NCBI GenBank assembly: GCA_040380225.1
Contig: JBEIJN010000005.1
Coordinates: 4,563 to 68,562 of the forward strand
Direction: 5' to 3'
DNA from: Verrucomicrobiia bacterium
GTDB lineage: Bacteria > Verrucomicrobiota > Verrucomicrobiia > Chthoniobacterales > UBA6821
Length of the DNA stretch: 64,000 nt
The position numbers and the translations under genes were made by a program. This document shows positions 1-64,000 of this stretch, piece after piece. The notes beneath the pieces were generated by a model. The model made no database searches and had not been told where the DNA came from. It saw only the letters and a program-made list of their open reading frames with translations. The first letter of the stretch is position 1; each line of letters opens with the position of its first letter.

Positions 1-138
1 GCGTCGTCGGTGGATTGCCGGGTTCATTCCCGGACTTCCATCGTTCACTGATCACAAGCCCTCGCCGACCCTCAGTCGGTGAGCGGTGGATACAACTCCG
101 CAAAACACTTTCCGCGGAAGTTGCGCACCCAGGAATCC

Positions 139-810
139 ATGTCCCGTAAAATCATCGAACAGAAATCAGGTTTCACCCTGATCGAGTTGCTTGTTGTGGT
201 GGCCGTCATTGCCGTGCTGGCTGCATTGGCTTTGCCGGCAATCCGAAACGCGCAGGCCCAGTCACTCTCCGTGAAGTGTGCCAGCAACATGATGCAACTC
301 GGGAAGGCGACCCTGCTCTACGCCTCGGATAATGAGCTTCGCCTGCCCGACAGTAGCCACGGGATCGATTCCTGGACCAATGCCCTTCAGCCCTACGCCT
401 CGGGCACGATCACCTTCAAGTGCCCGGCGGACGAGGTGAATGCAAGGAGGCGCACCTTTGTGATCAACGACTACCTCACGGCCAGGCCTTGCAATGCCGA
501 ATACCTCTCGGTGCTCAATCAATCACGTCTTGTCTGCGTGGAGAAGCCAAGCCAGACGGTGTTTTTCATGGAGCTGTCGAAGGGCTACGGCCGATCAAGG
601 CCGCCCGATCATCTCCACCTGGCGCAATACTACCCCGGGCAGATCGGTGCCGCGGATTTTGCAACCCAAGTGGGGGTGGAACGACACCCCGGAAGAAAGG
701 CCAACTACCTCTTCGCCGATGCGCACTGCGAGTCCCTCACCTGGACCGATGTACAGGCACGCATGGCGGAACCCGGCAGTCGCTTCATCACGTCGATACC
801 CACGGAATAG
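139..810 (+). CDS. prepilin-type N-terminal cleavage/methylation domain protein (pseudopilin-like, DUF1559 type)
   Basis: ORF 79..810. The Met at 139 precedes KSGFTLIELLVVVAVIAVLAALALPA, a canonical prepilin leader with hydrophobic helix. The C-terminal HPGRKANYLFADAH resembles the H-X9-DG tail of PVC pseudopilin paralogs. Confidence 0.8.
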   Translation: MSRKIIEQKSGFTLIELLVVVAVIAVLAALALPAIRNAQAQSLSVKCASNMMQLGKATLLYASDNELRLPDSSHGIDSWTNALQPYASGTITFKCPADEVNARRRTFVINDYLTARPCNAEYLSVLNQSRLVCVEKPSQTVFFMELSKGYGRSRPPDHLHLAQYYPGQIGAADFATQVGVERHPGRKANYLFADAHCESLTWTDVQARMAEPGSRFITSIPTE

Positions 811-833
811 ATGAAATCTCAAGAACCGTTCAT

Positions 834-860
834 CCAACCTAACCAACCTAACCAACCTAA
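834..860. repeat. 3 perfect tandem copies of the 9-mer CCAACCTAA
   Basis: Read directly from the sequence, in the spacer between the pseudopilin gene and the first PEP-CTERM gene. Confidence 0.9.
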
Positions 861-878
861 CCCACTCATCATACTATC

Positions 879-1718
879 ATGAAAACATCCAAACTCACAC
901 TTACACTTCAAGCAGCCCTCTTCCTCGGGGCTCTCTCCACCGCCTCCGCGCATATCGGTTACACCGGTCGGGATTTCGGCACCTATTCCGGAACCGATCT
1001 CACCTCGACCATCACGAACCAACGGGTCTCCGGCGAACACGGCTGGGCCGACGCCACTGATGCCAACCTTGGCGACACGCACAAGACCCGTGCCTTCAGG
1101 TTCAGTCTCACCACCGATGCCTGGGTGACGCTGAGCTTTCAAGGCTTGGCCTACACAGCGGGAGCATCCTCCTTCTCGGCACTCGCGCTTCCCGCATTCT
1201 CACTTTATCGGGGAGTGGCGGCGGCTTCGACGCACGACTTCAGCCCCATCAGCACCGCCTGGCGGAATACCACCTATGGCACCAACGCCACGGAAGGCAG
1301 CCTCAATGCGCTGGGTGATTGGAAAATCGGTTCGGATACCGGCACCACATTCGCCGACCTCTCCTCCTTCACCTACATCGGCAATGCCGCCGACGGATCA
1401 TCCGCCAACTACGGCACCCCTGCCTCTTCGTTGACGCTGACCGATGGCTCGAATGTCCCAAACGGACCCATCAACGGGGACGGGAATGCCGATGGCGTGG
1501 TATCCGGATCCTTCTATCTGAGTGCTGGCGATTACTCGGTCTTTGTGGGCGGAGCGAATTACGCCGGTGTGAATACCAACACCTCCTACGGCATACAGGG
1601 AACATTCACCGCCGTTCCTGAACCCTCCACGTGGGCTCTTCTGACCGTTTCTTTGGCCATGGTGGGATTGGTCATTCGCGGCAAGCGGAAAAAAGTAGTG
1701 CAGCCAGTTCAACTCTAA
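879..1718 (+). CDS. PEP-CTERM sorting-domain secreted protein
   Basis: N-terminal signal peptide (MKTSKLTLTLQAALFLGALSTASA). The C-terminus VPEPSTWALLTVSLAMVGLVIRGKRKK gives the PEP motif, a TM helix and a basic tail. Confidence 0.8.
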   Translation: MKTSKLTLTLQAALFLGALSTASAHIGYTGRDFGTYSGTDLTSTITNQRVSGEHGWADATDANLGDTHKTRAFRFSLTTDAWVTLSFQGLAYTAGASSFSALALPAFSLYRGVAAASTHDFSPISTAWRNTTYGTNATEGSLNALGDWKIGSDTGTTFADLSSFTYIGNAADGSSANYGTPASSLTLTDGSNVPNGPINGDGNADGVVSGSFYLSAGDYSVFVGGANYAGVNTNTSYGIQGTFTAVPEPSTWALLTVSLAMVGLVIRGKRKKVVQPVQL

Positions 1719-1724
1719 CAATCG

Positions 1725-2567
1725 ATGTTCTCAAAATCACACATTCACGGATTTCTGGCGGCCGCGCTCTGCGCGGCTGCCACACCCCTCTCCGCTCATA
1801 TCCTCTACACGGGGCGTGACTTCGGGATTTTTGATCCCAGCGGATCGAACACTTCTGTGACGATTTCCAAAAACAGGATCTCGTCTAACTTCGGATGGGC
1901 TGATGGGACGGACTCCGACTTTGGTGACAGCCACAAACTTCTTCCTTTTCGGTTCACTCTATTGTCGACGGGACTGGTCACCCTGCAGATTCAGGGGACA
2001 AGTTTCATATCGGGGGTGCTGAACATCGCCGCCATGGCAAATCCAGGCTTCTCCATCTACAAGGGAATCGCGCACCTTCCCCCGCTTGAAGAGGACCATG
2101 ATACAAGCGGGATCAGCAGTGCCTATATGGATGAAACCTATGGTGTTGCAAATTGGGAAGGATGCTTCAATGCCCTGGGTGATTGGAAAATGGGAAGCGA
2201 TGATGGAATCCAGTATTCGGACCTCTCTTCCTTTATCTATGCGGGCAATGCCGCGGATGGTACTTCCGCGAATTACGGCACCGGCGCGACTGTCATTCCT
2301 CGTGCAAATGGAACCACTCAAAGCAACGATCTGATCAGGGGTGATGGGCTCGCCGACGGCAGTGTCACGGGAACATTTGCCCTGGATGCCGGTGACTACA
2401 CCATCCTGGTCGGAGGGGCAACTTACGGCGGCACCTCCACCGCTTCCTTCGGATTCAACTCCACCCTCTCCGTGATGGCGATCCCAGAACCCTCCACCTA
2501 TGCGCTTTTATCGCTGGGGGCGATGGTCTTGACGGCGGCTTACCGACGCAGGATGGCGCGGGGATAG
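1725..2567 (+). CDS. PEP-CTERM sorting-domain secreted protein (tandem paralog)
   Basis: Same architecture as 879..1718. It shares AHI-YTGRDFG, GWADxTDxxxGDxHK, NALGDWKxGSD, IGNAADGxSANYGT and a C-terminal IPEPSTYALLSLGAMVLTAAYRRR. Confidence 0.8.
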   Translation: MFSKSHIHGFLAAALCAAATPLSAHILYTGRDFGIFDPSGSNTSVTISKNRISSNFGWADGTDSDFGDSHKLLPFRFTLLSTGLVTLQIQGTSFISGVLNIAAMANPGFSIYKGIAHLPPLEEDHDTSGISSAYMDETYGVANWEGCFNALGDWKMGSDDGIQYSDLSSFIYAGNAADGTSANYGTGATVIPRANGTTQSNDLIRGDGLADGSVTGTFALDAGDYTILVGGATYGGTSTASFGFNSTLSVMAIPEPSTYALLSLGAMVLTAAYRRRMARG

Positions 2568-2575
2568 GCGGCTAA

Positions 2576-2612
2576 GCGCAGGGGAACAATGCCCCGCGCA
2601 AAAAATCCTAAG
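2576..2612. repeat. family-S repeat, short form (outer hairpin plus AAAAAATCCTAAGCC tail)
   Basis: gcgcagggg-aacaat-ccccgcgc followed by aaaaaatcctaagcc. This matches the 3' half and tail of the elements at 12846 and 39855. Confidence 0.5.
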
Positions 2613-2614
2613 CC

Positions 2615-3349
2615 CTACGCAAGCAAAGCGACCATCTCTCGTGTAGCCTGTTCGATCCCGACGAACAGTGCGCGCGAGACGATGGAGTGGCCGATATTCA
2701 GCTCGACGAGCTTCGGCAGGGCGAGAATCGGCTTCACGTTCACGTAGTTGAGCCCGTGGCCCGCGTTCACCTGGATGCCTGCTTCATCGGCAAGGCGGGC
2801 GGCCTCGATGAGGCGTGAAAGTTCCGCATCGCGGGCTGCCCCCGAGGCCTCGGCATAGGCGCCGGTGTGGAGCTCGACGACCGGAGCGCCGAGTGAAGCG
2901 GCGGCGTGAATCTGGGCCGGGTCGGGATCAATGAAGAGGCTGACCCGGATCCCGGCGTCGGCCATTGATTTCAGCGTCGGCTCAAGCGCCGCGCGGTGCG
3001 TGATGCAATCGAGGCCACCTTCGGTCGTCACTTCCTCGCGGCTCTCGGGCACGAGGCAGACATCGGCGGGAAGCACCTGCAGCGCGATCGCCACGATCTC
3101 CGGGGAATTCCCCATCTCGAGGTTGAGCTTGGTTGCGATCGCTTCCTTGAGCCGGAAGATGTCGCGATCGACGACATGGCGGCGGTCCTGGCGCAGGTGC
3201 GCGGTGATGCCGACGGCGCCGCCCCGCTCAGCGGCCAGGGCGGCCTCGACGGGATCGGGTTCGACATTGATCGAGGCGGCGTTGCGGGCATACCGGGCCT
3301 GCCGCACGGTGGCGACGTGGTCGATATTGACGCCGAGCAACGCTGACAT
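2615..3349 (-). CDS. pdxJ: pyridoxine 5'-phosphate synthase
   Basis: 244 aa. The N-terminus LGVNIDHVATVRQAR and the HTGAYA and GHGLNY motifs are typical of PdxJ. Confidence 0.9.
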   Translation of the reverse strand: MSALLGVNIDHVATVRQARYARNAASINVEPDPVEAALAAERGGAVGITAHLRQDRRHVVDRDIFRLKEAIATKLNLEMGNSPEIVAIALQVLPADVCLVPESREEVTTEGGLDCITHRAALEPTLKSMADAGIRVSLFIDPDPAQIHAAASLGAPVVELHTGAYAEASGAARDAELSRLIEAARLADEAGIQVNAGHGLNYVNVKPILALPKLVELNIGHSIVSRALFVGIEQATREMVALLA

Positions 3350-3361
3350 CCCCGTGAGTGC

Positions 3362-4894
3362 CTAGTGCCTGAAGTGGCGCTTGCCGGTGAAGACCATGGC
3401 GACCCCGCGCTCGTTGGCTGCGGCGATCACCTCGGGATCACGGACGGATCCGCCGGGCTGGATGGCGGCGGTGGCACCCGCCTCGGCGGCGGCGATGAGA
3501 CCGTCAGGGAAGGGGAAGAAGGCATCGGAGCAGACGACGCTTCCCTTGAGGGAGAGTCCGGCCTCGCCCGCCTTCCAGACGGCGATGCGGGAGGAGTCGA
3601 CGCGCGACATCTGGCCGGCACCGATGCCGAGCGTGCGGTCCTTGCCGGCGTAGACGATGGCGTTGCTCTTGACGTGCTTAACGACCTTCCAGCCAAATTC
3701 CATCGCCTCGATCTCGTCCTTGGTGGGCGGGCGGGCGGAGACGACATGGTGCTCGATGTTTCCAGCCGTCTCGTTCGAGGCTGCGTCGGCATCCTGGACA
3801 AGCATGCCTCCGATGACGGAGCGGATGTCGCGGTCGTTGGAGGGGATCTCCTGAAAAAGGCGCATGAGGCGGAGGTTCTTCTTTTTCTGGAGCAGGGCGC
3901 GGGCATCGGCCGTGAACTCGGGGGCGATGATTACCTCGCTGAAGATTTCCGAGATGGCGCGCGCCAGAGCCTCGTCGACCGGGCGGTTCGCGATGATGAT
4001 CCCGCCGAACGGCGCGGAGCGATCGGTGGCGAAGGCCTTCTCCCACGCCTCGGTGAGGTTCTCGTCGCTGCCGACGCCGCACGGATTGGTGTGCTTGAGG
4101 ATGGCGACGGTCGGCTTGGCAAACTCGCTGATCAGGCGGGTGGCCGCGGTGATATCGAGGATGTTGTTGAAGGAGAGTTCCTTGCCGTGAAGCTTCTCGA
4201 AATAGTCGAAAAAGCCGCCATAGAGCTCGGCCTCCTGGTGGGGGTTCTCGCCGTAACGGAGGCGGCCGGCCAGCGGGAACTCGAGCGAGAGGGTCTCGCC
4301 GGGGGCGCTCTCGTTGTCGAGGTAGGAGCTGATGGCGCGGTCGTAGGCGCCGGTGGTGGCGAAGGCCTTCACCGCAAGGCGGGCGCGCAGCTCCGGGGTG
4401 GTCTCGCCGTTCCCCGATTTCATGGCGTCAAGGACGCGCGGGTAGTCGGCGGGGTCGACGACGACCGTGACGGAGCGGTGGTTCTTGGAGCCGCTGCGGA
4501 TCATCGAGGGGCCCCCGATGTCGATCTGCTCGATGGCCTCCTCGAGCGTCACGCCCTTCTTCGCGACGGTCTCCTCGAAGGGATAGAGATTCACGCAGAC
4601 GAGATCGATCGGAAGGATCCCGTGCTCGGCGGCCTGGGACTGGTGCTTGGGGTCGTCGCGGAGGAAGAGGAGTCCGCCGTGGACCTTGGGGATGAGTGTC
4701 TTCACGCGGCCGTCCATCATCTCGGGGAATCCGGTGTAGTCGGAGATCTCCCTGACGGGAATGCCTGCGGCCGCGATCGCCTTGGCGGTGCCGCCTGTGG
4801 AGAGAAGCTCCACGCCCTGCTCGTGCAGGCCGCGGGCGAAGTCGATGAGTCCGGTCTTGTCGGAGACGGAGAGGAGTGCGCGTTGGATTTTCAT
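3362..4894 (-). CDS. purH: bifunctional AICAR transformylase / IMP cyclohydrolase
   Basis: 510 aa. [26 protein letters not shown]-like, full-length PurH pattern ending in KRHFRH. Confidence 0.95.
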
Positions 4895-4919
4895 GAGAGA
4901 AAGGGTGTTGCTCTGGCGG

Positions 4920-6770
4920 CTAGTGGGAGAACTGGAGGCGGTAGAGATTGGTGTAAACCTCGGAGGAGTTCAACAGTTCGGCATGGGTTCCCGTGGCCAC
5001 GATGCGGCCATGGTCCATGACGACGATCATGTCGCTGCCGAGGACGGTGGAGAGCCGGTGGGCGATGGCGATCACGGTGCGGCCCCGGGAGAGCTTCTCC
5101 AGGGCGTCCTGAATCATCTTCTCGGACTCGGAGTCGAGGGCCGAGGTCGCCTCGTCGAGGAGGAGGACGGGGGCGGCCTTGAGCAGGGCGCGGGCGATGG
5201 CGAGACGCTGCTGCTGGCCGCCGGAGAGGAGGCATCCCTTGTCCCCCACGATCGTCTCGTAGCCGTGGGGCTGGGCCATGATGAAATCGTGGGCGTGTGC
5301 AAGGCGTGCCGCCTCCTCGATCTCGGCCTTTGTGGCGTCGAGACGCCCGAAGCGGATGTTCTCGTAGATCGAGTCGTGGAAGAGAAAGCTCTCCTGCGTC
5401 ACGATGCCGATCTGCTCGCGCAGCGAGAGGAAGGTGAGGTCGCGCAGGTCTCGGCCGTCGATCAGGATCCGGCCCTGCTGCGGGTCGTAGAAGCGGAGCA
5501 GGAGGGCAAGGAGCGTGCTCTTACCCGCACCGCTCGACCCGACCAGCGCGACCTTCATGCCCGGCTCGATGACGAGACTGATCCCGGTGACGGCATTCCC
5601 GCCTTCCTCGCCATGGGGGCCGGTCGTGCCGTAGGAGAAGTTCACCCCCTCGAAGGCGAGATGCCCCCGCGTGGTCTCAAGCGGCATGGCTCCGGGGAGA
5701 TCGTGGATGGAGGGTTTCGTGTCGAGCAGCTCGAGGGTGCTGGTCGCCGCGCCGAGGCAGTTCTGCAGCACGACATGGATGCGGCTGAGGTTCTTGATCG
5801 GGTCGTAGAGCAGGAACATGCCCATGAGCAGCGCGATGAAACTGCCGATGGATAGATGTGAGTAGTGGACGTACACGAGCGCGAGGGCGACACCGCAGGC
5901 CGAGACGCTCTCCATCATGGGCTGGACGATGGCGGTGCTCTTCTTGACCTTCATGCCGGAGCGGAACTGCTCGTCGCTCGACTTGTCAAAGAGCCGGAGC
6001 TGGAAGGCCTCCCGCGCGAAGGACTTGATGACGCGGATGCCGGCGAAGGACTCCTGAAGGATCACCGCCATCACCCCGGCCTCGTTCTGCACGGCGCGCG
6101 CGGCCTTGCGGACGCGGCGACCGTAGATGATGACCGGCAGCAGGAAGAGGGGGAAGAGGACAAAGGCGAAGAGGCAGAACTTCCAGTCGATCCGAAGCAA
6201 CACGGCGATCACGCCGATGGCGGTGAGGGGCTGCTTGACCAGTTCCCCGACGATCGAGACCAGCGACTCCTGGGCCATCTGCGTGTCGTTGAGGACGCGG
6301 GAGAGGAGCCGGCCCGACTGGGAACGGCCGAAGAAGTCGAGCGACTGGCGCATCAGGTGACCGAAGACCCGGCGGCGCATGTCGCGCAGGGCGCGCAGGC
6401 TCACCCAGGTGAGATTGTAGACATTCGCGTAGGCCAGCAGGCCGCGCAGGATCATGACGAGCGGGATCGGCAGGATCATCCAGAGGAACTCGGTGACGCC
6501 GCCACCCTGTCCCATCCCGGCTCCCTTGAGCAGATCCGACTGGGAGAACTTCCCGTGGAAGGCTGTGTCGGTGATCGTGCGGACCAGCAGGATGATGCCG
6601 CTGTTGCAGGCGGCGTAGCCGATGCCGGCGAGAAGGCCCAGCGCCAATCGGAATCGGTACGGCTTAAGGAAGGAGGCCAGCTTCGCGTAGGTCTCCCAAT
6701 CGCTTCCCAAAAAGCGGAAGATCCCCGAGCGATGCTTCTGCCCGTGTTGCTGCTGCGCGTGTGCTGACAT
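4920..6770 (-). CDS. ABC transporter, fused permease/ATPase (MsbA-like lipid exporter)
   Basis: 616 aa. Six-TM N-terminal domain, Walker [10 protein letters not shown], signature [14 protein letters not shown], Walker [12 protein letters not shown]. Confidence 0.85.
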
Positions 6771-6912
6771 GAAGCGAAAACCTTACAGGGAGTCTTGACG
6801 CGGCAGGAGCAAAAAACCGCCCCTTCCGGGATTTATGGGAGTTCCAAGTTGAAGTTTAAGTTGAAGGGGGATGGCACCTTCCCCCTATCTCCCATTCCCT
6901 ATCCCCCAACCC

Positions 6913-8037
6913 CTAACTCCCCCTTACCCAGGACAGGTAGAGATCGATCATCCCCGGTCCGGCAAAAACCCAGAGGGATGCCCCAAGCGCCAGGTATGGG
7001 CCGAATGGGATCCGGCCCCCCGAGCGGCCACGGGTGGCGACCATCAGGGCCACTCCGACCAGCGCCCCCACCATCGATCCGGCGAAAAGGGAGAAAAGCG
7101 CCCCCTTCCAACCCAGAAATGCACCGATGCAGGCCAGGAACTTCACATCGCCGAATCCCATCGCCTCGCGGGGCAGCATCACCTCCGTCACGTCGGCCCG
7201 GATCGGCATCGCCTCCGTGAGCGTGGCCAGCGGCCACTCGCGCCCCCCGTAACGGATACCCGCGTGGGTGATCGTCAGGGTGTCGGCTTCAAGAACAGAG
7301 CCGTCGATCTCAAGACGCGTGCAGAGGGCCTCGATCCGATCGCTCTCCCGGTAGAAGAATTCCGCCAGCGGAACACTCTCCCCGCCCAGCGCGAGCACCG
7401 GATCCTCATCGCTGCCGGTGATTTCCAGCGGAAGCATGGAGCCATCCCCCTCCGCGCGGATACGACGGCGGCCGAAGGCGAGTTTGCCCAGTTCCACCAC
7501 CATCCAGAGCAGGAGGTAACCGCAAGCCGCCCCAAGCAGGGAAAGGAGCAGCCCCCGCCACCAGAGCGATTCACCCACCAGGGAGGGCGCCAAGGTCGCG
7601 CACAGGACTCCGGCCGCCGTTCCGCCCAGGGTGATCTCGTCGGGAATGATCAGGTGATCGAAGTCGATGAAGGTCGCCGCCACGAGCAGAGAGAGGAAGA
7701 TCCAGAAGATCGGTGCCAGCGGCAGGCCGAAGCGCCCCCAGGCCAGCAGGTAGAGGCATGCCGTGAGCAGTTCCACCAGCGGATAGCGGAGGGCGATCGG
7801 CAGGGCGCACCCGGAGCACCGCCCGCGGAGCAGCACCCAGCTGGCGACGGGGAGATTCTCATGCCACGGGATGGTCTTTCCGCAGCCTGGGCAGAAGGAG
7901 CGGCGGGGATTGAGCAGCGAGATCCCGCGCGGGAGCCGGTGGATGACCGCGTTGAGGAACGAGCCGGTGATCAGCCCGAGCAGGCCGACCGCGATCCATG
8001 CGATCCACGCGGGCATCGTTGGCGCGGCGCAGTTCAA
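6913..8037 (-). CDS. type IV prepilin peptidase (A24 family) with a long cytoplasmic insertion
   Basis: N-terminal CPGC...CSGC zinc motif. Catalytic Asp motifs are FDHLIIPD (D133) and GFGDVKF (D297). About 100 extra residues lie between them compared with the usual enzyme. Confidence 0.85.
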   Translation of the reverse strand: MNCAAPTMPAWIAWIAVGLLGLITGSFLNAVIHRLPRGISLLNPRRSFCPGCGKTIPWHENLPVASWVLLRGRCSGCALPIALRYPLVELLTACLYLLAWGRFGLPLAPIFWIFLSLLVAATFIDFDHLIIPDEITLGGTAAGVLCATLAPSLVGESLWWRGLLLSLLGAACGYLLLWMVVELGKLAFGRRRIRAEGDGSMLPLEITGSDEDPVLALGGESVPLAEFFYRESDRIEALCTRLEIDGSVLEADTLTITHAGIRYGGREWPLATLTEAMPIRADVTEVMLPREAMGFGDVKFLACIGAFLGWKGALFSLFAGSMVGALVGVALMVATRGRSGGRIPFGPYLALGASLWVFAGPGMIDLYLSWVRGS

Positions 8038-8049
8038 GGAGATCCCTGC

Positions 8050-8628
8050 TTACGCCCGTGGGAGACGCTCCTCCACGATCTCGCAGAGGACATGAAGGAG
8101 GAACTGCTGCGCCTCCTGGATCCGCGCGGTCTCGGTGCCGGGGACGATCAGTTCGAGATCGGCCGCACCCTTGGTGAAACCACCCCCCTTGCCGAGGAAG
8201 GAGATTGTTTTCACGCCGCGTCGGCGCGCCTCCTCAAGGGCGGCCAGGATATTGCGGGACTTGCCGCTGGTCGTGATCGTGATGAGGACATCGCCCGGCT
8301 TTCCGAAGGCCGCGACCTGCCGCGCGAAGACCTCGGTGAAGTCGTAGTCGTTGCCGATGGCTGTCAGGAGCCCCGCATCGACGGTGAAGGCCATGGCCGG
8401 ATAGGGACGCCGATCCTCCTTGAAGCGGCAGGTGAATTCGGTCGCCAGGTGGGCGCTGTCGCTGGCGCTGCCGCCGTTGCCGCAGAACATCAGCTTGTTG
8501 CCTGCGAGCAGGGCATCGCCGGCGATGGCCGCAGCCTTCTCCAGATCAGCCTGAAGGGGAGGCAGGGCCTGGAGGACCTCCTGAAGGGAGTGAAGGGAGC
8601 TTTGGAACTGGCTCATGGGAAGCGACAT
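8050..8628 (-). CDS. gmhA: SIS-domain phosphoheptose isomerase (GmhA/DiaA family)
   Basis: CGNGGSASDSAHLATEF, TAIGNDYDF and TTSGKSRNIL motifs. Start moved to the Met at 8628 (MSLPMSQF); the upstream 46 codons of the ORF are unlikely to be coding. Confidence 0.75.
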   Translation of the reverse strand: MSLPMSQFQSSLHSLQEVLQALPPLQADLEKAAAIAGDALLAGNKLMFCGNGGSASDSAHLATEFTCRFKEDRRPYPAMAFTVDAGLLTAIGNDYDFTEVFARQVAAFGKPGDVLITITTSGKSRNILAALEEARRRGVKTISFLGKGGGFTKGAADLELIVPGTETARIQEAQQFLLHVLCEIVEERLPRA

Positions 8629-8847
8629 TGGACGGAAGCACTGGGGTGCGTCAAGAGACCAAGCTATCGGAGCGGGGTGTTGGATCGCGCAGAGGCGCAG
8701 AGAACGCAGAGAATGATACCACCCTTCACTCACAGAAGGATCCTTACTTTCCCAAGAACTCCGCACTCTGCGGGAGATTTCTCATGAAACAAAGTCTCCC
8801 CTCCCTGCATTGACACCTTTCCGGCCAACGGCTTTCATCCTCAGCGC

Positions 8848-9414
8848 ATGGGATCACCAATCGACTCCTTTTTCAGGACGCTTCTGACGGCCGCCATGAT
8901 CCTCACAGCGGGATCCTCCCTCCTTCTTCTCGGAGGATGTGCCGCCCCCGAACCTCCCCAGGTCAACCTCGAGAAGGCGAATGTCCTGCCGCTGGCGATC
9001 AACCCCGACTTTGTTTTCCGCAAGAAGACCCAGTTCCTGAACGATCCGGCCACCTTCCCCAAGGCGGCGGCCCAGCAAAGCGAGGCAATCAATTTCGAGC
9101 GTGCCTACCACATGTGGCCGGCCACGACCGCCCTCGACATGCACGCCCTCACCGGAAACTACCTCACCTTCTACTGGTGGAACCGGGGCCAACCCGCCGA
9201 TGTCACCGTGCGCCTGGAGTATCGCCAGGCCAATCTCGGCAACTTCGTGATGGCGCGCGAGAAGAGCTACTCCAATGTGAAGGGATCGACCCGCACCCAG
9301 TTCACCATCATCGGCGACGACTACCTCGAGAACGGTCCGGTCACCAACTGGCGTTGCCTCCTCATCGTGGATGGCAGGATCGTCGGCCTGACCCAGTCGT
9401 ATCTCTGGAAATAA
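8848..9414 (+). CDS. hypothetical lipoprotein
   Basis: Signal peptide with lipobox LLLLGGC|A. No family recognised. Confidence 0.55.
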   Translation: MGSPIDSFFRTLLTAAMILTAGSSLLLLGGCAAPEPPQVNLEKANVLPLAINPDFVFRKKTQFLNDPATFPKAAAQQSEAINFERAYHMWPATTALDMHALTGNYLTFYWWNRGQPADVTVRLEYRQANLGNFVMAREKSYSNVKGSTRTQFTIIGDDYLENGPVTNWRCLLIVDGRIVGLTQSYLWK

Positions 9415-9428
9415 ACCGGCTCCCCCAC

Positions 9429-10133
9429 ATGCTCCCCGAAATCGAAAAACTCCTCACCCTCCAGGACCGCGACCAGAAACTGCGCGCCGTCCTGACCGAG
9501 ATTGCAGCCCTGCCAGCCGAGAAGGCGGCCCGCGACCGTGAGCTCAAGGCCGCGGACGACCGGCTCGAGGCGGCCCTGACGCGCCAGAAGGAGATTGAGG
9601 TCGAGCGCAAGAGGCTACAGGGCGAGGTCAAGGCGAAGCAGGACCAGATCGCCCGTTACAAGAACCAGCAGCTCGAGACCCGCAAGAACGAGGAATTCTC
9701 CGCCCTGCGCCACGAGATCGAAGTCGCCGAGAAGGCCGTCACCGAACTCGAGGACAAGGAACTCGTCCTCATGGAGGAGGCCGAGAACCTCAAGCCCGCG
9801 CTGGAAGCCGCGCAGGAGGCCCACGCCGCCGAGAAGAAGAAAGTCGAGAGCCACATGGCCTCGCTCACCGCGCGCAAGGAGAACCTCGATGCCCGTCAGA
9901 AGGAGCTGGAAACCGAGCGCCCCCGCTTCACCGAAGGAATCGAGGAAGATCTCCTCGACCGCTACAACAGACTCTTCAAGAGCAAGAACGGCGTCGCACT
10001 CGTCACCGTGGAGCACGAAGTCTGCACAGGCTGCCACATGAAGGTCACCCATCAGGCCATCCTCGAAGTGAAGGCCGAGAAGGAGATCATCGGCTGTCCG
10101 CAATGCGGACGCATACTTTACGAACCCCAATAG
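9429..10133 (+). CDS. coiled-coil protein with C-terminal C4 zinc ribbon (COG1579-like)
   Basis: Start at MLPEIEKLLTLQDRD, in frame within ORF 8937..10133. Long heptad-rich region, then CTGCHMKV...CPQCGRILY. Confidence 0.75.
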   Translation: MLPEIEKLLTLQDRDQKLRAVLTEIAALPAEKAARDRELKAADDRLEAALTRQKEIEVERKRLQGEVKAKQDQIARYKNQQLETRKNEEFSALRHEIEVAEKAVTELEDKELVLMEEAENLKPALEAAQEAHAAEKKKVESHMASLTARKENLDARQKELETERPRFTEGIEEDLLDRYNRLFKSKNGVALVTVEHEVCTGCHMKVTHQAILEVKAEKEIIGCPQCGRILYEPQ

Positions 10134-10159
10134 TTTGGGGCTTGTGAGAGTTGGCGGAT

Positions 10160-10212
10160 AGCGGCGTTGCCGCTCGCTTGCAGTAGTTCACTACAGCGGC
10201 ACTCGCGCGCCT
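10160..10212. repeat. family-S repeat core, inverted orientation
   Basis: gttgccgctcgcttgcagtagttcactacagcggcactcgcgcgcc is the reverse complement of the inner module of the copies at 12846 and 39855. Confidence 0.5.
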
Positions 10213-10401
10213 TGCTCTCCATCCAATCTCTCTGCGCCTAAAGCCTAGCAAAATTTAAACCCGAACTCTGAAGATTAGAGAGATGCGTTGGTGTTAAGAT
10301 GGTGGTCGATAAGAGTTGCGGAGATCCGTTCTAACTTCAGTTTTTTCTGCCCCCCCCCAACGGGCTCGTTCCGTTGGAGCGCGATTTCATTGGTGCGCTA
10401 G

Positions 10402-11635
10402 GGAAACGCTGATTTAATCGGGAAGCGTTTCAATGCGATGCTATGCAGGATACTTGTTTAGGGTTAGACTGGTTGGCATGAACAAGCAGCTGAGTTTTTC
10501 TGCGAGCGAGTATGCTGGGAAGAAGAAGGCGACCAGAAGGGAGCGCTTCCTTGGGGAGATGGAGAAGGTGGTGCCTTGGGGGAAGCTTATCGCCCTGATT
10601 GAGCCATGTTATCCCAAGGGTGAGCGAGGGAGGCCTCCGGTGGGGATTGAGAGGATGCTGAGGATCTACTTCCTATCGCAGTGGTACGGGTTGGCAGACG
10701 AAGCCCTTGAGGATGCCATCTACGACAGTCAGGCGATGAGGAACTTTATCGGTGTGGATCTGGGAGGGGAAAGCGTGCCTGATGCGACGACATTGCTGAA
10801 GTTCCGACATCTCTTGGAAGAGAATGAGCTGACGCGGGCGATCTTTGAGGAGATCGGGAGGCATCTCAAGGCCAAGCAACTGATGATGAAGGAGGGAACC
10901 ATCGTGGATGCGACCATCATCAGCGCCCCCTCCTCAACCAAGAACGCGGAGGGCAGGAGGGATCCTCAGATGCATCAGACCCGCAAAGGCAACCAGTCGT
11001 ACTTCGGGATGAAGGCCCAAATTGGAGCGGATGCGAATTCGGGGTTGGTTCACAGTCTTGAGGGCACCCCCGCCAATGTGAGTGACGTCAGCCAGACCAA
11101 GCATCTGCTGCATGGAGAGGAGAAGAGTGTTCACGCCGATGCGGGATACACCGGGGTTGAAAAGAGGGAGGAATTTGAGGGCAGCAAGATCGAGTGGATG
11201 GTGCCTCAGAAGAAAGGACGTCTCAAAGCAATGGCCGATGGGTTGAAGAAGGATCTCTTACGGGAATGGGAGCGTCGGAAGGCGCAGGTGCGAGCCCGGG
11301 TGGAGCATCCCTTCCACATCGTCAAAAACCTCTTCGGCTACCGGAAAGTCCGATACCGGGGACTGAGGAAAAATCTCGCCCAACTTCACAGCCTCTTCGC
11401 CCTGGCCAATCTGGTCATTGCCGGACGCATGCTCCGCAGGGCCCAGATGGCATGAAATCACCAGAAACACCCTCCTTCGCAGCCAATGGATCACTTCATC
11501 GGCACCCTGCCACCGCTAAAAAATGCCCCTCCCGGAGCCACACGCGTTGCCAGATGATCAAATTTATCTCTCCAATCCCTTCCTCCACTCCAAAATCAGC
11601 CAAACTTTGAAAAAGGCGATTTAATCAGCGCTTCC
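10402..11635 (+). mobile_element. IS5-family (IS5 group) insertion sequence, complete, 1234 bp
   Basis: Imperfect terminal IRs: ggaaacgctgatttaatcg on the left, cgatttaatcagcgcttcc on the right. Flanked by a 4-bp direct repeat CTAG (10398-10401 and 11636-11639). Single DDE transposase gene. Confidence 0.85.
10478..11455 (+). CDS. IS5-family DDE transposase
   Basis: MNKQLSFSASEYAGKKKATRRERFL..., VDATIISAPSS, HADAGYTG and VEHPFHIVKNLFGYRKVRYRGLRKN are typical of IS5 transposases. Confidence 0.9.
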   Translation: MNKQLSFSASEYAGKKKATRRERFLGEMEKVVPWGKLIALIEPCYPKGERGRPPVGIERMLRIYFLSQWYGLADEALEDAIYDSQAMRNFIGVDLGGESVPDATTLLKFRHLLEENELTRAIFEEIGRHLKAKQLMMKEGTIVDATIISAPSSTKNAEGRRDPQMHQTRKGNQSYFGMKAQIGADANSGLVHSLEGTPANVSDVSQTKHLLHGEEKSVHADAGYTGVEKREEFEGSKIEWMVPQKKGRLKAMADGLKKDLLREWERRKAQVRARVEHPFHIVKNLFGYRKVRYRGLRKNLAQLHSLFALANLVIAGRMLRRAQMA

Positions 11636-11730
11636 CTAGAGGTGGCAATCGGATTCTCACCGATTCGGGAGCTTTCACTCCCGACCCAATTGGATGCCAC
11701 CCCGCAGCCGCCCACCATCAGGCGGGAGGA

Positions 11731-11883
11731 CTACATCTCGCTCTGGACAGCTCTGGCGCCTTTGCTGACACCTCGGCCTGTCGCACTGACGTCCTGACCG
11801 ACACCCCTAATGGTGTTACAACCCGTAAGGGTGGCAGCAGCGAGGAGGATCAGGGCTAGCATGGTTAGTGTGGTTGTTTTCAT
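11731..11883 (-). CDS. entericidin A/B-family small lipoprotein (50 aa; below the ORF-track cutoff)
   Basis: My own translation: MKTTTLTMLALILLAAATLTGCNTIRGVGQDVSATGRGVSKGARAVQSEM. Lipobox LTGC followed by NT-RG-G-D-S, as in the EcnA/B family. An alternative in-frame start lies at 11910. Confidence 0.6.
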   Translation of the reverse strand: MKTTTLTMLALILLAAATLTGCNTIRGVGQDVSATGRGVSKGARAVQSEM

Positions 11884-11962
11884 GGCATTGGATGTGGTGG
11901 ATTGTTTCATACGCAGCAGTTATCCCACACCCCTCGACCGCTTTCTATTGGTAGAAGCACTT

Positions 11963-12239
11963 AGAGACTGTCTGAAAACTGGGGAATGACGCGAGAGAGC
12001 AAGGGGGGCTGGATGGTCAGGCACATGCGAGGGAGAATCCCCGCAGCGGGCTTTGACCGAGCAGGGAACGCAGCCAGACAGCTTTCATTGCTCGCGCCCG
12101 GAGGGTTGGGTGGCTTTTCCCTTTGGCCAGTGTCGGATCGGACGAGACAAGACCGCAGGGGTATTGCCGCCCTCCTCCCTCCTTGGCCAACGGAAAAATC
12201 CCCGCCAACGCGGCTCTCCCGAGTCTTCAGACAGTCTCT
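11963..12239. repeat. 277-bp element closed by terminal inverted repeats (candidate MITE or long structured RNA)
   Basis: agagactgtctgaa (11963-11976) is the perfect reverse complement of ttcagacagtctct (12226-12239). Pairing extends imperfectly to about 24 bp. Confidence 0.5.
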
Positions 12240-12342
12240 TGGGTCCACCGTTCGACCGAAAAACCACGCAAGCCAATTGCTTAGCCATGTCTAATCGTTT
12301 CCGCCCATAGCGTGGAGACTCTTGCGGAAGTAATGTTTTCCC

Positions 12343-12528
12343 ATGAAAGCAATACTTTTGGCCTGCATCTGTAGCCTGATCCTCACCATATCGCTGACCT
12401 CGTGCTTCTCACTTAGCACTACGAGGACAACGAATCCCACACCTTACACCACGACGACGGTGTCTCAGCAGAACAGGGGCGTCTTCCAGAAGCCGTACAC
12501 GACCACGACGCGCAGCGTCACCTATTGA
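12343..12528 (+). CDS. hypothetical small Thr-rich lipoprotein
   Basis: 61 aa. Signal peptide with lipobox SLTSC, followed by low-complexity T/P-rich sequence. Confidence 0.4.
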   Translation: MKAILLACICSLILTISLTSCFSLSTTRTTNPTPYTTTTVSQQNRGVFQKPYTTTTRSVTY

Positions 12529-12577
12529 GCGGATAACGCGTCCCCATCCAATACTAAAACCTCCAACCTCTAGAACC

Positions 12578-12727
12578 ATGCTCTACACGATCGCCCTGGT
12601 TTTTATCATCCTTTGGTTGCTCGGCCTCGTCAGCAGTTACACGATGGGTGGATTCATCCATGTCCTGCTGGTCGTCGCCTTGGTGGTGCTGCTTGTGCGG
12701 ATCATCCAGGGGAATCGGATCCCCTGA
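12578..12727 (+). CDS. lmo0937-family small membrane protein (49 aa; below the ORF-track cutoff)
   Basis: My own translation: MLYTIALVFIILWLLGLVSSYTMGGFIHVLLVVALVVLLVRIIQGNRIP. This matches the two-helix ILWLLG...GG-IH-LLV-A pattern of the family. Confidence 0.6.
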   Translation: MLYTIALVFIILWLLGLVSSYTMGGFIHVLLVVALVVLLVRIIQGNRIP

Positions 12728-12845
12728 GTTCTGTCACGGAGTGAACAAGTGACGCGTGGAAAGTGAAGGGGTGGTAGCGGAGCGCCCTTTGGGCCCATGC
12801 AGGCTTATCATTTAAAGGTGCAACACGTACTATAAGGCTTGGAAG

Positions 12846-12934
12846 TTTTGATGCCGCGCGCGCGCGCGCGAGCGAAGCTGTAGCGAGCTACTGCGAGCGA
12901 GCAGCAACAACGCGCGGCGCAAAAATCCCAAGCC
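12846..12934. repeat. family-S nested-hairpin repeat, full form
   Basis: tttt-g-at-gccgcgc ... gctgtag-cgag-ctactgc ... gcgcggc-g-c-aaaaa, then tail tcccaagcc. Lies 14 nt beyond the uvrD stop. Confidence 0.6.
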
Positions 12935-12947
12935 TCCGCTCAACAGC

Positions 12948-14960
<2,013 letters not shown>

Positions 14961-15013
14961 AACGGAAAAGATGAGGGATGAAGGATGAAAGCTGAAACCG
15001 GGAGGACAGAGAG

Positions 15014-15167
15014 TAATCAGGAAATCAGGAAATCAGGAAGACGTGATGGGAGGGAAATCTGCCCTCCAATGGTGAAAAGGCTTGGCAGGGAAGCGGCAAT
15101 TACTCTCCACCGATCCCAAATGACCCATGGCTCCTCCGCCTTTTCCTGATTTCCTGATTTCCTGATA
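15014..15167. repeat. foldback element with stuttered arms (word AATCAGGA)
   Basis: A 24-bp perfect inverted repeat: (atcaggaa)x3 at 15016-15039 pairs with (ttcctgat)x3 at 15143-15166. The spacer is 103 nt. Confidence 0.8.
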
Positions 15168-15173
15168 AAAATT

Positions 15174-15836
15174 TCAGGATTCTTTCCCGATCGTTTGCCC
15201 AAATTCGCGAATGATCCGCGGGTAGAGTTCGTGCTCGGCGATCTGGATGCGGGCGTGGAGTGACTCCGCCGTGTCGCCCGGGAGGACTGGAACACGGCTC
15301 TGGCCGAGGATCGCGCCGGTATCGACCCCGGCATCGACGAGGTGAACGGTGCAGCCTGCCTCGGGTACTCCCGCCTCGATCGCCTGACGCCATGCTTCCA
15401 GTCCCCGGAAAGATGGCAGCAGAGAGGGATGGATGTTCAGGATCCGTCCCGGAAAGGCGCGAAGCAGCGGTTCCTTGATGACGCGCATGAATCCTGCGAG
15501 GACGACGAAATCGACCCTCGCCTCGCGGAGCAACCGGACAATTTCCTCCTCGGCTTCCGGGGCCATCTTCGTGCGGAAGGGACCGGGTGCCACGAATTGA
15601 CCGGGGATCCCGAATTCCTTCGCAAGAGGAAGGATCCCGGCGGTCTCGATATCCGAGAGAACGATCACCGGTTCACATCCGAGGATCCCGCCGCGCCATG
15701 CCTCGGCCAAGGCACGGAAGTTGGATCCCTTCCCGGAACCAAGAACGCCGAATCGGGGCCCCGAGTTGCCGGGTGAAATGGAAAACCCCGGCCTGGAAGG
15801 ACCGGGGTTATTCATCCCTTGCAGGGAAAGACTCAA
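15174..15836 (-). CDS. purN: phosphoribosylglycinamide formyltransferase
   Basis: VLGSGKGSNFRAL, NIHPSLLP and TVHLVD-GVDTG motifs. The N-terminal ~25 aa are uncertain; an alternative Met lies at 15815. Confidence 0.85.
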   Translation of the reverse strand: MSLSLQGMNNPGPSRPGFSISPGNSGPRFGVLGSGKGSNFRALAEAWRGGILGCEPVIVLSDIETAGILPLAKEFGIPGQFVAPGPFRTKMAPEAEEEIVRLLREARVDFVVLAGFMRVIKEPLLRAFPGRILNIHPSLLPSFRGLEAWRQAIEAGVPEAGCTVHLVDAGVDTGAILGQSRVPVLPGDTAESLHARIQIAEHELYPRIIREFGQTIGKES

Positions 15837-15848
15837 TGTGAGGCTCGG

Positions 15849-16103
<255 letters not shown>

Positions 16104-16139
16104 GGCAGTAGGTGGGTTGGGTTGAAAGTGGCGCTGAGA

Positions 16140-16454
16140 CTAGGCGGAGATCTTGGTGATCTTCAGCTTGGTGAGCTGGCGGCGATGGCCGACCGTGCGG
16201 TGGTAGCCCTTGCGGCGCTTGAACTTGAAGGCGATCACCTTGTCGTCCTTATACTGTTCGACGACCTCGGCCTTGACGCTGGCTCCCGAGACGAGAGGGG
16301 CGCCGAGGTTGACCTTATCGCCGTTCACGACGAGCAGGACGTCGCTGAAGGTGGTTTCTTTGCCGGCTTCGGCATGGAGCTTCTCGACACTCAGGACGTC
16401 TCCCTCGGAGACGCGGTACTGCTTGCCGCCGGTTTGGATGATTGCGTAGGACAT
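16140..16454 (-). CDS. rplU: 50S ribosomal protein L21
   Basis: Start at MSYAIIQTGGKQYRVSEGD, the internal Met of ORF 16140..16511. Confidence 0.95.
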   Translation of the reverse strand: MSYAIIQTGGKQYRVSEGDVLSVEKLHAEAGKETTFSDVLLVVNGDKVNLGAPLVSGASVKAEVVEQYKDDKVIAFKFKRRKGYHRTVGHRRQLTKLKITKISA

Positions 16455-16576
16455 GGGAAATTCTTTGGAAAAAGGAGTGAGAGGATGCCACAGGCCGACA
16501 AGGCCGTCCACAAAAATATTGAGTTTTTCTCTCTTGCTACCGCGACGTCGTGACGTATGATGCCCGACCCATCAAT

Positions 16577-16660
16577 GCTCGGGTGGTGAAATGGCAGACA
16601 CGTACGTTTGAGGGGCGTATGCCGAAAGGCATGGGGGTTCAAGTCCCCCCCCGAGCACCA
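16577..16660 (+). tRNA. tRNA-Leu (anticodon GAG)
   Basis: Hand-folded. Acceptor gctcggg/cccgagc, anticodon stem tacgt/gcgta with loop ttGAGgg, long variable arm tgccgaaaggcat, T arm ggggg-ttcaagt-ccccc, encoded ACCA. Confidence 0.9.
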
Positions 16661-16678
16661 TCTCCAGCCGGTGGCTGG

Positions 16679-16709
<31 letters not shown>

Positions 16710-16792
16710 ATGCAGGCATCGTTCGTTGCAGCACTCCCCTGATCCTTCCTTCTTTTGGATTTTTGTGCCGACCCTGTCCCTATAGACTCAGA

Positions 16793-16826
16793 CCTAATAG
16801 TCTAACAGACTACAGCCTAATAGCCT
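16793..16826. repeat. family-T array of YCTAAYAG-type 8-mers
   Basis: cctaatagtctaacagactacagcctaatagcct matches the reverse complement of 62620..62653 at 32 of 34 positions (hand count). It abuts the stop codon of the exonuclease gene. Confidence 0.75.
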
Positions 16827-17407
16827 TACCCCAGCAGTGCCTCCCCCGGGTGATCCTGGATCCCGGTCAGCTCGATCAGTCTGCGCAGCAGGAGCAGTGA
16901 GGCCAGGGAGTCGCTCAGCGCCTCGTGCCAGCGGAAGTCGGGGAGGTGCGTTCGGGCCTCCGCTTCCAACCCAAGCTCCCCGACCAGATCCGAGAGGGCA
17001 TAGGAGGGACGGCCGGGCAGGATCTTCCGGCTGAGGGTGAGGGTGTCGACCCAGGGGCCGAAGCCGTGCATCGGGAAGGTGCGCAGAAATCTTTTTTCCG
17101 TCCCGCTTCCATGGGCCACGATCCAGCGCCCGCCGAGACGCCCCTTGATCTCCGGCCAGAGCCCGAGAAGATCCGGCGCATCCTTCAGATCATCGGCCGT
17201 GATGCCGTGGATCTGCTGGGCCGACCAGGTGACCGGGCGGGCGGTCTTGAGATAGCTGCGGTAGAAGGAATCGGAGAGGGGCGCCAGTCCGCCCATCCAC
17301 GCAATGCCTATCTGGACGGGGATTCCCGCCTCGTTGGCACGCTCGCCGGCCGACTCGAAATCAAGTGCGGCGAAGGGAATCTCCCGGATCAGGCGTCCCA
17401 AGATCAT
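16826..17407 (-). CDS. DEDD-type 3'-5' exonuclease domain protein (DnaQ-like)
   Basis: 193 aa. ALDFESAG (Exo I-like), WIVAHGSGTEKRFL and HEALSDSL (Exo III-like). Confidence 0.65.
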   Translation of the reverse strand: MILGRLIREIPFAALDFESAGERANEAGIPVQIGIAWMGGLAPLSDSFYRSYLKTARPVTWSAQQIHGITADDLKDAPDLLGLWPEIKGRLGGRWIVAHGSGTEKRFLRTFPMHGFGPWVDTLTLSRKILPGRPSYALSDLVGELGLEAEARTHLPDFRWHEALSDSLASLLLLRRLIELTGIQDHPGEALLG

Positions 17408-17428
17408 ACCCGCGGGAGCGGAGCGGGG

Positions 17429-18487
17429 TCAGGAGTTGCGGAGCAACTCCGCCGTAGCCTCCCAATCGAGGCAGGCATCGGTGATGGAGACGCCGTAGCG
17501 GAGCTTCGACGGGTCGTCGCCGAGGTTCTGCGCGCCGAACTCCAGGTGGCTTTCGAGCATGGCCCCGACGATATCGGCGCGGCCTGCGGCCCTCTGCTCA
17601 AGGATGCTCTTCCAGACCTCGGGCTGACGGGCGGGATCCTTGCCGCTGTTGGCATGGCTGCAGTCGATCATGATGGCCGTCGGGACTCCGGCGGCCTTCA
17701 GTTTCGCGGCGGCATCGGCCGTCTGATCAGGATGGTAATTGGTCCCGTCGCGGCCCCCGCGCAGGACGAGATGGCCGTCGGGATTCCCCGCGGTCTTGAT
17801 GATGCTGGTCATCCCCTCCTGGTCGATGCCGAGAAAACTGTGGCCGGTGCGCGAGGAGCGCATCGCGTCGATGGCGGTCTGGACACTGCCGTCGGTGCCG
17901 TTCTTGAAGCCGACAGGCATCGAGAGGCCGCTCGCCATCTCGCGGTGGGTCTGCGACTCGGTGGTGCGGGCTCCGATGGCCGACCAGCTGATGAGGTCGG
18001 CGATGTACTGCGGCATGATCGGGTCGAGCACCTCGGTGGCGGCCGGAAGCCCGAGCGCGGCGACATCCAGCAGCAGCCGGCGCGCCACCTCGATGCCTCG
18101 GGCCAGATCGCCGGAGTCGTTGAGATGGGGGTCGTTGATGAGGCCCTTCCAGCCGACGGTGGTGCGGGGCTTCTCGAAATAGACGCGCATCACGATGAAG
18201 AGCCGGTCCTCGACCTCCTTGGCGAGCGCGGCCAGGCGCTTCGCATAATCGATTGCCGAAACGGGATCGTGGATGGAGCAGGGCCCGACGATAACGAGCA
18301 ACCGCGGATCCTCGCCACGCAGGATACGGCGGCAGGTCTCGCGATACTCCGCCACCTTCGAAAGAACCTCCGGGGAGGCGGGCAGCTTGGCCTTCACCTC
18401 GCGGGGCGTCACCAGGCGCGTGACGCCGCTGACACGTGTATTCTCCGTGACCGGCCTGGCTGTGTTCTCTGTCGTGGCGGTGCTCAT
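17429..18487 (-). CDS. aroG: 3-deoxy-7-phosphoheptulonate (DAHP) synthase, class I
   Basis: LLVIVGPCSIHD, VYFEKPRTTVGWKGLINDP and IDCSHANS motifs. Start moved to MSTATTEN at 18487. Confidence 0.9.
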   Translation of the reverse strand: MSTATTENTARPVTENTRVSGVTRLVTPREVKAKLPASPEVLSKVAEYRETCRRILRGEDPRLLVIVGPCSIHDPVSAIDYAKRLAALAKEVEDRLFIVMRVYFEKPRTTVGWKGLINDPHLNDSGDLARGIEVARRLLLDVAALGLPAATEVLDPIMPQYIADLISWSAIGARTTESQTHREMASGLSMPVGFKNGTDGSVQTAIDAMRSSRTGHSFLGIDQEGMTSIIKTAGNPDGHLVLRGGRDGTNYHPDQTADAAAKLKAAGVPTAIMIDCSHANSGKDPARQPEVWKSILEQRAAGRADIVGAMLESHLEFGAQNLGDDPSKLRYGVSITDACLDWEATAELLRNS

Positions 18488-18550
18488 GGCAATAATCGAG
18501 TCGAACAAGATCCATGCACCCGGCCCGGAATGCAATATGCAAGTGGAGGA

Positions 18551-18684
18551 GACGAGGGTCGAGGGTCGAGCGCAAAAACCCCAAAGACAACCGCCACCAA
18601 ACAGAAACACTCGGTTTTGCCCTCCTGATCCCTTTGTCAGCGCTTCAGAAGCCCTCGACAGTCGCCCCTCGACTCTCGACTCGG
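18551..18684. repeat. foldback element with stuttered arms (word CGAGGGT/CTCGAC)
   Basis: Left arm gacgagggtcgagggtcgagcg, right arm gccctcgacagtcgcccctcgactctcgactcgg. The right arm is nearly identical to that of 23292..23389. Confidence 0.65.
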
Positions 18685-18729
18685 CTGTTTCAGCTTTCCG
18701 ATTTCAGCTTTTCAGCTTTTTCTACCCCT

Positions 18730-19218
18730 ATGCCTTCCTTTGACATTGTTTCCGAAATCGAGCGGATGGAGATCGAGAATGCGGTCAACCAAGCCGTGAA
18801 GGAGCTGGCGACCCGCTTCGACTTCAAGGGGAGCAGCGCCAAGATCGAGCTGACCAAGCCGGAGCTGATCACCCTCACGGCCGAGGATGCCAACAAACTC
18901 AAGGGGGTACGCGAGATCATGGTCGGCAAGCTGGCCAAGAGGGGCGTCGACCTCCGCAACGTGGAGCAGAAGGATCCCTCCGTCTCCTCGATCGGCAACA
19001 CCCGTCAGGAGTTCGTCATCACCCAGGGACTCGAGGGCACCAAGGCCAAGGAGATCACGACGGCCATCAAGGCCGAAAAGTTCAAAGTGCAGGCCTCCCT
19101 TCAGGACCGTCAGGTGCGCGTGACGGGAACCAAGCGTGACGAACTTCAGGAAGTCATCGCCTTCCTTCGTGCGAAAGACTTCGGGGTGTCGCTCAGCTTC
19201 AAGAACTTCAGGGACTAA
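18730..19218 (+). CDS. yajQ: YajQ-family nucleotide (cyclic-di-GMP)-binding protein
   Basis: MPSFDIVSEIERMEIENAVNQAVKELATRFDFKGS..., about 162 aa, the internal start of ORF 18514..19218. Confidence 0.85.
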   Translation: MPSFDIVSEIERMEIENAVNQAVKELATRFDFKGSSAKIELTKPELITLTAEDANKLKGVREIMVGKLAKRGVDLRNVEQKDPSVSSIGNTRQEFVITQGLEGTKAKEITTAIKAEKFKVQASLQDRQVRVTGTKRDELQEVIAFLRAKDFGVSLSFKNFRD

Positions 19219-19349
19219 GCGACTTAAAAAACAGCCGTTCTCGCGCAAAGACGCGGAGGGGAGATGCTGCGGCAACTCTTGTCCGCCTAGCCGATTCCAC
19301 AAAACCTCCGAATCCAAAAGGCCTAACGTTAAAGGTTGGTTAAAGTTGG

Positions 19350-19763
19350 TTAGACCGATTCATTCTTGATGACCGCCCTCAACGATCGAGCCATCAAGAT
19401 GAATGGCACGCCAAACGGGGCGATCCCGAACGATGCCAACAGCATGACAGGATGGAACACGGCTTTGACTCCTGGAATAGCCGGCCAGAGTAAAATAAGG
19501 AGTGCTGAACCAAGAAAGTAGATCGCGCCAAGCCACGACAGAACCAGCATCCCAGAAGCTGCCCACATGCGGTGAAATATTCCGCCTATCCCAACGACGA
19601 TGCCCGCAAGGGCCACCGCCGAGAAGACGGCGAGCTGAACGCGATAGGTCGATTGGGAATGTACCGACGATATCCCAGCCATGACAAACACAACGGGCGC
19701 AAGAGCGATCCAGATCATACCGAACGTCCGGAGGCGCCGCCTAGAGTCTTCTGCTGTGCTCAT
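19350..19763 (-). CDS. hypothetical membrane protein (4 predicted TM helices)
   Basis: 137 aa, hydrophobic segments, lower-GC patch. No family recognised. Confidence 0.45.
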   Translation of the reverse strand: MSTAEDSRRRLRTFGMIWIALAPVVFVMAGISSVHSQSTYRVQLAVFSAVALAGIVVGIGGIFHRMWAASGMLVLSWLGAIYFLGSALLILLWPAIPGVKAVFHPVMLLASFGIAPFGVPFILMARSLRAVIKNESV

Positions 19764-19839
19764 TTTCGGCTGAAGTATTTTGGATTAACCAACCCCTCTC
19801 TTGCACTCTCTTGCGTTAAGACCCTAACACTCTAACAGC

Positions 19840-20061
19840 CTAGGCCTCATCGCGCCTCTTGTCAGTAAATGCGAAAATCAATGATGCGGTCTGCAGCAAA
19901 AGTATCGGAACGCCAAACCTTAAAATCCGGTCCAAGTAGATGTTCTGCATGTCGGTCGAACTGATCGGCTGGGCGTACGTGACAAAGCTGCCAGTGATTA
20001 ATACAACGGTCAGCACGATGCTTGCAAATAGAAGTCCCATCACGATTCGTTTCCTGGTCAT
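19840..20061 (-). CDS. hypothetical small membrane protein
   Basis: 73 aa with two hydrophobic helices. No family recognised. Confidence 0.35.
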   Translation of the reverse strand: MTRKRIVMGLLFASIVLTVVLITGSFVTYAQPISSTDMQNIYLDRILRFGVPILLLQTASLIFAFTDKRRDEA

Positions 20062-20186
20062 GAGCGTGGTGGTGTCTAATGGTTACCAGGCGGTTGAATA
20101 GCTGTGTTTTTCTTTGGGTTCATGGGGGGGCTTTACTGTCTTTTTGGATGGTCGATAGTTTCTTCAGCTAATACAAAGCGGTTGCG

Positions 20187-20230
20187 CCCCTAACAGCCTA
20201 ACAGCCTAACAGCCTTCAGCCTAAACCCCT
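20187..20230. repeat. family-T array: cccc-(taacagcc)x3-ttcagcctaaacccct
   Basis: Read directly. The same element with a single unit occurs at 63903..63930. Confidence 0.8.
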
Positions 20231-21218
20231 ACGCATCTCCCAGATGCTTCCCCGGGACGAGGTAGTTGCGGACGTAGTCGCCGACGGCTTCCTCAAGCGT
20301 CGTGGCGGGAGTCGTCCAGCCGGCGGCGCGGAGACGACTGACATCGGCGCAGGTGTGGTACTGGTACTGGTTCCGGATGTGGTCCGGCATGTCGATGAAT
20401 TCGATCTCCGGCTTCCGATCGAGCGCGGTGAAGAGAGCCGTCGCCAGATCGATCCAGCTGCGTGGGGTGCCGGTGCCGATATTGAAGAGGCCGTTGGCTG
20501 ACGGTGTATCGGCGAGGTGGAGGGTCATGGCGACCGCATCCTTCACGTAGACGAAGTCGCGAACCTGCTCGCCGTCGCGGTAATCGGGGCGGTGACTCTT
20601 GAAGAGGCGGACCTTGCCGGTCTCGAGAATCTGCTCGTAGGCCTTGGAGACGAGACTGCGCATCTCTCCCTTGTGCCCTTCGTTCGGCCCGAAGACGTTG
20701 AAGTATTTGATGCCGACCATCCGGTCGAGCCATCCGTTGCGCTTCGCATGGAGGTCGAAGAGGTGCTTCGAGTAGCCGTAGGCATTCAGCGGGCGGAAGG
20801 ACTCGAGCTGATCCGACCCGTCGTCCATGCCGCGCGTCCCGTCGCCATAGGTGGCGGCGGAGCTGGCGTAGACGAAGCGGATGCCGCGCTGCAGCGCCCA
20901 CTGGGCGAGGCGCTTGGTGTAGCCGAAATTGTTCTCCATGAGGTATCCGGCGTCGGTCTCGGTCGTCGCGGAGCAGGCGCCGAGGTGGAAGATGGTGCGG
21001 ATCGAGTCGAGGCTCTCCGGCTCGCACTCAAGCCGGTCGAGGAAGGCATCGGCCTGCTGGTAGTCGGCGAATCGGAGTGGGGAGAGATTTTTCCACTTCG
21101 CATCCTTGCCCAGCACGTCGGTCACGAGGATGTCCTCCTGACCGCGCTGGTTCAGGGCATGGATGAGGGCGCTGCCGATCAGGCCGGCGCCGCCGGTGAC
21201 AAGGATGGATGGGGACAT
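20229..21218 (-). CDS. hldD: ADP-glyceromanno-heptose 6-epimerase (NAD-dependent epimerase)
   Basis: 329 aa. VTGGAGLIGS Rossmann motif, YGYSK catalytic motif, HldD/RfaD-like length and C-terminus. Confidence 0.8.
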   Translation of the reverse strand: MSPSILVTGGAGLIGSALIHALNQRGQEDILVTDVLGKDAKWKNLSPLRFADYQQADAFLDRLECEPESLDSIRTIFHLGACSATTETDAGYLMENNFGYTKRLAQWALQRGIRFVYASSAATYGDGTRGMDDGSDQLESFRPLNAYGYSKHLFDLHAKRNGWLDRMVGIKYFNVFGPNEGHKGEMRSLVSKAYEQILETGKVRLFKSHRPDYRDGEQVRDFVYVKDAVAMTLHLADTPSANGLFNIGTGTPRSWIDLATALFTALDRKPEIEFIDMPDHIRNQYQYHTCADVSRLRAAGWTTPATTLEEAVGDYVRNYLVPGKHLGDA

Positions 21219-21226
21219 GGGGTGGG

Positions 21227-21925
21227 CTATTTTTTTGCTGTGGCGAGGCCGCTCTCGTCGAGCTCCTCCTTGAAAATCGCGATCTGGTCTCCGAACACGC
21301 TCCGGGCCACATCGATGTACTTCACGGCTTCACGCGGCTGACCCTCCTTGTAGGCACGCGCGGCAGCCGCGAAGTACCAGGCAGGCGTGTTGGAAGTGAT
21401 GCCCGGCGGAAAGAGCCGGCCCTGAAGGGCGGGATCGGAGTCCCGCATCAGCAGGAGCAGGAGCAGCTTGAACTGGACCAATTCGTTGTTGGGCTGCGCG
21501 CGGAGAAGATCCTTGTAATAGGCGATGGCCGGCTCCCATTGCTGCCGCAGGGCCATCAGCGCTCCGATATTGTAACGTGCCGCAAAAAATCCTGGCGTCG
21601 ATTTCAATGCCGCCTCGTAAGAGGCAAGGGCGCCATCGTAATCCTTCGTCTTGGTGAGGATCGCTCCCTTGAGATTGAGGACGAGCGGATCGTCGGGGCG
21701 GCTTTGGAGGGCGGGTTGAAGGAGGACCAGTGCGCGGGCGTAGTCTTTCCGGTCCATGGCGGTGGCTGCCTGCTTGAGGGAGGCGTCGGCATCAAGCGCA
21801 CCCCCTCCGGAGGGCTCACGTTTGCCGCACGCGGGAAGCATGAGGATCAGCGCCGCCAGAATTGGCGCCGTGCAACGAAAAGACTTGGGAAGAGAACCCG
21901 TCATGAACAACGATGCACCGAGCAT
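21227..21925 (-). CDS. TPR-repeat lipoprotein
   Basis: The internal Met gives MLGASLFMTGSLPKSFRCTAPILAALILMLPAC, a lipobox. Several TPR-like repeats follow. The start is uncertain (21904 or 21925). Confidence 0.55.
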   Translation of the reverse strand: MLGASLFMTGSLPKSFRCTAPILAALILMLPACGKREPSGGGALDADASLKQAATAMDRKDYARALVLLQPALQSRPDDPLVLNLKGAILTKTKDYDGALASYEAALKSTPGFFAARYNIGALMALRQQWEPAIAYYKDLLRAQPNNELVQFKLLLLLLMRDSDPALQGRLFPPGITSNTPAWYFAAAARAYKEGQPREAVKYIDVARSVFGDQIAIFKEELDESGLATAKK

Positions 21926-21986
21926 GGAGATCCTCCTTCCATCTTTGCAACAACATCTTGGCCGGGCACGCGCGGGATTTCTCCGC

Positions 21987-22694
21987 ATGATCCTGCCTCC
22001 GCTTCTCGCGGCGGCGATGTGCGCCCACTCCTCGGGTGGCCAGCAATCCTTCGCCGTGGCGCTCCCGGAACTGGAGGGGCCGGTGACGATGGAGATCTTT
22101 TCCTCCTCGGGCGAGCGGGTGCGGCTTCTCCACAGGGACGCCGGGGTCGACACGATCCCGGCGGGACTCAACGGCCTGATCATGTCGTGGGATGGGAAGG
22201 ATGATCAGGGGCGCGACGTGCCCGCCGGCACCTACAGGGCACGGGGTCTGGTGCACGGCCCGCTCAGTGTGACGGCACTGCCGGTCGGGAATTCGCTCCC
22301 GATCGCCGCTGCATGCCGGGAGGAGGCCGACATGTTCCCTTTGCGGCCACCTTTTTCCAAAAACAGGATCACGATCCGCGCGGCAAAGGATGAGTTGCTG
22401 GAAAGCCGGCCGTTGCTCTCGATCGAGGCGGGCATCGAAGGCGATGCCTGCGTGATCCGCGCCGATGGGCTGCCGCTTCTCTCCATTCCCATGGAGTCCA
22501 CCGGGAACGTCTCGCCGGGCATCACCCACGGAGCCGTTCCGGGATCTGCCCTGCTCACGATGGAGGGACCGAAGGGTTCCTCCACCCACACGATCACGGG
22601 CCTGGATCGTCTGGTTCCGCTGAATGCCGGCGCGCTGGAAATTCCAGCCGATGCTTTTCATCCGCTGCCGGGTGCAGGAGAATCCGCGCCGTGA
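21987..22694 (+). CDS. secreted protein with FlgD-Ig-like domain
   Basis: Signal-like MILPPLLAAAMCAHS. The segment MEIFSSSGERVRLL...WDGKDDQGRDVPAGTYRARG is typical of the FlgD Ig-like fold. The start is uncertain. Confidence 0.5.
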   Translation: MILPPLLAAAMCAHSSGGQQSFAVALPELEGPVTMEIFSSSGERVRLLHRDAGVDTIPAGLNGLIMSWDGKDDQGRDVPAGTYRARGLVHGPLSVTALPVGNSLPIAAACREEADMFPLRPPFSKNRITIRAAKDELLESRPLLSIEAGIEGDACVIRADGLPLLSIPMESTGNVSPGITHGAVPGSALLTMEGPKGSSTHTITGLDRLVPLNAGALEIPADAFHPLPGAGESAP

Positions 22695-23287
22695 TTCTCC
22701 CAGGCGCTCCCAAGCATGCCCCGCGACATGTCGTTGCCGGCATCGCCATGGCCTGTGCCCTGCTGCTCGCCTTGCCCTGCCACGCGGAGCAGCCTTCCGC
22801 GCAGGGAATCAAAGTTCCCTACGCGCTGGCTTGGGGTGACAGCATCGACAAGGTCCGCGAGATGCTCAACGCGGTGAAGGCTCGCGAAACCGCCCTCTCC
22901 CAGAAATCCCCCGGCAAGTTCGTGCTCGAGGCGGAGGGGCTCGGCGTGGGGGATCAACTGCTCAAGAAATCCCTCTTCACCTTCCGGGATGGTTCGCTCG
23001 TCGAGGTGGAGCTCCAATACGGCGATCCCTCCTGGGACGGGGAGAAGACGTTGGATTTCTTCGATCGAACCAGACGCCGCATCGGCGAGCGGTACGGCAC
23101 CGGATCGCTGATCGTCAACAAGGTCAGGGAGCGCCCCTCGGGGGAGAAAGTGCCGCAGGACGTGACCTACACGCTGATCATTTACCAATGGACCCAGCCC
23201 ACGGCATCGCTGGAACTCGACTACTACGGCGTGGAGGGGGTCGAGCAGGCCCTGCGTCTGGTAAGCCTGCATTATAAAGCGCCGTAG
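22691..23287 (+). CDS. hypothetical secreted protein
   Basis: 198 aa with signal peptide IAMACALLLALPCHA. No family recognised. Confidence 0.5.
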   Translation: MILPGAPKHAPRHVVAGIAMACALLLALPCHAEQPSAQGIKVPYALAWGDSIDKVREMLNAVKARETALSQKSPGKFVLEAEGLGVGDQLLKKSLFTFRDGSLVEVELQYGDPSWDGEKTLDFFDRTRRRIGERYGTGSLIVNKVRERPSGEKVPQDVTYTLIIYQWTQPTASLELDYYGVEGVEQALRLVSLHYKAP

Positions 23288-23291
23288 GCCA

Positions 23292-23389
23292 CGTCGAGAG
23301 TCGACAGACGAGCGTCGAGAGCTTTTTGTGAGTATAGGCCTCGGGCTTTTGCCTTTTCTGAAGCCCTCGACCCTCGTCTCTCGACTCGG
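23292..23389. repeat. foldback element with stuttered arms (word GTCGAGAG/CTCGAC)
   Basis: cgtcgagagtcgacagacgagcgtcgagagc pairs with gccctcgaccctcgtctctcgactcgg, forming a ~26-bp imperfect stem. It sits between convergent genes. Confidence 0.7.
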
Positions 23390-23393
23390 GCCT

Positions 23394-25403
23394 CTACAGC
23401 ACTTCCACCGGGCACTCTGGCAAAGCCTTGAGGAAGGCCTTGCCGTAGGGCCGCGAAAGAATGCGGCTGTCTAGGATCACGATGGAGCCTCGATCCTTGG
23501 AGCTTCGGATGAGGCGGCCCACACCCTGGCGCAGTTTCAGGATCGCCTCGGGCAATGAATAAGTCTGAAAGGGATCGCCTCCCGCGGACTCGATCTCCTC
23601 CAACTTCGCCTCGGTGAGGGGATGGTCGGGGGTCACGAACGGCAGGCGCGTGATGATGACGCTGGAGAGAGCCTCGCCAGGCAAGTCGACCCCGGTCCAG
23701 AAGCTGTCGGTCCCGAACAATACGCTCTCCCCGTCCTCGCGAAAGCTTTCCAGCATGCGCGAACGCGATAGTCCCCCGCCCTGCACGATGAGGTTCCAAC
23801 CCTTCTCCTCGAAGAAGCCCGTCATCCTCGCCGCCACCGACTGCATGGTGCGGTGGCTGGTAAAGAGGACAAAGGCCCGTGCGCGACTCTCCTCCGTGAA
23901 GTGGCTAATCCATTTCGCAAGCGCCTCCTCGTAAGCCGAATCCTTCGGCTCAGGCATCTTGCGGACGAGACGGATCTTCATCTGCCGTGCGTAATCGAAG
24001 GGGGAGCCGAGCTGCAGCGAGGGGACCTCAAGCGCACCCACCCGGCCACGGAAATAATCGAGCTCCGCAGAGCCGACCGAGAGGGTCGCGCTGGTCATGA
24101 CGGCGGTGCTGCCTTCGCCGAAGAGAAGGCGTCCCAGCAGCGGCGCGACCGCGACCGGTGCCGCATGGAGACTGGTCCAGGTGGAAGCCTTGCCGCTCCG
24201 CTCGACCCAGTAGACGTGATCCGGTTCGCTCTGGGAGAGAAAATCGGAAAGCCCCGCTCGCGCCGTGCGGAGGCGGGAGGCGACATCGTTGAGCTCACCC
24301 TGCAGTCCCTCCTCCTCGGCTTTTGCCGCTGCGGTTCCGGCCGATTCGGCAAGGCTCGCCAATCCCTCCGCGAGCGGACTCTCCGCCACGGCCTCCGCGA
24401 GATCCGCCGACTGGTCGGCGCGGATGCGGCTTTCACGCCCCTGACGGAAGGTGCAGGCGCCGGCCAGCTTGTCGAAGAAGCGGTCGACCTCCGGAATGAG
24501 ATCCGATGCCGCGGAAATCCCCCCGTTCTGCCGCGCCTGCTGGAGCAGCCCCTTGCGGGTGCGTGGGTTGTAGAGCCGCTGGATGGACTGGCGCAGGCTG
24601 TATTGGGAGAGGTTGAAGCCGAGGTGACGGGAAGCGACCTGCTCGACGGTGTGGGCCTCGTCAAAGATCACGAAATCATCGGGGAAAAGGTAGCCGAGCC
24701 CCTCCTCCTCGGGATCTCCCAGCAGGGTGAAGAAGAGCGTGTGATTGAGAACCAGAATCTGGGCCGTCTGGGCGCGTCGCCGGGCGGACTGGTAGAAGCA
24801 GCCCGAGTCGCGGCCGCAGGTCTTCGGCGTGCAGAGGTGCTGCTCGCTGCAGACCTGCATCCAGAGTTCGCGCGGTGGCTCGAAGGGGAGATCGCTCAGC
24901 GAGCCGTCCGTGGTGGTTGCGGCCCACTCCCGGATCCTCTCCAGTTCCGGCCGCTCCTCGGCGGTGAAGAGGTCGGCCCCGTGTCGGTGCGCGCGGGCGA
25001 GACGCGTGGGGCAGACATAATTCTGGCGCCCCTTCAGGAGGACCGCCTCGAAGTCCTCTCCGGTCAGCCCCTTCACCAAGGGGATGTCCTTGTAGAGGAG
25101 CTGCTCCTGAAGATTGATCGTGTGCGTGCTGACGAGAGCCTTTCGTCCCGTCCGCTTGGCATGAAGCACGGCGGGGAGCAGGTAGGCCAGCGACTTGCCG
25201 ACACCGGTTCCCGCCTCCACGACCAGATGGGAGCGGCCGGCTAATGCTCCGGCCACCGCCCCGGCCATGCGCTGCTGCTCGGGGCGCCACTCGAATCCGC
25301 GGATCGCGGCAAGGCTTCCCTTCGGGCCGAAGAGCGCGGCCACTTCCGCCGCGAAGCCGGCGCTGCCGCCCCCGGCGGGAAACTGCTCATTGATGGAAAT
25401 CAT
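23394..25403 (-). CDS. dinG: ATP-dependent DNA helicase, DinG/Rad3-like
   Basis: 669 aa. EAGTGVGKSLAYLLP Walker A, DEAH box (IFDEAHT), C-terminal helicase motifs. Confidence 0.85.
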   Translation of the reverse strand: MISINEQFPAGGGSAGFAAEVAALFGPKGSLAAIRGFEWRPEQQRMAGAVAGALAGRSHLVVEAGTGVGKSLAYLLPAVLHAKRTGRKALVSTHTINLQEQLLYKDIPLVKGLTGEDFEAVLLKGRQNYVCPTRLARAHRHGADLFTAEERPELERIREWAATTTDGSLSDLPFEPPRELWMQVCSEQHLCTPKTCGRDSGCFYQSARRRAQTAQILVLNHTLFFTLLGDPEEEGLGYLFPDDFVIFDEAHTVEQVASRHLGFNLSQYSLRQSIQRLYNPRTRKGLLQQARQNGGISAASDLIPEVDRFFDKLAGACTFRQGRESRIRADQSADLAEAVAESPLAEGLASLAESAGTAAAKAEEEGLQGELNDVASRLRTARAGLSDFLSQSEPDHVYWVERSGKASTWTSLHAAPVAVAPLLGRLLFGEGSTAVMTSATLSVGSAELDYFRGRVGALEVPSLQLGSPFDYARQMKIRLVRKMPEPKDSAYEEALAKWISHFTEESRARAFVLFTSHRTMQSVAARMTGFFEEKGWNLIVQGGGLSRSRMLESFREDGESVLFGTDSFWTGVDLPGEALSSVIITRLPFVTPDHPLTEAKLEEIESAGGDPFQTYSLPEAILKLRQGVGRLIRSSKDRGSIVILDSRILSRPYGKAFLKALPECPVEVL

Positions 25404-25511
25404 GGGTGGGAATTCGACGCGGCGGCGGAAGAGGGTGATTGCGATTGCAGAAGGCGGGGCGGGAGGATCAGAATCGGGTGCTTTCCGGCCTCCTGCAACG
25501 GGTTTCTGCCG

Positions 25512-26648
25512 GTGATCTCCATGACCCTTCTCGACCGGTATCTCCTCAACAAGTTCCTAGTGCCCTTTTTCTATGCGGCCACCGGGTTCATCTCCGTCTG
25601 GTTGGTCTGGGATCTGAGCGTGAACCTCCCGGACTTTCTTTCCGGCCATGCAAGCTTCGGTCTGATCCTACGGTTTTACCTCCTCCAGATCCCGAGCGTC
25701 ATCGTCCTCTGCGTCCCCGTGGCCCTGCTGCTGGCGCTGCTCTACACGCTGACCCAGATGTCGCGCAGAAACGAGATCATCTCGATGCTCTGCGCTGGGA
25801 GGAGTCTCTACAGGATGTTCGTACCACTGGTCGCGGTGGGTCTCATTGCGACCGGCGTCCTTTCCCTGCTCAACCATCGCTTGGCGCCTCAGGCCGGGGC
25901 GGTGCGCGACGAGCTGAAGGAGGAGATCAGGTCGGGTATCCACAAATATGTCGGTCAGCACAATCATGTCTACCGCAACAGGGAGAAGCTACGCCTGTGG
26001 TTCATTACAGATCTGAATACAGATGCTAACAGGGCCAAGAGGTTGGAGATCATCCAGCAGAACGAATCGGGCGTCGTCACCGAGAAGTGGTACTCGCTCC
26101 ATGCATCATATGTTCCCGAGACGGCGACCTGGATCCTCGAGCAGGCGCGCCATGTGACCGTGGATGAATCAGGGAACATGGTCACCTCCGAGAGTTCTCC
26201 CCGCCTCGAGATCCGCGGCTGGAACGAAACCCCGTGGAAAATCGCCAGCTCCAGCATGAACTCCGAGTTCCTCGGCCTTCCGGAACTCAGCGACTACCTC
26301 CGCTACAACGCCGAGTTTCCCCACACGCGTCTCGCCCCCTATGTCACCCACTGGAACTACCGCTGGGCGCTTCCCTGGGTCTGCCTCGTGGTGATTTTCA
26401 TCGCCGGCCCGATGGGTGTGGTGAGCGGACGACGCGGCATCATGGGAGGGGTGGCCGGGGCGATCGGACTCTTTGCCGGGCTGATCTTCTCGAGCAGCCT
26501 GTTCATCGCCCTGGGCAAGGGGGACCGCATTCCCGGTTGGATAGCCGCCTGGGGGCCGATCATCATCTTCCTGAGCATAGGGTTCTGGCTCTTCTGGATC
26601 CGGGCCACCGGACGTGAGATTCCGAAGTTCCGGTTGCCGGGATTCTGA
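25512..26648 (+). CDS. LptF/LptG-family permease (YjgP/YjgQ)
   Basis: 378 aa. MTLLDRYLLNKFLVPF start, six TM helices with a large periplasmic loop. Confidence 0.8.
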   Translation: MISMTLLDRYLLNKFLVPFFYAATGFISVWLVWDLSVNLPDFLSGHASFGLILRFYLLQIPSVIVLCVPVALLLALLYTLTQMSRRNEIISMLCAGRSLYRMFVPLVAVGLIATGVLSLLNHRLAPQAGAVRDELKEEIRSGIHKYVGQHNHVYRNREKLRLWFITDLNTDANRAKRLEIIQQNESGVVTEKWYSLHASYVPETATWILEQARHVTVDESGNMVTSESSPRLEIRGWNETPWKIASSSMNSEFLGLPELSDYLRYNAEFPHTRLAPYVTHWNYRWALPWVCLVVIFIAGPMGVVSGRRGIMGGVAGAIGLFAGLIFSSSLFIALGKGDRIPGWIAAWGPIIIFLSIGFWLFWIRATGREIPKFRLPGF

Positions 26649-26679
26649 GGCTGACCTACCTTCATCACGATTTTTCTTT

Positions 26680-27270
26680 ATGCAGCAGGACTGGAACATC
26701 AGATCGCGGGCCGAGGCCTGCGATGCCACGGGAAAGGAATTCGCCGAGGGTGAGACCTTCCACACGGCACTCTACCGTGAGGGGGACGGATTCCTCAGGA
26801 GGGATCTCTGCGAGGAGGCGTGGGCTTCCTTGGCGGCTGACCCCCAGCAGCAGCCCCCCTTCTCCTCATGGCGTTCGAAATTCGAACCGCCGACACCCCC
26901 GCCCCCCGAACCGCTTCCGCGCGACGATGCCGAGGGCATGCTGCGACGCCTCCTCGAGAGCAACGATCCCGCCCACACGAACACACGCTACCTTCTCGCC
27001 GTGATGCTGGAGCGCAAGCGCATCCTGCGCCCGCAACCCTCCGCGGACAAAGGCATCCTCGTTTACGAGCGCGCCGGAACCGGCGAGACCTTCCTCATCG
27101 CCGATCCGAACCTCTCGCTCTCCGACCTCGCCCGGGTGCAGGAAGAAGTCACGGCCCTCCTCACCGGACTCTCCTCACCGGCAGAACCACCGCAGGGTGA
27201 GACCACGGAGCCGGCGGAAGTGTCCGCTGCCGCCGAGCCCGCTACGGAGGCTTCCTCCGAGGCCCCCTGA
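26680..27270 (+). CDS. hypothetical protein
   Basis: Start at MQQDWNIRSRAEACDATG within ORF 26614..27270. Pro-rich middle region. No family recognised. Confidence 0.5.
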   Translation: MQQDWNIRSRAEACDATGKEFAEGETFHTALYREGDGFLRRDLCEEAWASLAADPQQQPPFSSWRSKFEPPTPPPPEPLPRDDAEGMLRRLLESNDPAHTNTRYLLAVMLERKRILRPQPSADKGILVYERAGTGETFLIADPNLSLSDLARVQEEVTALLTGLSSPAEPPQGETTEPAEVSAAAEPATEASSEAP

Positions 27271-27284
27271 TAACCCCACGGGTC

Positions 27285-28313
27285 ATGGTGAAGGGGAGCC
27301 TGCCGCTCTTCCTGGCCCCGATGGCCGGGGTGACCAACTCGATTTTCCGGACCATTTGCAAGGAAAAGGGGGCGGATGTCCTGACCACCGAGTTCGTCTC
27401 GGCAGACGGAATCATGCACCGGAATGCAAGGACCCGCGGTTATCTGGAATTCACCGAGGCGGAACGACCCATGGGCGTCCAGCTCTTCGGGGCTGACCCG
27501 GAACGCCTGTCAGAGGCAGCGAAGCAGGTGCGCGACTGGGTGCATCCCGACTTCATCGACATCAACTTCGGCTGCCCGGCCAACAAGGTGGTCTGCAGGA
27601 ACGGGGGATCATCGCTCCTGCGCGACTGCCCGCTGCTGGAGCGTGTCGCGGAGGCCGTGGTGCGGGCCTGCGATCCGCTTCCTGTGACCGCCAAGATCCG
27701 CATCGGCTGGGATGAGCGCTCCGTCAACGCCGTCACCACGGCCCGCCTGCTCGAGGGAGCAGGCATCCGCCGAATCGCCGTCCACGGTCGCACGCGCGCC
27801 CAAGGCTACTCGGGATACGCCGACTGGGATGTGATCGCCGCCGTGGCCGCCGCCGTGCGAGTCCCCGTCATCGGCAACGGCGACATCACCGACGCCGCCA
27901 CGGCGCTCAGGCGTCTCGGGAGCGGGGTCTCCGGCCTCATGATCGGCCGTGCCGCCATGGCGAATCCCTGGATCTTCACCGAGGTGAAACATGCCTTCGA
28001 GGAAAAACCTTTCGTCGCGCCGACCCTCTCGGAACGCTGGAACCTTGTCCTCCGCCACTGCCGCGAAGAGGTGGGCGTGCGCGGGGAGACACACGGCATG
28101 CACGGAATGCGCGGGCGTCTGATGGCCTACACGCGCGGCATGCCGGGCGCCCGGCCGCTGCGCGCCTCCCTCTCCAAGGTCGCCACCCTCACGCAGCTTG
28201 AGGAGATCATCGGTGACCACCTCGATTCACTCGGTTCACTCGACCCACTCGACACCGTTCATGGGGGAGAGCCCGAAGAAGCCTCCTTCGCTTCCATCGA
28301 AAAACGATCCTGA
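27285..28313 (+). CDS. dusB: tRNA-dihydrouridine synthase
   Basis: LAPMAGVTNSIFR, INFGCPANKV and HGRTRAQGYSG motifs. Confidence 0.9.
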   Translation: MVKGSLPLFLAPMAGVTNSIFRTICKEKGADVLTTEFVSADGIMHRNARTRGYLEFTEAERPMGVQLFGADPERLSEAAKQVRDWVHPDFIDINFGCPANKVVCRNGGSSLLRDCPLLERVAEAVVRACDPLPVTAKIRIGWDERSVNAVTTARLLEGAGIRRIAVHGRTRAQGYSGYADWDVIAAVAAAVRVPVIGNGDITDAATALRRLGSGVSGLMIGRAAMANPWIFTEVKHAFEEKPFVAPTLSERWNLVLRHCREEVGVRGETHGMHGMRGRLMAYTRGMPGARPLRASLSKVATLTQLEEIIGDHLDSLGSLDPLDTVHGGEPEEASFASIEKRS

Positions 28314-28324
28314 TACCGGGTTCC

Positions 28325-29614
28325 CTAGACTCCGAGGGGAAGCAGGATGGTGAAGGTCGATCCCTCTCCCGGACTGCTCACCAGCGTCACTCGCCCGCCG
28401 TGGGCCTGAACGACGTTCTTCACGATCGAGAGCCCCAGACCCGTGCCGCCTGTCTGACGCGCGCGGTCGCCGCCAACCCGGTAGAATCTCTCGAAGAGAT
28501 GCTCCTGATCGGCCAGCGGAATGCCGGGCCCGTTGTCGCGGAAGCTGACCATCACCTCGACGCCGTGAAGCGCGGCGGCCACGACCACTTCCCCGGGTGA
28601 TCCGTCAGGTCGGGGATTGCCGTGGCGGAGCGCGTTGACCAGAAGGTTGGAGAAGGCCTGCTCGATGCGGTAGGGATCGACCGCCACCTCGGGGAGCCCT
28701 GCGGCGATCTCCAGCTTTACGGTGACCTCGCGCTCGCTGCTCTCACGCTCCAGCTGCTCGATCACGCCGCGGAGGAGCGGCTCCAGGGAAGTCCGGCGGG
28801 TCTCGAGACGGACTCCTTTCTCCTCCATCCGGCTGATGGTGAGGAGATCCTCGATGAGGCTGTTGAGCCGGTCGGCATGCCGTCGCATGACGGAGATCGA
28901 CTTCTGCATCATCTTCCGATCGACATCCTCTTCACCGAGGGTTTCCAGATAGCCGTTGATGATGGAGAGGGGTGTGCGGAATTCGTGCGAGACATTCGCC
29001 ACGAACTCCCGGCGGACGGCCTCCAGCTCGCGGAGTCTCGTGACATCGTGAAAAACCAGCAGGAATCCGTCCGGCATTTGCTTCTCGGGTGACTGGAGCG
29101 CCGCGGCCGTCACGAGCAGATGGCGCCGCTCGCTCCTGCCCGGAATCACGAAATCGAGTTCGCCTCGCTGCACCTGGCCGGTTTGTGCCACGCGCTTCGC
29201 CACTCCCTGGAGTTCATGGCTCATGAAGACCTCGGGGAGCAGGAGGCCGGATACCCGGACGCCCAGATCAAACATGGAGACGGCCGCCTTGTTCACCTGG
29301 CGGATCCGGAGGTCGGCACCCGTGATGACCACGCCCTCGGTCATGCTTTCCAAGATTGTGGTGATGCTGAATTCCTCTTCGGCAAGCATCACCTTCTGTT
29401 TGGCCAGCGTCTCGGCGGTCACCCTCAGGGCGTCAGCCGCCCCGCGATAGAAAAACGGCATCTCACCCAGGATGACGGGCCTGAAATCCCCGCGCGCGAT
29501 CCTTTGCAGAACGGCCAGAAGCTCGCGTGCGGGCTGCACCACGACGACGGCCGCCCACCAGAGCACCGCCGCGGCAAGCAGCAGGAAGAACCCGGTTTTC
29601 GCGATCTCCTCCAT
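28325..29614 (-). CDS. sensor histidine kinase (HAMP-PAS-HisKA-HATPase; PhoR-like)
   Basis: H-box NVSHEFRTPL, N-box LLVNALRH, G-boxes DNGPGI and GTGLGLSIV. Confidence 0.85.
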   Translation of the reverse strand: MEEIAKTGFFLLLAAAVLWWAAVVVVQPARELLAVLQRIARGDFRPVILGEMPFFYRGAADALRVTAETLAKQKVMLAEEEFSITTILESMTEGVVITGADLRIRQVNKAAVSMFDLGVRVSGLLLPEVFMSHELQGVAKRVAQTGQVQRGELDFVIPGRSERRHLLVTAAALQSPEKQMPDGFLLVFHDVTRLRELEAVRREFVANVSHEFRTPLSIINGYLETLGEEDVDRKMMQKSISVMRRHADRLNSLIEDLLTISRMEEKGVRLETRRTSLEPLLRGVIEQLERESSEREVTVKLEIAAGLPEVAVDPYRIEQAFSNLLVNALRHGNPRPDGSPGEVVVAAALHGVEVMVSFRDNGPGIPLADQEHLFERFYRVGGDRARQTGGTGLGLSIVKNVVQAHGGRVTLVSSPGEGSTFTILLPLGV

Positions 29615-30300
29615 CAGGCCGAAGGAACGATGAAGCGATATCCCTCGCCTCGCACCGTCTCGAGGCAGGCGGCGTGGTCGGCGAGTTTTTCGCGCAGGCG
29701 GCGCATGTGCGTGTCGACCGTGCGGGTGTCGACCGTGCTTTTGTAACCCCAGACCTCCGTCAGAAGATCCTCACGCGACTGGATGACGCCCGCCTTCCCG
29801 ATCAGCAGGGAGAGCAGCTTGAACTCCGTCGAGGTCAGGTCGAGCCGCTTGCCCTCCATGGTCACCTTCAGCGTGGTGCGATCTAGGACGAACGGCCCCG
29901 CGGAGGAGTCATCCGCGACGGCTGGCGGCGTACTCCGCCTCAGGAGAGACTGGATTCGGAGCACCAGTTCGCGCGGACTGAAGGGCTTTGGAAGGTAGTC
30001 GTCGGCTCCAAGCTCCAGCCCCTTGATCCTACTCTCGGACTCCCCCTTGGCGCTGAGGATCAGCAGCGGGATGGAGCGGGTGCTTTCCTCGGAACGCAGG
30101 CGCTTGGCCACCTCGAAGCCGTTGAGCCGCGGCAGCATGATGTCGAGCACGATGGCATCGGGGCGCTCGGTGCCGGCGAGTTCGAGCCCCTCCGCGCCGT
30201 CCTCAGCCGCGATCACGCGGAATTTCGCTTTCTTGAGATGATAACGGATCAGATCCGTCACATCCTCCTCGTCCTCAATCACCAGGATGGTTTCAGGCAT
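29614..30300 (-). CDS. OmpR/PhoB-family response regulator
   Basis: REC domain (DDEEDV..., D53-like LDIMLP, K in LPKPF) plus a winged-helix C-terminus (VDTHMRRLREKL, GEGYRF). Its stop overlaps the start of the kinase gene. Confidence 0.9.
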   Translation of the reverse strand: MPETILVIEDEEDVTDLIRYHLKKAKFRVIAAEDGAEGLELAGTERPDAIVLDIMLPRLNGFEVAKRLRSEESTRSIPLLILSAKGESESRIKGLELGADDYLPKPFSPRELVLRIQSLLRRSTPPAVADDSSAGPFVLDRTTLKVTMEGKRLDLTSTEFKLLSLLIGKAGVIQSREDLLTEVWGYKSTVDTRTVDTHMRRLREKLADHAACLETVRGEGYRFIVPSA

Positions 30301-30394
30301 GATGCGTGCATGGGTTGTTATGAGAAACCATTGCAGAAGGAGCTATCCGAGCCCCGACGGCGAGGCAAGCGCCGCTTTGGAACAGTTTCGGCAC

Positions 30395-30456
30395 AAAAAA
30401 AGCGGGCCACCTGATTGGCGTCGGAAAAACCATGAAACCGACGCCGGGTGGCCCGC
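30395..30456 (-). terminator. intrinsic terminator-like hairpin in the leader of the two-component operon (attenuator or sRNA 3' end)
   Basis: On the minus strand: gcgggccacc...ggcgtcgg-loop-ccgacgcc...ggtggcccgc, followed by TTTTTTT. It lies 95 nt upstream of the response-regulator start codon. Confidence 0.55.
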
Positions 30457-30586
30457 TCCCAACTCTGAAACCTATATATTGGACCCTCGTGCCCAGGCGG
30501 CGTTCAAAAAATTTCCCATTCCCTGTTATTTTGTCCGCTTCCTGCTATAAGGGAGCGCTTCCATTCTCCCCCGGACCGCATCCTTT

Positions 30587-31588
30587 ATGACCAAAACCAT
30601 CGGCATCCTCACTTCCGGCGGAGACTCTCCGGGCATGAATCCCGCCATCCGGGCGGTTGCCCGAACCGCCGCCCAGCACGACTGCCGCGTGATGGGGATC
30701 AACAACGGTTACGACGGAATCTTTGACGGCCTCACCGAGGAACTCGGCACCCGTAGCCTCGCCTCCATCATCGACCGTGGCGGAACCATCCTGCAATCGA
30801 GCCGCTGCAAACGGATGTACACCCCGGAGGGGGTGGATCACGCACGCAGGCGGCTCCAGGAGCTCGGCATCCACGGGCTGGTGGTGATCGGCGGCGACGG
30901 CTCCCTGACCGGTGCCCGTGAACTCTCCAAGCGCGGGATGCCCGTCGTCGGGATCCCGGCCAGCATCGACAACGATCTGGCGGGAACCGAGATGGCGATC
31001 GGTGTCGACACCGCCACCAATACCATCATGCAGCAGGTCGACCGGATCCGTGACACGGCCCGCTCCCACCGCCGCTGCTTCCTCATCGAGGTCATGGGTC
31101 GCAACTCCGGCTACCTCGCACTCACCACCGCCATCAGCGGCGGTGCCTCCGTGGCGGTGATTCCGGAATACCGTTACAACATGGAGCGCATCGTTTCGGT
31201 TCTGCACAGCAGGTTCCAGGAGGCGCGCGACAACTCGATCATCATGCTTGCCGAGGGAGTCTGCGGCGCGGAGACCTTTATGAAGCGGATGACGGAGGCC
31301 GTGCCGGGAGGCGAGTTCGAGCAGGAAATCCGCATCACCGTGCTGGGGCATGTGCAGCGCGGCGGCATCCCGACCCACTTCGACCGCATGCTCGGAGCCC
31401 GCTTCGGGGAACTTGCCGTGACGGGCCTCCTTGCCTCGGAAACAGGCTGCATGACCGCCCTTGCCAAGGGGCGCGCCACCCTGATCGACCTCGACATGGT
31501 GATCGGGAAGAAAAAGCATCCCGCTCCCGAACTGATCCGTCTCGCCCGCAACCTCAAGGTGGAGTTCGGCGATCCGGTCGAACTCTAA
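30587..31588 (+). CDS. pfkA: ATP-dependent 6-phosphofructokinase
   Basis: IGILTSGGDSPGMN, VIGGDGS, PASIDND and MGR motifs. Confidence 0.9.
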   Translation: MTKTIGILTSGGDSPGMNPAIRAVARTAAQHDCRVMGINNGYDGIFDGLTEELGTRSLASIIDRGGTILQSSRCKRMYTPEGVDHARRRLQELGIHGLVVIGGDGSLTGARELSKRGMPVVGIPASIDNDLAGTEMAIGVDTATNTIMQQVDRIRDTARSHRRCFLIEVMGRNSGYLALTTAISGGASVAVIPEYRYNMERIVSVLHSRFQEARDNSIIMLAEGVCGAETFMKRMTEAVPGGEFEQEIRITVLGHVQRGGIPTHFDRMLGARFGELAVTGLLASETGCMTALAKGRATLIDLDMVIGKKKHPAPELIRLARNLKVEFGDPVEL

Positions 31589-31598
31589 GGAAGCCTAA

Positions 31599-31623
31599 GG
31601 AAGCGCTGATAATCAGTGCTTCC
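31599..31623. mobile_element. 25-bp IR-IR mini-element derived from the IS5-family ends
   Basis: ggaagcgctgat-a-atcagtgcttcc is the left and right IS termini joined head to head. It is flanked by a CTAA direct repeat (31595-98 and 31624-27). Confidence 0.55.
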
Positions 31624-31701
31624 CTAAACTCCCGCCGCGTGAGCGACGCCCGTCTCATTTTCGCGGATGGACGGGTTCTGATCGTGAGGTAGCATCCGCT
31701 C

Positions 31702-32556
31702 ATGGATTCCCTCCTCACCCTCCCCATCGGCGACTTCCGCGCCGTCGAGTTGACCCTTCGGCTGACCGTGGCGCTGGTGGCCATGACGGCTCTCCTTCTC
31801 CTCTTCTCCATCAGCTGCACGGCGGGCCGCCTCCGTCTGCCGCTCATCCTCGCCTCGGTCGCCCTCCTCGGAGCGGCCTGGTTTGAATCGGGCGTCTGGC
31901 TCGGCTGGAAGCAGGGTTTCGAGTTGGCCGGCACCTCCTACTGCGTCACCGGTCAGCTCCTCTCCGGCGAGGACCGCATCCTGGCCTGGTCCCTCGGGGT
32001 CCCCGCGATTCTCTTCTGCTTCGGACTGCTTCAGTTCCCCCGGGGAGAGGGGCATCGCTCTGCATGGACGCGGTTCTGCGCGGCGATCCTGCTTCTCGCA
32101 CTCCTCGCGCCGTTCTCGAGCCTGCTGGCGCTGGCATTGCTGGGCTGGGTGCTCTGGTTCCTCTGCATCAAGGCTCCTTCCGTCGCCAAGCGTTCCTCCG
32201 TTTCCCTGCGGCGGGAATGCCTGATCGCATCGGGTAGCATCGCGCTCCCGTTCCTTATCACCCTACTGGGCGGCTGGCATCTGCTGCCGCTGGGAAAGTC
32301 TGCCGAGGGGATTCTTGTCCGCGGTGAAATCATCCGCTCCCTTTGCGACATCCTCTCCTTAGTCGTGCCCGCCGTGATCCTGCTGACGGCAGTTCTCAGG
32401 CTGGCTGCGGATGTTTCGGAAAAATCCCCCGAACGCTCATCTGCACCCCCAACCGCATCCCACATCACGCCCCCAATCCCACAAATCAAGGAAAAGAAAT
32501 CCAAGCCACGCGATCCCGCATCGTCGGATCTCCAATCCGGCCTGTTCGGAAGCTAG
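31702..32556 (+). CDS. hypothetical polytopic membrane protein (6-7 TM helices)
   Basis: 284 aa with multiple hydrophobic helices and a Pro/Ser-rich tail. The stop TAG lies inside the left CTAG target duplicate of the MITE. Confidence 0.5.
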   Translation: MDSLLTLPIGDFRAVELTLRLTVALVAMTALLLLFSISCTAGRLRLPLILASVALLGAAWFESGVWLGWKQGFELAGTSYCVTGQLLSGEDRILAWSLGVPAILFCFGLLQFPRGEGHRSAWTRFCAAILLLALLAPFSSLLALALLGWVLWFLCIKAPSVAKRSSVSLRRECLIASGSIALPFLITLLGGWHLLPLGKSAEGILVRGEIIRSLCDILSLVVPAVILLTAVLRLAADVSEKSPERSSAPPTASHITPPIPQIKEKKSKPRDPASSDLQSGLFGS

Positions 32557-32863
32557 GGAACCGCTGATTAAATCGCATAGAGGCCGTTGCGGAAAGAATG
32601 GGCCGCGGGCAAGGCGGCTTCGCGGGCGCATCCCCGCAGTGGGCTGCCGTAACGGATGCGAAGCAACGGCCGGGCAAGCAAACCGCGAAGCCAACACAGC
32701 CCCCGGCCTGTTATCTCCGCAACCCGGAGGGCTGAAGCCATTTGTCGATTTTTGCAGCGTTGCTCGCTCGGGCGAGACCGCTGCGGGTATCGCCCAGCAC
32801 TCACGCCTTCAAAAATCAGCAACTGCCCTTCAGCGGCCATCATGGGATTTAATCAGCGGTTCC
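32557..32863. mobile_element. 307-bp MITE, a non-autonomous derivative of the IS5-family element
   Basis: Termini ggaaccgctgattaaatcg and gatttaatcagcggttcc match the IS IRs at 10402 and 11635. CTAG target duplication at 32553-56 and 32864-67. No transposase ORF. Confidence 0.75.
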
Positions 32864-33946
32864 CTAGAGCGTCGGGTAATCCGTATATCCCTTCTCTCCG
32901 GGTGAATAGAAGGTCGATTCGTCCGCTGCATTGAGGGGTGACTTCTGCCTGAAGCGCTGGGGCAGATCGGGATTCGCGATGAAAGGCACGCCGAATGCAA
33001 TCGCATCGGCCCACCCCTCTGCGAGGGCGGCATTGCCCGACTCGAGGGTGAATCCCCCGGCAGAGACAATCTTCCCGTTCCAAGCAGAGCGGAGCTCCTT
33101 CGGGCCGATTCCCTCCGCAGCTCCATGGGCTATGTCCTGGGCGGTCACCTGCGTGATGTGGGCATAGGCGAGATCGAAGCGGTTGAGCTCGCGGAGCACG
33201 TGGCCGAAGGTCTCGAAAGGATTGTCGTCCCGCATGTCATTGAAGATACCGGCGGGGGAGAAACGGATCCCTACCCGGTCAGCACCCCAGACTCCGACCA
33301 CGGCCTCGGTGACCTCGATGGTCAGGCGCGACCGGTTGGCGACCGATCCACCGTATTGGTCGGAGCGCTTGTTTGTCCCAGTGCGCAGGAACTGATCGAG
33401 CAAATACCCGTTGGCATTGTGGATCTCCACACCGTCGAATCCGGCCTCCTTGGCGAGCTTCGCGACGTGGACATACTCGGCGATGATGCCAGGAATCTCG
33501 GCGGTCTCGAGGGCGCGGGGAGTTACATATTCCTCCATCGCTGTCCCAGTGAAGACCTGCCCCTTGGGCTTGATGGCCGAGGGAGCGACGGGGAGTGCAC
33601 CTTCCTTCTGATAAGAGGGATGAGAGATGCGGCCGACATGCCAGAGTTGCAGGTAGATGTGCCCACCCTTGGCATGGACGGCCTCCGTGACTTTCTTCCA
33701 ACCCGCGACCTGTGCCTCAGTGTGAATGCCGGGCGTGCTGGGATATCCGTAACCGGAGGGAGAAACGGAGGTCGCCTCCGAAATGATCAGTCCTGCCGAG
33801 GCCCGCTGGGCGTAATATTCCGAGTTCAGCTCATTCGGCACATGACCCTCGGAAGCCCGGCAACGCGTGAGCGGCGCCATGAAGATCCGGTTTGGCAAGG
33901 CCAGCGGTCCGAGCTGGAGGGGAGTGAAGAGGTCGGAGCGGGACAT
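32864..33946 (-). CDS. NADH:flavin oxidoreductase, Old Yellow Enzyme family (NemA-like)
   Basis: 360 aa. LFTPLQLG, NRIFMAPLTR, QLWHVGR and GFDGVEIHNANGYL motifs. Confidence 0.9.
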   Translation of the reverse strand: MSRSDLFTPLQLGPLALPNRIFMAPLTRCRASEGHVPNELNSEYYAQRASAGLIISEATSVSPSGYGYPSTPGIHTEAQVAGWKKVTEAVHAKGGHIYLQLWHVGRISHPSYQKEGALPVAPSAIKPKGQVFTGTAMEEYVTPRALETAEIPGIIAEYVHVAKLAKEAGFDGVEIHNANGYLLDQFLRTGTNKRSDQYGGSVANRSRLTIEVTEAVVGVWGADRVGIRFSPAGIFNDMRDDNPFETFGHVLRELNRFDLAYAHITQVTAQDIAHGAAEGIGPKELRSAWNGKIVSAGGFTLESGNAALAEGWADAIAFGVPFIANPDLPQRFRQKSPLNAADESTFYSPGEKGYTDYPTL

Positions 33947-34142
33947 GGGAAGGGGTTATGGTTAAAGGCTGTTGGACTATTGGGCTGTTAGGAAAAAGCA
34001 GGGGGAAATGTGGTGCTCTGGCGTGCCTCACCTAAAAACGCGAAGATCGTGTGGAAGAATCCGTATCTTCTCCGCTTCTTTCTGACTTCCTGAGTTCCAG
34101 ATTAAAATCTCTCCGCGCCTCTGCGGCTCCGCGGGGAAATCC

Positions 34143-34454
34143 TCAAAAAGGCAGGCCCGGGATGCCGAGTCCGGCCGTGAGCTTGCCCATCTCGTCGGCT
34201 GCGAGTTTCTTCGCATCGGCGGTCGCCTGACGGACGGCGCTGAGTACCAGATCCTCGAGCATCTCGACATCGTCGGCATTCACGACTTCGGGGGCGATGC
34301 GGATCGATAGGATGTCTCCAGCGCCGGTAGCCTTCACCGTCACCTTGCCCCCTCCGGAGGAGGCCTCCACCTCGCGCTTGGCGAGGTCTTCCTGGATCTG
34401 GGCCATCTTTTTCTGCGCGTTGGCGGCGGCGCTCATCATCTTGGCAATGTTCAT
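34143..34454 (-). CDS. ybaB: YbaB/EbfC-family nucleoid-associated protein
   Basis: Start at MNIAKMMSAAANAQKKMAQIQEDL. GGGKVTVKATG and a GLPF tail. Located downstream of dnaX, as is usual. Confidence 0.9.
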   Translation of the reverse strand: MNIAKMMSAAANAQKKMAQIQEDLAKREVEASSGGGKVTVKATGAGDILSIRIAPEVVNADDVEMLEDLVLSAVRQATADAKKLAADEMGKLTAGLGIPGLPF

Positions 34455-34506
34455 GGAGTCGTTTCGGGTTGGGTGCTTTGTGGGCGTTAGGTGCGTTCTG
34501 GTGAAC

Positions 34507-36399
34507 TCAGGCTTTCTGCGGGGGATCAATCAGGATCTCGGCTTTGAAAATCTCGAGGGCCTTTCGGATGAGCGGATCGCTTTTGAACTCCTCCAGCTCT
34601 GCGGCGCTGATCGCGGGCGTTGCTGGTTCCGGGGCCGTCTGCTTGGGGGCAGCTTCGGTGGGTTTGCCCGCCGTGCGGTTTGTTTGCGACACCTCCTTGG
34701 TGGATGGAGCGGGAGCGGCGACCGGTTCCGGTTCCGGAGGAGCGGGCGGCTCCTCTCCGGTGAAGCGGTATTCGAAGGTGATCTTCACGCCGAGTGCCGC
34801 CGTGAGCTGCTCCTCGATTTTTTTCACCGCCTGCGGCCAGAAAAGCGTCTGCGTCTGCTGCTCCAGCGACGGAGGGAACTCCACCAGGATGGCATTGCCG
34901 ATCCGCTCGATGAAGCGCCCATCCTCAACCCATCCGAATTTCAGCGGCGAGTCGGCAGCCAGTTTCATCGCCACGTCCTGCCAGGGGTCGGAGGAACTGG
35001 GAGTTGGGGGCTGGGAACCAAGGCTCTGGGAAGAGCCGCGGACGACTGACGTAGTCAGCTCCGCAGGGGCTGCACCGCTTCCCGGGAGGGAAGTGCCGTC
35101 ATCTGGGGATTCAACCGGTGTGGGTTTCGATTCAGCCTTGGGCGGTTCGATCCGGATGGGATCAACGGGAAGAGGGGCGGCTTTGGGAACTGGCGCTGGT
35201 GAGGGAGCCGGTGCGGCGACCGGTGCCGTGGGACGGGTAGCCGGTGGGCGCGCCACAGGACGATCCGGGAGGGGTGCGCCGCCGCGAAGCGCGGTGAGCG
35301 TGTCGAGCACGTCGCTGAGGCTTGCCTCCTCGAGGAGATGCACTCCCTTGATGAGGGCGACATCGAGCTGGAGCTTCTTGTCGGTGGCCCAGCGGAGGCG
35401 GCCTTCCGCCTCGCCGAAGTGATCCAGCAGGACCAGGAGCTTCTCCTGGGAGATCGCCTCCCCGAGCCTCGCTTCCTCGGTCGCTTCCGCAGACGGGTGG
35501 ACCTTGCCGATCAGGATATCGCGGAGCAATCCAACGAGATCGCCAAGCAGTCGAGCCAGATCCTTGCCGGCCTCGGCCTGACTCTTCACGACGGCCAGTG
35601 TGGCGGGCGTGTCGCGGGCGACGAGGGCTCCTGCAAGCTCCAGGACGGTCTCGCGCGGCGTGAATCCGAAGACGTTGTGGACATCGGCGGCGCCGATCGT
35701 CGTGCCGCAGAAGGCGACGACCTGATCGAGCATCGACTCGGCGTCACGCATCGCCCCGTCAGCCCCGCGCGCGATCGTGGCGGCGGCAGCGGGATCTAGT
35801 GCGATCTTCTCGTTCTTGGCGATGTGCAGCAGATGGTCGGCGATGAGTTCCGGCGTCAGTCGCCTCAGGTCGAAGCGCTGGCATCGGCTGAGGATGGTGG
35901 CCGGCACCTTCTGCGCCTCGGTCGTGGCGAAGAGGAACTTCACGTGCTCCGGCGGCTCTTCCAGCGTCTTGAGCAACGCGTTGAAGGCCGCGGTCGAGAG
36001 CATGTGCACCTCGTCGATGAGGTAGACCTTGTAGGGTCCGCGGGCCGGGGCGTAGGCGGCGTTCTCTCGAAGCGTGCGGATGCTATCGACGCTGTTGTTG
36101 CTCGCCCCGTCGATCTCCATCACGTCGAGGCTGCGTCCCTCGGCGATCTCGACGCAGGCATCGCAGGTGCCGCAGGGATTGTCGGTCGGCTCGCCCTTGT
36201 TGGAGAGACAGTTGAGGGCCTTGGCCAGGATGCGGGCCGAGGAGGTCTTCCCCACGCCGCGGGGACCGACGAAGAGGTAGGCCTGCGCGAGCCGCTTGCC
36301 GGTGATCGCGTTCTGGAGCGTCCGGGTGATGTGTTCCTGGCCCACGACCTCCTCGAAGCGTTGGGGACGGTATTTGCGGGCGAAGACTCGGTAGCTCAC
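34507..36399 (-). CDS. dnaX: DNA polymerase III subunit tau (gamma/tau)
   Basis: 630 aa. FVGPRGVGKTS Walker A, zinc module CGTCDAC, IDEVHMLS, then a Pro/Ala-rich linker and a tau C-terminal region. Confidence 0.9.
   Translation of the reverse strand: MSYRVFARKYRPQRFEEVVGQEHITRTLQNAITGKRLAQAYLFVGPRGVGKTSSARILAKALNCLSNKGEPTDNPCGTCDACVEIAEGRSLDVMEIDGASNNSVDSIRTLRENAAYAPARGPYKVYLIDEVHMLSTAAFNALLKTLEEPPEHVKFLFATTEAQKVPATILSRCQRFDLRRLTPELIADHLLHIAKNEKIALDPAAAATIARGADGAMRDAESMLDQVVAFCGTTIGAADVHNVFGFTPRETVLELAGALVARDTPATLAVVKSQAEAGKDLARLLGDLVGLLRDILIGKVHPSAEATEEARLGEAISQEKLLVLLDHFGEAEGRLRWATDKKLQLDVALIKGVHLLEEASLSDVLDTLTALRGGAPLPDRPVARPPATRPTAPVAAPAPSPAPVPKAAPLPVDPIRIEPPKAESKPTPVESPDDGTSLPGSGAAPAELTTSVVRGSSQSLGSQPPTPSSSDPWQDVAMKLAADSPLKFGWVEDGRFIERIGNAILVEFPPSLEQQTQTLFWPQAVKKIEEQLTAALGVKITFEYRFTGEEPPAPPEPEPVAAPAPSTKEVSQTNRTAGKPTEAAPKQTAPEPATPAISAAELEEFKSDPLIRKALEIFKAEILIDPPQKA
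35016..35112. repeat. family-L multi-hairpin repeat copy embedded in-frame in dnaX (codons ~430-462)
   Basis: 35016-35040 is identical over 25 nt to 59156-59180. The next ~70 nt align with the family-L core, and all four hairpins are retained. Confidence 0.65.
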
Positions 36400-36464
36400 G
36401 GAGGAAGGAAGTTAAAAGCGCCGGAGGAAAAAGTCGAGGGACGAAGGAGCGGATACCGTGGCGG

Positions 36465-37688
36465 CTACCGGCTTTCGGATTCGCCGGGCGAGGGGAGGGC
36501 GGGTTTCGCCTCCGAGAGATGGCCCATCATCTCCTGAAGGCGCTCGCGCACTCCGGGGATGAATCCCCGGTCTGCATGGAGCACCAGCAGGCAGAGCTCC
36601 CCGTTGTGGAGAAAGCTGAGCGCTCCCTGCTCGGCATGGAGCGTGACGGCCGGCACGGCGCCGAGACCCATCCCTGCGGAGGACTCGCGGATCTGGGCGA
36701 GCATCGTCATCGCCTGGCCGCTGAGCGTTCGGAGATCGATGCCGGTGGAGGCATTCGAGGTGCAGAGAACCTGGTCCCCGTGGGCCAGAACGCAGGCCTT
36801 CAGACCGGGAAGCTCGCCCGCCTTGGAAATCACGCGCTCGAGCGTCAGCTTCTCCTCGGTCATGAAGAGGGCCTGCAGCGCGGAGGGGTCGGCCAGCCGA
36901 TCCTGCGGATCGAGCTTCCAGAGCGACTCCACGGCCAGCGCCTTGGATCCCGGATCGGAAGCAGGTTCGGGCAGGGCGGAAGGCATCACCTTCACCTTTT
37001 CGACGGATACCTCTTCGACGCATACCTTTTCGACGGGCATCTCCCGGATGGGTTCGACTGCTGGGATCTCCTCCTTTCGGCGGCGGAAAATCGGCAACGA
37101 CTCAAAGAGGCTTCTGCGTTGCGCTTGGTTCCGATCAGTTGTCAGCTCAGGGGTCCCTGCAGGAACCTCGGGCATTGGTGGAGGGTCCTCTTCACCGGCC
37201 GGTTTCCCCACGCCACCGCTTGATAAGCGCGAATCTGTCACATCACTTGCATCTGCAAGGTTTTCTATCTCAATAACTAAAGTCTCATTTTCTTCTTTGA
37301 TCGAAGCGGGCGATTCCGTCTCTACCAGCTCCTCCCGACGAGTCACCATTCGGAAGTGAAGCGCCACCCATCCCGGCGGCAGGGTGATGCGTTCCCCGCG
37401 ATCGCGCCCCTCGGGAATCTGCACCAGATCAGGCAGCAGATCATTCAGCCTGCCGAGGGCGATCCTCGGCGTGTTGCCTCCCAGCAGATCATTGCAGGGA
37501 ATCCCAACCGTACGCCCCGGCTCCGTGGCTTCGGACGCGTCGGCGCGGATGAGTTCGGCGGGGAGGCGGGCACGCAGTTCCTCAACGGGAAGGGTCACCG
37601 TTTCGGGAGCCTCCTCGTGATAGCGATAGCGGGGGGTCGCGTTGGTTGCAATTGCCACGGGGTGATCTTCCGAAATGCCAACCCTCAC
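36465..37688 (-). CDS. hypothetical protein with possible C-terminal Roadblock/LC7-like domain
   Basis: This is the 3' part of ORF 36465..38363. The upstream part is antisense to hisI and is rejected. No ATG is available before codon ~110 of the kept region, so a GTG start at 37688 or 37658 is assumed. Confidence 0.4.
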   Translation of the reverse strand: MRVGISEDHPVAIATNATPRYRYHEEAPETVTLPVEELRARLPAELIRADASEATEPGRTVGIPCNDLLGGNTPRIALGRLNDLLPDLVQIPEGRDRGERITLPPGWVALHFRMVTRREELVETESPASIKEENETLVIEIENLADASDVTDSRLSSGGVGKPAGEEDPPPMPEVPAGTPELTTDRNQAQRRSLFESLPIFRRRKEEIPAVEPIREMPVEKVCVEEVSVEKVKVMPSALPEPASDPGSKALAVESLWKLDPQDRLADPSALQALFMTEEKLTLERVISKAGELPGLKACVLAHGDQVLCTSNASTGIDLRTLSGQAMTMLAQIRESSAGMGLGAVPAVTLHAEQGALSFLHNGELCLLVLHADRGFIPGVRERLQEMMGHLSEAKPALPSPGESESR

Positions 37689-37754
37689 CGCAATGGCGAA
37701 TCCGCGGTCGAGATTCTTCTTGCGAAGAATCGTCCCCGCCTCCGAAATGACCCG

Positions 37755-38141
37755 ATGCAATTGAATCTCAAATACGACGACCGGGGACTGATTCCAGCCA
37801 TTGTTCAGGAGAGCGCCGAGAAAGGCGGGCGCGTGCTCATGATGGCCTGGATGAACGAGGATTCCCTGAAGCATTCCGTCGAGACCGGCTACATGCACTA
37901 CTGGAGCCGCTCCCGCAGGAAGCTCTGGAAGAAAGGCGAGTCGAGCGGCCACACGCAGAGGATCCTGCGTTGGTTCGTCGATTGCGACCGCGACACCCTC
38001 CTCTTCGAGGTCGAGCAGCACGGCGGCGCCTGTCACACCGGTTTCGCCAGCTGCTTCTATGTCGAGCTCGACAAGACCGGGAACGACCTTCCACCGCAGG
38101 AAGAGCCTCTCTTCAGTCCCGACAGCGTTTACAAAGCGTAG
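37755..38141 (+). CDS. hisI: phosphoribosyl-AMP cyclohydrolase
   Basis: [19 protein letters not shown]..., [26 protein letters not shown] and DCDRDTLL...GGACHTG. Confidence 0.85.
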
Positions 38142-38157
38142 TCGATCACCCGTCCCG

Positions 38158-38952
38158 ATGATCCAGTACCACCGCCTTCTCCACCTCGTCCTCGACCACG
38201 GGACGCGGAAAGAAGACCGAACCGGCACGGGAACGCTCTCCATTTTCGGCGCGCAGGAACGCTTCGACCTGACCAAGGGATTTCCCCTGCTCACCACCAA
38301 GAAGCTGCACCTCCGCTCGATCATCCACGAGCTGCTCTGGTTCCTCAAGGGTGATACCAACATCGGCTACCTCAAGGAACACGGCGTCACCATCTGGGAC
38401 GAGTGGGCCGATGCGAAAGGTGACCTCGGGCCTGTCTACGGCGCGCAGTGGCGCAAGTGGCGCACCCCGGAGGGCGGCTCCGTCGATCAGATCGCCCGCG
38501 TCGTCGAGGATCTCAAAAAGAATCCCGACAGCCGCCGCCACATTGTCAGCGCCTGGAATCCAGGCGAAATCGACAGGATGGCACTCGCGCCGTGCCATGC
38601 CCTCGTCCAGTTCTACGTCGCGAACGGCGAACTCAGCTGCCAGCTCTACCAGCGCAGTGCAGATCTCTTCCTCGGCGTCCCCTTCAACATCGCCTCCTAC
38701 GCCCTGCTCACCATGATGATCGCTCAGGTCTGCGGGCTGAAAGCCAAGGAATTCATCCACACCTTCGGCGATCTCCACCTCTACGTGAACCACCTCGATC
38801 AGGCCCGCCTCCAGCTCACGCGCGAACCACGCCCCCTCCCGCGTATGCTGCTCAATCCCGCGGTGACCAGGCTCGAGGATTTCCGCTACGAAGACTTCAC
38901 CCTCGAAGGCTACGACCCCCATCCCGCGATCAAGGCCCCGATTGCTGTTTAG
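38158..38952 (+). CDS. thyA: thymidylate synthase (ThyA type)
   Basis: [26 protein letters not shown]..., LPPCH-like [25 protein letters not shown]. Confidence 0.95.
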
Positions 38953-38975
38953 AATGCGAAGCCGAAGAATATTTT

Positions 38976-39065
38976 CCGCAGAGGCGCAGAGGCGCGGAGT
39001 TTTTAGACAAAACAACTGCAGGATTTCTTTTTCTTCATCTCTGGGACTCTGCGACTCTGCGCGAG
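38976..39065. repeat. foldback element with stuttered arms (word CGCAGAGG)
   Basis: ccgcagaggcgcagaggcgcggag pairs with ctctgggactctgcgactctgcgcgag. It sits in the thyA-folA spacer. Confidence 0.65.
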
Positions 39066-39090
39066 AATCTGCAGTTTTCCTTTTTTTCAG

Positions 39091-39672
39091 ATGATCAAAG
39101 CGATTGTGGCTATGGCCGAGAACCGGGTCATTGGGAATGCCGGCACCATCCCGTGGCATCTCCCCGAGGATTTCAAATTCTTCAAGGCGACAACCATGGG
39201 CCATGCGATCCTTATGGGCCGGAAGACCTACGATTCGATCGGCAAGCCGCTCCCCGGTCGGGAAAACATTGTTCTCTCCCGCACGATGCCCGAGACCCAT
39301 GGTGTGACCGTTATCCGCTCGATCGATGAACTCAAGGAACCCGAATTCACGCAAGGGGGCCGCGACTTGTTCGTGATCGGCGGTGAAGAGATCTACCGAC
39401 TCCTCCTCCCCACGGTTCAGGAACTCTACGTCACCAAAGTCCCCAGAACCATCGACGGCGACACCCGCTTCCCCGAGTTCGAATCACAATTTGATGCGGG
39501 AACAAAGGTTCTGGAGAACAACGACTTTTCTGTTTGGAGGTATTGTAGATTTTCCAGCGTGATTTCCGATCCGTATTTAGAATCTCGTGCGTCTCGCGCT
39601 ACTGGAAAGGGCTGGGATCTGTTGGATCAAGTTCCGCCCGCGAAGCCTGATCTCGGCGATGAGCTTGACTGA
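39091..39672 (+). CDS. folA: dihydrofolate reductase with an atypical 43-residue C-terminal extension
   Basis: MIKAIVAMAENRVIGNAGTIPWHLPEDFKFFKATTMGHAILMGRKTYDSIG... is a canonical DHFR through ...FSVWRYC. An unrelated tail follows, ending at the TGA at 39670-72. Confidence 0.85.
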   Translation: MIKAIVAMAENRVIGNAGTIPWHLPEDFKFFKATTMGHAILMGRKTYDSIGKPLPGRENIVLSRTMPETHGVTVIRSIDELKEPEFTQGGRDLFVIGGEEIYRLLLPTVQELYVTKVPRTIDGDTRFPEFESQFDAGTKVLENNDFSVWRYCRFSSVISDPYLESRASRATGKGWDLLDQVPPAKPDLGDELD

Positions 39673-39678
39673 ACCAGC

Positions 39679-39828
39679 GTTCAGAAACTCTACGTCACCA
39701 AGGTCCCCAGAACCATCGACGGCGACACCCACTTTCCCGAGTTCGAATCACAATTTGATGCTGCAACGAAGGTGTTGGAGACGAACGACTTCACTGTGTG
39801 GAGGTATTGCAACACGGCTCACCATTAG
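39679..39828 (+). pseudogene. displaced duplicate of the folA 3' end (44 conserved codons plus a native-like short tail and TAG)
   Basis: 117 of 132 nt are identical (hand count) to 39415..39546, in the same reading frame as folA, 264 nt downstream. It ends ...WRYCNTAHH*. Confidence 0.6.
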
Positions 39829-39854
39829 GCCCTCTTTCGCCCAAGGCGCAGGGA

Positions 39855-39935
39855 TTTTAGATGCGGGGCTAGGCGCGTGAGCGAAGCTGTATAAATTATA
39901 CTGCGAGCGAGCTGCAACAACGCCCCGCGCTAAAA
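39855..39935. repeat. family-S nested-hairpin repeat, full form
   Basis: ttttag-at-gcggggc ... gctgtata-aat-tatactgc ... gccccgc-g-ctaaaa. It lies 15 nt beyond the stop of the LbH gene. Confidence 0.6.
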
Positions 39936-39949
39936 GCGCAAGCTGCGGA

Positions 39950-40636
39950 TCAGTCCCTCGCTTGTCGAGGGACGATACGCAAAGACTGAGGTTCCATTTT
40001 GCCGATGGAATTCGCCGGCAACACCCCCCTCCAGGAAGTTCCCGGGTAGATGATGGTATCACGGCCGATGATGGAGCCGGGGCTTAAGACAGCGTTGCAG
40101 CCGATTTCGGCGCGGTCACCTACGATGGCACCGAACTTGCGAAGGCCCGTCGAAATGATTCCTTCGGCGGTTTTCACGGCGACCGGCTGATGGTCAAGCC
40201 GGACATTGGAGAGGATGGCTCCGGCACCGAGGTGTGCCTTGTGGCCTAGGATGGAGTCCCCGACGTAGTTGAAGTGCGGGATCTGCGCCTCGTCGAAGAT
40301 GAGGCAGTTCTTGAACTCGCAGGAGTTGCCCAGCACGACGCCGTTGCCGACCACGACGTTCTCGCGGATGTAGGCGCCGTTGCGGATCTCGCATCCCTCG
40401 CCGATCCAGGCGGGCCCCTTGATCATCGCTCCTTGCTCGATGACAGTGCCGGCTCCGATATAGACAGCGCCGCTGATGAAGGGCTTGCCGATAAGCTTGC
40501 CATGGATCCCAGGCTTGAGGCGGAACTGTAGATAGGTCGAGATCTTGGCCAGCGCCTCCCAGGCATGGGTCGTGTTCTCGAAAATGACACTGTGCTCGGT
40601 GCGATCGAGATCGAGGAAATCTTCAGGGGCAAACAT
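39950..40636 (-). CDS. hexapeptide-repeat (left-handed beta-helix) transferase, GlmU C-terminal-like
   Basis: 228 aa with many [LIV]-G-x4 hexapeptide turns (IGEGCEIRNGAYI, VGNGVVLGNSCEF, LGAGAILSN...). Confidence 0.7.
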   Translation of the reverse strand: MFAPEDFLDLDRTEHSVIFENTTHAWEALAKISTYLQFRLKPGIHGKLIGKPFISGAVYIGAGTVIEQGAMIKGPAWIGEGCEIRNGAYIRENVVVGNGVVLGNSCEFKNCLIFDEAQIPHFNYVGDSILGHKAHLGAGAILSNVRLDHQPVAVKTAEGIISTGLRKFGAIVGDRAEIGCNAVLSPGSIIGRDTIIYPGTSWRGVLPANSIGKMEPQSLRIVPRQARD

Positions 40637-40819
40637 CAGGGGAAAGGATGAATTATGAATGTTGAATTATGAAAGAACGGAATACATGGGTTCACTCGTT
40701 CCCAACGGATACGAAGCAATGGCTGGACCTCCAAATGATGAGACGCGGTGTGGGTCTGGTGCCGTCTCGGTTTTTCCCTCTCTGCGCCTCTGCGTCTCTG
40801 CGCGATATTTTTCCCATCG

Positions 40820-42229
40820 TCAGCTTTTGGTGACCCGTTGGCCGTCTTTTGTATCTTTTACCACCCAGCCGAGTGCGACGATTTGGTCGCGGAGTTCATC
40901 GCTCTTTTTCCACTCCTTGGCCGCACGGGCCGCAGCGCGGGCTGCCAGCAACTCCTCCACCTCCTCCGGGATCGCGGCGCCGGCATCGGGCTGAAGCGCC
41001 AGTACACCGTCCACACGGGCGAGCCATGCGAGAAGTCCGCGAGCCTGCGGCGGGGTCAGCCTTCCCTCATCCATGCTGCGGTTGCTCTCACGCAGGGTCT
41101 CGAAGAGGACCGCCAAGGCGCCTGAGATATTTAGGTCGTCATCCAGTGCCGTGAAGAATCCCTCCGTCTCCGCATCGGGCGCCTCCGCGGCGGATTCCGA
41201 GCCGGCGGTCTCTGTCAGACGCTCACGCCATGCATCGAGTCGCGCCAGTGCCGTGCGGGCAGCCGCGAGGCCCTCCATGGTGAAGTTGAGAGCTCCCCGG
41301 TAGTGGACGGAAATCAGGGCGTAGCGCACTTCGCGGCCGGTCCATCCCTTTTCCAACAGATCCCGTAGTGTGAAGAAATTCCCCGCGGACTTGGCCATCT
41401 TCGATCCCTCGACCATGAGGTGGGCACAGTGCATCCAGTAGCGGACGAAGGGGGCCTTCCCGTGACCCGCGCACTCGCACTGGGCGATCTCGGCCTCATG
41501 ATGGGGGAAGATGTTGTCGACTCCTCCGCAGTGGATGTCGATGGTCTCGCCGAGCAGGCCGGTCGCCATGGCACTGCACTCGATGTGCCATCCGGGGCGC
41601 CCCTTTCCCCACGGGCTCTCCCATCCCACGGCTCCGTCTTCAGGGACCCATGCCTTCCAGAGGGCAAAGTCGGCGACGGCTTCCTTCTCGTACTCGTCGC
41701 TTGCAACCCGCTGTCCGGGGCGCTGTCCCTCCAGATCGACGTGGGCGAGCTTTCCGTAATCCGGGAAGGATGCGATGCGGAAATAGAGGGAACCATCCTC
41801 GGCCTGGTAGGCGTGGCCGCGCTCCATGAGCGTGGAGATCATGGCAATCATCCGGGCGATCTGCTCGGGATCGGTGGCTGCCGGATAGGCCTCCGCGGGA
41901 AGGAGCCGCAGGGTCTTTGCATCCTCGAAGAAGGCCTCCTTGAAGGGACGGGTGTAGTCGCTTAGGGCCATGCCGACGGCATGGGCTCCCCGGATCGTCT
42001 TGTCGTCGACATCCGTGAGGTTCATCACGCGGCGGACAATGAAGCCCCTCTCCTGGAGATGTCGCTGGAGGAGATCCTCGAAGACGTAGGCCCGGAAGTT
42101 ACCGATATGGGCGTGGGCGTAGATGGTCGGGCCGCACGTGTAGAGGGAGAGTGTCTGCCCCTCGCCGGGGCGCGGAGCGATCGCCTCAAGCTTGCGGGTG
42201 AGGGTGTTGTGAACCTGAACGGCACCCAT
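40820..42229 (-). CDS. cysS: cysteine--tRNA ligase
   Basis: 469 aa. HIGN (HAHIGNFR) and KMAKS class-I motifs, CysRS-specific zinc ligands. Confidence 0.95.
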   Translation of the reverse strand: MGAVQVHNTLTRKLEAIAPRPGEGQTLSLYTCGPTIYAHAHIGNFRAYVFEDLLQRHLQERGFIVRRVMNLTDVDDKTIRGAHAVGMALSDYTRPFKEAFFEDAKTLRLLPAEAYPAATDPEQIARMIAMISTLMERGHAYQAEDGSLYFRIASFPDYGKLAHVDLEGQRPGQRVASDEYEKEAVADFALWKAWVPEDGAVGWESPWGKGRPGWHIECSAMATGLLGETIDIHCGGVDNIFPHHEAEIAQCECAGHGKAPFVRYWMHCAHLMVEGSKMAKSAGNFFTLRDLLEKGWTGREVRYALISVHYRGALNFTMEGLAAARTALARLDAWRERLTETAGSESAAEAPDAETEGFFTALDDDLNISGALAVLFETLRESNRSMDEGRLTPPQARGLLAWLARVDGVLALQPDAGAAIPEEVEELLAARAAARAAKEWKKSDELRDQIVALGWVVKDTKDGQRVTKS

Positions 42230-42232
42230 CGC

Positions 42233-42733
42233 TTATTCGGCAGGCGTTTCGACGGAGGCCGTTGCGAGGGCGGCGATCCCTTCTCCGCGTCCGAGGAAAC
42301 CGAGGCACTCGTTGGTCGTCGCCTTGACTCCCACCCGAGACGAGTCAAGCCCCAGCGATCCGGCGATGCGCTCCCTCATCTGCTGCACATAGGGACCAAT
42401 GCGCGGTTCCTCCGCAACCAGGGTGGAGTCGACATTGATGATCCTGGCCCCCGCGTCGGCGAGGATCCCCGCGACGCGACGCAGGATCTCGAGGCTTGAG
42501 ATTCCCCGGATGGAGGGATCGGTATTCGGGAAGTAATGGCCGATGTCCTGGAGCCCCGCTGCGCCGAGCAGTGCGTCGGCGATCGCGTGGCAGAGAACGT
42601 CGGCATCGGAGTGACCGGAAAGCGTGAGCCCCTGCGGGTGCTGGAAGGTCACGCCTCCAAGGATGAGGGGTCGGTCAGCCCCCGCCACCTCGAGTCGATG
42701 GACGTCATAACCGATGCCGCTGCGTGTGATCAT
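42233..42733 (-). CDS. ispF: 2-C-methyl-D-erythritol 2,4-cyclodiphosphate synthase
   Basis: IGYDVHRL, GHSDADVLCHAI and KATTNE motifs. Confidence 0.9.
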   Translation of the reverse strand: MITRSGIGYDVHRLEVAGADRPLILGGVTFQHPQGLTLSGHSDADVLCHAIADALLGAAGLQDIGHYFPNTDPSIRGISSLEILRRVAGILADAGARIINVDSTLVAEEPRIGPYVQQMRERIAGSLGLDSSRVGVKATTNECLGFLGRGEGIAALATASVETPAE

Positions 42734-42818
42734 GGATTTGGGAGATGGTAGCTAGGAGATGCGGAGCTTGCTGGCTTCAGAAGATTTTTCATTCTTCATT
42801 TTGCCTTTTTCATTTTTT

Positions 42819-43574
42819 CTAGAGGTGATCGAAGGGGATGCCGCCGCCGCAGGCCACGCAGGAGTATTTGTCGGGAACGGAATCATGCGGCCTGAGGTCG
42901 ACCTTTCCCCCGGCCAGTTCGACCATGAGCATTCCGGCGGCGATGTCCCAGAGACTGATCTGGCTCTCGATGTAGGCGTCGAGCCGGCCGCTTGCGACAT
43001 AAGCGATGTCGAGCGCCGCACTCCCCATCATCCGGGTCTTGCGGGCGGAGCGCATCATCTTCCCGAGGATGGGGAGCCCCTTATCGATCGAGGCCTCGGT
43101 CTTGGAGACGCCGACGGCGACGATCGCATCGGCAAGCTTGGTGCGGCTGCTGACGCGGATGGCCCTGCCATTAAGCGTGACGCTCCCGGTCGCGCGCGAG
43201 GCCACCCAGAGTTCGTCGGTCATCGGCTGATAGATGACGCCCGCCGTGATGACCCCGTTGCGGCGGTGTGCAATGGAGACGGCGAAGTGGGGGATGCCGT
43301 AGAAGAAGTTCACCGTGCCGTCGATCGGGTCGATGATCCACTGATCCGCGGCGTTCTGGTCTCCACGGATCCCCTCCTCCCCGTAGATGGCATGGTCGGG
43401 GAAGACGCCGAGGATGAGCGACTCGATCAGCGCCTGGGAGCGTCGGTCGAGTTCCAGCTTGATGTCGTGCGCCTCGGCTGAGTCGACGTGGAGTTCGCGC
43501 TCGAAGTGGCCGCGGATCATGCCCCCGGCGGCCAGTGCCGCGTCACGCGCGGTCGTGAGAATCAGTTCGTCCAT
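42819..43574 (-). CDS. inositol monophosphatase family protein
   Basis: Start at MDELILTTARDAA. WIIDPIDGT and WDIAAG motifs. Confidence 0.85.
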   Translation of the reverse strand: MDELILTTARDAALAAGGMIRGHFERELHVDSAEAHDIKLELDRRSQALIESLILGVFPDHAIYGEEGIRGDQNAADQWIIDPIDGTVNFFYGIPHFAVSIAHRRNGVITAGVIYQPMTDELWVASRATGSVTLNGRAIRVSSRTKLADAIVAVGVSKTEASIDKGLPILGKMMRSARKTRMMGSAALDIAYVASGRLDAYIESQISLWDIAAGMLMVELAGGKVDLRPHDSVPDKYSCVACGGGIPFDHL

Positions 43575-43699
43575 CTGTGATTCAGTAGCGGAGTAAGCGG
43601 AGGGATGAAACCTGAAACTTGAAACCTGAAGAAACAATGCCTTTGTGAGGACAGCTAATCGCCTCTTCTGTTCCTGGTTTTAACTCCTGTGGACTTGCG

Positions 43700-43737
43700 A
43701 CAAAAAAATTGGGGGAAGCGTTATTAGCGCTTCCCCC
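43700..43737 (-). terminator. Rho-independent terminator of the histone-like gene
   Basis: On the minus strand: 10-bp stem gggggaagcg/cgcttccccc with a 7-nt loop, followed by aattttttt. Confidence 0.7.
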
Positions 43738-43780
43738 AAGTTTTAGCTCGTCGCCGAAAGGTTGTTCCGGCGGGAGGGAC

Positions 43781-43972
43781 TTACTTCTTCTTGGCGACGG
43801 CCTTCTTGACGGCTTTCTTTGCAGGAGCCTTCTTGACAGCCTTCTTCACGGTCTTCTTGACGGCCTTCTTAACAGCCTTCTTGACGACCTTCTTCACGGC
43901 CTTCTTGGCCGGAGCCTTCTTGACGGCTTTCTTTGCAGGAGCCTTCTTTGCAGCTTTTTTCTTAACGGGCAT
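43781..43972 (-). CDS. histone H1-like Lys/Ala-rich nucleoid protein
   Basis: 63 aa made of KKA(V/P)KKA repeats: MPVKKKAAKKAPAKKAVKKAPAKKAVKK... Confidence 0.7.
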   Translation of the reverse strand: MPVKKKAAKKAPAKKAVKKAPAKKAVKKVVKKAVKKAVKKTVKKAVKKAPAKKAVKKAVAKKK

Positions 43973-44019
43973 TTCAATCCACCTCCTTTGTTCCGCATGG
44001 GCGGCGTGTGTGAAAATAA

Positions 44020-44049
44020 TGTGAATAACTCACTGAGGAATGTGAATAA
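44020..44049. promoter_or_regulatory. two direct TGTGAATAA boxes, matching the DnaA-box consensus TTATNCACA on the gene strand
   Basis: 44020-44028 and 44041-44049, 21 bp apart, 48-77 nt upstream of the histone-like gene start. Confidence 0.3.
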
Positions 44050-44131
44050 GTCGTCGCGCGTGATGCGTCAACGGATTTTCCAAAAATTTCTTGCTCTTTT
44101 TTTCGCAGCCCCGTGCGCGAAATTTTTCCGC

Positions 44132-44695
44132 TCAGTGCGCCGCGAGGATTTTTTCCGCATGCGCGACGATCTCGTCGATCTCCGCGAGCCGTCCCGTTCC
44201 CTCGTAACCGCACGCAAGCATCCCCTCCGCAGGCCCCACGAATGAGGATCCGCGGTTCTTCAGTGTCTCCGCGTTCGCGCGCGTGGCGGCATGCTCCCAC
44301 ATCTTTCCGTTCATGGCCGGTGCGATGAGCAGCGGTGCACGCGTCGCCAGCGCAACGGCTCCGAGCGCATCGTCGGCGAACCCGTGCGCGAGCTTCGCGA
44401 TGGCGTCGGCGCTCGCGGGCGCGACGAGCAGAAGGTCGGCGCGGTCGGCAAGTTCGATGTGTCCCGGCTTCCATCCACCCTCCTGCTCCTCCGAGAGATC
44501 GAGGAGAACGGGATTGCGTGAGAGCGTCGCGAGCGTGAGCGGCGTGATGAACCCCGCGGCGGCGCGCGTCATGACGACGAAGACTTCATGCCCATTCCTG
44601 CGGAGCTGGCCGGCCAACTCTGCCGCCTTGTAGGCGGCGATCGATCCGGTCACCCCGAGGATGACGGTGCGTCCGGAGGAGGAACGGTCGCTCAC
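44132..44695 (-). CDS. coaC: phosphopantothenoylcysteine decarboxylase flavoprotein (CoaC domain only)
   Basis: ILGVTGSIAAYKA and PAMNGKMW motifs, 187 aa, with no CoaB domain attached. Confidence 0.8.
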   Translation of the reverse strand: MSDRSSSGRTVILGVTGSIAAYKAAELAGQLRRNGHEVFVVMTRAAAGFITPLTLATLSRNPVLLDLSEEQEGGWKPGHIELADRADLLLVAPASADAIAKLAHGFADDALGAVALATRAPLLIAPAMNGKMWEHAATRANAETLKNRGSSFVGPAEGMLACGYEGTGRLAEIDEIVAHAEKILAAH

Positions 44696-45342
44696 GGCTC
44701 AACTCCCGTTTTCTTCGGAGATTCCACCACCGTCATCCGGTGGGTGAGGTAGCGTTCGGCGCGCATCACGGCGCGGAACTTCTCGATATTCTCCTCCATC
44801 GAGCCGTTGATGATCGTGTAGCGGTAGTCGCGCCAGCACTCCATTTCCTTGGCGGCGTTGCGCATGCGGATCTCCACCTGCTCGTCGGTCTCGGTGCCCC
44901 GGCGCAGGAGGCGGCGGCGGAGTTCCTCGAGATCCGGCGGCAGGAGGAAGACATCGGCCAACGCCTGGAGGATGAGCGGGTCGCCGCAGGCGCGGATGTT
45001 GGCCGCCCCGCGGGTGTCGATGTCGAGCAGGACGTCGATGCCGTTGCGCAGATTCTCGAGCACGGGTCCCTTGAGCGTCCCGTAGTGGTTGCCGTGCACC
45101 TCGGCGTGCTCGAGGAACTCCCCCTTGGCGAGGCGCGTCGCGAAATCCTCAGGCGTCAGAAAGTGGTAGTCCTCTCCGTCGACCTCGCCTGAGCGCGGTG
45201 CACGCGTCGTGCAGGAAACCGACCAGACGAAGTCGGGCTTCTGTCTGAGCGCGGTGCAGAGTGTCGTCTTCCCGGCGCCGGAGGGCGCTGAGATGACAAA
45301 GAGGATGCCGGTGCGGCGGAACTGGAGGGCGGGATTGCTCAT
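44692..45342 (-). CDS. gmk: guanylate kinase
   Basis: ISAPSGAGKTTL, TTRAPRSGE-DG-DYHF. Confidence 0.9.
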   Translation of the reverse strand: MSNPALQFRRTGILFVISAPSGAGKTTLCTALRQKPDFVWSVSCTTRAPRSGEVDGEDYHFLTPEDFATRLAKGEFLEHAEVHGNHYGTLKGPVLENLRNGIDVLLDIDTRGAANIRACGDPLILQALADVFLLPPDLEELRRRLLRRGTETDEQVEIRMRNAAKEMECWRDYRYTIINGSMEENIEKFRAVMRAERYLTHRMTVVESPKKTGVEP

Positions 45343-45353
45343 GCGGGTTGCTG

Positions 45354-46238
45354 TTACTCCAGGTTGGCGACTTGTTCGCGGATCCTATCAAGCTCCGCCT
45401 TGGATTGCACGACCCGTCGGGAGACGGCGGCATCACCCGCCTTGTTGCCTAGTGTGTTGAACTCCCGGAACATCTCCTGGGCCAGGTAGTCGAGGGTGCG
45501 GCCTGCCGGCTCGTTCCCTGCCAGCGCTTCGCGGCACTGGACGAAGTGGCTCTCCAGTCGGGTGAGTTCCTCGGTGATGTCGCTTCGTTCCGCCATGAGG
45601 GCCAGTTCGCGGGCGAGCGAGCCGTCATTCGGGGAAAGCGGCAAGCCGAGTTCCTCCAGCCGCCCCTTGAGATGATCGCGCCGCTGTTTCAGCACGGCGG
45701 GCACGCGCGCGCGGATCGCCTTCACCGCCGACTCCAGGAGCTTCACCCTCTTGAGCAGGTCGGCGACCAGATGGCCCCCCTCCTTGCGGCGCATCGCCGT
45801 CATGCGCTCGAGAGCCTGCGCAAGCGCACCCTGCACGGCGGGCCAGAGCGCGTCGGGCGAGGGGATCTCCTCGGCCGGGTTCCTCAGCACGCCGGGAGAT
45901 TTCAAGAGCAGCTCGAGCGTCACCTCTCCGGGAAGCTTCAGTTCGTCACGGAGCGCCTGAAGGTCGCGGAGGGCGCGCTGCGCCGCGGCCTTGTCAACCA
46001 CGCTCGCCAAAACGGTGCCGGCCGTGACGGCTTCCAAAGCGATGGTGGCGTTGACCCTCCCGCGGCGGACATGCTTCTGGATCTCCTCGCGCACACGCGG
46101 TTCCAGCGTGGCCAGAGGCTTGGGCAACGCGGCGGCGATCTCGATCCCCTTGCGGTTCACGGAGGAGCATTCGACGGTGCATCTCCATCCCTCAGCAGAG
46201 GCCGTTCCCCGTCCATGTCCTGTCATGCTTTCCATCAT
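45354..46238 (-). CDS. yicC: YicC-family stress-induced protein/endoribonuclease
   Basis: Start MMESMTGHGRG (family start M..SMTG.G). C-terminus REFNTLGNKA...ELDRIREQVANLE. The ATGA overlaps the upstream gene's stop. Confidence 0.85.
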   Translation of the reverse strand: MMESMTGHGRGTASAEGWRCTVECSSVNRKGIEIAAALPKPLATLEPRVREEIQKHVRRGRVNATIALEAVTAGTVLASVVDKAAAQRALRDLQALRDELKLPGEVTLELLLKSPGVLRNPAEEIPSPDALWPAVQGALAQALERMTAMRRKEGGHLVADLLKRVKLLESAVKAIRARVPAVLKQRRDHLKGRLEELGLPLSPNDGSLARELALMAERSDITEELTRLESHFVQCREALAGNEPAGRTLDYLAQEMFREFNTLGNKAGDAAVSRRVVQSKAELDRIREQVANLE

Positions 46239-49200
46239 CGTGAGGTGTTGTGTGGTTCGGTGTTTGTGGCTGCCCGGGTGTGGGTGCTTCCTTCGGACCA
46301 GTTCCAGATCCACGGCGTTCCATAGAATCCGAGCGCACCGGGTTGATGGCTTTCGAGCCGCGAGGTGCTCCATTCAGCGGCCGGCGTCGGAAAGAGCATC
46401 GTCTGCCTTGCCCATGCGGCTCCCTGAAGGATCGCCGCGGAATTCACCGCCTTCTCACCGCGCTTGGGAACCGGGCTGAGCAGCGCCATCATCAGATCGG
46501 GCGCCGTGGTTCCCTCCGGTCCCGCGATCCCGCATCTGAGCGCAGAGGTGGGACCACCCGGCGTCACCGTGCAGAGACCCAGGCTCGTAATGCCGAAGGC
46601 CGGTTCGGCATCGAAGCGAGCTCCATCCTCACCGAAGATTAGGCGCGCTTCGGGGTAGTAAAAGGTCCCTGCGGGAAGGCGCAGGGTCTGGTTGATTGCC
46701 GTGACGCTTCCAGTGACTTTGGGCGAATCGGCCGACCCCCTGACCATAAGGTCCGCCATGACAAGCGGGGGGAGGGTGGGGCTCTCACGCTCGGTATGGG
46801 GAAGCGAGGGGGTCTTCACGGCAAGATCGAGCTGCAGGTTGTCGAGCGAAGATCCCTGCGCCCCCTGCGTGGAAAAGGGGACGGGCGTGATCGTCAGCCC
46901 TGGTGGTGCGAAGGCCGGGGTGAGCTTGCGGCGCAGATCGAGGGCGGCGGGTTTCAGCGTGATGGTGCCTGCGAGCACGGGAGCGTTGGTTCCCTTGGAC
47001 GAGAGTTGAAGGGACGCCGACGCACTAGTCTGGATTTCCGACCCGAGGGAAACCGGAAGGTCGCTACCCTCCAGCGTCACCCAGGCCCCGCTCTCCTCTC
47101 CTCCGAAGGCGACCACTCCGGTAAGGGCGAGGGGCTTTCCCGCGTAGCTGGACGAGCCGTTGGTCATGGTTATCACGGGGCTTTTTCCATCCATGCGGAA
47201 TGTCAGGTCGAGGTTCTGGAGTCTTGTCGGTCCGTAGAGAATCGCCTCGCGTGCCTTGATCCCGAGCGAACCCTCCAAGGTCGGCTTGGCGACTGTTCCA
47301 ATAAGCTTCACGTCACCCGTGGCCGTTGCCTGGAGAAGAGGCACGGTTTTCTTTCCGTCCAGCAGGTCGATCCATCCATCCAGAGGAACCTGCCGCAGTG
47401 TGGCGCTTGCCTCGATCGGTGCGGACTCGTCGGCAAGGCGAAGGCGGCCGTGGTCGATGGCAAGGCGTAGCGGCAGCGTGGCCTGGAGGCGAAGCGGCGA
47501 ATTCAAGGCGGGCTGCTGCTCCAAGCCGACTGAGACGATGTGATTGCCGGTCGAGACTGCGAGGGAGAGATCACGCGGTGCACCGCCGACTCCCGGCGAG
47601 AACTTTCCTATCCTGAGAGTTCCGTTGAGATCGGGTTCGGCAGGAGTTCCCTTGGCGGAGATCTCCCCGTTCAGTGTTCCGGCGAATCCCGCCCGCTGAC
47701 CGAGGAGATCGGCCAGTTCCTCGGCCTTGATCCCACGGAAGAGCATGTTCATGGACATGGGTGAATCCATGGCGAGCGTCCGGAGCGCATCGCCGCTCTC
47801 GCGGAAATCATCCAGATCCACGGGCAACGAGAGGTAGCCCTCCAGCAGCGGCTTTGGTTTTCCGGTACGCGTCGCCTTGATCGAGGAGGCCGTGATGTTC
47901 CCACGGGTGGCTTTCAGCTGCATGGAGAGCGTGAGGTCCCCTTGGAAGAACTCTGCCTTCGTCAGCTCGAGAAGTTCCGGCGCATAGGATCCCTCGAATC
48001 GTCCCGACATGCCGGCCTTGGTCCTTGCGCTCACCCAGTCGGAGACGCCGGCCTGAAAGGTGCCCGTGTGATTGGTGGTGCTGGTCTCCCCATGACCCTG
48101 CCAGGTGGCCCTCAGCGCCCCTCCGCCGAGGGCAGGAGGGGTCGTGATACCGAGTTGTGCAAGGCTCTTGGTGAGATTTTTCACGCTCACGTCCGCCTTC
48201 GCGGAATAAGCGTGGGGCCTGTTGTTGGCCACCGTTCCCTCGGCCACGATCCGATCTCCGCCCGCGTTAGCCTCGAGATAGGCGAGATGGGTTTTCACCC
48301 CCTCGAAGAAGATGCAGCCCTTCAGCCAATCGACGCTCAGGTCACGGAGGCGAGTCCCGCTGCCGGTGAAGTTGCAATAACCCTCCGCCCTGTTGTCGGA
48401 GCCGCGGATCTCCCCCTCGAAGGCGAGACCACCACCGAGGCGTCCCAGCTCCGGACCGGCCAGCGCGGCCAGAGTCCCGGCATCGGCCAGCGTTGCTTGG
48501 AATGTGCCGCTGAATGGCGCGCGCAGGATGGCGCGCCAGTCCGCGGGAATGCGGCTCTGCCCCTCGGCCTCCAGCTCGTTGTCGCCCTGACGGAGCAGCA
48601 TTTCCGAAACCGTGAGGGTGCGGCCGGTCAACGTGGCGGCGATACGGAGCGACTCCCATCCCTTGCCTTCCCAGCGGAAATTCCTGGCCACCAGCCTCAG
48701 CGCGCTGTCCGCGTCGAGGGGCTGGCGGGGATCGCCGCGGAAGGTGAAGCGGGCCTGCTGGATGGTTCCCGTCGCGCGGTTGTCATCCTTCATCAGTCCC
48801 GAAAAAGCCTCCAGACCCAGATGTTCCCCCACCAGGGTCACTTCGAGCCGTGCGGCCGGCCCCGCGGTGCCGAGGGAGCCATCGCCCCGGAGAATACCCT
48901 TGCCGATCATCCCGCGGAGCCCGAACTCCAGTCGTTCGGCCAGCGGCTTGAGCGTCATCTCCTTGAGTTCGATTCCCTCTCCCAGACCGAGCTCGCCGAT
49001 GCGCAGCGTGTTTCCATCCCAGAATGCCGGGGCGGATCCCTTCGGGATCGTCCTGTGCCAGCTCCCGACGTCGGCCGTCGCATCGCCAAAAAGGATCCTG
49101 CCGGGCCAGCGCGACGGAAGACGGAGGTGGAGTCCGTTCACCGCAAAGCGTCCGTTCTCACCGATCACTACCAAGTCGAGGGGTCCCGCGGTGAGCGCCG

Positions 49201-49690
49201 ACGGAAGGAGATCCGGGATAGGAAGCGGCCAACTTGTGGTGACCCCGGATCCCGACGGAGGTTTCCCGGTGGAGGGCGTCTCGCGAAGATCCACCAGCAC
49301 CCGGGATTTGCCAGCCAGCACCTCGCGGAGGAACCGATGCTCCTGACCGGGGGCCGGAAAGATCATTCTCCAGGGCGTGTTCAGGCGGAGGGTGACCCGG
49401 TCGCATTTCAGCGAGCTCCGGTGTTCCTTCGGCCCGCGGATCCACTCGACACCATTGATCTCCACGCCCCCGTTTCCATCGAGCAAGAGTTTCTCCACGC
49501 GGACGCTCTCCCCGCGCTGCCAGCTCACCGCGACCAACGTCGCGCGGATCGCCCCGCAAATCAGCTCGTCGGCAAGAAGCCACCCCGCGATGAGCAGCGC
49601 GATGATGCCAAGCGTGGTCCAGGCCGTCGGTGTTCCCGAAAGAGCGGGCGGGTGTTCCGCCTCATCGTTGGTGGTGGGACTGAAAGGCAT
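46235..49690 (-). CDS. TamB/AsmA-like giant envelope protein (translocation and assembly module-like)
   Basis: 1151 aa. Single N-terminal TM anchor, long beta-rich body, DUF490-like C-terminal pattern (GSVTAINQTLRLPAGTFYYPEARLIFGEDG...). Confidence 0.55.
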   Translation of the reverse strand: MPFSPTTNDEAEHPPALSGTPTAWTTLGIIALLIAGWLLADELICGAIRATLVAVSWQRGESVRVEKLLLDGNGGVEINGVEWIRGPKEHRSSLKCDRVTLRLNTPWRMIFPAPGQEHRFLREVLAGKSRVLVDLRETPSTGKPPSGSGVTTSWPLPIPDLLPSALTAGPLDLVVIGENGRFAVNGLHLRLPSRWPGRILFGDATADVGSWHRTIPKGSAPAFWDGNTLRIGELGLGEGIELKEMTLKPLAERLEFGLRGMIGKGILRGDGSLGTAGPAARLEVTLVGEHLGLEAFSGLMKDDNRATGTIQQARFTFRGDPRQPLDADSALRLVARNFRWEGKGWESLRIAATLTGRTLTVSEMLLRQGDNELEAEGQSRIPADWRAILRAPFSGTFQATLADAGTLAALAGPELGRLGGGLAFEGEIRGSDNRAEGYCNFTGSGTRLRDLSVDWLKGCIFFEGVKTHLAYLEANAGGDRIVAEGTVANNRPHAYSAKADVSVKNLTKSLAQLGITTPPALGGGALRATWQGHGETSTTNHTGTFQAGVSDWVSARTKAGMSGRFEGSYAPELLELTKAEFFQGDLTLSMQLKATRGNITASSIKATRTGKPKPLLEGYLSLPVDLDDFRESGDALRTLAMDSPMSMNMLFRGIKAEELADLLGQRAGFAGTLNGEISAKGTPAEPDLNGTLRIGKFSPGVGGAPRDLSLAVSTGNHIVSVGLEQQPALNSPLRLQATLPLRLAIDHGRLRLADESAPIEASATLRQVPLDGWIDLLDGKKTVPLLQATATGDVKLIGTVAKPTLEGSLGIKAREAILYGPTRLQNLDLTFRMDGKSPVITMTNGSSSYAGKPLALTGVVAFGGEESGAWVTLEGSDLPVSLGSEIQTSASASLQLSSKGTNAPVLAGTITLKPAALDLRRKLTPAFAPPGLTITPVPFSTQGAQGSSLDNLQLDLAVKTPSLPHTERESPTLPPLVMADLMVRGSADSPKVTGSVTAINQTLRLPAGTFYYPEARLIFGEDGARFDAEPAFGITSLGLCTVTPGGPTSALRCGIAGPEGTTAPDLMMALLSPVPKRGEKAVNSAAILQGAAWARQTMLFPTPAAEWSTSRLESHQPGALGFYGTPWIWNWSEGSTHTRAATNTEPHNTSR

Positions 49691-49775
49691 GGCTCTACTG
49701 GTGTTGCTGGGCCAGGATTATGCCTGCACACGACCGGAAAGACCCGTGAAAAGAAGCCGCTTCAGGAAATCAGTC

Positions 49776-49818
49776 CAAAAAGATACAGGCCGCCGCACCA
49801 GATGGTACGACGGCCTGT
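49776..49818 (-). terminator. Rho-independent terminator (minus strand)
   Basis: Minus strand: acaggccg...cggcctgt extended hairpin followed by atcttttt. It lies between family-L copy 1 and the TamB-like gene start. Confidence 0.55.
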
Positions 49819-50016
49819 TGTTCCCCCCAGAACAATCTTTCGATAAGTAGATCTTATGGAAAAACACTCCCGCCGCAAGTACTTTTTTCAAAAAAGTTCG
49901 TTTTTCTGGGTTTAATGGACCATTGCAGCGAGTCCTCAAGTCCTTCTCTCTCAAGAAACTCTCTTCAAAACGGGAGTTTGTCGGCCATCGGGGATGTGGG
50001 ATAGGGTGGAAAAGGG

Positions 50017-50350
50017 GTTATAAAGTTAGAACGTTGAAGCGTTGCAACCAAGGCGCTGAAACGAGCCCATGGGGTGGTCGAGTTGTATAGTCTCCGAAGG
50101 TGGACCCAAAGGGTGCGCCTTGCGGGAGTAAGCGATTACAAAAGAGCTGCGTAAGACTACGACGAAGTCGTTGCCCAAAGGGCGCCACCGCTTGCCGGGC
50201 GCAAGTGACGTCAAAGTGGATCACTACAGCCCTGATCTGAATATCGAGAAGGCGAATCAGAGAATTCGTCGCAACTGCACGGGCCGAAGAGACGAATCAA
50301 GGTTTCCACTTCAGTCCCTTGTAACCCTTTTAACGCTGTAACATTTTAAC
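50017..50350. repeat. family-L multi-hairpin repeat, copy 1 (candidate structured RNA or MITE)
   Basis: Shares caaccaaggc-ctg...gagc and gcgtaagactacgacgaagtcgt-gcccaaagggcgccaccgcttgccgg...gcaagtg-cgtcaa..tggatc and acttcag-cccttgtaac with 59135..59382. Its ends are inverted arrays of GTTNNAAN 8-mers. Confidence 0.6.
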
Positions 50351-50366
50351 TTCCTGAGGCCTTTCA

Positions 50367-52943
50367 TCACTCCATCCGCAAGGCCGAGGCGGGGGGAATC
50401 CGTGCGGCCCTGAGTGCGGGGAAGAATCCTGCCACGAGTGCCGCCGCCGTCATCCAGAGCGGAAGCAGGACCAACTCCAGCCATGGGTAGGAGAGATCGA
50501 TGCTCCATCCGAAGAAAGCCTTGTTGATCACCCATGTCAGCACCAGGGCCAGCGCCGATCCGCTCGCGATGCCGACGAGACTTGCAAGGAATCCGATGAG
50601 CGCCGCCTCGGCCAGCATCATGCGGGCGACCTGAGCGGTCGAGGCACCCATCGACCGCAGCACGCCGAGATCGCGGGTCCTCTCCAGGACGAGGATCCCG
50701 AGCGTCAGCATCACCCCGCCGATCGCGACGGCGATCGATATAGTGCGGAGCACGGCGGTCACCGCGAAGGTCTGGTTGAAGATTTCCATGATCCGTTGCT
50801 TGAGGGCGGCATTGCCGTAGCAGATGAACGCATCCTTCCCACCGAATGCGGCGACGAACTCCCCGCGACTCCGCTCCATGGACGCGGGGGAGGTTCCCTT
50901 GCGGAATTCGATGGCCAGCGAGTGGACCCCGTCCGCGCCCCAGACTCTCTGGAAATACCCCGCACCAACCATCGCGATCCCGCGGTCACGGGTGTAATCG
51001 CGGTAGAGATCGAGCACCTTCAGGCGTACGACGCCCCGCGGTCCGGTCAATTCCAGCTGGTCTCCCGGTCCGAGATGCAACCTCCGCGCCAGGCTCTCAG
51101 AGAGCGCCGTGCTCCCGCCCTCCTCGAGCGCGGCGGTCTTTGCAGCTGCATCGCCGTGCAGGAAGTCGATCGCCCCGCGTGCGGGCCCCGAGACGATGCC
51201 GAGCGTCGCCGGCTCACCGGACACCGTGCGCGCCTCGACTTCGCGGAATGTCCCGACCGCCGAGACCTCAGGGCGTGCCGACCACCATGCCGCAGCCGAT
51301 TCGGAAATCGTGTGCTCCAGCCCCAGCAGTTCGTTGGAAGCCGGCGCGATGAAGAGATCGGCCGTCAGTGTCCGGCCGGCCCATGAGACCACGCTCCCAC
51401 GGAACGAGTGGATCATGACACTGATGCCCACCGTCATTGCGGCGGCGGCGGCAAGGGCCGCAACCGTCGGGGCTGTCCGGTGGAGGGAGCGCATGGTCTG
51501 CCCGAGCGCCAGCCGGGCGATCACGCCGTGCGCCTCGTGATCTCGCCCTCTTCCGCTCAGGCGCGACGCGATCGTCATGACTGCGGGCACGGTCAGCGAG
51601 AAACCCGCAAGCACCAGGAAGGCCGCCCCGAAGCCGAGCAGGGCGGGCCCGCCATGCAGGGCTCCGAGAGAAAGCAGCAGCGCGAGCAGAAGCAGGCCCG
51701 CCCCCCATCGGGCCAGACGCGCGGCCGGGAGCGGAAAGATTTCCGGTGCGGCACCGGGATGCAGCACGCGGGTCGGATCGACGCGCGCGGCCTGACGTGC
51801 GGGGATCCACGCGGCGACAAGAGCCGCCACCACACCCGCCACCACACCGGCAAGCGCCTCGGCCGTCGTCGGCCAGCCCCCCTGTGCATCGACGGGGAGA
51901 TAGAGGGCGGTCACGGTTTTTGACACGGGGGCCGCCATCACTCCCGCCAGCAGCGGCGAGACGAGGATGCCCAGCAACGCACCGACTAAACCGCTCAGTC
52001 CTGCCTCGGCGAGGACCATCGCCAGGATCTCGCCGCGCCCGGTTCCGACAGCGCGGAGGATGCCGAGGGAGACTCTCCTGCGGACCACGGCGGCGGCCGC
52101 CGAATTGCCGACGAAGAACATCCCCACCATGAGCGAGACCAGACTCAGCGCGGTGAGGTTCAGGCGGAATGCGGAGAGCATGATGTCGACCTGACGCGAA
52201 CGCCGCGCCGGCGGATCGACCATGACGTCTCCGGGCAGAAGGCTTCTCAGTCGTCGGGCCACCTCGTCGCGACGCGCCGTGTCTTCCAGCTTGACCAGGA
52301 TGGCCGTGAGCAGGCCCGTACGCCCGGTCCACTCCTGGGCGGTGGCCAGATCGGTCGCAACAACCCCGACCCCGCTGACAGCCCCATCCCCGGTACCGAT
52401 GACATGGGTGATCCGCATGGTTCTGGGCGCGCCGGGGCCCTGGAGCCTGAGCGTATCTCCAGGCTTGAGGCCGTGATTCGACAGGAATTCCCGCGTGACG
52501 GCGATCGTATCGTCAGCGGCGAGCCACTCGCCCAGATCTCCGGATGAGTCGGCAGACGAGTCGGATCCCAAGGTCGTCTCGAACCCGAGCAGTCCCTTGG
52601 CCGTGAACGGGTCGATCCCGGCGAGACGCAGGGATTCTCCGGGCGTGTCGGGCAGCGTGACCATGGACTCGATGAGCGGCGTTGCACCGGCGACCCCGGT
52701 GCACCGCTGCACCTGCGGAAGGAGGGTCTCGGGGATTTTCCCGCGGATCTCCAGATCGGCGCTCCCCGTCACCATCTCGAAGGTGCGGTGGAAGCTCCCC
52801 GCGGCGCTCCGGTTGGCAACCGTGATGGCCAAGAAAACCGCCACGCCCAGCGCGATGCTCAGGACGCCCAGCAGGCCCGCACGGGGATGATGGAGCAACG
52901 GGCGGATCGCCCCTCTCCAGCAGAGTCGGATGACAGGACGCAT
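50367..52943 (-). CDS. ABC-transporter permease with two FtsX domains (MacB/YbbP-like), no adjacent ATPase
   Basis: Start reassigned to MRPVIRLCWRG at 52943, 2 nt after the glnD stop. About 857 aa with two 4-TM FtsX modules. Confidence 0.8.
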   Translation of the reverse strand: MRPVIRLCWRGAIRPLLHHPRAGLLGVLSIALGVAVFLAITVANRSAAGSFHRTFEMVTGSADLEIRGKIPETLLPQVQRCTGVAGATPLIESMVTLPDTPGESLRLAGIDPFTAKGLLGFETTLGSDSSADSSGDLGEWLAADDTIAVTREFLSNHGLKPGDTLRLQGPGAPRTMRITHVIGTGDGAVSGVGVVATDLATAQEWTGRTGLLTAILVKLEDTARRDEVARRLRSLLPGDVMVDPPARRSRQVDIMLSAFRLNLTALSLVSLMVGMFFVGNSAAAAVVRRRVSLGILRAVGTGRGEILAMVLAEAGLSGLVGALLGILVSPLLAGVMAAPVSKTVTALYLPVDAQGGWPTTAEALAGVVAGVVAALVAAWIPARQAARVDPTRVLHPGAAPEIFPLPAARLARWGAGLLLLALLLSLGALHGGPALLGFGAAFLVLAGFSLTVPAVMTIASRLSGRGRDHEAHGVIARLALGQTMRSLHRTAPTVAALAAAAAMTVGISVMIHSFRGSVVSWAGRTLTADLFIAPASNELLGLEHTISESAAAWWSARPEVSAVGTFREVEARTVSGEPATLGIVSGPARGAIDFLHGDAAAKTAALEEGGSTALSESLARRLHLGPGDQLELTGPRGVVRLKVLDLYRDYTRDRGIAMVGAGYFQRVWGADGVHSLAIEFRKGTSPASMERSRGEFVAAFGGKDAFICYGNAALKQRIMEIFNQTFAVTAVLRTISIAVAIGGVMLTLGILVLERTRDLGVLRSMGASTAQVARMMLAEAALIGFLASLVGIASGSALALVLTWVINKAFFGWSIDLSYPWLELVLLPLWMTAAALVAGFFPALRAARIPPASALRME

Positions 52944-52945
52944 CC

Positions 52946-55708
52946 TCACTCTCCCCGAGGGCTTCCGGCAATCCCGGAGGCAGTCCGGAGCCGGCGCTCC
53001 AGGCGCATCAGGGCGTTGCGCTCCGTGATTTTTCCTCCCTCCTTGGTGCGGAGGTAGAACACGTCCAGCGCCGCGTTCTGTTCCGTGGCGATGCGCGCCG
53101 CCTCGATCGAAATGCCGCCGTGGGAGATGGCGCGGAGCAGATGATAGAGCAGACCGAGCCGGTCGGGTGCCTGCACCTCCAGGATGGTGCAAGTCGGGTG
53201 GGCGTTGTTGTTGACCACCACCCAGACCGGGGGTTCCTCCTCGTTCTCCGGTGCGCGTCGGAGCGGAAGGGAGGGGCTCTTCGGCGCGGGCACAGTGCGG
53301 CTCCCGGGCGCCGGCAGCAGGTCGTCGAGGCGTTCCTTGAACTGCATCCGTTCCCGCTCCCTGGGGAGCGGTTCGTTCCGGTGGTTGGAGACCCTGAAGA
53401 TGTCGAGCGCCAGCTTGTCGGTCCGGGTGTAGATGTCGGCTCCCAGCACGTTGATGCCGGATTCGAGAAAGGCGGCGGCGATCCGCTCGAGCAGGCGCTC
53501 GCGATCCCACCCGCACACCAGCACCTCGGCGTGGCCCGCTTCGGGATGATCGATCCACTGGATCAAGGGATCGAGGTTCGGCCCCTCCTGCCGGAGCCCC
53601 TGATCGAAGAACTTCCGGAAGAGCTGAAGGTGCGTGCGGATCTCCGCGGCGTCGCGTGTCTGGAAGTAGCGCTCAGGCATCCCGCCGAAGTGCGCCTCGA
53701 TTTCCTCGCTGTAGCTCTCGGGGAGGGCTTCCGCCACCTGACGGTGCAGCTCCTCGCGGCGCTGGACCCTCTCCTGCCTGTAGCCGGCGCTGTCCCGCAG
53801 GTAGGCGCGGGTCTGGTGGTAGAGTTGCCAGACCATCTGCTCCTTCCAGTCGCTCCACCCCTCGTCGCTCGTGCCCATGCCGTCGGCCAGCGTTATCACC
53901 ATGAGGGCGTCGAGCATCACGGGGTCGCGCACGATTCCCGAGAATTCCTCGACGGTCGCCGGATCCTCGATGTTGCGGGTGCGGGCGATGCCGCTCATCT
54001 CGCCGTGAGCCGAGACCAGGGCGATGAGCATCCTCTTCCGTTCGGGCGAAAGCTGCAGGCGCCGCGCCACCTTCTGGGCCGCGAGCGCGCTCGCCTCCTC
54101 GTGACGGCGGGTGTTGGCCGCCTTCCCCGTGTCGTGCAGGAGCATGGCAAGGTAGAGGACCGCCGGATCGTCGAAGTGGCGGAAGATTTCCCCGTAGCGC
54201 TTCAGCTTTGGGTCGGTGGCGAAGAGCAGGTCATCGATCTTGTCGGCGCACCTCAGCGTGTGCTCGTCGGCCGTGTACCGGTGGAAGAACTCGTGCTGGA
54301 CCAGGCAGGTCAACGGCTCGAACTCGGGAAGGTATTTTCCGAGGAATCCGAGGTCGTGCATCAGGCGCAGGATGCGACTCACCTCACCCTTCCGGGAGAG
54401 GATGGCGAGGAAGACCGTGCGGTTCTCCTTGTTATACTGGAAGGTCCGGTCGACGAGCCGGAGACGCCTCTTCACCAGATCCTCCATCTCGGCCGAGAAA
54501 CCGAGCTTCCGGGTCTGGGCGAGCTGGAAGGCCCTCATCATTCGCCCTGAGTCGCGGTTGAAGATGTCCCGCGTCTTCGGGAAGATCTCGCCGTTGCGGA
54601 TGATCATCTCGTCGACGGTTTCCTGTCGGCGCCCGAGGAACTTGGCAAGGATCCCCGACTTGATCCCGTGCTCCTCGCGAATGCGGCCGAGGGCGAGCGT
54701 GGTGATGAGATGGATGCTGCGGGTGCGGTTGTAGTAGTCCCGCATGAAGGCCTCGCACCGCCGCAGGATGTTCTTTTCGGGATAGCCGAGGGCGGTGGCG
54801 ACCTTTCCCTGGAGCTGGAGGGTCAGTTGGTCGGTGGCCCGTCCGGTCTGGTAATGCATCTCGGTGCGGACGCGCAGCAGGAAATCATGAGCCTCCTCGA
54901 GCGTGCGCCTCTCCTTTTCCCTGAGGATCTTCTCCTCGACGAGTGCCGCGATGGTGTTGGCTCCCGAGTGGAACATTCCGGTCCAGAGCAGGTTCTGGTA
55001 ATCGCGCAGACCGCCGCACCCGGACTTGATGTTCGGCTCCTGCATGAAGACGCTCGCCCCGTAGCGGCTGCGCAGTTCTTTCAGGTTCTCGATGCGGAAG
55101 GCGATGTAGTCCTTTTCCTTCCCCTTCACGCAGGCTTTCCCGAACTTCGCGCGGAAGCTCTCGAAGAGTTTTTTGTCACCGGCCAGCCAGCGGCTTTCGA
55201 TCATGGCCGTCTTGGTCATCATGTCGGAATTGGCCTGTTCCAGAGCTCCCTTGATCGACCGTGTGGCGTGGCCCACCTTGAACCCGAGATCCCAGAGCGC
55301 CATGAGGCACGACGAGATGATCTGCTCCATTTGCTTGGTCGGCCTGGTCCCTTCGTGAAAAAAGGTTATGTCGACGTCGCTGCAGGGATTGAGTTCCCGG
55401 CGCCCGTAGCCGCCAAATGCCCCGACCATCAGTCCGGGGATTTCTTTTTCGCCCGTCTCCCTGATCGTCGAGAAGCGGAAAATCTCGCGGAAGAGAATGT
55501 CCACCATCTCGGCCCGTCGCGCCGCGATTTCCCTGCCTCCTCCCTCGGCGCGGTGCCAGAGCTTAAGCCGGTGCTCCTCCTTTTTGCGGAAGCTCTGCAG
55601 TTTCTGCACCGGCAGCACCATCTCTCCATCCATCACGGCGGCGAGTTGTTTCGCCACCTCCTGTTGGATGCGTGCCCGGTGCTCTGAAAGTGGAACGATT
55701 CCCTCCAT
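52946..55708 (-). CDS. glnD: [protein-PII] uridylyltransferase / uridylyl-removing enzyme
   Basis: 920 aa. Nucleotidyltransferase GGYGRRELNPCSDVD, HD domain (HDTGK), two C-terminal ACT domains. Confidence 0.9.
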   Translation of the reverse strand: MEGIVPLSEHRARIQQEVAKQLAAVMDGEMVLPVQKLQSFRKKEEHRLKLWHRAEGGGREIAARRAEMVDILFREIFRFSTIRETGEKEIPGLMVGAFGGYGRRELNPCSDVDITFFHEGTRPTKQMEQIISSCLMALWDLGFKVGHATRSIKGALEQANSDMMTKTAMIESRWLAGDKKLFESFRAKFGKACVKGKEKDYIAFRIENLKELRSRYGASVFMQEPNIKSGCGGLRDYQNLLWTGMFHSGANTIAALVEEKILREKERRTLEEAHDFLLRVRTEMHYQTGRATDQLTLQLQGKVATALGYPEKNILRRCEAFMRDYYNRTRSIHLITTLALGRIREEHGIKSGILAKFLGRRQETVDEMIIRNGEIFPKTRDIFNRDSGRMMRAFQLAQTRKLGFSAEMEDLVKRRLRLVDRTFQYNKENRTVFLAILSRKGEVSRILRLMHDLGFLGKYLPEFEPLTCLVQHEFFHRYTADEHTLRCADKIDDLLFATDPKLKRYGEIFRHFDDPAVLYLAMLLHDTGKAANTRRHEEASALAAQKVARRLQLSPERKRMLIALVSAHGEMSGIARTRNIEDPATVEEFSGIVRDPVMLDALMVITLADGMGTSDEGWSDWKEQMVWQLYHQTRAYLRDSAGYRQERVQRREELHRQVAEALPESYSEEIEAHFGGMPERYFQTRDAAEIRTHLQLFRKFFDQGLRQEGPNLDPLIQWIDHPEAGHAEVLVCGWDRERLLERIAAAFLESGINVLGADIYTRTDKLALDIFRVSNHRNEPLPRERERMQFKERLDDLLPAPGSRTVPAPKSPSLPLRRAPENEEEPPVWVVVNNNAHPTCTILEVQAPDRLGLLYHLLRAISHGGISIEAARIATEQNAALDVFYLRTKEGGKITERNALMRLERRLRTASGIAGSPRGE

Positions 55709-55740
55709 GGTTGATCAAAAAAATTTCTTAATGAATTTCC

Positions 55741-56694
55741 CTATGGCTGGGTCGCGGTGATCACGATCTCCACACGCCGGTTGAGTTGCTGCTCCGCAAC
55801 ACTTCCCGTGGCCGGAACCAGGAGACGCGACTTTCCAAGGCCTGCCGTCGTGATACGTCCTGGGGGAATACCCGCAGATTTTTGGAGCCATCCCTTCACC
55901 TCCTCCGCACGCCGGAGGCTCAATACCCTGTTATAGTCTTCGCTTCCGAAGGAATCGGTGTGCCCCTCGATCCGGAATGTCGAACCCGAGTTCCGGGCAA
56001 TCAGCGTTCCGAGCTTGGCAAGTGATGCGGCGGCTTCCGGTTTCAACGCGGAGGAATCATACTCAAAGAGCAAATCTGTGGGCATCAAGATAGGTGCCGT
56101 TGCTGGTGTCACCTGCGCCCCACCCGCCAGCAGATCATCGAGGGAACTGAACCTAGGTTCCATTCCTCTACCTGTCACACTTCTTTCGTTTGCTACCTTC
56201 TCTTCGATTCCAGCGAGAGGTTGTTGCGCCTGCTTAGGTTCTGGAATGTCGATGGAGGTTTCCATGATTCCTTTCTCCCCTTTCTTCATCAGCGCCGAGA
56301 TCTCCCCCTGTGATACTCCGGGTTTTTCCTGAATCTCCATCTCCACCGGCTTGGCGAGAATCATCTCCTTCACCGCATCCCCCCCCTGTGCGGTCGGGAT
56401 CTGCGGACTTTCTTTTTCCACCGCGACTGGCTGGGGAGGCTCTTTTTTGCGTGGTGTCGGCGCCGGCTCCTCCTGTGTCTTGGGATCGATCTCCTCCCGT
56501 TTCATCCGGAATGTGCGCGGCACGATCGTGTCATATCCCTCAGGGGAAAATCCCATCACCTTCCAAGACTCCGCTTTCCTAAAAAAAATTGCATGGAAGA
56601 GAAGAGACAGAAAAAGCGACGCGAGGAACAACCACAGGAAGAGGGAACCCTTTCCCTTTTCCGTCAGCGGTTTTTTCTTCTGTGTGGCACCCAT
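55741..56694 (-). CDS. OmpA-family (peptidoglycan-binding) membrane protein
   Basis: N-terminal TM helix, Pro/Glu-rich linker, C-terminal OmpA-like domain (FEYDSSAL, IEGHTDSFGSEDYN, LSLRRAEEV, NRRVEI). Confidence 0.75.
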   Translation of the reverse strand: MGATQKKKPLTEKGKGSLFLWLFLASLFLSLLFHAIFFRKAESWKVMGFSPEGYDTIVPRTFRMKREEIDPKTQEEPAPTPRKKEPPQPVAVEKESPQIPTAQGGDAVKEMILAKPVEMEIQEKPGVSQGEISALMKKGEKGIMETSIDIPEPKQAQQPLAGIEEKVANERSVTGRGMEPRFSSLDDLLAGGAQVTPATAPILMPTDLLFEYDSSALKPEAAASLAKLGTLIARNSGSTFRIEGHTDSFGSEDYNRVLSLRRAEEVKGWLQKSAGIPPGRITTAGLGKSRLLVPATGSVAEQQLNRRVEIVITATQP

Positions 56695-57155
56695 GGAGAC
56701 GCGCCGGTACGATAAGGGAGCTTTCCCTGAACGGAAAGATTTCTTCCCTTCGCCTGGCGTGCTATTGTTTCTTTTCGCTGGAAAGCGAGATATCGAGCCT
56801 CGGGATTCGCGATCTGTTCACACCGTGGATGGATGAATCTTTTTCGAGGGCAGGTTCTTCTTCTTCTTAATTGTGTGAACACCATGTGTCTTTCTCTTGA
56901 ATCCCCAGTATCCTTCGGGTTCTCCGAGGCATTTGTTTCTGTGAATGGACCCCTCGCGGATGTTTGCCACCAAGGGAGAGAATGTTCCGTGAAACATCTT
57001 TTCCCATTCCAGCCCCATTCGTTGCCAAGCCATTCACATTCTTTTCCCCAAGCGATGCCCTCGAAGCCGAGGAGCTGAGAAAAAGACGAAACCAAAAGAG
57101 AAATAAGCAAAAAAACCGTAAGTAATTAAAAGAAAAATACTTATAGAAATGTTCC

Positions 57156-59066
57156 ATGTGGAACACAGCCATGTTCACCTACCCAACTCATTTTGATGTC
57201 CTTGTGATCGGCGCCGGGCACGCCGGGATCGAAGCTGCTCATGCGGCGGCAACGATGGGGGCGCAGACTCTCCTGCTCACCCAGAATGCCGACACGATCG
57301 GCCAGATGTCATGTAACCCCGCCATCGGGGGCCTGGCCAAGGGACACATGGTTCGCGAGATCGACGCGCTCGGGGGTCTCATGGGTCTCAATACCGATGC
57401 CACCGGCATCCAGTTCCGGATGCTCAATGCTTCCAAGGGACCCAGCGTCCGTGCACCCAGAGCTCAATGTGATAAGAAAGCCTATCAATTTCGGGTTAAG
57501 GCGATCCTCGAGAATCTTCCCAATCTCAGCCTCAAGCAGGCCAATATCACCTCGCTCGTCGTCGAAGGAGACCGGGTGGTAGGTGCAGAGACGAACATTG
57601 GCCTTCGTTTTCTGGCAAGGAGTGTGATCATCACCACAGGGACATTCATGAGGGGGCTCCTCCATGTCGGCCTGAATAATCAACCCGGAGGACGCATGGG
57701 TGATGCCCTATCCACCCTGAGTGACAACCTCAAGCACCTTGGATTTGAAGTAGGGAGATTCAAGACCGGCACACCTTGCCGCCTTCTTGCCAAGTCGATC
57801 GACTTTGCCCGTTGCGAACGACAGGAAGGAGACACCCCCATCCCCCTCTTCTCGCACATACCGGAGAGCATTGAGTGGCGGAAGGATGATCTCCATACGT
57901 TGAATCATCATGATCCTGAGAAGGGAATGTTCCATGTGGAACAAATTCCCTGCTGGATCACCTACACCAACGAGGAGACCCATGAGATCATCCGTTCGAA
58001 CCTCCACCAATCTCCTCTCTACGCTGGAGTGATCGATGGGGTGGGACCGCGATACTGCCCCTCCATCGAGGATAAGGTGGTTAAGTTTGCAGAGAAGCCG
58101 CGCCATCAGATTTTCTTGGAACCGGAAGGGAGGCATACGGGAGAGATCTACGTGAACGGCGTCTCCACAAGCCTTCCTTATGAAGTGCAGTATGCCTTCA
58201 TCCGCTCCATCCCGGCACTTGAGAATGCCGAGATTCTGCGACCCGGCTATGCGGTCGAGTATGATTACTGCCCCCCTCACCAGCTCCATGCCACGCTCGA
58301 GACCAAGCGGATCGAGGGCCTCTACTTCGCGGGCCAGATCAACGGCACCTCGGGATACGAAGAGGCGGCGGCCCAGGGTCTCATGGCCGGAATCAACGCC
58401 GCCCTCAAGGTTCAGTCGAAGCCCCCTTTCCAACTGGGCCGGGAGGAGGCCTACATCGGGGTCATGATCGATGATCTCGTTACGAGGGGGACACCCGAGC
58501 CCTATCGGATGTTCACCAGCCGCGCGGAATACAGACTGCGACTGCGTCAGGATAATTGTGATATCAGATTGACGGACAAGGCTTTAGATCTAGGAACAGC
58601 TTGTGAATACCGCTCTCGCGTTTACCGAGCCAAGCGCGAAGCCCTCCAGTCCCTTTCAAAGGAAGTCCTTCATATTCAACATGATGGACTACAATTAGCC
58701 CAGTGGCTCAAGCGTACCGGGAACGAACCAAACAAGCTTCCCGCCGATATCTATGGCCGATACAGCCCGGAGATTTGGGGGCTGGTCGAGACAGACCTCA
58801 AGTATGAGGGATATCTACGCCGGGAGCAGGATCAGATAGAGCGCCAGCGCGGACAAGAGGCGCAGACGATCCCCAGTGGGATCGACTACGATGCCATTCC
58901 GAGCATGCGCCTTGAGGCGAGGCAGAAACTCCACTCCTACGCTCCCGAGACATTGGGTCAGGCTTCACGCATCAGCGGGATCACCCCTGCCGACATTTCC
59001 GTCCTGGCAGTCTGGATCAGGAAACTCGCAGCTGGGCAGGATTCCGGGAGAGGGGAAAGGGATTAA
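57156..59066 (+). CDS. mnmG: tRNA uridine-5-carboxymethylaminomethyl(34) synthesis enzyme
   Basis: [16 protein letters not shown], full-length GidA pattern, about 630 aa. An alternative start lies at 57171. Confidence 0.95.
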
Positions 59067-59134
59067 GAGTTAGGAAGTTGAACCCGGAATTTGCATAGGA
59101 AATTTCTGAGAACATAGGAGGCCGTGTGAAAAGA

Positions 59135-59382
59135 GTTAAAAAGGTGAAATGCTACAACCAAGGCTCTGGGAAGAGCCGCGTAAGACTACGACGAAGTCGT
59201 AGCCCAAAGGGCGCCACCGCTTGCCGGCAGGCAAGTGGCGTCAACATGGATCCGGGAGAGCCCTGACTCGGGATTCGGGAGGGGGAGGTAAGGGAAAGTG
59301 CCGTCAAAAGATGCCTTCATGAGTTCTATTCAGCCTCTGACTTCAGCCCCTTGTAACTTTTTAACATTGTAACGCTTTTAAC
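59135..59382. repeat. family-L multi-hairpin repeat, copy 2 (candidate structured RNA or MITE)
   Basis: Four consecutive hairpins: ggctct-GGGA-agagcc; ctacgac-GAA-gtcgtag; gccc-AAA-gggc; cgcca/cttgcc-GGCA-ggcaag/tggcg. It sits in the convergent mnmG/STAS spacer. Confidence 0.6.
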
Positions 59383-59489
59383 CATTTCGGGACCCACCTT
59401 CCGGGTGAAACAACCAGACCTGTCGCCGCTACCCAATCCCCCATCCCCAAGTACCTATTCCCAATCCCCAACCCCCTACTTACCCGCAG

Positions 59490-59834
59490 TCAGCCTGCCC
59501 GCAGCAGCCTACCCGCAGCAGCCTCGGGCGTCTCCTCGATGATGAAGAGATCCTCGAGCCCTGCCAGGTGGAAAAGTTCCCGCACGGGCTGCCCGAGCGA
59601 GGCAAAAGCCAACCCACCGCCAGCAGCCGACAGATGCCGCTGGCACATGAGAAAGACCCGGAGGCCCGCGCTGCTCACGTAGGTGAGAGAGGAACACTCC
59701 ATGATGAGCTTGGCACCCGCCGCCTCATACAACGGCGTGAGCCGCTCCTCCAGAACGGGGCTGGTCGCCACATCCAAGCGTCCGGCAAGCGCAAAGACGG
59801 GAATGCCATCGGCAAGTGAAAGGGTGATCTCCAT
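59490..59834 (-). CDS. STAS-domain anti-sigma-factor antagonist
   Basis: Start at MEITLSLADGIPVFALAGRLD. YVSSAGLRV motif with the phosphorylatable Ser context. Confidence 0.8.
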   Translation of the reverse strand: MEITLSLADGIPVFALAGRLDVATSPVLEERLTPLYEAAGAKLIMECSSLTYVSSAGLRVFLMCQRHLSAAGGGLAFASLGQPVRELFHLAGLEDLFIIEETPEAAAGRLLRAG

Positions 59835-59916
59835 CCGGAAACGATAACCTCTACGAAGAGACGGGCAAGAGCCGCCTTGCGGTTTTCCATCCCCTTCCCT
59901 AAGAATCTCTCCACTT

Positions 59917-61305
59917 ATGGCCACAACACCCTACGACCTCATCGTTATCGGCGGCGGACCCGCCGGCTATGTCGGCGCGATCCGCGCCGCGCAACTCGGC
60001 AAGCGCGTTGCCGTCGTCGAGAAGGAGCGCGCGGGCGGCACCTGCCTCAACTGGGGCTGCATCCCGACCAAGGCGCTCCTCAAGAATGCCGAACTCTACT
60101 CCCTCATCGGCCACCACGCCGCCGACTTCGGCTTGGAGGTCTCCGGCCTGAAATACGATTGGGACAAGGTCATCGGCCGCTCCCGCAAGGTCGCCGACAA
60201 GCTCGCCGGCGGCATCGAGTTCCTCTTCAAGAAAAACAAGGTCGACTACATCCGCGGCGACGCGAGCGTTCCCAAGACCGGCGTCGTCGAGGTCAAGGGA
60301 GCTGACGGCAAGGATCAGACGCTCTCCGGCGCGAAGATCCTCATCGCCACCGGCGTCGTCACCCGCGAGATGCCGGGCTTCCCCTTCAACGGCACCAGCG
60401 TCATCGGCAGCCGCCACGCCCTCGCACTGGCCAAGCAACCCAAGGAGATCATCGTCATCGGTGCCGGCGCGATCGGCGTCGAGTTCGCCTATTTCTTCAA
60501 TGCGTTCGGCACCAAGGTGACCATCGTCGAGATGATGCCCAACATCCTCCCCGTCGAGGACACCGAGGTCTCGGTTGCCCTCGAGAAGTCGCTCGTCAAG
60601 CAGGGGATCCGCATCCTCACCGGCACCAAGGTCGAGAAAGCCACCGCCACCAAGGAGGGCGTCCAGATCACCGTCTCCGGCGGCGCCAATGAAACCCTCT
60701 CGGCCGACGTCGCGCTTGTCGCGATCGGCGTCTCCCCGCTCCTCCCGGGCGGCGCGGCCCCCTTCAAGCTCGATGACCGCGGCTACCTCGCTGTCAACGA
60801 CAAGTACGAGACCAGCATCCCCGGCGTCTATGCCGCAGGCGACATCATCGGGCCCCCGTGGCTCGCCCACGTCGCCAGCTTCGAGGCCGTTCAGGCCGTC
60901 GAGGGGATGTTCGGCAAGCGCACGCCCGTGCGCAAGCGTGCCTTCCCAGGCTGCACCTACTGCCAGCCGCAGGTCGCAAGCGTGGGACTCACCGAGCGCG
61001 CCGCTAAGGAGAAGGGGCTCAAACTCAAGATCGGCAAGTTCCCCTTCCAGGCCAGCGGCAAGGCACTCGCGGTCGGCGAGAGCGAAGGCTTCGTGAAGCT
61101 CCTCTTCAACGAGCCGCACGGCGAACTCGTCGGTGCGCACATCATCGGGGCCGACGCTACCGAGATGATTGCCGAGATGGGACTCGCCATCACGCTCGAG
61201 GCCACCTACGACGACATCGCCTCCACGATCCACGCGCACCCCACGCTGAGCGAGGCGATGTTCGAGGCGACCGAGGCCGCCCTCGGCCACGCCATCCATA
61301 TCTAG
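59917..61305 (+). CDS. lpdA: dihydrolipoyl dehydrogenase
   Basis: YDLIVIGGGPAGY, redox-active GGTCLNWGCIPTK, HAHPTLSE C-terminal motif. Confidence 0.9.
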   Translation: MATTPYDLIVIGGGPAGYVGAIRAAQLGKRVAVVEKERAGGTCLNWGCIPTKALLKNAELYSLIGHHAADFGLEVSGLKYDWDKVIGRSRKVADKLAGGIEFLFKKNKVDYIRGDASVPKTGVVEVKGADGKDQTLSGAKILIATGVVTREMPGFPFNGTSVIGSRHALALAKQPKEIIVIGAGAIGVEFAYFFNAFGTKVTIVEMMPNILPVEDTEVSVALEKSLVKQGIRILTGTKVEKATATKEGVQITVSGGANETLSADVALVAIGVSPLLPGGAAPFKLDDRGYLAVNDKYETSIPGVYAAGDIIGPPWLAHVASFEAVQAVEGMFGKRTPVRKRAFPGCTYCQPQVASVGLTERAAKEKGLKLKIGKFPFQASGKALAVGESEGFVKLLFNEPHGELVGAHIIGADATEMIAEMGLAITLEATYDDIASTIHAHPTLSEAMFEATEAALGHAIHI

Positions 61306-61328
61306 GCCGGGCACCCGGATCCGCCACC

Positions 61329-61991
61329 ATGCCCGCCCTGCGGCCATCGCTCATCGCCCCCTCCATCCTGGCGTGCGACTTCGCGCGTCTGGGTAGCGAG
61401 GTCGAGAGTGTCACGGCGGCGGGGGCCGACTGGATCCACTGCGACGTCATGGACGGCGACTTCGTGCCGAACATTTCCTTCGGCCAGCCGATCGTCGCCG
61501 CTGCGTCGCCACACACCGCACTTCCTCTCGACGTCCACCTGATGATCCAGCGGCCCGACCGCTACATCGAGCAGTTCATGGCGGTGAAGGGCGTGGCCTC
61601 GGTCACCTCGCATCTCGAGGCGAACCACGACGCCGGCATCACGCTCGACCGCGTCCGCGCGGCGGGGAAGAAAGCCGGCCTCTCCGTCAAACCTGGCACA
61701 CCGCTCGATCAGGCCCGCGCCCTCTTCGGACGATTCGACATCCTGCTCATCATGACGGTGGAGCCGGGATTCGGCGGCCAGCCCTTCATGACCGACATGC
61801 TCGGCAAGATCCGCGAGGCCGACCGTCTCCGCACCGATCTAGGGCTCGGCTTCCTCATCGAGGTGGATGGCGGCATCAACGCCGAGACCGCCCGCCTCTG
61901 TCGCGATGCCGGAGCCGATGTCATGGTCGCCGGCACCTCCGTCTTCAAGGCCACCGACCGCGCCGCGGAAATCCGCGCGATGAGAGGATAG
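61329..61991 (+). CDS. rpe: ribulose-phosphate 3-epimerase
   Basis: IAPSILACDF, HCDVMDG-FVPN and MTVEPGFGGQ motifs. Confidence 0.9.
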   Translation: MPALRPSLIAPSILACDFARLGSEVESVTAAGADWIHCDVMDGDFVPNISFGQPIVAAASPHTALPLDVHLMIQRPDRYIEQFMAVKGVASVTSHLEANHDAGITLDRVRAAGKKAGLSVKPGTPLDQARALFGRFDILLIMTVEPGFGGQPFMTDMLGKIREADRLRTDLGLGFLIEVDGGINAETARLCRDAGADVMVAGTSVFKATDRAAEIRAMRG

Positions 61992-62029
61992 GAGTTGGAA
62001 GCTGGCAGCTGGGAGTTAGGGATCAACCG

Positions 62030-62542
62030 ATGAGCATCTATCTCAACGAACCGCCGGACGAGGATCCGATCATCGATCTTACCAGCGATGCCTATTTCAT
62101 GGGTCAAGCGATGCGTCAGGCCCTGAAGGCCTACGAGGCCGAGGAGGTACCGATCGGAGCCGTCGTCGTGCGCGAGGGGAAGATCATCGCCCGTGCCGCG
62201 AACCAGGTCGAGACGCTCAAGGATGCGACCGCCCACGCCGAGATGCTCGCCATCACCCAGGCCGAGAACGCGCTGGGAGACTGGCGCCTGAACGACTGTG
62301 ATCTCTATGTGACCAAGGAGCCGTGCCCGATGTGTGCCGGCGCGCTCGTCCATGCACGGCTTCGCCGCGTCATCTTCGGATGCCACGACTCAAGGGGAGG
62401 TGCGGCTGGCGGCCTCATCAACATCCTCCAGATGCCCGAGCTCAACCACCGCTGCGAGATCAGCGGCGGCATCCTCGGAAACGAATCGGCACAACTGCTG
62501 AAAGCCTTTTTCTCCGAGCGAAGGGGAAACACCGGAAGCTGA
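62030..62542 (+). CDS. tadA: tRNA adenosine(34) deaminase
   Basis: HAEM and PCPMCAGA zinc-binding motifs, 170 aa. Confidence 0.9.
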   Translation: MSIYLNEPPDEDPIIDLTSDAYFMGQAMRQALKAYEAEEVPIGAVVVREGKIIARAANQVETLKDATAHAEMLAITQAENALGDWRLNDCDLYVTKEPCPMCAGALVHARLRRVIFGCHDSRGGAAGGLINILQMPELNHRCEISGGILGNESAQLLKAFFSERRGNTGS

Positions 62543-62619
62543 AGGCTATAATTAGGAACCCTGGAAAAGTCAGCGATAGAGGGGTGGCATAACTTCTCGG
62601 GAGATAAGTGCCACTAAGT

Positions 62620-62653
62620 AGGCTGTTAGGCTGTAGACTGTTAGACTATTAGG
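62620..62653. repeat. family-T array of YCTAAYAG-type 8-mers (inverted copy of 16793..16826)
   Basis: aggctgttaggctgtagactgttagactattagg. Further related words extend to about 62695. Confidence 0.75.
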
Positions 62654-62823
62654 GGGAAGGAATCCAAGCAGCCTGTTAGACTCTAGCTTATTAAAGGGTG
62701 GGCGATTAACGGTGTTTTGGAATCCACGGTTTGGATGCCTTCCGCAAAATTTTGTTGAGCTAGGGGCTGAAGTATCGGCTTCCTGATCGACTCGGTATGG
62801 TGTTTGGATCACCATCATCCCGC

Positions 62824-63216
62824 ATGAACCGCTTTTTTCCCCTAGTTGCCCTCCTGCTCCTCACGCTGGTTCTTCCGGCCTGTGTCACCCACCTTCAGAA
62901 GAAGGAGAACTATCTCAAGGAAGCCGGCTTCCGCACCGTGAAGCCGACGACGCCCGAGCAGATCGCCCACTTCCAATCACTCCGCAAGAACCACATCACC
63001 CACGAGACCCGCAACGGCAACACCCTCTTCATGCTCGCCGACGAGAACAAGAATGTCCTCCTCGTCGGTGGCGAATCCGAATTCCAGCGCTATCAGGAAA
63101 TCCTCTATTCCCGCGAAGTGGAACCGGGCAAGAAGAGCGCCAAGTTCACCAAGGGAATCGAAAACGTCTGGAATCAGGGCTGGGGGTCGGTGCTGGGTTC
63201 GATGATTCCGCAGTAA
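62824..63216 (+). CDS. hypothetical lipoprotein
   Basis: Start at MNRFFPLVALLLLTLVLPAC, a lipobox. No family recognised. Confidence 0.5.
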   Translation: MNRFFPLVALLLLTLVLPACVTHLQKKENYLKEAGFRTVKPTTPEQIAHFQSLRKNHITHETRNGNTLFMLADENKNVLLVGGESEFQRYQEILYSREVEPGKKSAKFTKGIENVWNQGWGSVLGSMIPQ

Positions 63217-63441
63217 GCGATCCGTCTGCAGATGACGGATCAGGGGTTTAGGCTCTAGCGGTTTAGGTTGCTAGAGGGAAGACGACCGAAGATTTTTAAT
63301 CAGGAAATCAGGAAGGCAAGAACGATTAGGTTTGTAGGCTCTTGCAATTTAGTCTTTTAGGGCCGGTGTGAAGGGTGCTGTGTTGTGTGGTATCCACTGC
63401 TTTGTTGATTTCGCTGACCTCCGGCCCTAGTTATCGCTCCC

Positions 63442-63684
63442 ATGACGCTTGCCGAGATTTTGAACGAGTTGCCGAATCTCACTTTCATGGAACGGCAGGA
63501 ACTGATGGCGGCATTGATCCATCTTGATCCGCCCCCCGTCTCTGAGGATGAGAGGGTAATTCTTGAGGCAAGGCTGAAGTATGCCGAGGAGAATCCGGGG
63601 CGCGAGATCCCTTTTGAAGAGCTTGAGGCCAGACTCGTGGAGCGATATCGCCGGCGATCAGACGCTGACATGGAACCCCGCTAA
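63442..63684 (+). CDS. putative addiction-module antitoxin component (TIGR02574-like)
   Basis: MTLAEILNELPNLTFMERQELMAALIHLD...EARLKYAEENPGREIPFEELEARL resembles the short helical antitoxin family. No intact toxin gene follows. Confidence 0.45.
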   Translation: MTLAEILNELPNLTFMERQELMAALIHLDPPPVSEDERVILEARLKYAEENPGREIPFEELEARLVERYRRRSDADMEPR

Positions 63685-63902
63685 CGATTTCATCGGCGGA
63701 AAGCGCATTAAGTTTTCCCCTGCCACAGGATCGCCAAAATAGCCGGGCTAGCCAAGGGGATAAAAGGGATGTTCACCAGCGAGCCATTGTTCCCAAGGAC
63801 GAGCCGAGGCTGAGTTCAGGTAGTCTGGTGCGGCCGGCAGGAGCTCTGGGGGCATCTCTGCAAGCTCACTTGCAAAGGTGCGACCTCCGCCCACTGCCTT
63901 TT

Positions 63903-63930
63903 CCCCTAACAGTCTTCAGCCTAAACCCCT
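63903..63930. repeat. family-T element, single-unit version of 20187..20230
   Basis: cccctaacagtcttcagcctaaacccct. Confidence 0.7.
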
Positions 63931-64000
63931 TTTTTGGGGCCTAGGACGCTCTACGTCCTAGTTGCTGTGGGATGATGGGTGCCTATGAAAACGCATCTAC

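Follow-up and report, generated by a model that had tools for sequence, protein, structure and literature searches.

In the 64,000-nt stretch of contig JBEIJN010000005.1 that we analysed (the window), a minus-strand gene for a UvrD-family helicase (12948–14960 in the open reading frame list; Pfam UvrD-helicase and UvrD_C) ends in a TAG stop codon (12948–12950, minus strand), and 12 nt from this codon lies the 3′-arm end of a long imperfect palindrome on the plus strand, copy A (12834–12936), which is the subject of this report. The first-pass annotation had placed copy A at 12846–12934; the element is real, but its true extent reaches about 12 nt further 5′. The covariance model of the family matched it at 12832–12938 (plus strand) with 117.4 bits (E = 5.8e-30), and it is 97% identical to the copy at an orthologous locus (L007). 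The fold and the family alignment place an outer helix, P1, between 12835–12842 and 12928–12935, a second helix, P2, between TTTTG (12846–12850) and CAAAA (12920–12924), and a third, P3, between GCCGCGC (12853–12859) and GCGCGGC (12912–12918), enclosing a conserved core at 12860–12911. Within the core, GCTGTAG (12877–12883) and CTACTGC (12888–12894) form an inner hairpin whose stem carries the T:T mismatch seen at first pass. The conserved ‘tail’ described there is also present, but it turned out to be the pairing partner of the outer helix, CCAAGCCT (12928–12935) facing AAGGCTTGG (12834–12842). A separate 10-bp hairpin beside copy A, GCTCAACAGC-TAG-GCTGTTGAGC, holds the stop codon of the UvrD-family gene in its loop; a second small hairpin between stop codon and element occurred in only 5 of the 38 copies described below.

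Related sequences had been reported at three further places in the window, and we recovered all of them, giving three full copies (95.5–117.4 bits; E from 1e-24 to 1e-30) and one relic. Copy B (39843–39945, plus strand; model match 39841–39948, 95.5 bits) belongs to an arm subfamily with TTTTAG / GCGGGGC, and its 3′-arm end is 4 nt from the TGA stop codon (39950–39952) of a minus-strand gene for an LbH/hexapeptide transferase (Pfam Hexapep). The outer stem pairs given for copies A and B, gccgcgc/gcgcggc at 12853/12912 and gcggggc/gccccgc at 39863/39922, were exactly as claimed. Copy C, whose inner module had been called inverted, lies on the minus strand in its entirety (10139–10239; model match 10136–10241, 96.2 bits). 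It follows a plus-strand CT398-like/Zn-ribbon gene (8937–10133; Pfam) with its 3′-arm end 5 nt from the TAG stop codon (10131–10133), so the same polarity rule holds for it as for the other copies. Its arms define the subfamily GGATGGAGAGC / GCTATCCGCC, and it is 100% identical to the copy at its ortholog (L009).

The fourth sequence, relic D (about 2539–2617, plus strand), matched the model weakly (12.5 bits, E = 0.72). Its 5′ arm runs across the final codons and TAG stop of a PEP-CTERM gene (1725–2567; Pfam), its inner hairpin is deleted and its 3′ arm, CCCCGCGCAAAAAATCCTAAGCC, is flush (0 nt) with the TAG stop codon (2615–2617) of minus-strand pdxJ (Pfam PdxJ). This short form had been taken for a hairpin that predates the insertion of a module into its loop. 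The ortholog, however, keeps the inner module and has lost the 3′ arm (L011), and a search of about 360 kb of sequence (the window plus the other loci) turned up no family of hairpins without the module. Relic D is thus probably a decayed copy rather than a distinct form.

Anatomy and covariation of the family

Across the window and 15 species-level metagenome-assembled genomes (MAGs) of Chthoniobacterales (‘Spartobacteria’), the covariance model identified 38 confident copies. A search of the whole window against Rfam at gathering thresholds gave no match, and around copy A, with E values allowed up to 10, the best match reached 17 bits against a threshold of 76. No copy was found in phages, plasmids or viral contigs. 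As far as these searches reach, the family is previously undescribed and restricted to freshwater Chthoniobacterales (Verrucomicrobiota).

The unit is an imperfect palindrome of about 101–103 nt that forms a three-tier hairpin around a conserved asymmetric core, and a single strand of each copy can fold into the three stacked helices, P1 (AAGGCTTGG / CCAAGCCTT), P2 (TTTGG / CCAAA in most members) and P3 (GCCGCGC / GCGCGGC). On the modelled strand, which is antisense to the abutting gene, the core closed by P1–P3 contains two purine-rich internal loops, GA/GA and GAA/GA, a 7-bp hairpin containing GTAG and an invariant GAT bulge. The predicted stability of the hairpin ranges from −35 to −55 kcal/mol. 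Its lack of a U-tract, already noted at first pass, was borne out on both strands: beyond the paired TT, T frequency is at background, and a terminator scan misses the copies. Canonical hairpin-plus-U-tract sites in the window were not above chance either (13 against 15.6 expected).

We found strong support for the earlier proposal of a nested-hairpin family with compensatory stem changes. Among 36 distinct copies scored at 35 pairs, 91.8% of pair cells were paired and 20 of the 35 pairs showed double changes. Double-change cells numbered 73, as compared with 17.8 ± 3.2 after shuffling and 29 at most in slid controls, and none of 500 shuffles reached the observed values. The inner hairpin covaries (GCTGTAG/CTACTGC, GGCGTAG/CTACGCC, GCCGTAG/CTACGGC), as does P2 (TTTGG/CCAAA, TCGGG/CCCGA, TTCAG/CTGAA, TTTCG/CGAAA). 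The T-run and A-run that had suggested a terminator of reversed polarity are the two sides of this P2 helix; they pair and covary, so there is no reversed terminator.

Single changes of the G·U type (38) and of the A·C type (32) were equally frequent, with no strand bias overall or at copies into which only the abutting gene can read; the pairing is therefore maintained without an RNA-strand signature. Strong covariation in a family that lacks such a signature calls for caution, since covariation alone is then no proof of RNA function.

Placement at stop codons and history of the copies

The first-pass annotation had three copies adjoining stop codons, and the larger sample is strongly enriched at gene 3′ ends. 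In 34 of 38 copies, a long incoming open reading frame has its stop codon between −2 and +17 nt from the end of the 3′ arm. Counted by spacer, this rule holds in 27 of 30, whereas 5.45 would be expected under uniform placement (0 of 200,000 simulations), and the end nearer to the stop codon is the 3′-arm end in 29 of 30. Polarity is thus fixed, with the same arm always facing the stop codon of the incoming gene. On the distal side there is mostly another stop codon, from a convergent gene, or else a start codon at least about 100 nt away; convergent spacers account for about 70% of copies (24 of the 34 for which the distal side was called), and divergent spacers hardly ever hold a copy. Copies therefore mark the ends of transcription units. 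Stop codons in these genomes do not generally carry hairpins, an explanation that we ruled out: element-free gene ends fold no better than intragenic controls.

TAG is over-represented among the stop codons beside elements (18 of 32, against 40 of 187 elsewhere; Fisher P = 1e-4), and the spacing has no 3-nt phase. The abutting genes are unrelated housekeeping genes, including UvrD, PdxJ, SecA, SufD and SdhB (Pfam), together with others that we take from their sequences to be ProRS, GlyRS, MetH and GlmS; no common function was found among them. In a few exceptional copies a gene starts beside the 3′ arm. One of these is presumably deacetylase/glycosyltransferase-like (L044) and another PolX-like (L039), and the open reading frame at a third is spurious (L036); none of the three is informative.

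To follow single copies through time, we compared orthologous loci. Element identity exceeded identity at fourfold-degenerate sites in all eight pairs examined (for example, 0.97 against 0.60, 0.93 against 0.33 and 0.89 against 0.47), although an intact 20-nt core was the criterion by which these pairs had been picked, so that conserved copies are favoured, and the KLKL trio may be paralogous. A pair ascertained by its proteins (the window and L127) gave 0.80 for the element and 0.45 for fourfold sites. Some lineages thus keep copies at orthologous sites past synonymous saturation, and others let them decay from the distal side. At the LbH transferase locus (orthologous series L125, L127, L132, L126, L128, L131 and L133), three lineages have the element intact, four have it in a decayed state and three lack it, which indicates that it is dispensable, and the stop codon alternates between TAG and TGA. 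The decay there is by deletion, a series of which can be seen directly among the orthologs; this speaks against the insertion of a module into a loop that had been proposed for the short form. The shortest LbH spacer (L133) retains a relic of one arm.

Copies have also changed places. The same arm variants turn up in different genomes at loci that are unrelated, and one of them recurs together with its internal mismatch (GGAGAGC/GCTATCC), so copies must have moved or recombined. Cores and arms are mosaic across copies, and related lineages differ in the subfamily found at the UvrD and LbH loci. Copies are as similar within a genome (identity 0.773) as between genomes (0.772), with no identical or near-identical copies inside a genome, and there was therefore no recent burst. 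Together, these comparisons show past spread or recombination of copies between loci, followed by long persistence. Relatives free of the copy exist (L046, L130, L134 and L135), with flanks too diverged or rearranged to align, and a search for a clean empty site at the UvrD and LbH loci found none, the flanks being too diverged or a relic being left. In three cases a synteny break or insertion lies at or just past the distal end of the element: L029/L031, an 8-kb island at L128/L129 and the insertion sequence (IS) beside copy C.

Candidate explanations

The reading that we favour, and to which we give about an even chance, is that the element is a REP/ERIC-like gene-end hairpin that acts in cis when co-transcribed with the upstream gene, as REP, ERIC or Correia elements do; we infer this function. 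In its favour are the covarying family structure, the placement at gene ends, the lack of other evident terminators, the persistence of copies and the precedent of the REPs. A very stable 3′ hairpin without a U-tract would block 3′-to-5′ exonucleases, and/or would stop or insulate transcription between convergent genes. Because the hairpin begins inside the footprint of the terminating ribosome, it may also modulate translation termination, as is reported for E. coli REPs at most 15 nt from a stop codon. A hairpin so near the stop should be melted by that ribosome, which argues against efficient intrinsic termination for the abutting gene. Several observations count against this cis-acting hairpin. 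By itself, stability leaves unexplained that about 100 nt keep near a single consensus at dozens of loci; the strand that folds more stably and has the purine-rich loops is antisense to the abutting gene; and both the parity of G·U and A·C changes and the dispensability at the LbH locus fit it poorly.

A clearly less likely alternative is that the element is purely selfish, a non-autonomous mobile element of the MITE or REPIN kind whose folded single-stranded DNA hairpin is the target of an enzyme and which brings the host no benefit; its position at gene ends would then reflect target preference and the purging of harmful insertions. The arm variants shared by unrelated loci, the mosaic cores and arms, the subfamily differences at the UvrD and LbH loci and the decay and loss of copies are all consistent with this, and the missing G·U bias would fit pairing at the DNA level or arm-to-arm templated repair of quasi-palindromes. 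Terminal inverted repeats are present (AAGGCTTGG…CCAAGCCTT), but complementarity runs on through P1–P3 to the asymmetric core. Other observations count against a selfish element. The flanks of the 38 copies have no common direct repeat that would mark a target-site duplication, and no target motif is conserved at their ends. In the same 360 kb or so there was no larger unit bounded by the same arms, and tblastn searches for a RAYT/IS200-type gene returned nothing below E = 0.9, with E. coli TnpA-REP (checked against 4ER8) and a presumed IS608 TnpA sequence as queries. The only transposase near the copies, the DDE transposase of an IS5-family element at 10398–11639, was ruled out as mobilizer, its 23-nt terminal inverted repeats being unrelated to the element ends. 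Also against a selfish element are the lack of any recent burst and the copies that stay intact after synonymous-site saturation, and we know of no mechanism that targets the first 0–17 nt after arbitrary stop codons with fixed polarity. The IS5-family element has its own MITE in the window, with ends that differ from those of the palindrome, and at one locus (L030) an IS of the same type is inserted into CTAG within a copy.

Less probably, and going beyond a merely stable hairpin, a dedicated factor could recognize the element as a gene-end signal specific to this lineage, with the conserved core (tandem G·A loops and GAT bulge) as putative binding site, and a mobile carrier could have spread the element. 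The placement in the terminating-ribosome footprint, together with the TAG bias, would then point to a coupling of translation termination to the formation or decay of transcript 3′ ends. If true, bacteria would have a type of factor-dependent terminator or processing signal that is so far undescribed in them.

We consider it improbable that the functional strand is the one antisense to the abutting gene, where the hairpin would keep convergent transcription, or spurious antisense transcription, from running into the gene, or would form the 3′ terminus of the transcript from the opposite gene, with a protein binding the G·A loops. That strand does fold more stably in 28 of 36 copies (by a mean of 3 kcal/mol; P = 4e-5), a U·G pair on it is all but invariant (33 of 36), the tandem GA/GA and GAA/GA loops of the core lie on it, and the preference for convergent spacers and the site flush with the gene would suit such a shield. 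However, at about ten copies no gene reads into this strand; neither a U-tract nor any other terminator feature follows the hairpin; and there is no promoter-like sequence in the element, as judged from the consensus only, with none listed in copies A or C by the window scan. The fixed U·G pair aside, single changes do not favour this strand.

A role at the DNA level, with an extruded cruciform or hairpin binding a host protein and serving topology or recombination where convergent units end, is in our view very unlikely. BIME/REP sites bind gyrase and IHF, and the equal tolerance of both strands for imperfect pairing, the preference for convergent spacers and the three synteny breaks or insertions at the distal end would all agree with such a site. 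A symmetric role would nonetheless fail to account for a polarity this strict or for stop codons at −2 to +17 nt, a protein that binds only the double strand would exert no selection for intrastrand complementarity over 35 pairs, and no candidate for the binding protein was found.

Hardly credible is a recoding or termination-control signal that alters stop decoding in the way of SECIS, PYLIS or viral read-through signals. The start of the hairpin within 17 nt of the stop codon and the TAG bias would suit it, but the spacing keeps no 3-nt phase, two of the three frames meet a stop within the element with no conserved extension (read from the consensus), orthologs at one locus differ in whether they end in TAG or TGA and the abutting proteins are ordinary complete housekeeping enzymes. 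Nearest to untenable is the first-pass model itself, a reversed-polarity bidirectional terminator with a 45-nt module inserted into the loop of a simpler hairpin: copy A does read from T-run to A-run on both strands and one module-less form does lie at 2576–2612, but the runs are a covarying helix, TTTGG/CCAAA in most copies, no module-less family turned up in the 360 kb or so, and the module-bearing ortholog of the short form and the LbH deletion series contradict the insertion.

Comparison with known systems

To our knowledge, gene ends in Verrucomicrobia are essentially unstudied. Like an intrinsic terminator, the element is a G+C-rich hairpin found where a transcription unit ends. Its stem, however, is far longer and interrupted, it has one common sequence at many genes and it begins within the stretch covered by a ribosome at the stop codon. 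Integron attC sites are likewise imperfect palindromes (57–141 nt) that fold as single strands, conserve structure over sequence in their arms and directly follow the stop codon of an open reading frame with fixed polarity. By contrast, the ends of our element lack the RYYYAAC/GTTRRRY core sites, and its neighbours are core housekeeping genes in mixed orientation rather than cassette arrays, with no integrase noted among the neighbouring genes examined. Readings of the element as attC, as a LexA box or as SECIS-like were considered from the sequence and set aside.

MITEs resemble the family in being small, non-coding and multicopy, with inverted-repeat ends, subfamilies common to different loci and presence or absence among relatives. 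They differ in that the complementarity of our element spans its whole length and covaries, instead of being confined to the ends, and in that it has neither a target-site duplication nor, in the sequence searched, a parent IS with matching ends. ERIC/IRU of enterobacteria and Correia/NEMIS of Neisseria are likewise imperfect palindromes of about 100–150 nt without an open reading frame; they lie in intergenic regions that are transcribed and are conserved across species. According to De Gregorio and colleagues, elements of this type reportedly fold in mRNA and affect its stability or processing. Our element has no sequence similarity to them, lacks a TA target duplication, belongs to a different phylum and keeps a strict polarity and spacing to the stop codon.

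The REP/BIME sequences of E. coli, Pseudomonas and Stenotrophomonas (SMAG; GTAG- or CGTC-tagged) are also dispersed extragenic palindromes, mainly in convergent or co-directional spacers; they keep their pairing and have no U-tract. Many lie at most 15 nt from a stop codon (PMC3733652, PMC12306157). REPs are found mostly downstream of open reading frames, and their GTAG termini often provide TAG stops (PMC3733652); ribosomes stall at REPs that lie this close to the stop codon, and 3′ untranslated regions are stabilized by REPs (PMC12306157). At about 101 nt, our element is three to five times longer than a REP (20–40 nt), and it is a single three-tier hairpin with a non-palindromic conserved core, whereas a REP/BIME is a doublet of short palindromes. 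Its GTAG lies inside the inner stem rather than forming a terminal tag, and only about 10 of 38 copies have GTAG/GTAA right beside the end that faces the gene. The 360 kb or so searched yielded no RAYT gene, and nearly 90% of copies adjoin a stop codon directly and in a single polarity, as compared with reported values of about 11% to about half for E. coli REPs.

A module of fixed polarity at dozens of stop codons offers a testable handle on 3′-end formation, on mRNA stability and on how a terminating ribosome meets downstream structure. There is a practical side as well: such repeats break MAG assemblies and can be mistaken for small RNA genes or terminators. With this family, palindromic repeats of the REP/ERIC class, ‘domesticated or tolerated’, would be represented in a freshwater lineage that is uncultivated.

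A new family of palindromic repeats and its fold

The element is one of a new family of structured, palindromic repeats confined to one lineage. Scanning one genome per species with its 20-nt core, TACTGCRAGCGAGCNGCAAC, returned 44 loci, of which about 34 proved genuine, whether copies or fragments, and came from 15 MAGs; these counts draw on 8-kb loci and fragmented MAGs, are not per-genome totals and in some cases take in orthologous, hence non-independent, copies. The MAGs were labelled Spartobacteria, Chthoniobacterales or Verrucomicrobiota, with one labelled Proteobacteria. The remaining loci matched by chance or belong to an unrelated repeat in one alphaproteobacterial MAG. This repeat, present as five near-identical copies of more than 150 nt (L008, L013, L037, L042 and L043) in MAG MFD05512.bin.2.166, probably represents an IS or some other multicopy element, and was rejected as a family member as it is unrelated to the element outside the 20-nt match. 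Searches of viral contigs, plasmids and phages gave no matches to the element, and Rfam contains no matching family.

As the first-pass annotation had suggested, we searched the window and the fetched loci with a covariance model trained on 31 copies, and further copies emerged. In the window it detected only copy A (12834-12936, plus strand; 117 bits), copy C (10139-10239, minus strand; 96 bits), copy B (39843-39945, plus strand; 95.5 bits) and, weakly, the relic D (2539-2617, plus strand; 12.5 bits). It also found 7 more strong copies in the flanks of fetched loci and one extra copy at a UvrD ortholog (L047). Inspection confirmed related sequence at all four places named earlier, but the boundaries and orientation needed revision. 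The family consensus, AAGGCTTGGAAGTTTGGATGCCGCGCTAGGCGCGCGAGCGAAGCTGTAGTGAACTACTGCGAGCGAGCAGCAACAACGCGCGGCGCCAAAATCCCAAGCCTT, makes the element longer than first drawn, reaching further 5' in copy A, and the supposed tail, AAAAATCCCAAGCC, supplies the 3' strands of two outer helices; their 5' strands, AAGGCTTGGAAGTTTT, had been overlooked. Copy C, described as having an inverted inner module, matches A and B over its full length only as the reverse complement, and is therefore an ordinary minus-strand copy.

Each copy forms the nested hairpin on either strand (-27 to -43 kcal/mol for the segments folded), and the stems proposed for A (gccgcgc/gcgcggc, 12853/12912) and B (gcggggc/gccccgc, 39863/39922) are exact. 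Across 35 pairs in 36 distinct copies, 91.8% of cells were paired, and 20 pairs had changed on both sides compared with 9.3 in shuffles. The compensatory changes reported earlier are real: double-change cells numbered 73, as against 17.8±3.2 in shuffled data (0 of 500 shuffles reached 73) and at most 29 when the partner was slid. Helix P2, one of the stacked arm helices, occurs as TTTGG/CCAAA, TTTTG/CAAAA, TCGGG/CCCGA, TTCGG/CCGAA, TTCAG/CTGAA, TTTCG/CGAAA and TTTAG/CTAAA; the T-run and A-run once read as a terminator of reversed polarity are this covarying stem, not a terminator tract. The inner hairpin covaries as claimed (GCTGTAG/CTACTGC, GGCGTAG/CTACGCC, GCCGTAG/CTACGGC); C:G takes the place of its T:T mismatch in the last two of these three forms.

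The core is non-palindromic. Its sequence on the strand we modelled, CGC-GA-GC-GAA-[hairpin]-GA-GC-GA-GC(A)G, consists of short G-C helices, with a few compensatory changes, split by the purine loops GA/GA and GAA/GA. This strand folds more stably in 28 of 36 copies and has a nearly invariant U·G pair. Outside that pair, single changes of the G·U type (38) and the A·C type (32) were equally common, including where the abutting gene alone can transcribe the element. The covariation thus proves that pairing within a strand is selected for or templated, but not that any particular RNA is functional.

Other structured or repeated sequences lie in the same window. Within an ORF-poor stretch, a 291-nt region of the minus strand (11955-12245), closed by inverted repeats of 31 nt (11963-11993 and 12209-12239), folds much more stably than shuffles (-131.7 kcal/mol, z -3.95) and matches nothing in Rfam at E values up to 1; candidate explanations are an unknown structured RNA and a further palindromic element. 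A 57-nt direct repeat, AAGAGCTGCGTAAGACTACGACGAAGTCGTTGCCCAAAGGGCGCCACCGCTTGCCGG, which holds a small hairpin of its own, occurs at 50142-50198 and 59171-59227 (96% identity, 9 kb apart). Short intergenic motif families also recur, often in tandem (CCTAACAGCC, ATCAGGAA, GCAGAGGCGC, TCGACTCTCGAC): a first group at 16793-16826, 19815-20230, 62620-62653, 63242-63274 and 63905-63930, a second at 15006-15047, 15143-15171 and 63289-63322, a third at 38968-38999 and 40780-40811, and a fourth at 18644-18685 and 23288-23394. The CTCTGCGC motif also flanks elements at two other loci (L012 and L025).

Polarity and placement at gene ends

The most striking property of the element is its near-contact with stop codons, which has a strict polarity. 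With genes called by our own ORF heuristics, a long ORF runs towards the 3' arm (CCAAGCCT end), its stop codon ending -2 to +17 nt from the arm, in 34 of 38 copies. Four copies depart from this: in L021 a further copy follows a flush one in tandem, in L036 and L044 the stop is about 100 nt away, and in L039 no gene runs in; the copies in L044 and L039 also adjoin a gene start. Consistent with the earlier claim that copies sit at gene 3' ends, 27 of 30 spacers had the copy close to a stop codon, compared with 5.45 expected under uniform placement within the same spacers, and the end nearer the stop was the 3' arm in 29 of 30. All four window copies obey this rule. Copy A lies 12 nt from the uvrD stop (TAG), B 4 nt from that of an LbH transferase gene (TGA) and relic D 0 nt from that of pdxJ (TAG); copy C lies 5 nt from the TAG of a CT398-like gene, which is on the plus strand and so accounts for the inversion of C. 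The feature on the far side is a gene start, mostly at least ~100 nt away, or else the end of a second gene, at 8-688 nt, indicating that copies mark transcription-unit ends and avoid divergent spacers. The abutting genes are unrelated housekeeping genes, among which Pfam confirms UvrD, PdxJ, SecA, SufD, SdhB, PurL, an FKBP isomerase and more; from our reading of the sequences, we take others to encode ProRS, GlyRS, MetH, GlmS, PDH-E2 and Acs.

Stop codon usage is biased at these junctions. TAG ends 18 of 32 genes adjoining elements but 40 of 187 elsewhere (Fisher p 1e-4; loci L002-L047 and the window), and TGA is depleted at abutting genes. Five copies supply the AG of TAG as their first two bases; the TAG excess beyond these is not accounted for in this way. 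As noted in the first pass, no U-tract follows the hairpin on either strand. Canonical terminators in the window showed no excess over chance, and gene ends without an element showed no excess folding. Just before copy A, a perfect 10-bp hairpin (12939-12961; GCTCAACAGC-TAG-GCTGTTGAGC) carries the uvrD stop in its loop; similar but independent hairpins, 7 bp or longer, occur ahead of 5 of 38 copies (13%, compared with 2% of random windows).

Persistence, decay and movement between loci

The element persists for long periods, with occasional decay. In 8 of 8 cross-species pairs of copies after orthologous genes (one trio, KLKL, is possibly paralogous), all found through an intact 20-nt core and thus biased to conserved copies, element identity exceeded that at the adjoining gene's 4-fold sites (for example, 0.97 v 0.60, 0.93 v 0.33, 0.89 v 0.47 and 0.85 v 0.52). 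Because of this bias, we chose a second series by orthology to the LbH protein adjoining copy B, with amino acid identity measured to the window protein. The element is intact in L127 (88%; 0.80 identity v 0.45 at 4-fold sites), where the inner hairpin has three compensatory pair changes, and in L132 (87%), which carries copy C's arm variant. The distal arm is gone in L126 and L128/L129, the proximal 50 nt alone remain in L131, about 22 nt of the proximal arm remain in the 31-nt spacer of L133, and L130, L134 and L135 (83-86%) have no element. At the UvrD locus, L007 carries copy A, L047 (88% aa) carries, in the same position, a copy from a different subfamily, and L046 (88%) and L045 (60%) lack the element. 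These series indicate that the element is old at a given site and that some lineages preserve it whole long after synonymous sites have saturated; in others it decays from the distal side. Neither a clean empty site nor a target duplication flanking copies was found among the loci compared.

Runs of CCTAACAG stand in for the distal half of the element in L131. In L128/L129, two lake metagenome contigs, an island of ~8 kb (10876-18700) encoding PD-(D/E)XK, WYL, NADAR and several unknown proteins separates the decayed element after LbH from the DHFR gene, a direct neighbour in relatives; the island looks defence-like. In the window, a 136-nt direct repeat (88% identity) lies within the 3' part of the DHFR gene (39410-39545; gene 39091-39672) and between that gene and copy B (39674-39809), part of the gene end having been duplicated beside the element.

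Relic D keeps a 5' arm overlapping the last codons of a PEP-CTERM gene and a 3' arm flush with the pdxJ stop, and lacks the inner hairpin. To the first-pass annotation this short form looked like the same hairpin without its inner module, as if that module were an insertion into a loop. However, the orthologous locus L011 retains the inner hairpin and core and has lost the 3' arm, the sequence searched held a few broken copies and no module-less family, and the LbH series displays deletions; D is therefore a decayed copy and gives no evidence for a core inserted into some simpler hairpin.

Arm variants recur, across genomes, at loci that are unrelated. The variant GGATGGAGAGC…GCTATCCGCC, including its internal mismatch, follows CT398, LbH, UvrD and PDH-E2 genes, TTTTAGATGCGGGGC…GCCCCGCGCTAAAAG follows LbH and one unrelated gene, and L127 and L132 have a core variant, but not arms, in common. 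This sharing shows that copies moved or recombined between loci in the past. Identity was 0.773 within and 0.772 between genomes (top within-genome pair, 0.96), so neither a recent burst nor homogenisation across the genome has occurred.

A search of ~360 kb turned up no RAYT/IS200 gene. The transposase adjoining copy C was rejected as a mobiliser, as it belongs to an IS5-family IS whose ends are unrelated to the element. The orthologous locus L009 lacks this IS (10398-11639; ORF 10433-11455, Pfam DDE_Tnp_1 and DUF772; 23-nt terminal inverted repeats CTAGGGAAACGCTGATTTAATCG and CGATTTAATCAGCGCTTCCCTAG), hence the loss of synteny ~150 nt beyond copy C. In L030, an IS of the same type has inserted into the CTAG within the element, to which its end is joined. 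Two inverted copies of this IS5-type terminal repeat, 241 nt apart (32553-32867), are probably a MITE derived from the IS, and a further solo end lies at 31606-31629.

Possible function and nearest known kinds

What the element does we infer by analogy. REPs lie mostly downstream of ORFs and often provide a TAG stop (PMC3733652); they stabilise 3' UTRs, and stall ribosomes when the stop codon is no more than 15 nt away (PMC12306157). These precedents favour, at about even confidence, an element that would be co-transcribed with the abutting gene and fold as a gene-end hairpin. Such a hairpin might act as an exonuclease barrier, or as a U-tract-less stop or insulator, possibly with cross-talk with the terminating ribosome. 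Among the main rival readings, we consider it unlikely that the element is purely selfish DNA, recognised as folded single-stranded DNA, and distinctly improbable that its antisense strand acts as a shield against convergent transcription. A protein site at the DNA level is the most doubtful of these readings.

Among described repeats, REP/BIME, ERIC and Correia elements come closest to the family. The element does not qualify as a GTAG-REP, a classical MITE, an intrinsic terminator or attC; it is best placed with the REP/ERIC kind, outside any named family.

Follow-up and report, generated by a model that had tools for sequence, protein, structure and literature searches.

Inverted arrays of tandem 7-9-nt words in intergenic spacers of a Chthoniobacterales genome

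What are intergenic fold-backs whose arms are short words stuttered head to tail? The question is raised by the spacer between a purN-like stop and the uvrD start in a 64-kb window (the whole stretch of 64,000 nt analysed here, from a freshwater bacterium of an uncultured Spartobacteria/Chthoniobacterales lineage), for which a first-pass annotation had described a perfect 24-bp inverted repeat made of three copies of one word. Arm comparison and TRF, which gives 100% matches, confirm it: (AATCAGGA)x3.1 at 15015-15039 faces (TTTCCTGA)x3.1 at 15142-15166, and the arms are 100% complementary and 103 nt apart. The 5' arm begins 8 nt past the stop codon (15174-15176) of the adjacent Formyl_trans_N gene (purN-like, 15174-15836), and the TTG start of uvrD (14960) lies 55 nt downstream of the 3' arm. 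The parts of this site (site 1, 15015-15166) and its surroundings are as follows.

15160-15179, no strand assigned: small hairpin TCCTGA-N8-TCAGGA, linking the region around the purN stop with the arm's first word
15142-15166, minus strand (sense): 5' arm, (AUCAGGAA)x3, purine-rich
15040-15141, minus strand: core of ~103 nt, 95% identical among strains
15015-15039, minus strand (sense): 3' arm, (UUCCUGAU)x3, pyrimidine-rich and G-poor
14970-14999, minus strand (sense): extra stutters in the stretch from site 1 to the uvrD start, (CTTCATC)x3 plus GGTTTCAGCT

The hairpin at 15160-15179 may be the local seed of the site 1 word. Within the core there is a conserved small hairpin, GGAGGG-N7-CCCUCC. 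A 31-codon open reading frame in the core, with an SD-like GGAGGAG, was rejected as coding because its ATG is lost in strains L081 and L089.

The four fold-backs of the window

Three further fold-backs that had been proposed alongside site 1 proved real.

18551-18570, no strand assigned: site 2 left arm, (CGAGGGT)x2.6
18652-18684, no strand assigned: site 2 right arm, (CTCGACN)x3, ahead of yajQ (ATG 18731)
23293-23321, no strand assigned: site 3 left arm, (GTCGAGA)x4
23364-23389, no strand assigned: site 3 right arm, (CCCTCGA)x3
38976-38999, plus strand: site 4 5' arm, (CGCAGAGG)x3, 24 nt past the thyA stop (38952)
39039-39063, plus strand: site 4 3' arm, (CTCTGCGA)x3, stopping 27 nt short of the folA ATG (39091)

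The left arm of site 2 reads CTCGACC upstream of a minus-strand DAHP-synthase gene (start 18487), and its right arm is followed by (TTTCAGCT)x2.4 at 18702-18720. Site 3 occupies a spacer between convergent stops: its left arm begins 5 nt past the stop of a plus-strand gene (22691-23287) and its right arm ends 4 nt short of the stop of a dinG-like gene (23394-25403, minus strand). The architecture thus recurs, as had been stated, in co-directional, divergent and convergent spacers. The accompanying claim of a different word at each site does not hold. Sites 2 and 3 have in common the GTCGAG family plus ~30 nt of adjoining sequence, with GAAGCCCTCGAC...CTCGACTCGG found in the right arms of both, and a small vocabulary serves many loci and turns up in other genomes as well. 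Look-ups of site 4 in other strains by exact protein (folA, thyA) returned only one short contig, from the same strain.

Two of the checks that the first-pass annotation proposed, a shuffle control and a comparison of intergenic with coding DNA, came out clearly: the stuttered-word fold-backs are real and non-random in the window. TRF arrays with periods of 6-11 were counted in the window and in 100 block-wise dinucleotide shuffles of it, giving 37 arrays vs 14.2 ± 4.1, and for arrays scoring at least 36 a ~9-fold excess (26 vs 3.0, shuffle maximum 7). An inverted partner within 250 nt accompanies 4 arrays in the window, against a shuffle mean of 0.05 (maximum 2) and an expectation of 0.34 under a cross-site null; 8 of the 37 arrays belong to inverted pairs. 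Significant inverted repeats occur in 6 of 24 spacers, comprising the four sites, one IS-derived MITE and one plain hairpin. Arrays of period 7, 8, 10 or 11 sit in spacers or at gene ends, and the density of family motifs is 20-50 times higher in intergenic DNA. The predicted RNA folds have z-scores of -4.3 at site 1, -4.8/-5.9 at site 3 and -5.0 at site 4, and weak ones at site 2 (-1.0/-1.9). Comparison of sense with antisense folding (a test of G-U asymmetry, n = 18) gave a mean difference of -1.1 kcal/mol with p = 0.21.

So, are the fold-backs terminators? A consensus scan of the window found 14 terminator-like sites vs 14.3 expected, in agreement with the view that these are not simple terminators. 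The associated statement that none is followed by a T-run stands for the 3' arms, but at both site 3 and site 4 the 5' arm is followed by T5. Intrinsic terminators that do without a U-tract, or bidirectional ones at convergent genes, with long stems grown by slippage, would account for several features: sites 1, 3 and 4 begin 5-24 nt past a stop and fold stably, site 3 is flanked by convergent stops, this region shows no enrichment of canonical terminators, and the RNA-DNA hybrid formed by a pyrimidine-rich 3' arm is weak, as is general knowledge in nucleic-acid thermodynamics. However, an intrinsic terminator has a G+C-rich stem and a loop of only a few nt with a U-run directly behind it, and here the loops measure 40-105 nt, there is no T-run within 2 nt of a 3' arm, site 2 and the strong pairs at L008, L009 and L118 lie in divergent spacers rather than downstream of stops, and unpaired arrays obey the same orientation rule (below). 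We consider this explanation quite improbable.

Predicted sigma-70 promoters are at chance level, and Rfam returned 0 matches at the gathering threshold; the only match at E ≤ 1 was a generic long hairpin (a plant miRNA precursor, 27.8 bits vs a gathering score of 135) and was set aside as spurious. The cores contain no tRNA or tmRNA, the sole tRNA being tRNA-Leu at 16577-16660. The idea that the arrays are three-frame stop cassettes was likewise dropped, with 13 of 24 words holding a stop codon vs 13.6 expected for letter-shuffled units.

Variation between strains and reuse of words

The arrays extend well beyond the four fold-backs, and spacers in this lineage consist largely of 7-9-nt words repeated in tandem. 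The 64 kb contain at least 15 word families, some of them without a common motif. Further arrays in the window include the following.

8687-8776, no strand assigned: a weak fifth pair between divergent genes, (GCGCAGAG)x3 at 8687-8713 facing CTCCGCACTCTGCGGGAG at 8759-8776
20189-20230, minus strand: family A array, TAG-GGGTTTAGGCTGAAG(GCTGTTAG)x3, directly past an epimerase stop
40780-40803, minus strand: unpaired array of the site 4 word, (GCGCAGAG)x3
63298-63314, plus strand: unpaired array of the site 1 word, (AATCAGGA)x2.1, 82 nt past a stop codon

Words had been noted to recur singly at 63298, near 8687 and near 40780; recurrence is borne out, but these are short arrays of 2.1, 3 and 3 copies, respectively. 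The site at 34117 holds only a degenerate copy. The flanks of the 63298-63314 array are unrelated to those of site 1, and the array at 40780-40803 sits just past the stop of a minus-strand gene (40820-42229). Family A is also present at 16793-16826, 33960-33990, 62619-62680 and 63905-63930.

The words form a small vocabulary that recurs at unrelated loci and in unrelated genomes, with neither flanks nor cores shared. Fold-backs of NNCAGGAA with unrelated cores occur on at least ~20 high-GC metagenome contigs among the matches listed, often 10-50 nt ahead of a start codon. In a metagenome scan for ATCAGGAAATCAGGAA, most of the matches listed were chance 16-mers on unrelated lower-GC contigs, and the informative subset consists of the paired or high-GC ones only. 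The plan recurs with other words at L008, L009, L158, L179 and L023, and at L008, L009 and L118 strong pairs sit in divergent spacers where each start codon has an arm right next to it. Spacers with one family at either end are commoner than the vocabulary would predict, and the two arms have variants in common. In the window the excess is modest: with a limited vocabulary and the orientation rule as the null, ~1.1 same-family pairs are expected and 4 are seen (rough p ~0.03 by our own estimate, for the window alone). The L081 ortholog of the weak pair at 8687-8776 is strong, with two 3-copy arms and the variant GCGCTGAG in both (L081 15317/15428), and at L126 and L140 outer and inner words agree in register.

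Copy number varies by strain in arrays of CTTCATC, TTTCAGC, TTTCAGG and GGCTGTTA, and among these are the stutters upstream of uvrD (14970-14999). The site 1 5' arm has two copies in L081, L088 and L089 and three in other strains, and where the family A array at 20189-20230 sits, L083 and L086 have one copy only. Arrays grow in place from single local copies. Because they expand and contract in place between strains, replication slippage is indicated, as the first-pass annotation had suggested for a slippage-prone process. Point changes in the site 1 3' arm in L081/L089, L083/L084 and L088 have no compensating change in the opposite arm, and the unequal arm copy numbers at this site are likewise uncompensated.

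Beyond copy number, stutter-bearing spacers are swapped wholesale between strains whose flanking genes are ~95% identical. At site 1, L082 and L087 carry (GAAAAAT)n...(ATTTTTC)n instead, and in L081 the entire site 3 spacer is exchanged for another inverted word pair; the replacement alleles keep the plan and use another word. Site 2 is found in the window and in L081 and is missing from L001, L083 and L086, and the region upstream of yajQ carries three different word families, depending on the strain. General hypervariability of spacers was rejected as an explanation, since the variability is confined to stutter-bearing spacers and stutter-free ones are 90-100% conserved. Greater strain divergence was rejected as well, since the flanking genes of site 1 in L082 are 95-96% identical, like those of strains that keep the element.

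Presence/absence-like differences of this kind could point to non-autonomous mobile elements (a MITE, a REPIN or a degenerate fold-back transposon, the last of which the first-pass annotation had offered) with arrays at the ends serving as transposase-binding words. The cores are bounded by inverted arms and the arm words are shared by several loci and several genomes. Nevertheless, neither cores nor flanks are related between copies whose arms match, the site 1 flanks have no target-site duplication, and arrays grow where they stand, out of one local copy. Nor is the L082 allele an empty site: another spacer stands there and takes the place of the last 9 purN codons as well. The window also provides its own comparison:

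10433-11455: the only transposase of the window, IS5 type, with non-stuttered ends CTAGGGAA..TTAATCG unlike the fold-back arms
32553-32867: IS5-derived MITE, with 22-nt non-periodic ends identical to the resident IS

The fold-backs resemble this MITE in having inverted ends that bracket a short non-coding core in a spacer, but they lack a matching IS, shared cores and target duplications. The true MITE is easily recognised. With no shared cores, target duplication or empty site, and no matching transposase in the window, identity as a MITE or REPIN was rejected, and a mobile origin of this sort is very improbable.

A different reading of the same variation is that the arrays are mutational debris, in which short tandem duplication at an unusually high rate and intramolecular template switching at quasi-palindromes fill weakly constrained spacers with stutters, an array is occasionally copied in inverted form to the opposite side, and the pairing is functionless and turns over fast. 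Copy-number polymorphism and in-place expansion fit this reading, as do the uncompensated arm changes at site 1, the lack of significant strand asymmetry in folding, the pairs in divergent spacers, the restriction of pairing to 4 of 24 spacers and the fact that the replaced spacers are the stutter-bearing ones. The arm variant shared within the divergent L081 spacer fits templated copying. Pure mutation does not explain an orientation rule tied to starts and stops, identical irregular word strings at unrelated loci, NNCAGGAA arrays beside starts in unrelated genomes, or the return of the paired design after two independent spacer replacements. We regard mutational debris as somewhat unlikely.

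Orientation relative to starts and stops

The arrays follow a rule that the first-pass annotation overlooked, as it did the wholesale replacement of spacers: a purine-rich copy comes after stops, and a pyrimidine-rich, G-poor copy comes before SD-less starts. The purine fraction is 0.41 upstream of starts vs 0.56 downstream of stops (Mann-Whitney p = 3e-5), and the G fraction drops to 0.14 over the 10 nt immediately ahead of starts (leaders, 0.14-0.2). Because the purine copy follows stops and the pyrimidine copy precedes starts, spacers read from purine-rich to pyrimidine-rich on either strand. Among distinct paired arrays, 28 have the purine-then-pyrimidine order and 5 the opposite, and many unpaired arrays follow the rule too. 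The polarity is seen in this lineage, and not in Chthoniobacter-like, planctomycete or proteobacterial loci. Pyrimidine-strand arrays lie 0-65 nt upstream of starts in leaders without a Shine-Dalgarno sequence; Verrucomicrobiales have been reported to lack SD sequences globally (PMC10798248).

Such placement raises the possibility that a trans-acting factor binds the arrays multivalently (candidates being ribosomal protein S1, a cold-shock or CsrA-like protein, or small RNAs), with each family marking a set of co-regulated leaders and the purine arrays acting as cis or trans decoys. The pyrimidine arrays in SD-less leaders would suit this, and so would the word family conserved across genomes and the divergent pairs at L008, L009 and L118, in which both genes bear one word. 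CsrA sites have a GGA core, which is present in several of the purine words (ATCAGGAA, GAAGGAT, CTAAGGAAGC). A similar idea has been put forward for TAACTGA repeats (PMC4679880). The at least 15 unrelated families in 64 kb, some without a common motif, argue against it, and no candidate factor was identified. The word upstream of yajQ, which belongs to one of three families depending on the strain, is hard to square with word-specific regulation of a housekeeping gene. A trans-acting factor is a distinctly unlikely explanation.

Relation to known repeats and a possible role

The fold-backs are relatives of known simple-repeat and REP-like elements, and what sets them apart from the simple repeats is chiefly the orientation rule and the inverted pairing. 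The cyanobacterial STRR were reportedly described by Mazel et al. in 1990 as short tandemly repeated repetitive heptamers. LSSR are long simple sequence repeats with 5-11-nt units (Mrazek et al. 2007, as summarised in PMC4679880). Our arrays resemble both in their head-to-tail 7-9-nt units, above chance and nearly all intergenic, in unit lengths that are not multiples of 3 (periods 7, 8, 10 and 11 here), in strain-variable copy number and in having few unit families at many loci; the four LSSR/STRR features that were tested (above-chance tandems, intergenic location, copy-number variation and family reuse) were all found. They differ in that the purine/pyrimidine rule is tied to gene ends and inverted pairing across the spacer is frequent, and also in phylum (Verrucomicrobiota) and in the words themselves. 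The first-pass annotation knew of no described class with this design. That is too strong, given the kinship with LSSR/STRR, start-proximal heptamers and REP-like hairpins, but paired fold-backs were indeed absent from the LSSR/STRR descriptions that our literature search reached.

TAACTGA direct repeats occur just upstream of starts in Beggiatoaceae, Cyanobacteria and Bacteroidetes (MacGregor 2015, PMC4679880). Like these, the pyrimidine arrays are start-proximal direct repeats, that is, heptamer-scale tandems a few to tens of nt before starts that have no canonical ribosome-binding sites; they too precede housekeeping genes, with one word found across distant genomes. The TAACTGA system has one dominant word and one 'indirect repeat' in 170 (PMC4679880), whereas here there are many word families, complementary copies past stops and frequent inverted pairs.

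REP, BIME and REPIN elements (Bertels & Rainey 2011, PMC3116915; Di Nocera et al. 2013, PMC3733652) are likewise extragenic, abundant, close to gene ends and strain-variable, and occur as inverted doublets able to form long hairpins; for both, a role as a 3' stem-loop of mRNA is plausible. Unlike REP/REPIN, which are 20-40-nt imperfect palindromes, the arms here are tandem words, internally periodic and variable in copy number, with no GTAG/CGTC head, and the sequence between the arms, which in REPINs belongs to the conserved replicating unit, is not conserved (the cores are unrelated within and between genomes). No RAYT (Y1 transposase) was found among the ORFs scanned in the 64-kb window.

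In Neisseria, dRS3 inverted repeats flank variable RS segments, and pairs of uptake sequences (DUS) serve as terminators. The likeness lies in short conserved inverted sequences around variable intergenic segments at sites that differ among strains, but dRS3 and DUS each consist of one fixed sequence and are linked to the integration of phages or the uptake of DNA, whereas ours are tandem word arrays with evidence of neither.

Our preferred reading, held tentatively and at a little under an even chance, is that the four fold-backs are the paired form of gene-boundary simple repeats typical of this lineage, and neither mobile elements nor classical terminators. Slippage would build the word repeats at gene boundaries, and paired arms may form REP-like stem-loops. 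The likeness of the arms would be upheld by inverted templated copying (a replication template switch), by selection for pairing, or by both. In transcripts that cross co-directional or convergent spacers, the arrays could base-pair over 16-25 bp, with the stem sealing off the spacer. Such a stem might act as a REP-like 3' stem-loop of the upstream message, whether as an exonuclease barrier, a terminator lacking a U-run or an RNase III target. It could also mask the unstructured, G-poor leader of the next gene, which would therefore be exposed only in transcripts that start inside the core. At divergent spacers, each arm would be the leader of its own gene and the fold-back a by-product.

The stable stems at sites 1, 3 and 4 (z -4.3 to -5.9) argue for boundary stem-loops. 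Against them stand the uncompensated mutations and unequal copies at site 1, the weak fold of site 2, the modest excess of same-family pairs in the window and the lack of a significant folding advantage for the sense strand. The divergent pairs at L008, L009 and L118 also count against a stem, because one RNA can hardly hold both start-abutting arms. A loop of 103 nt, as at site 1, is unusual for a terminator or a stabiliser stem and counts against the preferred reading as well.

A bolder proposal, which we think unlikely, treats the word arrays as an undescribed cis-acting boundary code of SD-less Verrucomicrobiota and some other high-GC bacteria. The G-poor pyrimidine arrays would be leaders on which ribosomes or proteins land, and the purine complements past the preceding gene would be anti-leaders, pairing with the pyrimidine arrays either in cis, as a fold-back, or in trans, between genes of one word family. 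Such pairing would insulate or couple neighbouring genes, and slippage in either arm would keep retuning it.

If the preferred reading of paired gene-boundary repeats is right, slippage-prone words under a strict orientation rule organise gene boundaries in a widespread and poorly studied phylum of freshwater and soil, which is relevant to message termination, protection and translation in bacteria without Shine-Dalgarno sequences or recognisable intrinsic terminators. The spacers would then be the fastest-evolving, strain-distinguishing part of genomes that are otherwise 95% identical, and usable as typing markers. Current repeat classes give no explanation for the reuse of words in unrelated genomes.

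The arrays also carry a warning for annotation and assembly pipelines, as they reach into the ends of genes, substitute for C-terminal codons and cause contig breaks. A stutter had been reported within dusB at its C-terminus; it is present, at 28226-28253, but lies ~20 codons ahead of the stop.

Fold-backs in four spacers

The four intergenic fold-backs reported in the first-pass annotation are all present, each with tandem words of 7-9 nt as inverted arms around a core. The arms and the genes flanking the first of them are:

12948-14960, minus strand: UvrD/PcrA helicase gene (uvrD), TTG start
15015-15039: site 1 arm, (AATCAGGA)x3.1, 55 nt from the uvrD TTG
15142-15166: site 1 arm, (TTTCCTGA)x3.1, 8 nt from the purN-like stop
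15174-15836, minus strand: purN-like formyltransferase gene
18551-18570 / 18652-18684: site 2, divergent spacer of the DAHP-synthase gene and yajQ
23293-23321 / 23364-23389: site 3, convergent spacer, 4-5 nt from either stop codon
38976-38999 / 39039-39063: site 4, thyA-folA spacer

The site 1 arms, 103 nt apart, match without error over 24 bp in inverted orientation, and the site takes up most of the 213-nt purN-uvrD spacer, which lies between two minus-strand genes. Its sense-strand RNA is predicted to fold into a 24-bp stem around a branched loop (-72 kcal/mol, z = -4.3); predicted folds are strong at sites 3 and 4 (z about -5) and weak at site 2. At sites 3 and 4 it is the 5' (purine) arm, and not the 3' one, that is directly followed by a T5 run (23322-23328, GAGCTTTTTG; 39000-39004, GGAGTTTTTAG), and the GTCGAC-containing arm of site 3 could form a small hairpin of its own ahead of the T run.

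TRF called 37 arrays of period 6-11 in the window, 26 with a score of at least 36, against 14.2 ± 4.1 and 3.0, respectively, in 100 block-wise dinucleotide shuffles. An inverted partner within 250 nt was found for 4 arrays versus 0.05 in shuffles, so the similar numbers that the first-pass annotation had allowed for in shuffled sequence did not appear. A cross-site null, in which each arm is compared with the surroundings of the other arrays, puts the rate of partners at 0.9% for any one array and predicts 0.34 in all. In 6 of 24 spacers of 60-450 nt an inverted repeat beat the shuffles of its own spacer: sites 1-4, a MITE derived from an IS and a hairpin of the ordinary kind. Because array, inverted-partner and spacer counts all exceed shuffles, the paired design is real, yet it is a minority, as most arrays are unpaired. 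Against a null of vocabulary plus polarity, for the window alone, the excess is modest (4 pairs seen, about 1.1 expected by rough estimate).

Canonical terminators were rejected, as the first-pass annotation had anticipated, given the long loops, the lack of a U-run and terminator-like sites at chance level. A known RNA, a small protein gene in the site 1 core and a three-frame stop device were also excluded. Mobile elements, including the degenerate foldback transposon once proposed, have only the slimmest chance of accounting for the fold-backs, which lack shared cores, target duplication and an empty site. The window's one transposase is of IS5 type, and the ends of its element are unrelated to the arms:

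10398-11639: complete IS5-family insertion sequence; transposase 10433-11455 (DDE_Tnp_1 + DUF772); imperfect terminal inverted repeats CTAGGGAAACGCTGATTTAATCG (10398-10420) and CGATTTAATCAGCGCTTCCCTAG (11617-11639)
32553-32867: MITE, 315 bp, convergent spacer; 22-nt perfect ends, CTAGGGAACCGCTGATTAAATC and its reverse complement

The MITE ends match those of the IS5-family element and, in contrast to the stutter fold-backs, the MITE is ordinary and non-stuttered. Other repeats include a 131-nt direct duplication of the 3' part of folA just downstream of that gene (39415-39545 and 39679-39809, 89% identical); folA is itself long, at 193 aa, and its C-terminus is extended. A non-stuttered dispersed repeat of 57 nt with an internal palindrome (AAGAGCCGCGTAAGACTACGACGAAGTCGTAGCCCAAAGGG...; 50142-50198 and 59171-59227, 96% identical) is adjoined by a 25-nt piece (35016-35040 / 59156-59180), with a third copy in or near a gene. 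The sole classical-looking hairpin in the 24 spacers, plain and G+C-rich (43711-43737, GGGGGAAGCG-TTATTA-GCGCTTCCCCC), follows a minus-strand gene (43796-43953) with a 12-nt-period coding repeat (sense-strand AAGAAGGCCGTC) and a Lys/Ala-rich, histone-H1-like product.

Reused words and variation among strains

The word families are a reused vocabulary and not, as first thought, a different word at each site. AATCAGGA occurs at site 1, at 63298 and in non-orthologous places in contigs L001 and L083/L086; GCGCAGAG at 8687, 38977/39039, 40780 and 34111, and in L081, L083 and L196; and the AGGCTGTT family, an irregular 26-34-nt string, at 16793, 20189, 33960, 62619 and 63905, and in L081/L083/L001. 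ATTTTTCATTCTTCATTT is common to window position 42784 and an L082 arm, and sites 2 and 3 share GTCGAG words and GAAGCCCTCGAC...CTCGACTCGG. Flanks and cores are unrelated between occurrences.

Among the matches listed, a metagenome scan for ATCAGGAAATCAGGAA gave mostly chance matches; 58 of those listed fall in contigs with G+C of at least 0.53, and about 20 of these carry degenerate (NNCAGGRA)n followed 4-60 nt on by (TYCCTGNN)n, each around a different core. The same plan with other words occurs in L009, a subdivision-3 verrucomicrobial MAG (AGTTTCA/AAACTTG), L008 (CGATTTA/TCGTAAA), L023, a Burkholderiales MAG (GTGAAGG/CCTTCAC), L158, L179 and L086, and in none of the Chthoniobacter-like relatives L002-L005. 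Two metagenome contigs consisting almost wholly of short stutters (L117, 79-542; L191, 780-1243) carry ATCAGGAAATCAGGAAGGCAGGAA three times in direct orientation within a higher-order tandem repeat of about 180-270 nt.

For the window's DAHP synthase, identity is 98% to the enzyme of a freshwater 'Spartobacteria bacterium' MAG and about 70% to those of Chthoniobacter-like MAGs. Exact matching of ribosomal protein L27 identified ten contigs of close strains (L081-L090; lake metagenomes and MAGs), with genes at 91-100% DNA identity to the window. Across these, word arrays expand and contract in place, which fits the slippage-prone process suggested earlier: the stop-proximal arm of site 1 is three words long in six strains and two words long in three strains, and the array 3' of the epimerase gene is (GGCTGTTA)x3 in the window versus a single copy in L083/L086. 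The nearby CTTCATC and TTTCAGC stutters also vary in copy number by strain, and (TTTCAGG)x3 in L001 is a single copy in L081. The other site 1 arm has point changes without compensation. Such variable copy number and uncompensated change favor the fold-backs being purely a by-product of mutation, which we consider unlikely but with an appreciable chance of being right.

The return of the paired design after whole-spacer replacement argues against a mutational by-product. The purN-uvrD spacer of L082/L087 consists of 85 nt of unrelated sequence, although the genes on either side are 95-96% identical; divergence starts nine codons ahead of the purN stop, and the replacement keeps the plan, (GAAAAAT)n - core - (ATTTTTC)n. 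L081 has, in place of site 3, a 246-nt spacer with AGGCTGAAGACTGTTAGG ... CCTAACAGTCTTCAGCCT at its ends. At least four versions of the DAHP-yajQ spacer occur, none of which can be aligned with another. Replacement is restricted to stutter-bearing spacers; the stutter-free rplU|tRNA, tpr|flgD-like and dinG|lptF spacers are 90-100% conserved in all strains. Three different word families lie immediately 5' of the yajQ ATG across strains, which makes it improbable that the arrays are binding sites recognized by their particular words.

The DAHP-yajQ spacer of L083/L084 has an inserted gene for a 297-aa product, without a recorded Pfam hit (6627-7520, orthologous to window about 18488-18730), and small ORFs in the yajQ-to-epimerase interval differ from strain to strain; spacers with stutters thus gain and lose genes as well. 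An N run precisely at the site 3 spacer of L085 (about 4420-4520) suggests that stutter repeats break or confuse short-read assemblies. Stutters can be translated at gene ends, because the final purN codons of L082 are supplied by the (GAAAAAT)n array and a 9-nt-period stutter (CTCGATTCA-like) in dusB encodes SLGSLDPLD, as the first-pass annotation noted; it lies about 20 codons ahead of the stop (28226-28253), not at the very C-terminus.

Orientation relative to starts and stops

Sense-strand purine is 41% in the 50 nt upstream of starts versus 56% in the 50 nt downstream of stops (p = 3e-5), and G falls to 0.14 over the last 10 nt ahead of starts. Because spacers are pyrimidine-rich before starts and purine-rich after stops, they read from purine-rich to pyrimidine-rich on either strand. 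This order holds at all four window sites and, when all loci are counted, in 28 of the 33 pairs that are polarised, and a purely mutational origin does not account for it. With one automatic gene caller throughout, the window and its strains show this polarity; other Verrucomicrobiota show it weakly, and loci of Chthoniobacter-like, planctomycete and proteobacterial/actinobacterial origin lack it. Among the metagenome matches listed, the pyrimidine array faces a same-sense start 10-80 nt off in about 16 contigs and a stop in about 5. In three comparison loci (L008, L009, L118) the array adjoins the start codons of both genes of a divergent pair. These loci and site 2, lying in divergent spacers, render it very doubtful that the fold-backs are solely terminators lacking a U tract.

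No Shine-Dalgarno motif was seen among about 30 leaders of the window, each taken as the 40 nt ahead of a gene start. The leaders are C/T-rich and G-poor, and many finish in CCTCC-like strings similar to the anti-SD itself. Global absence of SD sequences has been reported for Verrucomicrobiales (PMC10798248), with Chthoniobacterales outside the coverage of that study; the window leaders suggest that this lineage, too, may initiate translation without SD pairing.

Possible roles and known repeat classes

Same-family pairs are over-represented and reappear after spacer replacement. Two L081 arms (15317/15428) each carry GCGCTGAG, a variant absent from the window ortholog, and outer and inner words are in matching register in L126/L140. 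Arm likeness may be kept via template switching between arms, selection for pairing, or both. In a transcript crossing the spacer, the arms would pair into a REP-like boundary stem that could end or protect the upstream message and mask the G-poor leader of the gene that follows. Where the flanking genes diverge, each arm would simply be a leader of its own gene. Better folding of the sense than the antisense strand was tested, with a negative result. Read from sequence, this whole account, from in-place arrays through arms kept alike to boundary stem and leaders, is the likeliest of the readings, though tentative and at less than even odds.

By test, the word arrays belong with simple repeats of the LSSR/STRR kind. 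In full-text searches on Verrucomicrobia or Chthoniobacter repeats and on LSSR, we found no description of the orientation rule, of inverted pairing across whole spacers or of strain-level replacement that keeps the design. The paired forms would act like REP/REPIN hairpins (PMC3116915, PMC3733652) but fail the features that define those families. The window arrays are similar in position to start-proximal TAACTGA repeats (PMC4679880). Just inside the start-proximal array, CGTCTCCTACA is found in both L008 (3985-4025) and L009 (1735-1765), which represent different genomes of verrucomicrobial type; it belongs to an inner inverted repeat, GGAGAYGACG...CGTCRTCTCC, and may be a promoter or mobile-core element common to the two.

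Follow-up and report, generated by a model that had tools for sequence, protein, structure and literature searches.

Open reading frames (ORFs) are known to harbour REP and Rickettsia palindromic elements (RPEs), as is also reported for the verrucomicrobium Opitutus terrae (PMC3733652). REPs, which form GTAG- and CGTC-tagged superfamilies, are single palindromes of 20–40 bp and occur mostly as head-to-head or tail-to-tail dimers (PMC3733652). Here we describe a module of ∼87 nt with four hairpins, one copy of which lies in dnaX of a 64,000-nt stretch of Verrucomicrobiia DNA (the window). Like RPEs, it is a dispersed hairpin repeat that occurs both between genes and in frame in an essential protein, with a tolerated peptide at a flexible site, and its presence varies among orthologs. 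The resemblance is functional only, as the host belongs to another phylum (Verrucomicrobiota) and there is no known sequence relationship. Whereas an RPE is one long palindrome, the module consists of four separate hairpins; also unlike RPEs, it occurs in head-to-tail arrays, has flanks of heptanucleotide tandem repeats and is present in phages.

With REP/BIME elements the module shares small GC-rich palindromes, high copy number, clustering, occasional location in ORFs and stems that covary between copies, and its invariant CGTC(AA) end, although it closes the fourth helix of a larger unit, may correspond to a CGTC tag with a short tail. In contrast to a single 20–40-bp palindrome, it is an 87-nt unit whose four helices contain 28 covarying pairs, it is mostly single or head-to-tail instead of forming head-to-head or tail-to-tail dimers, and no RAYT transposase gene was seen near it (8-kb flanks, 78 loci). 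MITEs such as Correia/NEMIS, ERIC and Nezha are similarly non-autonomous, multi-copy and co-transcribable, and can nest and insert in frame. The ends of the 87-nt module, AACCAAG and CGTCAA, are not inverted repeats and it has no obvious target-site duplication, so we rejected a MITE assignment for the module itself; clear terminal inverted repeats are seen in the family consensus of a ∼420-nt composite repeat at 59 kb. An IS608-like element (TTAC flank, TCAA end) was also rejected, as the tetranucleotide at the 5' flank varies among copies (TTAC, GATG, GTTG, GCGG, TGGG, CCTG) and no Y1 transposase was found. Tandem heptanucleotide repeats comparable to the flanks of the module include the cyanobacterial STRR. 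Direct repeats of the heptamer TAACTGA are found between genes in Beggiatoaceae, Cyanobacteria and Bacteroidetes (PMC4679880). These too form tandem intergenic arrays, often just upstream of start codons, whereas the heptamers described here vary in sequence and flank a structured module.

The dnaX copy and its counterparts in the window

A sequence-only reading of the window had reported a 25-nt identity between dnaX and an intergenic locus. This identity is real: AACCAAGGCTCTGGGAAGAGCCGCG occurs at 35016–35040 and 59156–59180 and nowhere else in the window, both times on the + strand and with a chance expectation of 0. The homology extends further, with 79.5% identity over 88 nt. The four hairpins described for both copies were also confirmed, from the sequence and the alignment. 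H1 has the same sequence in the two copies, whereas H2 is ctgac-gta-gtcag in dnaX and ctacgac-gaa-gtcgtag at 59 kb, H3 ctcc-gca-gggg and ccc-aaa-ggg, and H4 cttccc-ggga-gggaag and cttgcc-ggca-ggcaag, respectively. A covariance model of the repeat matched the dnaX copy over its full length (35017–35102, 76.8 bits, E = 4.7e-13), and RNA folding gave z-scores of -2.5 for the + strand and -2.0 for the - strand, which corresponds to dnaX mRNA. The 59-kb copy scored 101 bits with a fold z-score of -4.0.

Features of the dnaX locus and of related repeats in the window
Feature	Position	Strand	Basis or remark
dnaX (DNA polymerase III tau)	34507..36399	-	ORF, 630 aa; Pfam domains; orthologs
Heptanucleotide tandem-repeat flank (ggaggaa ctgggag ttggggg ctggga)	34990..35015	+	translated QPPTPSS
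dnaX copy of four-hairpin module	35016..35103	+ (antisense to dnaX)	covariance-model match, sequence, RNA folding
Hairpins of dnaX copy	H1 35022-35037; H2 35046-35058; H3 35059-35069	+	
H4 and basal stem of dnaX copy; tail gtcatc	35070-35098; 35098-35103	+	
Long module variant	50046..50214	+	diverged module (AAACGAG...GTACAA-like) nested in H1 loop
Composite repeat, ∼420 nt, MITE-like	59078..59465	+	has the 59157 module and a partial second module
Module copy, best preserved in window	59157..59244	+	intergenic, between mnmG and STAS gene
Degenerate module (62514-62617), then hepta/octamer repeats	62514..62655	+	weak match, 23.7 bits, E 0.0065

Two things had escaped the earlier reading: the antisense orientation of the module in dnaX, and the presence of further copies, a third at 50137–50214 and a degenerate fourth at 62514–62617. 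The third copy is the H2–H4 part of the long variant and matches the model with 56.5 bits, its H1 being replaced; the same architecture, with a module nested in H1, was found in loci L004, L022, L043, L044 and L071. The repeats after the fourth copy read GTAGGCT GTTAGGCT GTAGACT GTTAGACT. The ∼420-nt composite has more than 12 copies in related genome bins with 82–88% identity. Its consensus ends in the terminal inverted repeats TTAACCCGGAATTTGCAT and ATGCAAAATCTGGGTTTAA, and the window copy is without the right one.

The Pfam domains of DnaX are DNA_pol3_delta2, an ATPase lid and gamma3, the last of which ends at residue 357. The module is hosted by the linker that follows domain III (residues ∼358 to 475) and is read through as 29 codons (residues 433–461, DGTSLPGSGAAPAELTTSVVRGSSQSLGS). 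Module copies are thus both intergenic and within an ORF, the dnaX copy is in frame, and the C-terminal region downstream of it shows in-frame conservation in all orthologs. We infer that the module, together with its usual heptanucleotide flank, came to lie in the disordered, Pro/Ser-rich linker that joins domain III to the C-terminal tau region. As the module is free of stops in this antisense frame and its length does not shift the frame, it would simply add 29 translated, tolerated residues to the linker, just as RPEs and some REPs are tolerated within proteins.

A repeat family of freshwater Chthoniobacterales

The module has the general form 5'-AACCAAG-H1-CGCGGWAGA-H2-H3-H4-CGTCAA. A strict 22-base pattern identified 78 loci, with 16–21 matches per genome bin, all in Spartobacteria/Chthoniobacterales bins apart from one bin labelled Proteobacteria. 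The covariance model recovered 115 copies in 602 kb, 83 of which were intergenic according to a crude gene call; all comparison sequences came from genome bins or metagenome assemblies. Rfam 15 gave no match in the window and none on the modules in 18 related loci, with only noise up to E = 10 at 58950–59550, and literature searches found no description of the 87-nt four-hairpin repeat. It is a previously undescribed repeat family of a clade of freshwater Chthoniobacterales ('Spartobacteria', Verrucomicrobiota) to which the Lake Mendota bins belong. Copies are also present in phage contigs, and the phages that carry them apparently infect these Chthoniobacterales.

In a structure alignment that was fitted to the model, 94.8% of cells were paired, compared with 75.6% in shuffles and 34–51% with slid partners, and double changes occurred family-wide at 26 of the 28 pairs. 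The 3' end CGTCA, which closes the fourth helix of the larger unit, is invariant across the family, and GTAG, though common ahead of H3, is not conserved. A GCGG/CCGC pseudoknot may also form. Heptamer flanks of the kind seen in dnaX accompany other family copies and vary in sequence (NNNCTGA, GGATGA, GGCGGA, CTGGGAG). Head-to-tail arrays with spacers of 0–21 nt were found at L008, L029, L065, L024, L045, L059 and L040, inverted pairs being a minority. Hints of mobility are that modules occur inside the H1 loops of other modules, in tandem arrays and in phage contigs.

Full, short and absent alleles of dnaX

Alignment of dnaX orthologs, a check proposed along with the original observation, showed that the segment is an insertion/deletion polymorphism. 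Full alleles (P0001-3 and P0019) carry ...DGT-SLPGSGAAPA(E/G)LTTSVVRGS-SQSLGS, 16 close relatives have the short form DG[TS]SQSLGS, and ∼100 other DnaX orthologs have nothing comparable at the site. In nucleotide sequence, the short alleles have AACCAAGGCTCTGGGAAG before and NNCCGTCAAC after the junction and are exactly 60 nt shorter; they keep both module termini, and the missing central stretch lies between two direct repeats of GGGAAG, one in the loop and 3' arm of H1 and the other in the loop and 3' arm of H4. The DnaX tree has full alleles scattered among short ones, and the central 60 nt were lost recurrently by deletion between the GGGAAG repeats. The heptamer flank expands and contracts among orthologs in 21-nt steps: P0001 and P0002 differ by a 21-nt indel, and other alleles have longer arrays.

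A second, distant DnaX lineage recently exchanged its old remnant for a full module. P0019 and P0037 are ∼5% different gene-wide, yet they differ at 40 of 76 and 30 of 100 nt across the linker. The P0019 module differs from the clade-A allele at only 1 of 84 nt, whereas the ATPase domains of P0019 and clade A are 17% different (39% at third codon positions). As a full copy with 1 of 84 nt changed has replaced an old remnant, the element still spreads, although selection rather than recent transfer could also explain why full alleles are nearly identical in divergent lineages.

Covariation between the stems of the dnaX and 59-kb copies had been taken as a sign of selection on a fold inside dnaX. 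This argument does not hold: because the copies compared are paralogs from different subfamilies, stem covariation reflects a family-wide constraint. The five substitutions among six full-length dnaX alleles comprise two that break pairs, one wobble, one in a loop and one in the conserved tail, with no compensatory pair. The window copy itself, in which a G-to-T change breaks a pair and the invariant tail is also altered, scores 76.8 bits compared with 87.7 bits for the canonical dnaX allele. A metagenome scan for the dnaX-specific variant turned up a single further allele, with the canonical sequence, too little to test the substitution pattern.

Origin and possible roles of the dnaX segment

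Together, the dispersed structured family and the indel polymorphism among dnaX orthologs support the suggestion of the sequence-only reading that a palindromic element entered a protein: the dnaX segment is probably an RPE-like passenger insertion of a new repeat family. Its hairpins would serve the propagation of the element or a family-level role, as single-stranded DNA or RNA, rather than DnaX, and the module would have no dedicated role in dnaX expression. Spread may occur by hairpin-dependent insertion, or by ectopic recombination through the termini and heptamer arrays. Counting against the passenger interpretation, all-against-all BLASTP of 2,428 ORFs from the 8-kb flanks of the 78 loci revealed no transposase, RAYT, reverse transcriptase or other multi-copy protein, and recovered only orthologous neighbour genes and ORFs reading through the repeat. 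We regard it as rather unlikely, though worth considering, that the module represents a structured nucleic acid of a new, self-propagating class, either an RNA copied back into DNA or a single-stranded-DNA element. Such an RNA might be catalytic or recruit a protein, and the single-stranded DNA might be handled by some enzyme; both routes would have the module 'home' to remnants of itself and to heptamer arrays. Homing would explain the remnant replacement in the 17%-diverged lineage, nesting in loops and carriage by phages.

A different possibility is that the modules represent a functional structured RNA with the window + strand as sense, the dnaX copy being a nested RNA gene or cis-antisense element, or that the family acts in mRNA leaders and trailers. 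Covariation is very strong, and that strand has two GGGA loops and, in H3, occasionally GUAA or UUCG. Together with the variable lengths of helices H1 and H2 and an excess of G-U over A-C pairs among family copies (53 versus 34), these GNRA-type loops resemble a functional RNA more than a typical MITE or REP, which speaks against a mere passenger. Moreover, all three copies in one phage contig lie 18–20 nt from a start codon, and in host genomes 32 copies are within 120 nt of a divergent gene start compared with 13 in sense-leader position. However, orientation to neighbouring genes is mixed: the 5' end of the module tends modestly toward the gene boundary with no clear sense or antisense rule, and GC skew was too weak to show how modules are oriented relative to replication. 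Scans around both intergenic copies found no promoter, and the sole terminator-like feature was a weak one, the H1 hairpin read on the minus strand. A family that numbers dozens of copies, forms tandem arrays, nests and shows presence/absence polymorphism looks like a typical selfish repeat, and close relatives have the dnaX copy deleted. We consider a functional RNA an improbable, though not negligible, explanation.

Explanations specific to dnaX fare worse. In E. coli, stable mRNA hairpins about two-thirds along dnaX are part of the gamma/tau signal, and the module lies at a similar relative position (69–73% of the gene), so that its hairpins could direct programmed frameshifting or premature termination and give a shorter, gamma-like DnaX. 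A z-score of -2.0 indicates that the mRNA strand retains a fold, and H1 in reverse complement, with UUGGUU after it, is weakly terminator-like in the 59-kb copy. Unlike in E. coli, neither A_AAA_AAG nor any other canonical X_XXY_YYZ slippery site precedes the structure, no -1 stop lies nearby and orthologs do not conserve the signal. The sole in-frame heptamer, C_CCG_GGA, lies inside the H4 loop with Y = G, and the -1 frame has no stop for 48 codons from that site. As the central 60 nt are missing in 16 close orthologs, most orthologs are without the module and its position merely coincides with the only long disordered linker of DnaX, the recoding idea fails and is highly improbable. Likewise, the 25-nt identity would make a 59-kb transcript antisense to dnaX mRNA, and a trans-acting small RNA had been proposed on this basis. 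Yet no other 5' variant of the family is as common as the 25-mer, which 12 of 115 copies have and which recurs exactly in nine further loci, so the match is generic and does not define a dedicated pair. The scans of the 59-kb copy found no promoter, the matching stretch is itself locked in hairpin H1, and short dnaX alleles keep just 18 nt of the 25-mer. A dedicated pairing of this kind is extremely improbable. Finally, the inserted peptide DGTSLPGSGAAPAGLTTSVVRGSSQSLGS could itself be under selection as a functional linker module within tau, as the antisense frame starting V-D-G-T is common to dnaX and the xseA 5' region and the full allele is nearly identical across clades. Such conservation covers all 28 third codon positions, which is unexpected under peptide selection, whereas two of the few substitutions alter an amino acid, the xseA version differs in sequence and close relatives do without it. 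Selection on the peptide is therefore very unlikely.

If the dnaX segment is a passenger insertion, small structured repeats can colonize essential replication genes outside Rickettsia, in abundant uncultured lake bacteria. For annotation, the locus is a warning that hairpins and 'covariation' in a coding region can come from a repeat family and need not mean a local regulatory RNA. The covariance model and more than 115 examples are available for a strongly covarying repeat or RNA motif absent from Rfam. Full, short and absent dnaX alleles, together with the recent replacement, provide a natural marker for the birth, decay and re-invasion of the element in lake metagenomes.

A dispersed family of structured repeats

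The module copy in dnaX encodes DnaX residues 433-461 (69-73% along the gene), and the DnaX clamp-loader domains (Pfam) stop at residue 357. A 25-mer of this copy (35016-35040) recurs exactly at 59156-59180, in an intergenic copy at 59 kb; no such match is expected by chance, and the two copies share 79.5% identity over 88 nt. Both this perfect identity and the hairpins described for the two copies by the sequence-only reading were borne out. As all four copies in the window lie on the + strand, the dnaX copy is antisense to its host gene.

The H4 region supplied a degenerate 22-base pattern, CACCGCTTNCCGGN{4,5}AAGTGNCGTCA, with which we scanned one genome per species (185,579 species). It matched 78 loci, all in freshwater 'Spartobacteria'/Chthoniobacterales genome bins and one bin labelled Proteobacteria, with 16-21 matches per bin. 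The ~87-nt unit runs from AACCAAG through H1 (6 bp, GGGA-type loop), CGCGGWAGA, a sequence-variable H2 (5-7 bp or longer) and H3 (CCC/GGG with a 3-4-nt loop) to a 4-bp stem, a bulge, H4 (CTTGCC-GGGA-GGCAAG) and a final CGTCAA. From 55 copies we built a covariance model, which found 115 copies in 602 kb. In the resulting alignment pairing was strong: 94.8% of cells were paired, versus 75.6% in shuffles and 34-51% when partners were slid, and 26/28 pairs showed double changes. Fitting the alignment to the model inflates these figures somewhat. Even so, compensatory changes in H1 were already visible by RNAalifold on a plain MAFFT alignment, as was a perfect 27:27 G-C/C-G switch at the H4 base. 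An excess of G-U over A-C (53:34) and GNRA-type loops weakly favour the window + strand. An Rfam 15 scan of the window and related loci returned no family matching the module, and a literature search found no description of it. The whole-window scan at Rfam gathering thresholds gave zero matches, the tRNA model included; ARAGORN placed a tRNA-Leu(gag) at 16577-16660.

Module copies and associated features (window coordinates unless a locus is named)
Feature	Position	Strand	Remarks
dnaX	34507..36399	minus	630 aa; host gene of module copy
dnaX module copy	35016-35103	+	
Third module copy	50137-50214	+	
Composite repeat	59078-59465		whole mnmG-STAS intergenic region
59-kb module copy	59157-59244	+	
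Degenerate fourth module	62514-62617	+	23.7 bits, E 0.0065 (covariance model; weak); just past ORF 62030..62542
Phage modules, L090 (IMG/VR contig; also L089, L091, L092)	1923-2010, 5727-5815, 8699-8787		three in 7 kb

Full, short and absent alleles of dnaX

The 120 DnaX relatives compared fell into three states: full, remnant and unrelated linker. The full peptide was present in 4/120 (P0001 of the window, P0002, P0003 and P0019), DG[TS]SQSLGS in 16/120, and the remaining relatives had unrelated linker sequence. In the DNA of nine orthologs, the short allele reads AACCAAGGCTCTGGGAAG|NNCCGTCAAC. Both module termini are kept, and exactly 60 nt are missing between direct repeats of GGGAAG, one in the loop and 3' arm of H1 and the other in the loop and 3' arm of H4. 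The short alleles are therefore remnants of internal deletion rather than empty sites. On the DnaX tree they are intermingled with full alleles, indicating recurrent deletion, and the heptamer flank varies among alleles in 21-nt steps.

P0019 is from a DnaX clade distinct from clade A. The ATPase domains of the two clades are 17% different (39% at third codon positions), whereas the modules differ at only 1/84 nt and 0/28 third positions. P0037, a close relative of P0019 and ~5% divergent gene-wide, has a short, decayed remnant (SDVTSQGLNT) together with SNLP repeats; these genes differ at 40/76 and 30/100 nt, in the linker only. At the DNA level (L081 versus L087), ~130 nt of linker is replaced in one of the two genes (gene nt ~1300-1500), which are otherwise ~95% identical. 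Given the remnant in P0037 and divergence confined to the linker, the full P0019 module is a recent replacement of an old remnant and brought along its own heptamer triplet. The element alone has thus recently moved laterally or undergone gene conversion, which argues against ancient constraint as the source of the near-identity. Selection favouring the full allele may be an alternative.

Function of the dnaX segment

The sequence-only reading took stem covariation as selection on a fold within dnaX. The stem differences between the dnaX and 59-kb copies separate paralogous subfamilies, and we found no compensatory substitution among the five changes in six full dnaX alleles (window, L079, L080, L081, L032 and L088), three of which are identical. 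In the window allele, a C-to-T in H3 gives a U-G wobble on the + strand and an A-C mismatch in the mRNA, a basal H4 pair is broken by a G-to-T, and the invariant GTCAA tail carries an A-to-T. P0003 shows a synonymous T-to-G that breaks an H2 pair, and P0019 a non-synonymous G-to-T in the H3 loop. Against the covariance model the window dnaX copy scores 76.8 bits, while the canonical dnaX allele reaches 87.7 and intergenic copies ~100. The folding z-score of the window dnaX copy is -2.5 (+ strand) or -2.0 (- strand), versus -4.0 for the 59-kb copy. With this weaker score and fold it looks like a decaying passenger. A function of the inserted peptide itself is disfavoured, as every third codon position is conserved and the few substitutions include non-synonymous ones.

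A position at about two-thirds of dnaX had also suggested frameshifting by the hairpins, but no canonical slippery heptamer lies upstream of the structure. The sole in-frame X_XXY_YYZ, C_CCG_GGA, falls within the H4 loop, the -1 frame has no stop for 48 codons, and the structure is absent from close dnaX relatives. An A7 run in the C-terminal region (~34818-34824, gene nt 1576-1582) is probably no slippage signal, since its conservation does not extend to the P0019 ortholog. The proposed small RNA from the 59-kb copy, pairing with dnaX through the 25-mer, fared no better: no other 5' variant in the family is as common as this one (12/115 copies, exact in nine other loci), and a promoter scan at the 59-kb copy found none. 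The original observation is confirmed and its interpretation is partly right: the inserted element is supported; fold selection within dnaX, recoding and the small RNA are not. At the level of the family, a functional RNA may still be involved, and most of the remaining uncertainty comes from this reading.

Genomic settings and known repeats

By a crude gene call, 83/115 copies are intergenic. Orientation relative to neighbouring genes is mixed, with the 5' end towards the gene boundary about twice as often as the 3' end. Head-to-tail arrays are common (spacers 0-21 nt), and a diverged module is nested in the H1 loop of the 50-kb copy and several others. Flanks consist of tandem heptanucleotide repeats that differ between loci and are usually identical on both sides (for example TTATGAA, AAGCTGA, GGCGGAA, CTGGGAG). 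Such locus-specific arrays flank almost every module (e.g. L040 340-400, L008 6226-6274, window 34990-35015), often occupying the gap to an opposite-strand start codon; the fourth module is followed by hepta/octamer repeats GTAGGCT GTTAGGCT GTAGACT GTTAGACT, up to 62655. The 59-kb copy sits within a ~420-nt MITE-like composite repeat whose terminal inverted repeats are clear (TTAACCCGGAATTTGCAT / ATGCAAAATCTGGGTTTAA). Related genome bins hold at least 12 copies of the composite at 82-88% identity; in the one in the window, the right inverted repeat is missing. A phage structural-gene cluster (GpA-type terminase on L090, lambda-type portal, S49 protease) carries three modules in intergenic gaps, all (3/3) antisense to phage genes and ending 18-20 nt from a start codon. 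A different variant, antisense and with its frame open, sits 15 codons upstream of the xseA (exonuclease VII large subunit) OB-fold (L027 930-1017, L060 4191-4278); it has the V-D-G-T reading frame of dnaX, is flanked by heptamer-derived SQLP repeats, and may be translated or lie in the 5' leader.

The heptamer arrays recall cyanobacterial STRR repeats. They also resemble the TAACTGA repeats of Beggiatoaceae (PMC4679880). The systems that behave most like the module are Rickettsia palindromic elements and REPs within ORFs, the latter reported in the verrucomicrobium Opitutus terrae (PMC3733652). The module itself was rejected as a REP (four helices over 87 nt, head-to-tail arrays) and as a MITE (no terminal inverted repeats). 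No recurrent protein gene accompanies modules within 8 kb of their loci. With its invariant CGTC(AA) end the module resembles CGTC-tagged REPs, which likewise are not known to have a dedicated transposase.

Other hairpin modules, such as GCGTGGGAACGC-GGCTTAGTCATNCGAAG... and GAGTGCCGGGAGGCACGGCGTAGCC..., recur in mixed arrays with the 87-nt module (L009 ~6900-7060, L077 ~1370-1525, L010 2860-3160, L075 4860-4970), which suggests that these genomes hold a larger set of structured repeats. Membership in a dispersed family and the full, short and absent alleles support the proposed Rickettsia-like insertion of a palindromic repeat into a protein: the dnaX segment is an unstable insertion, translated and tolerated, from a new family of structured repeats.
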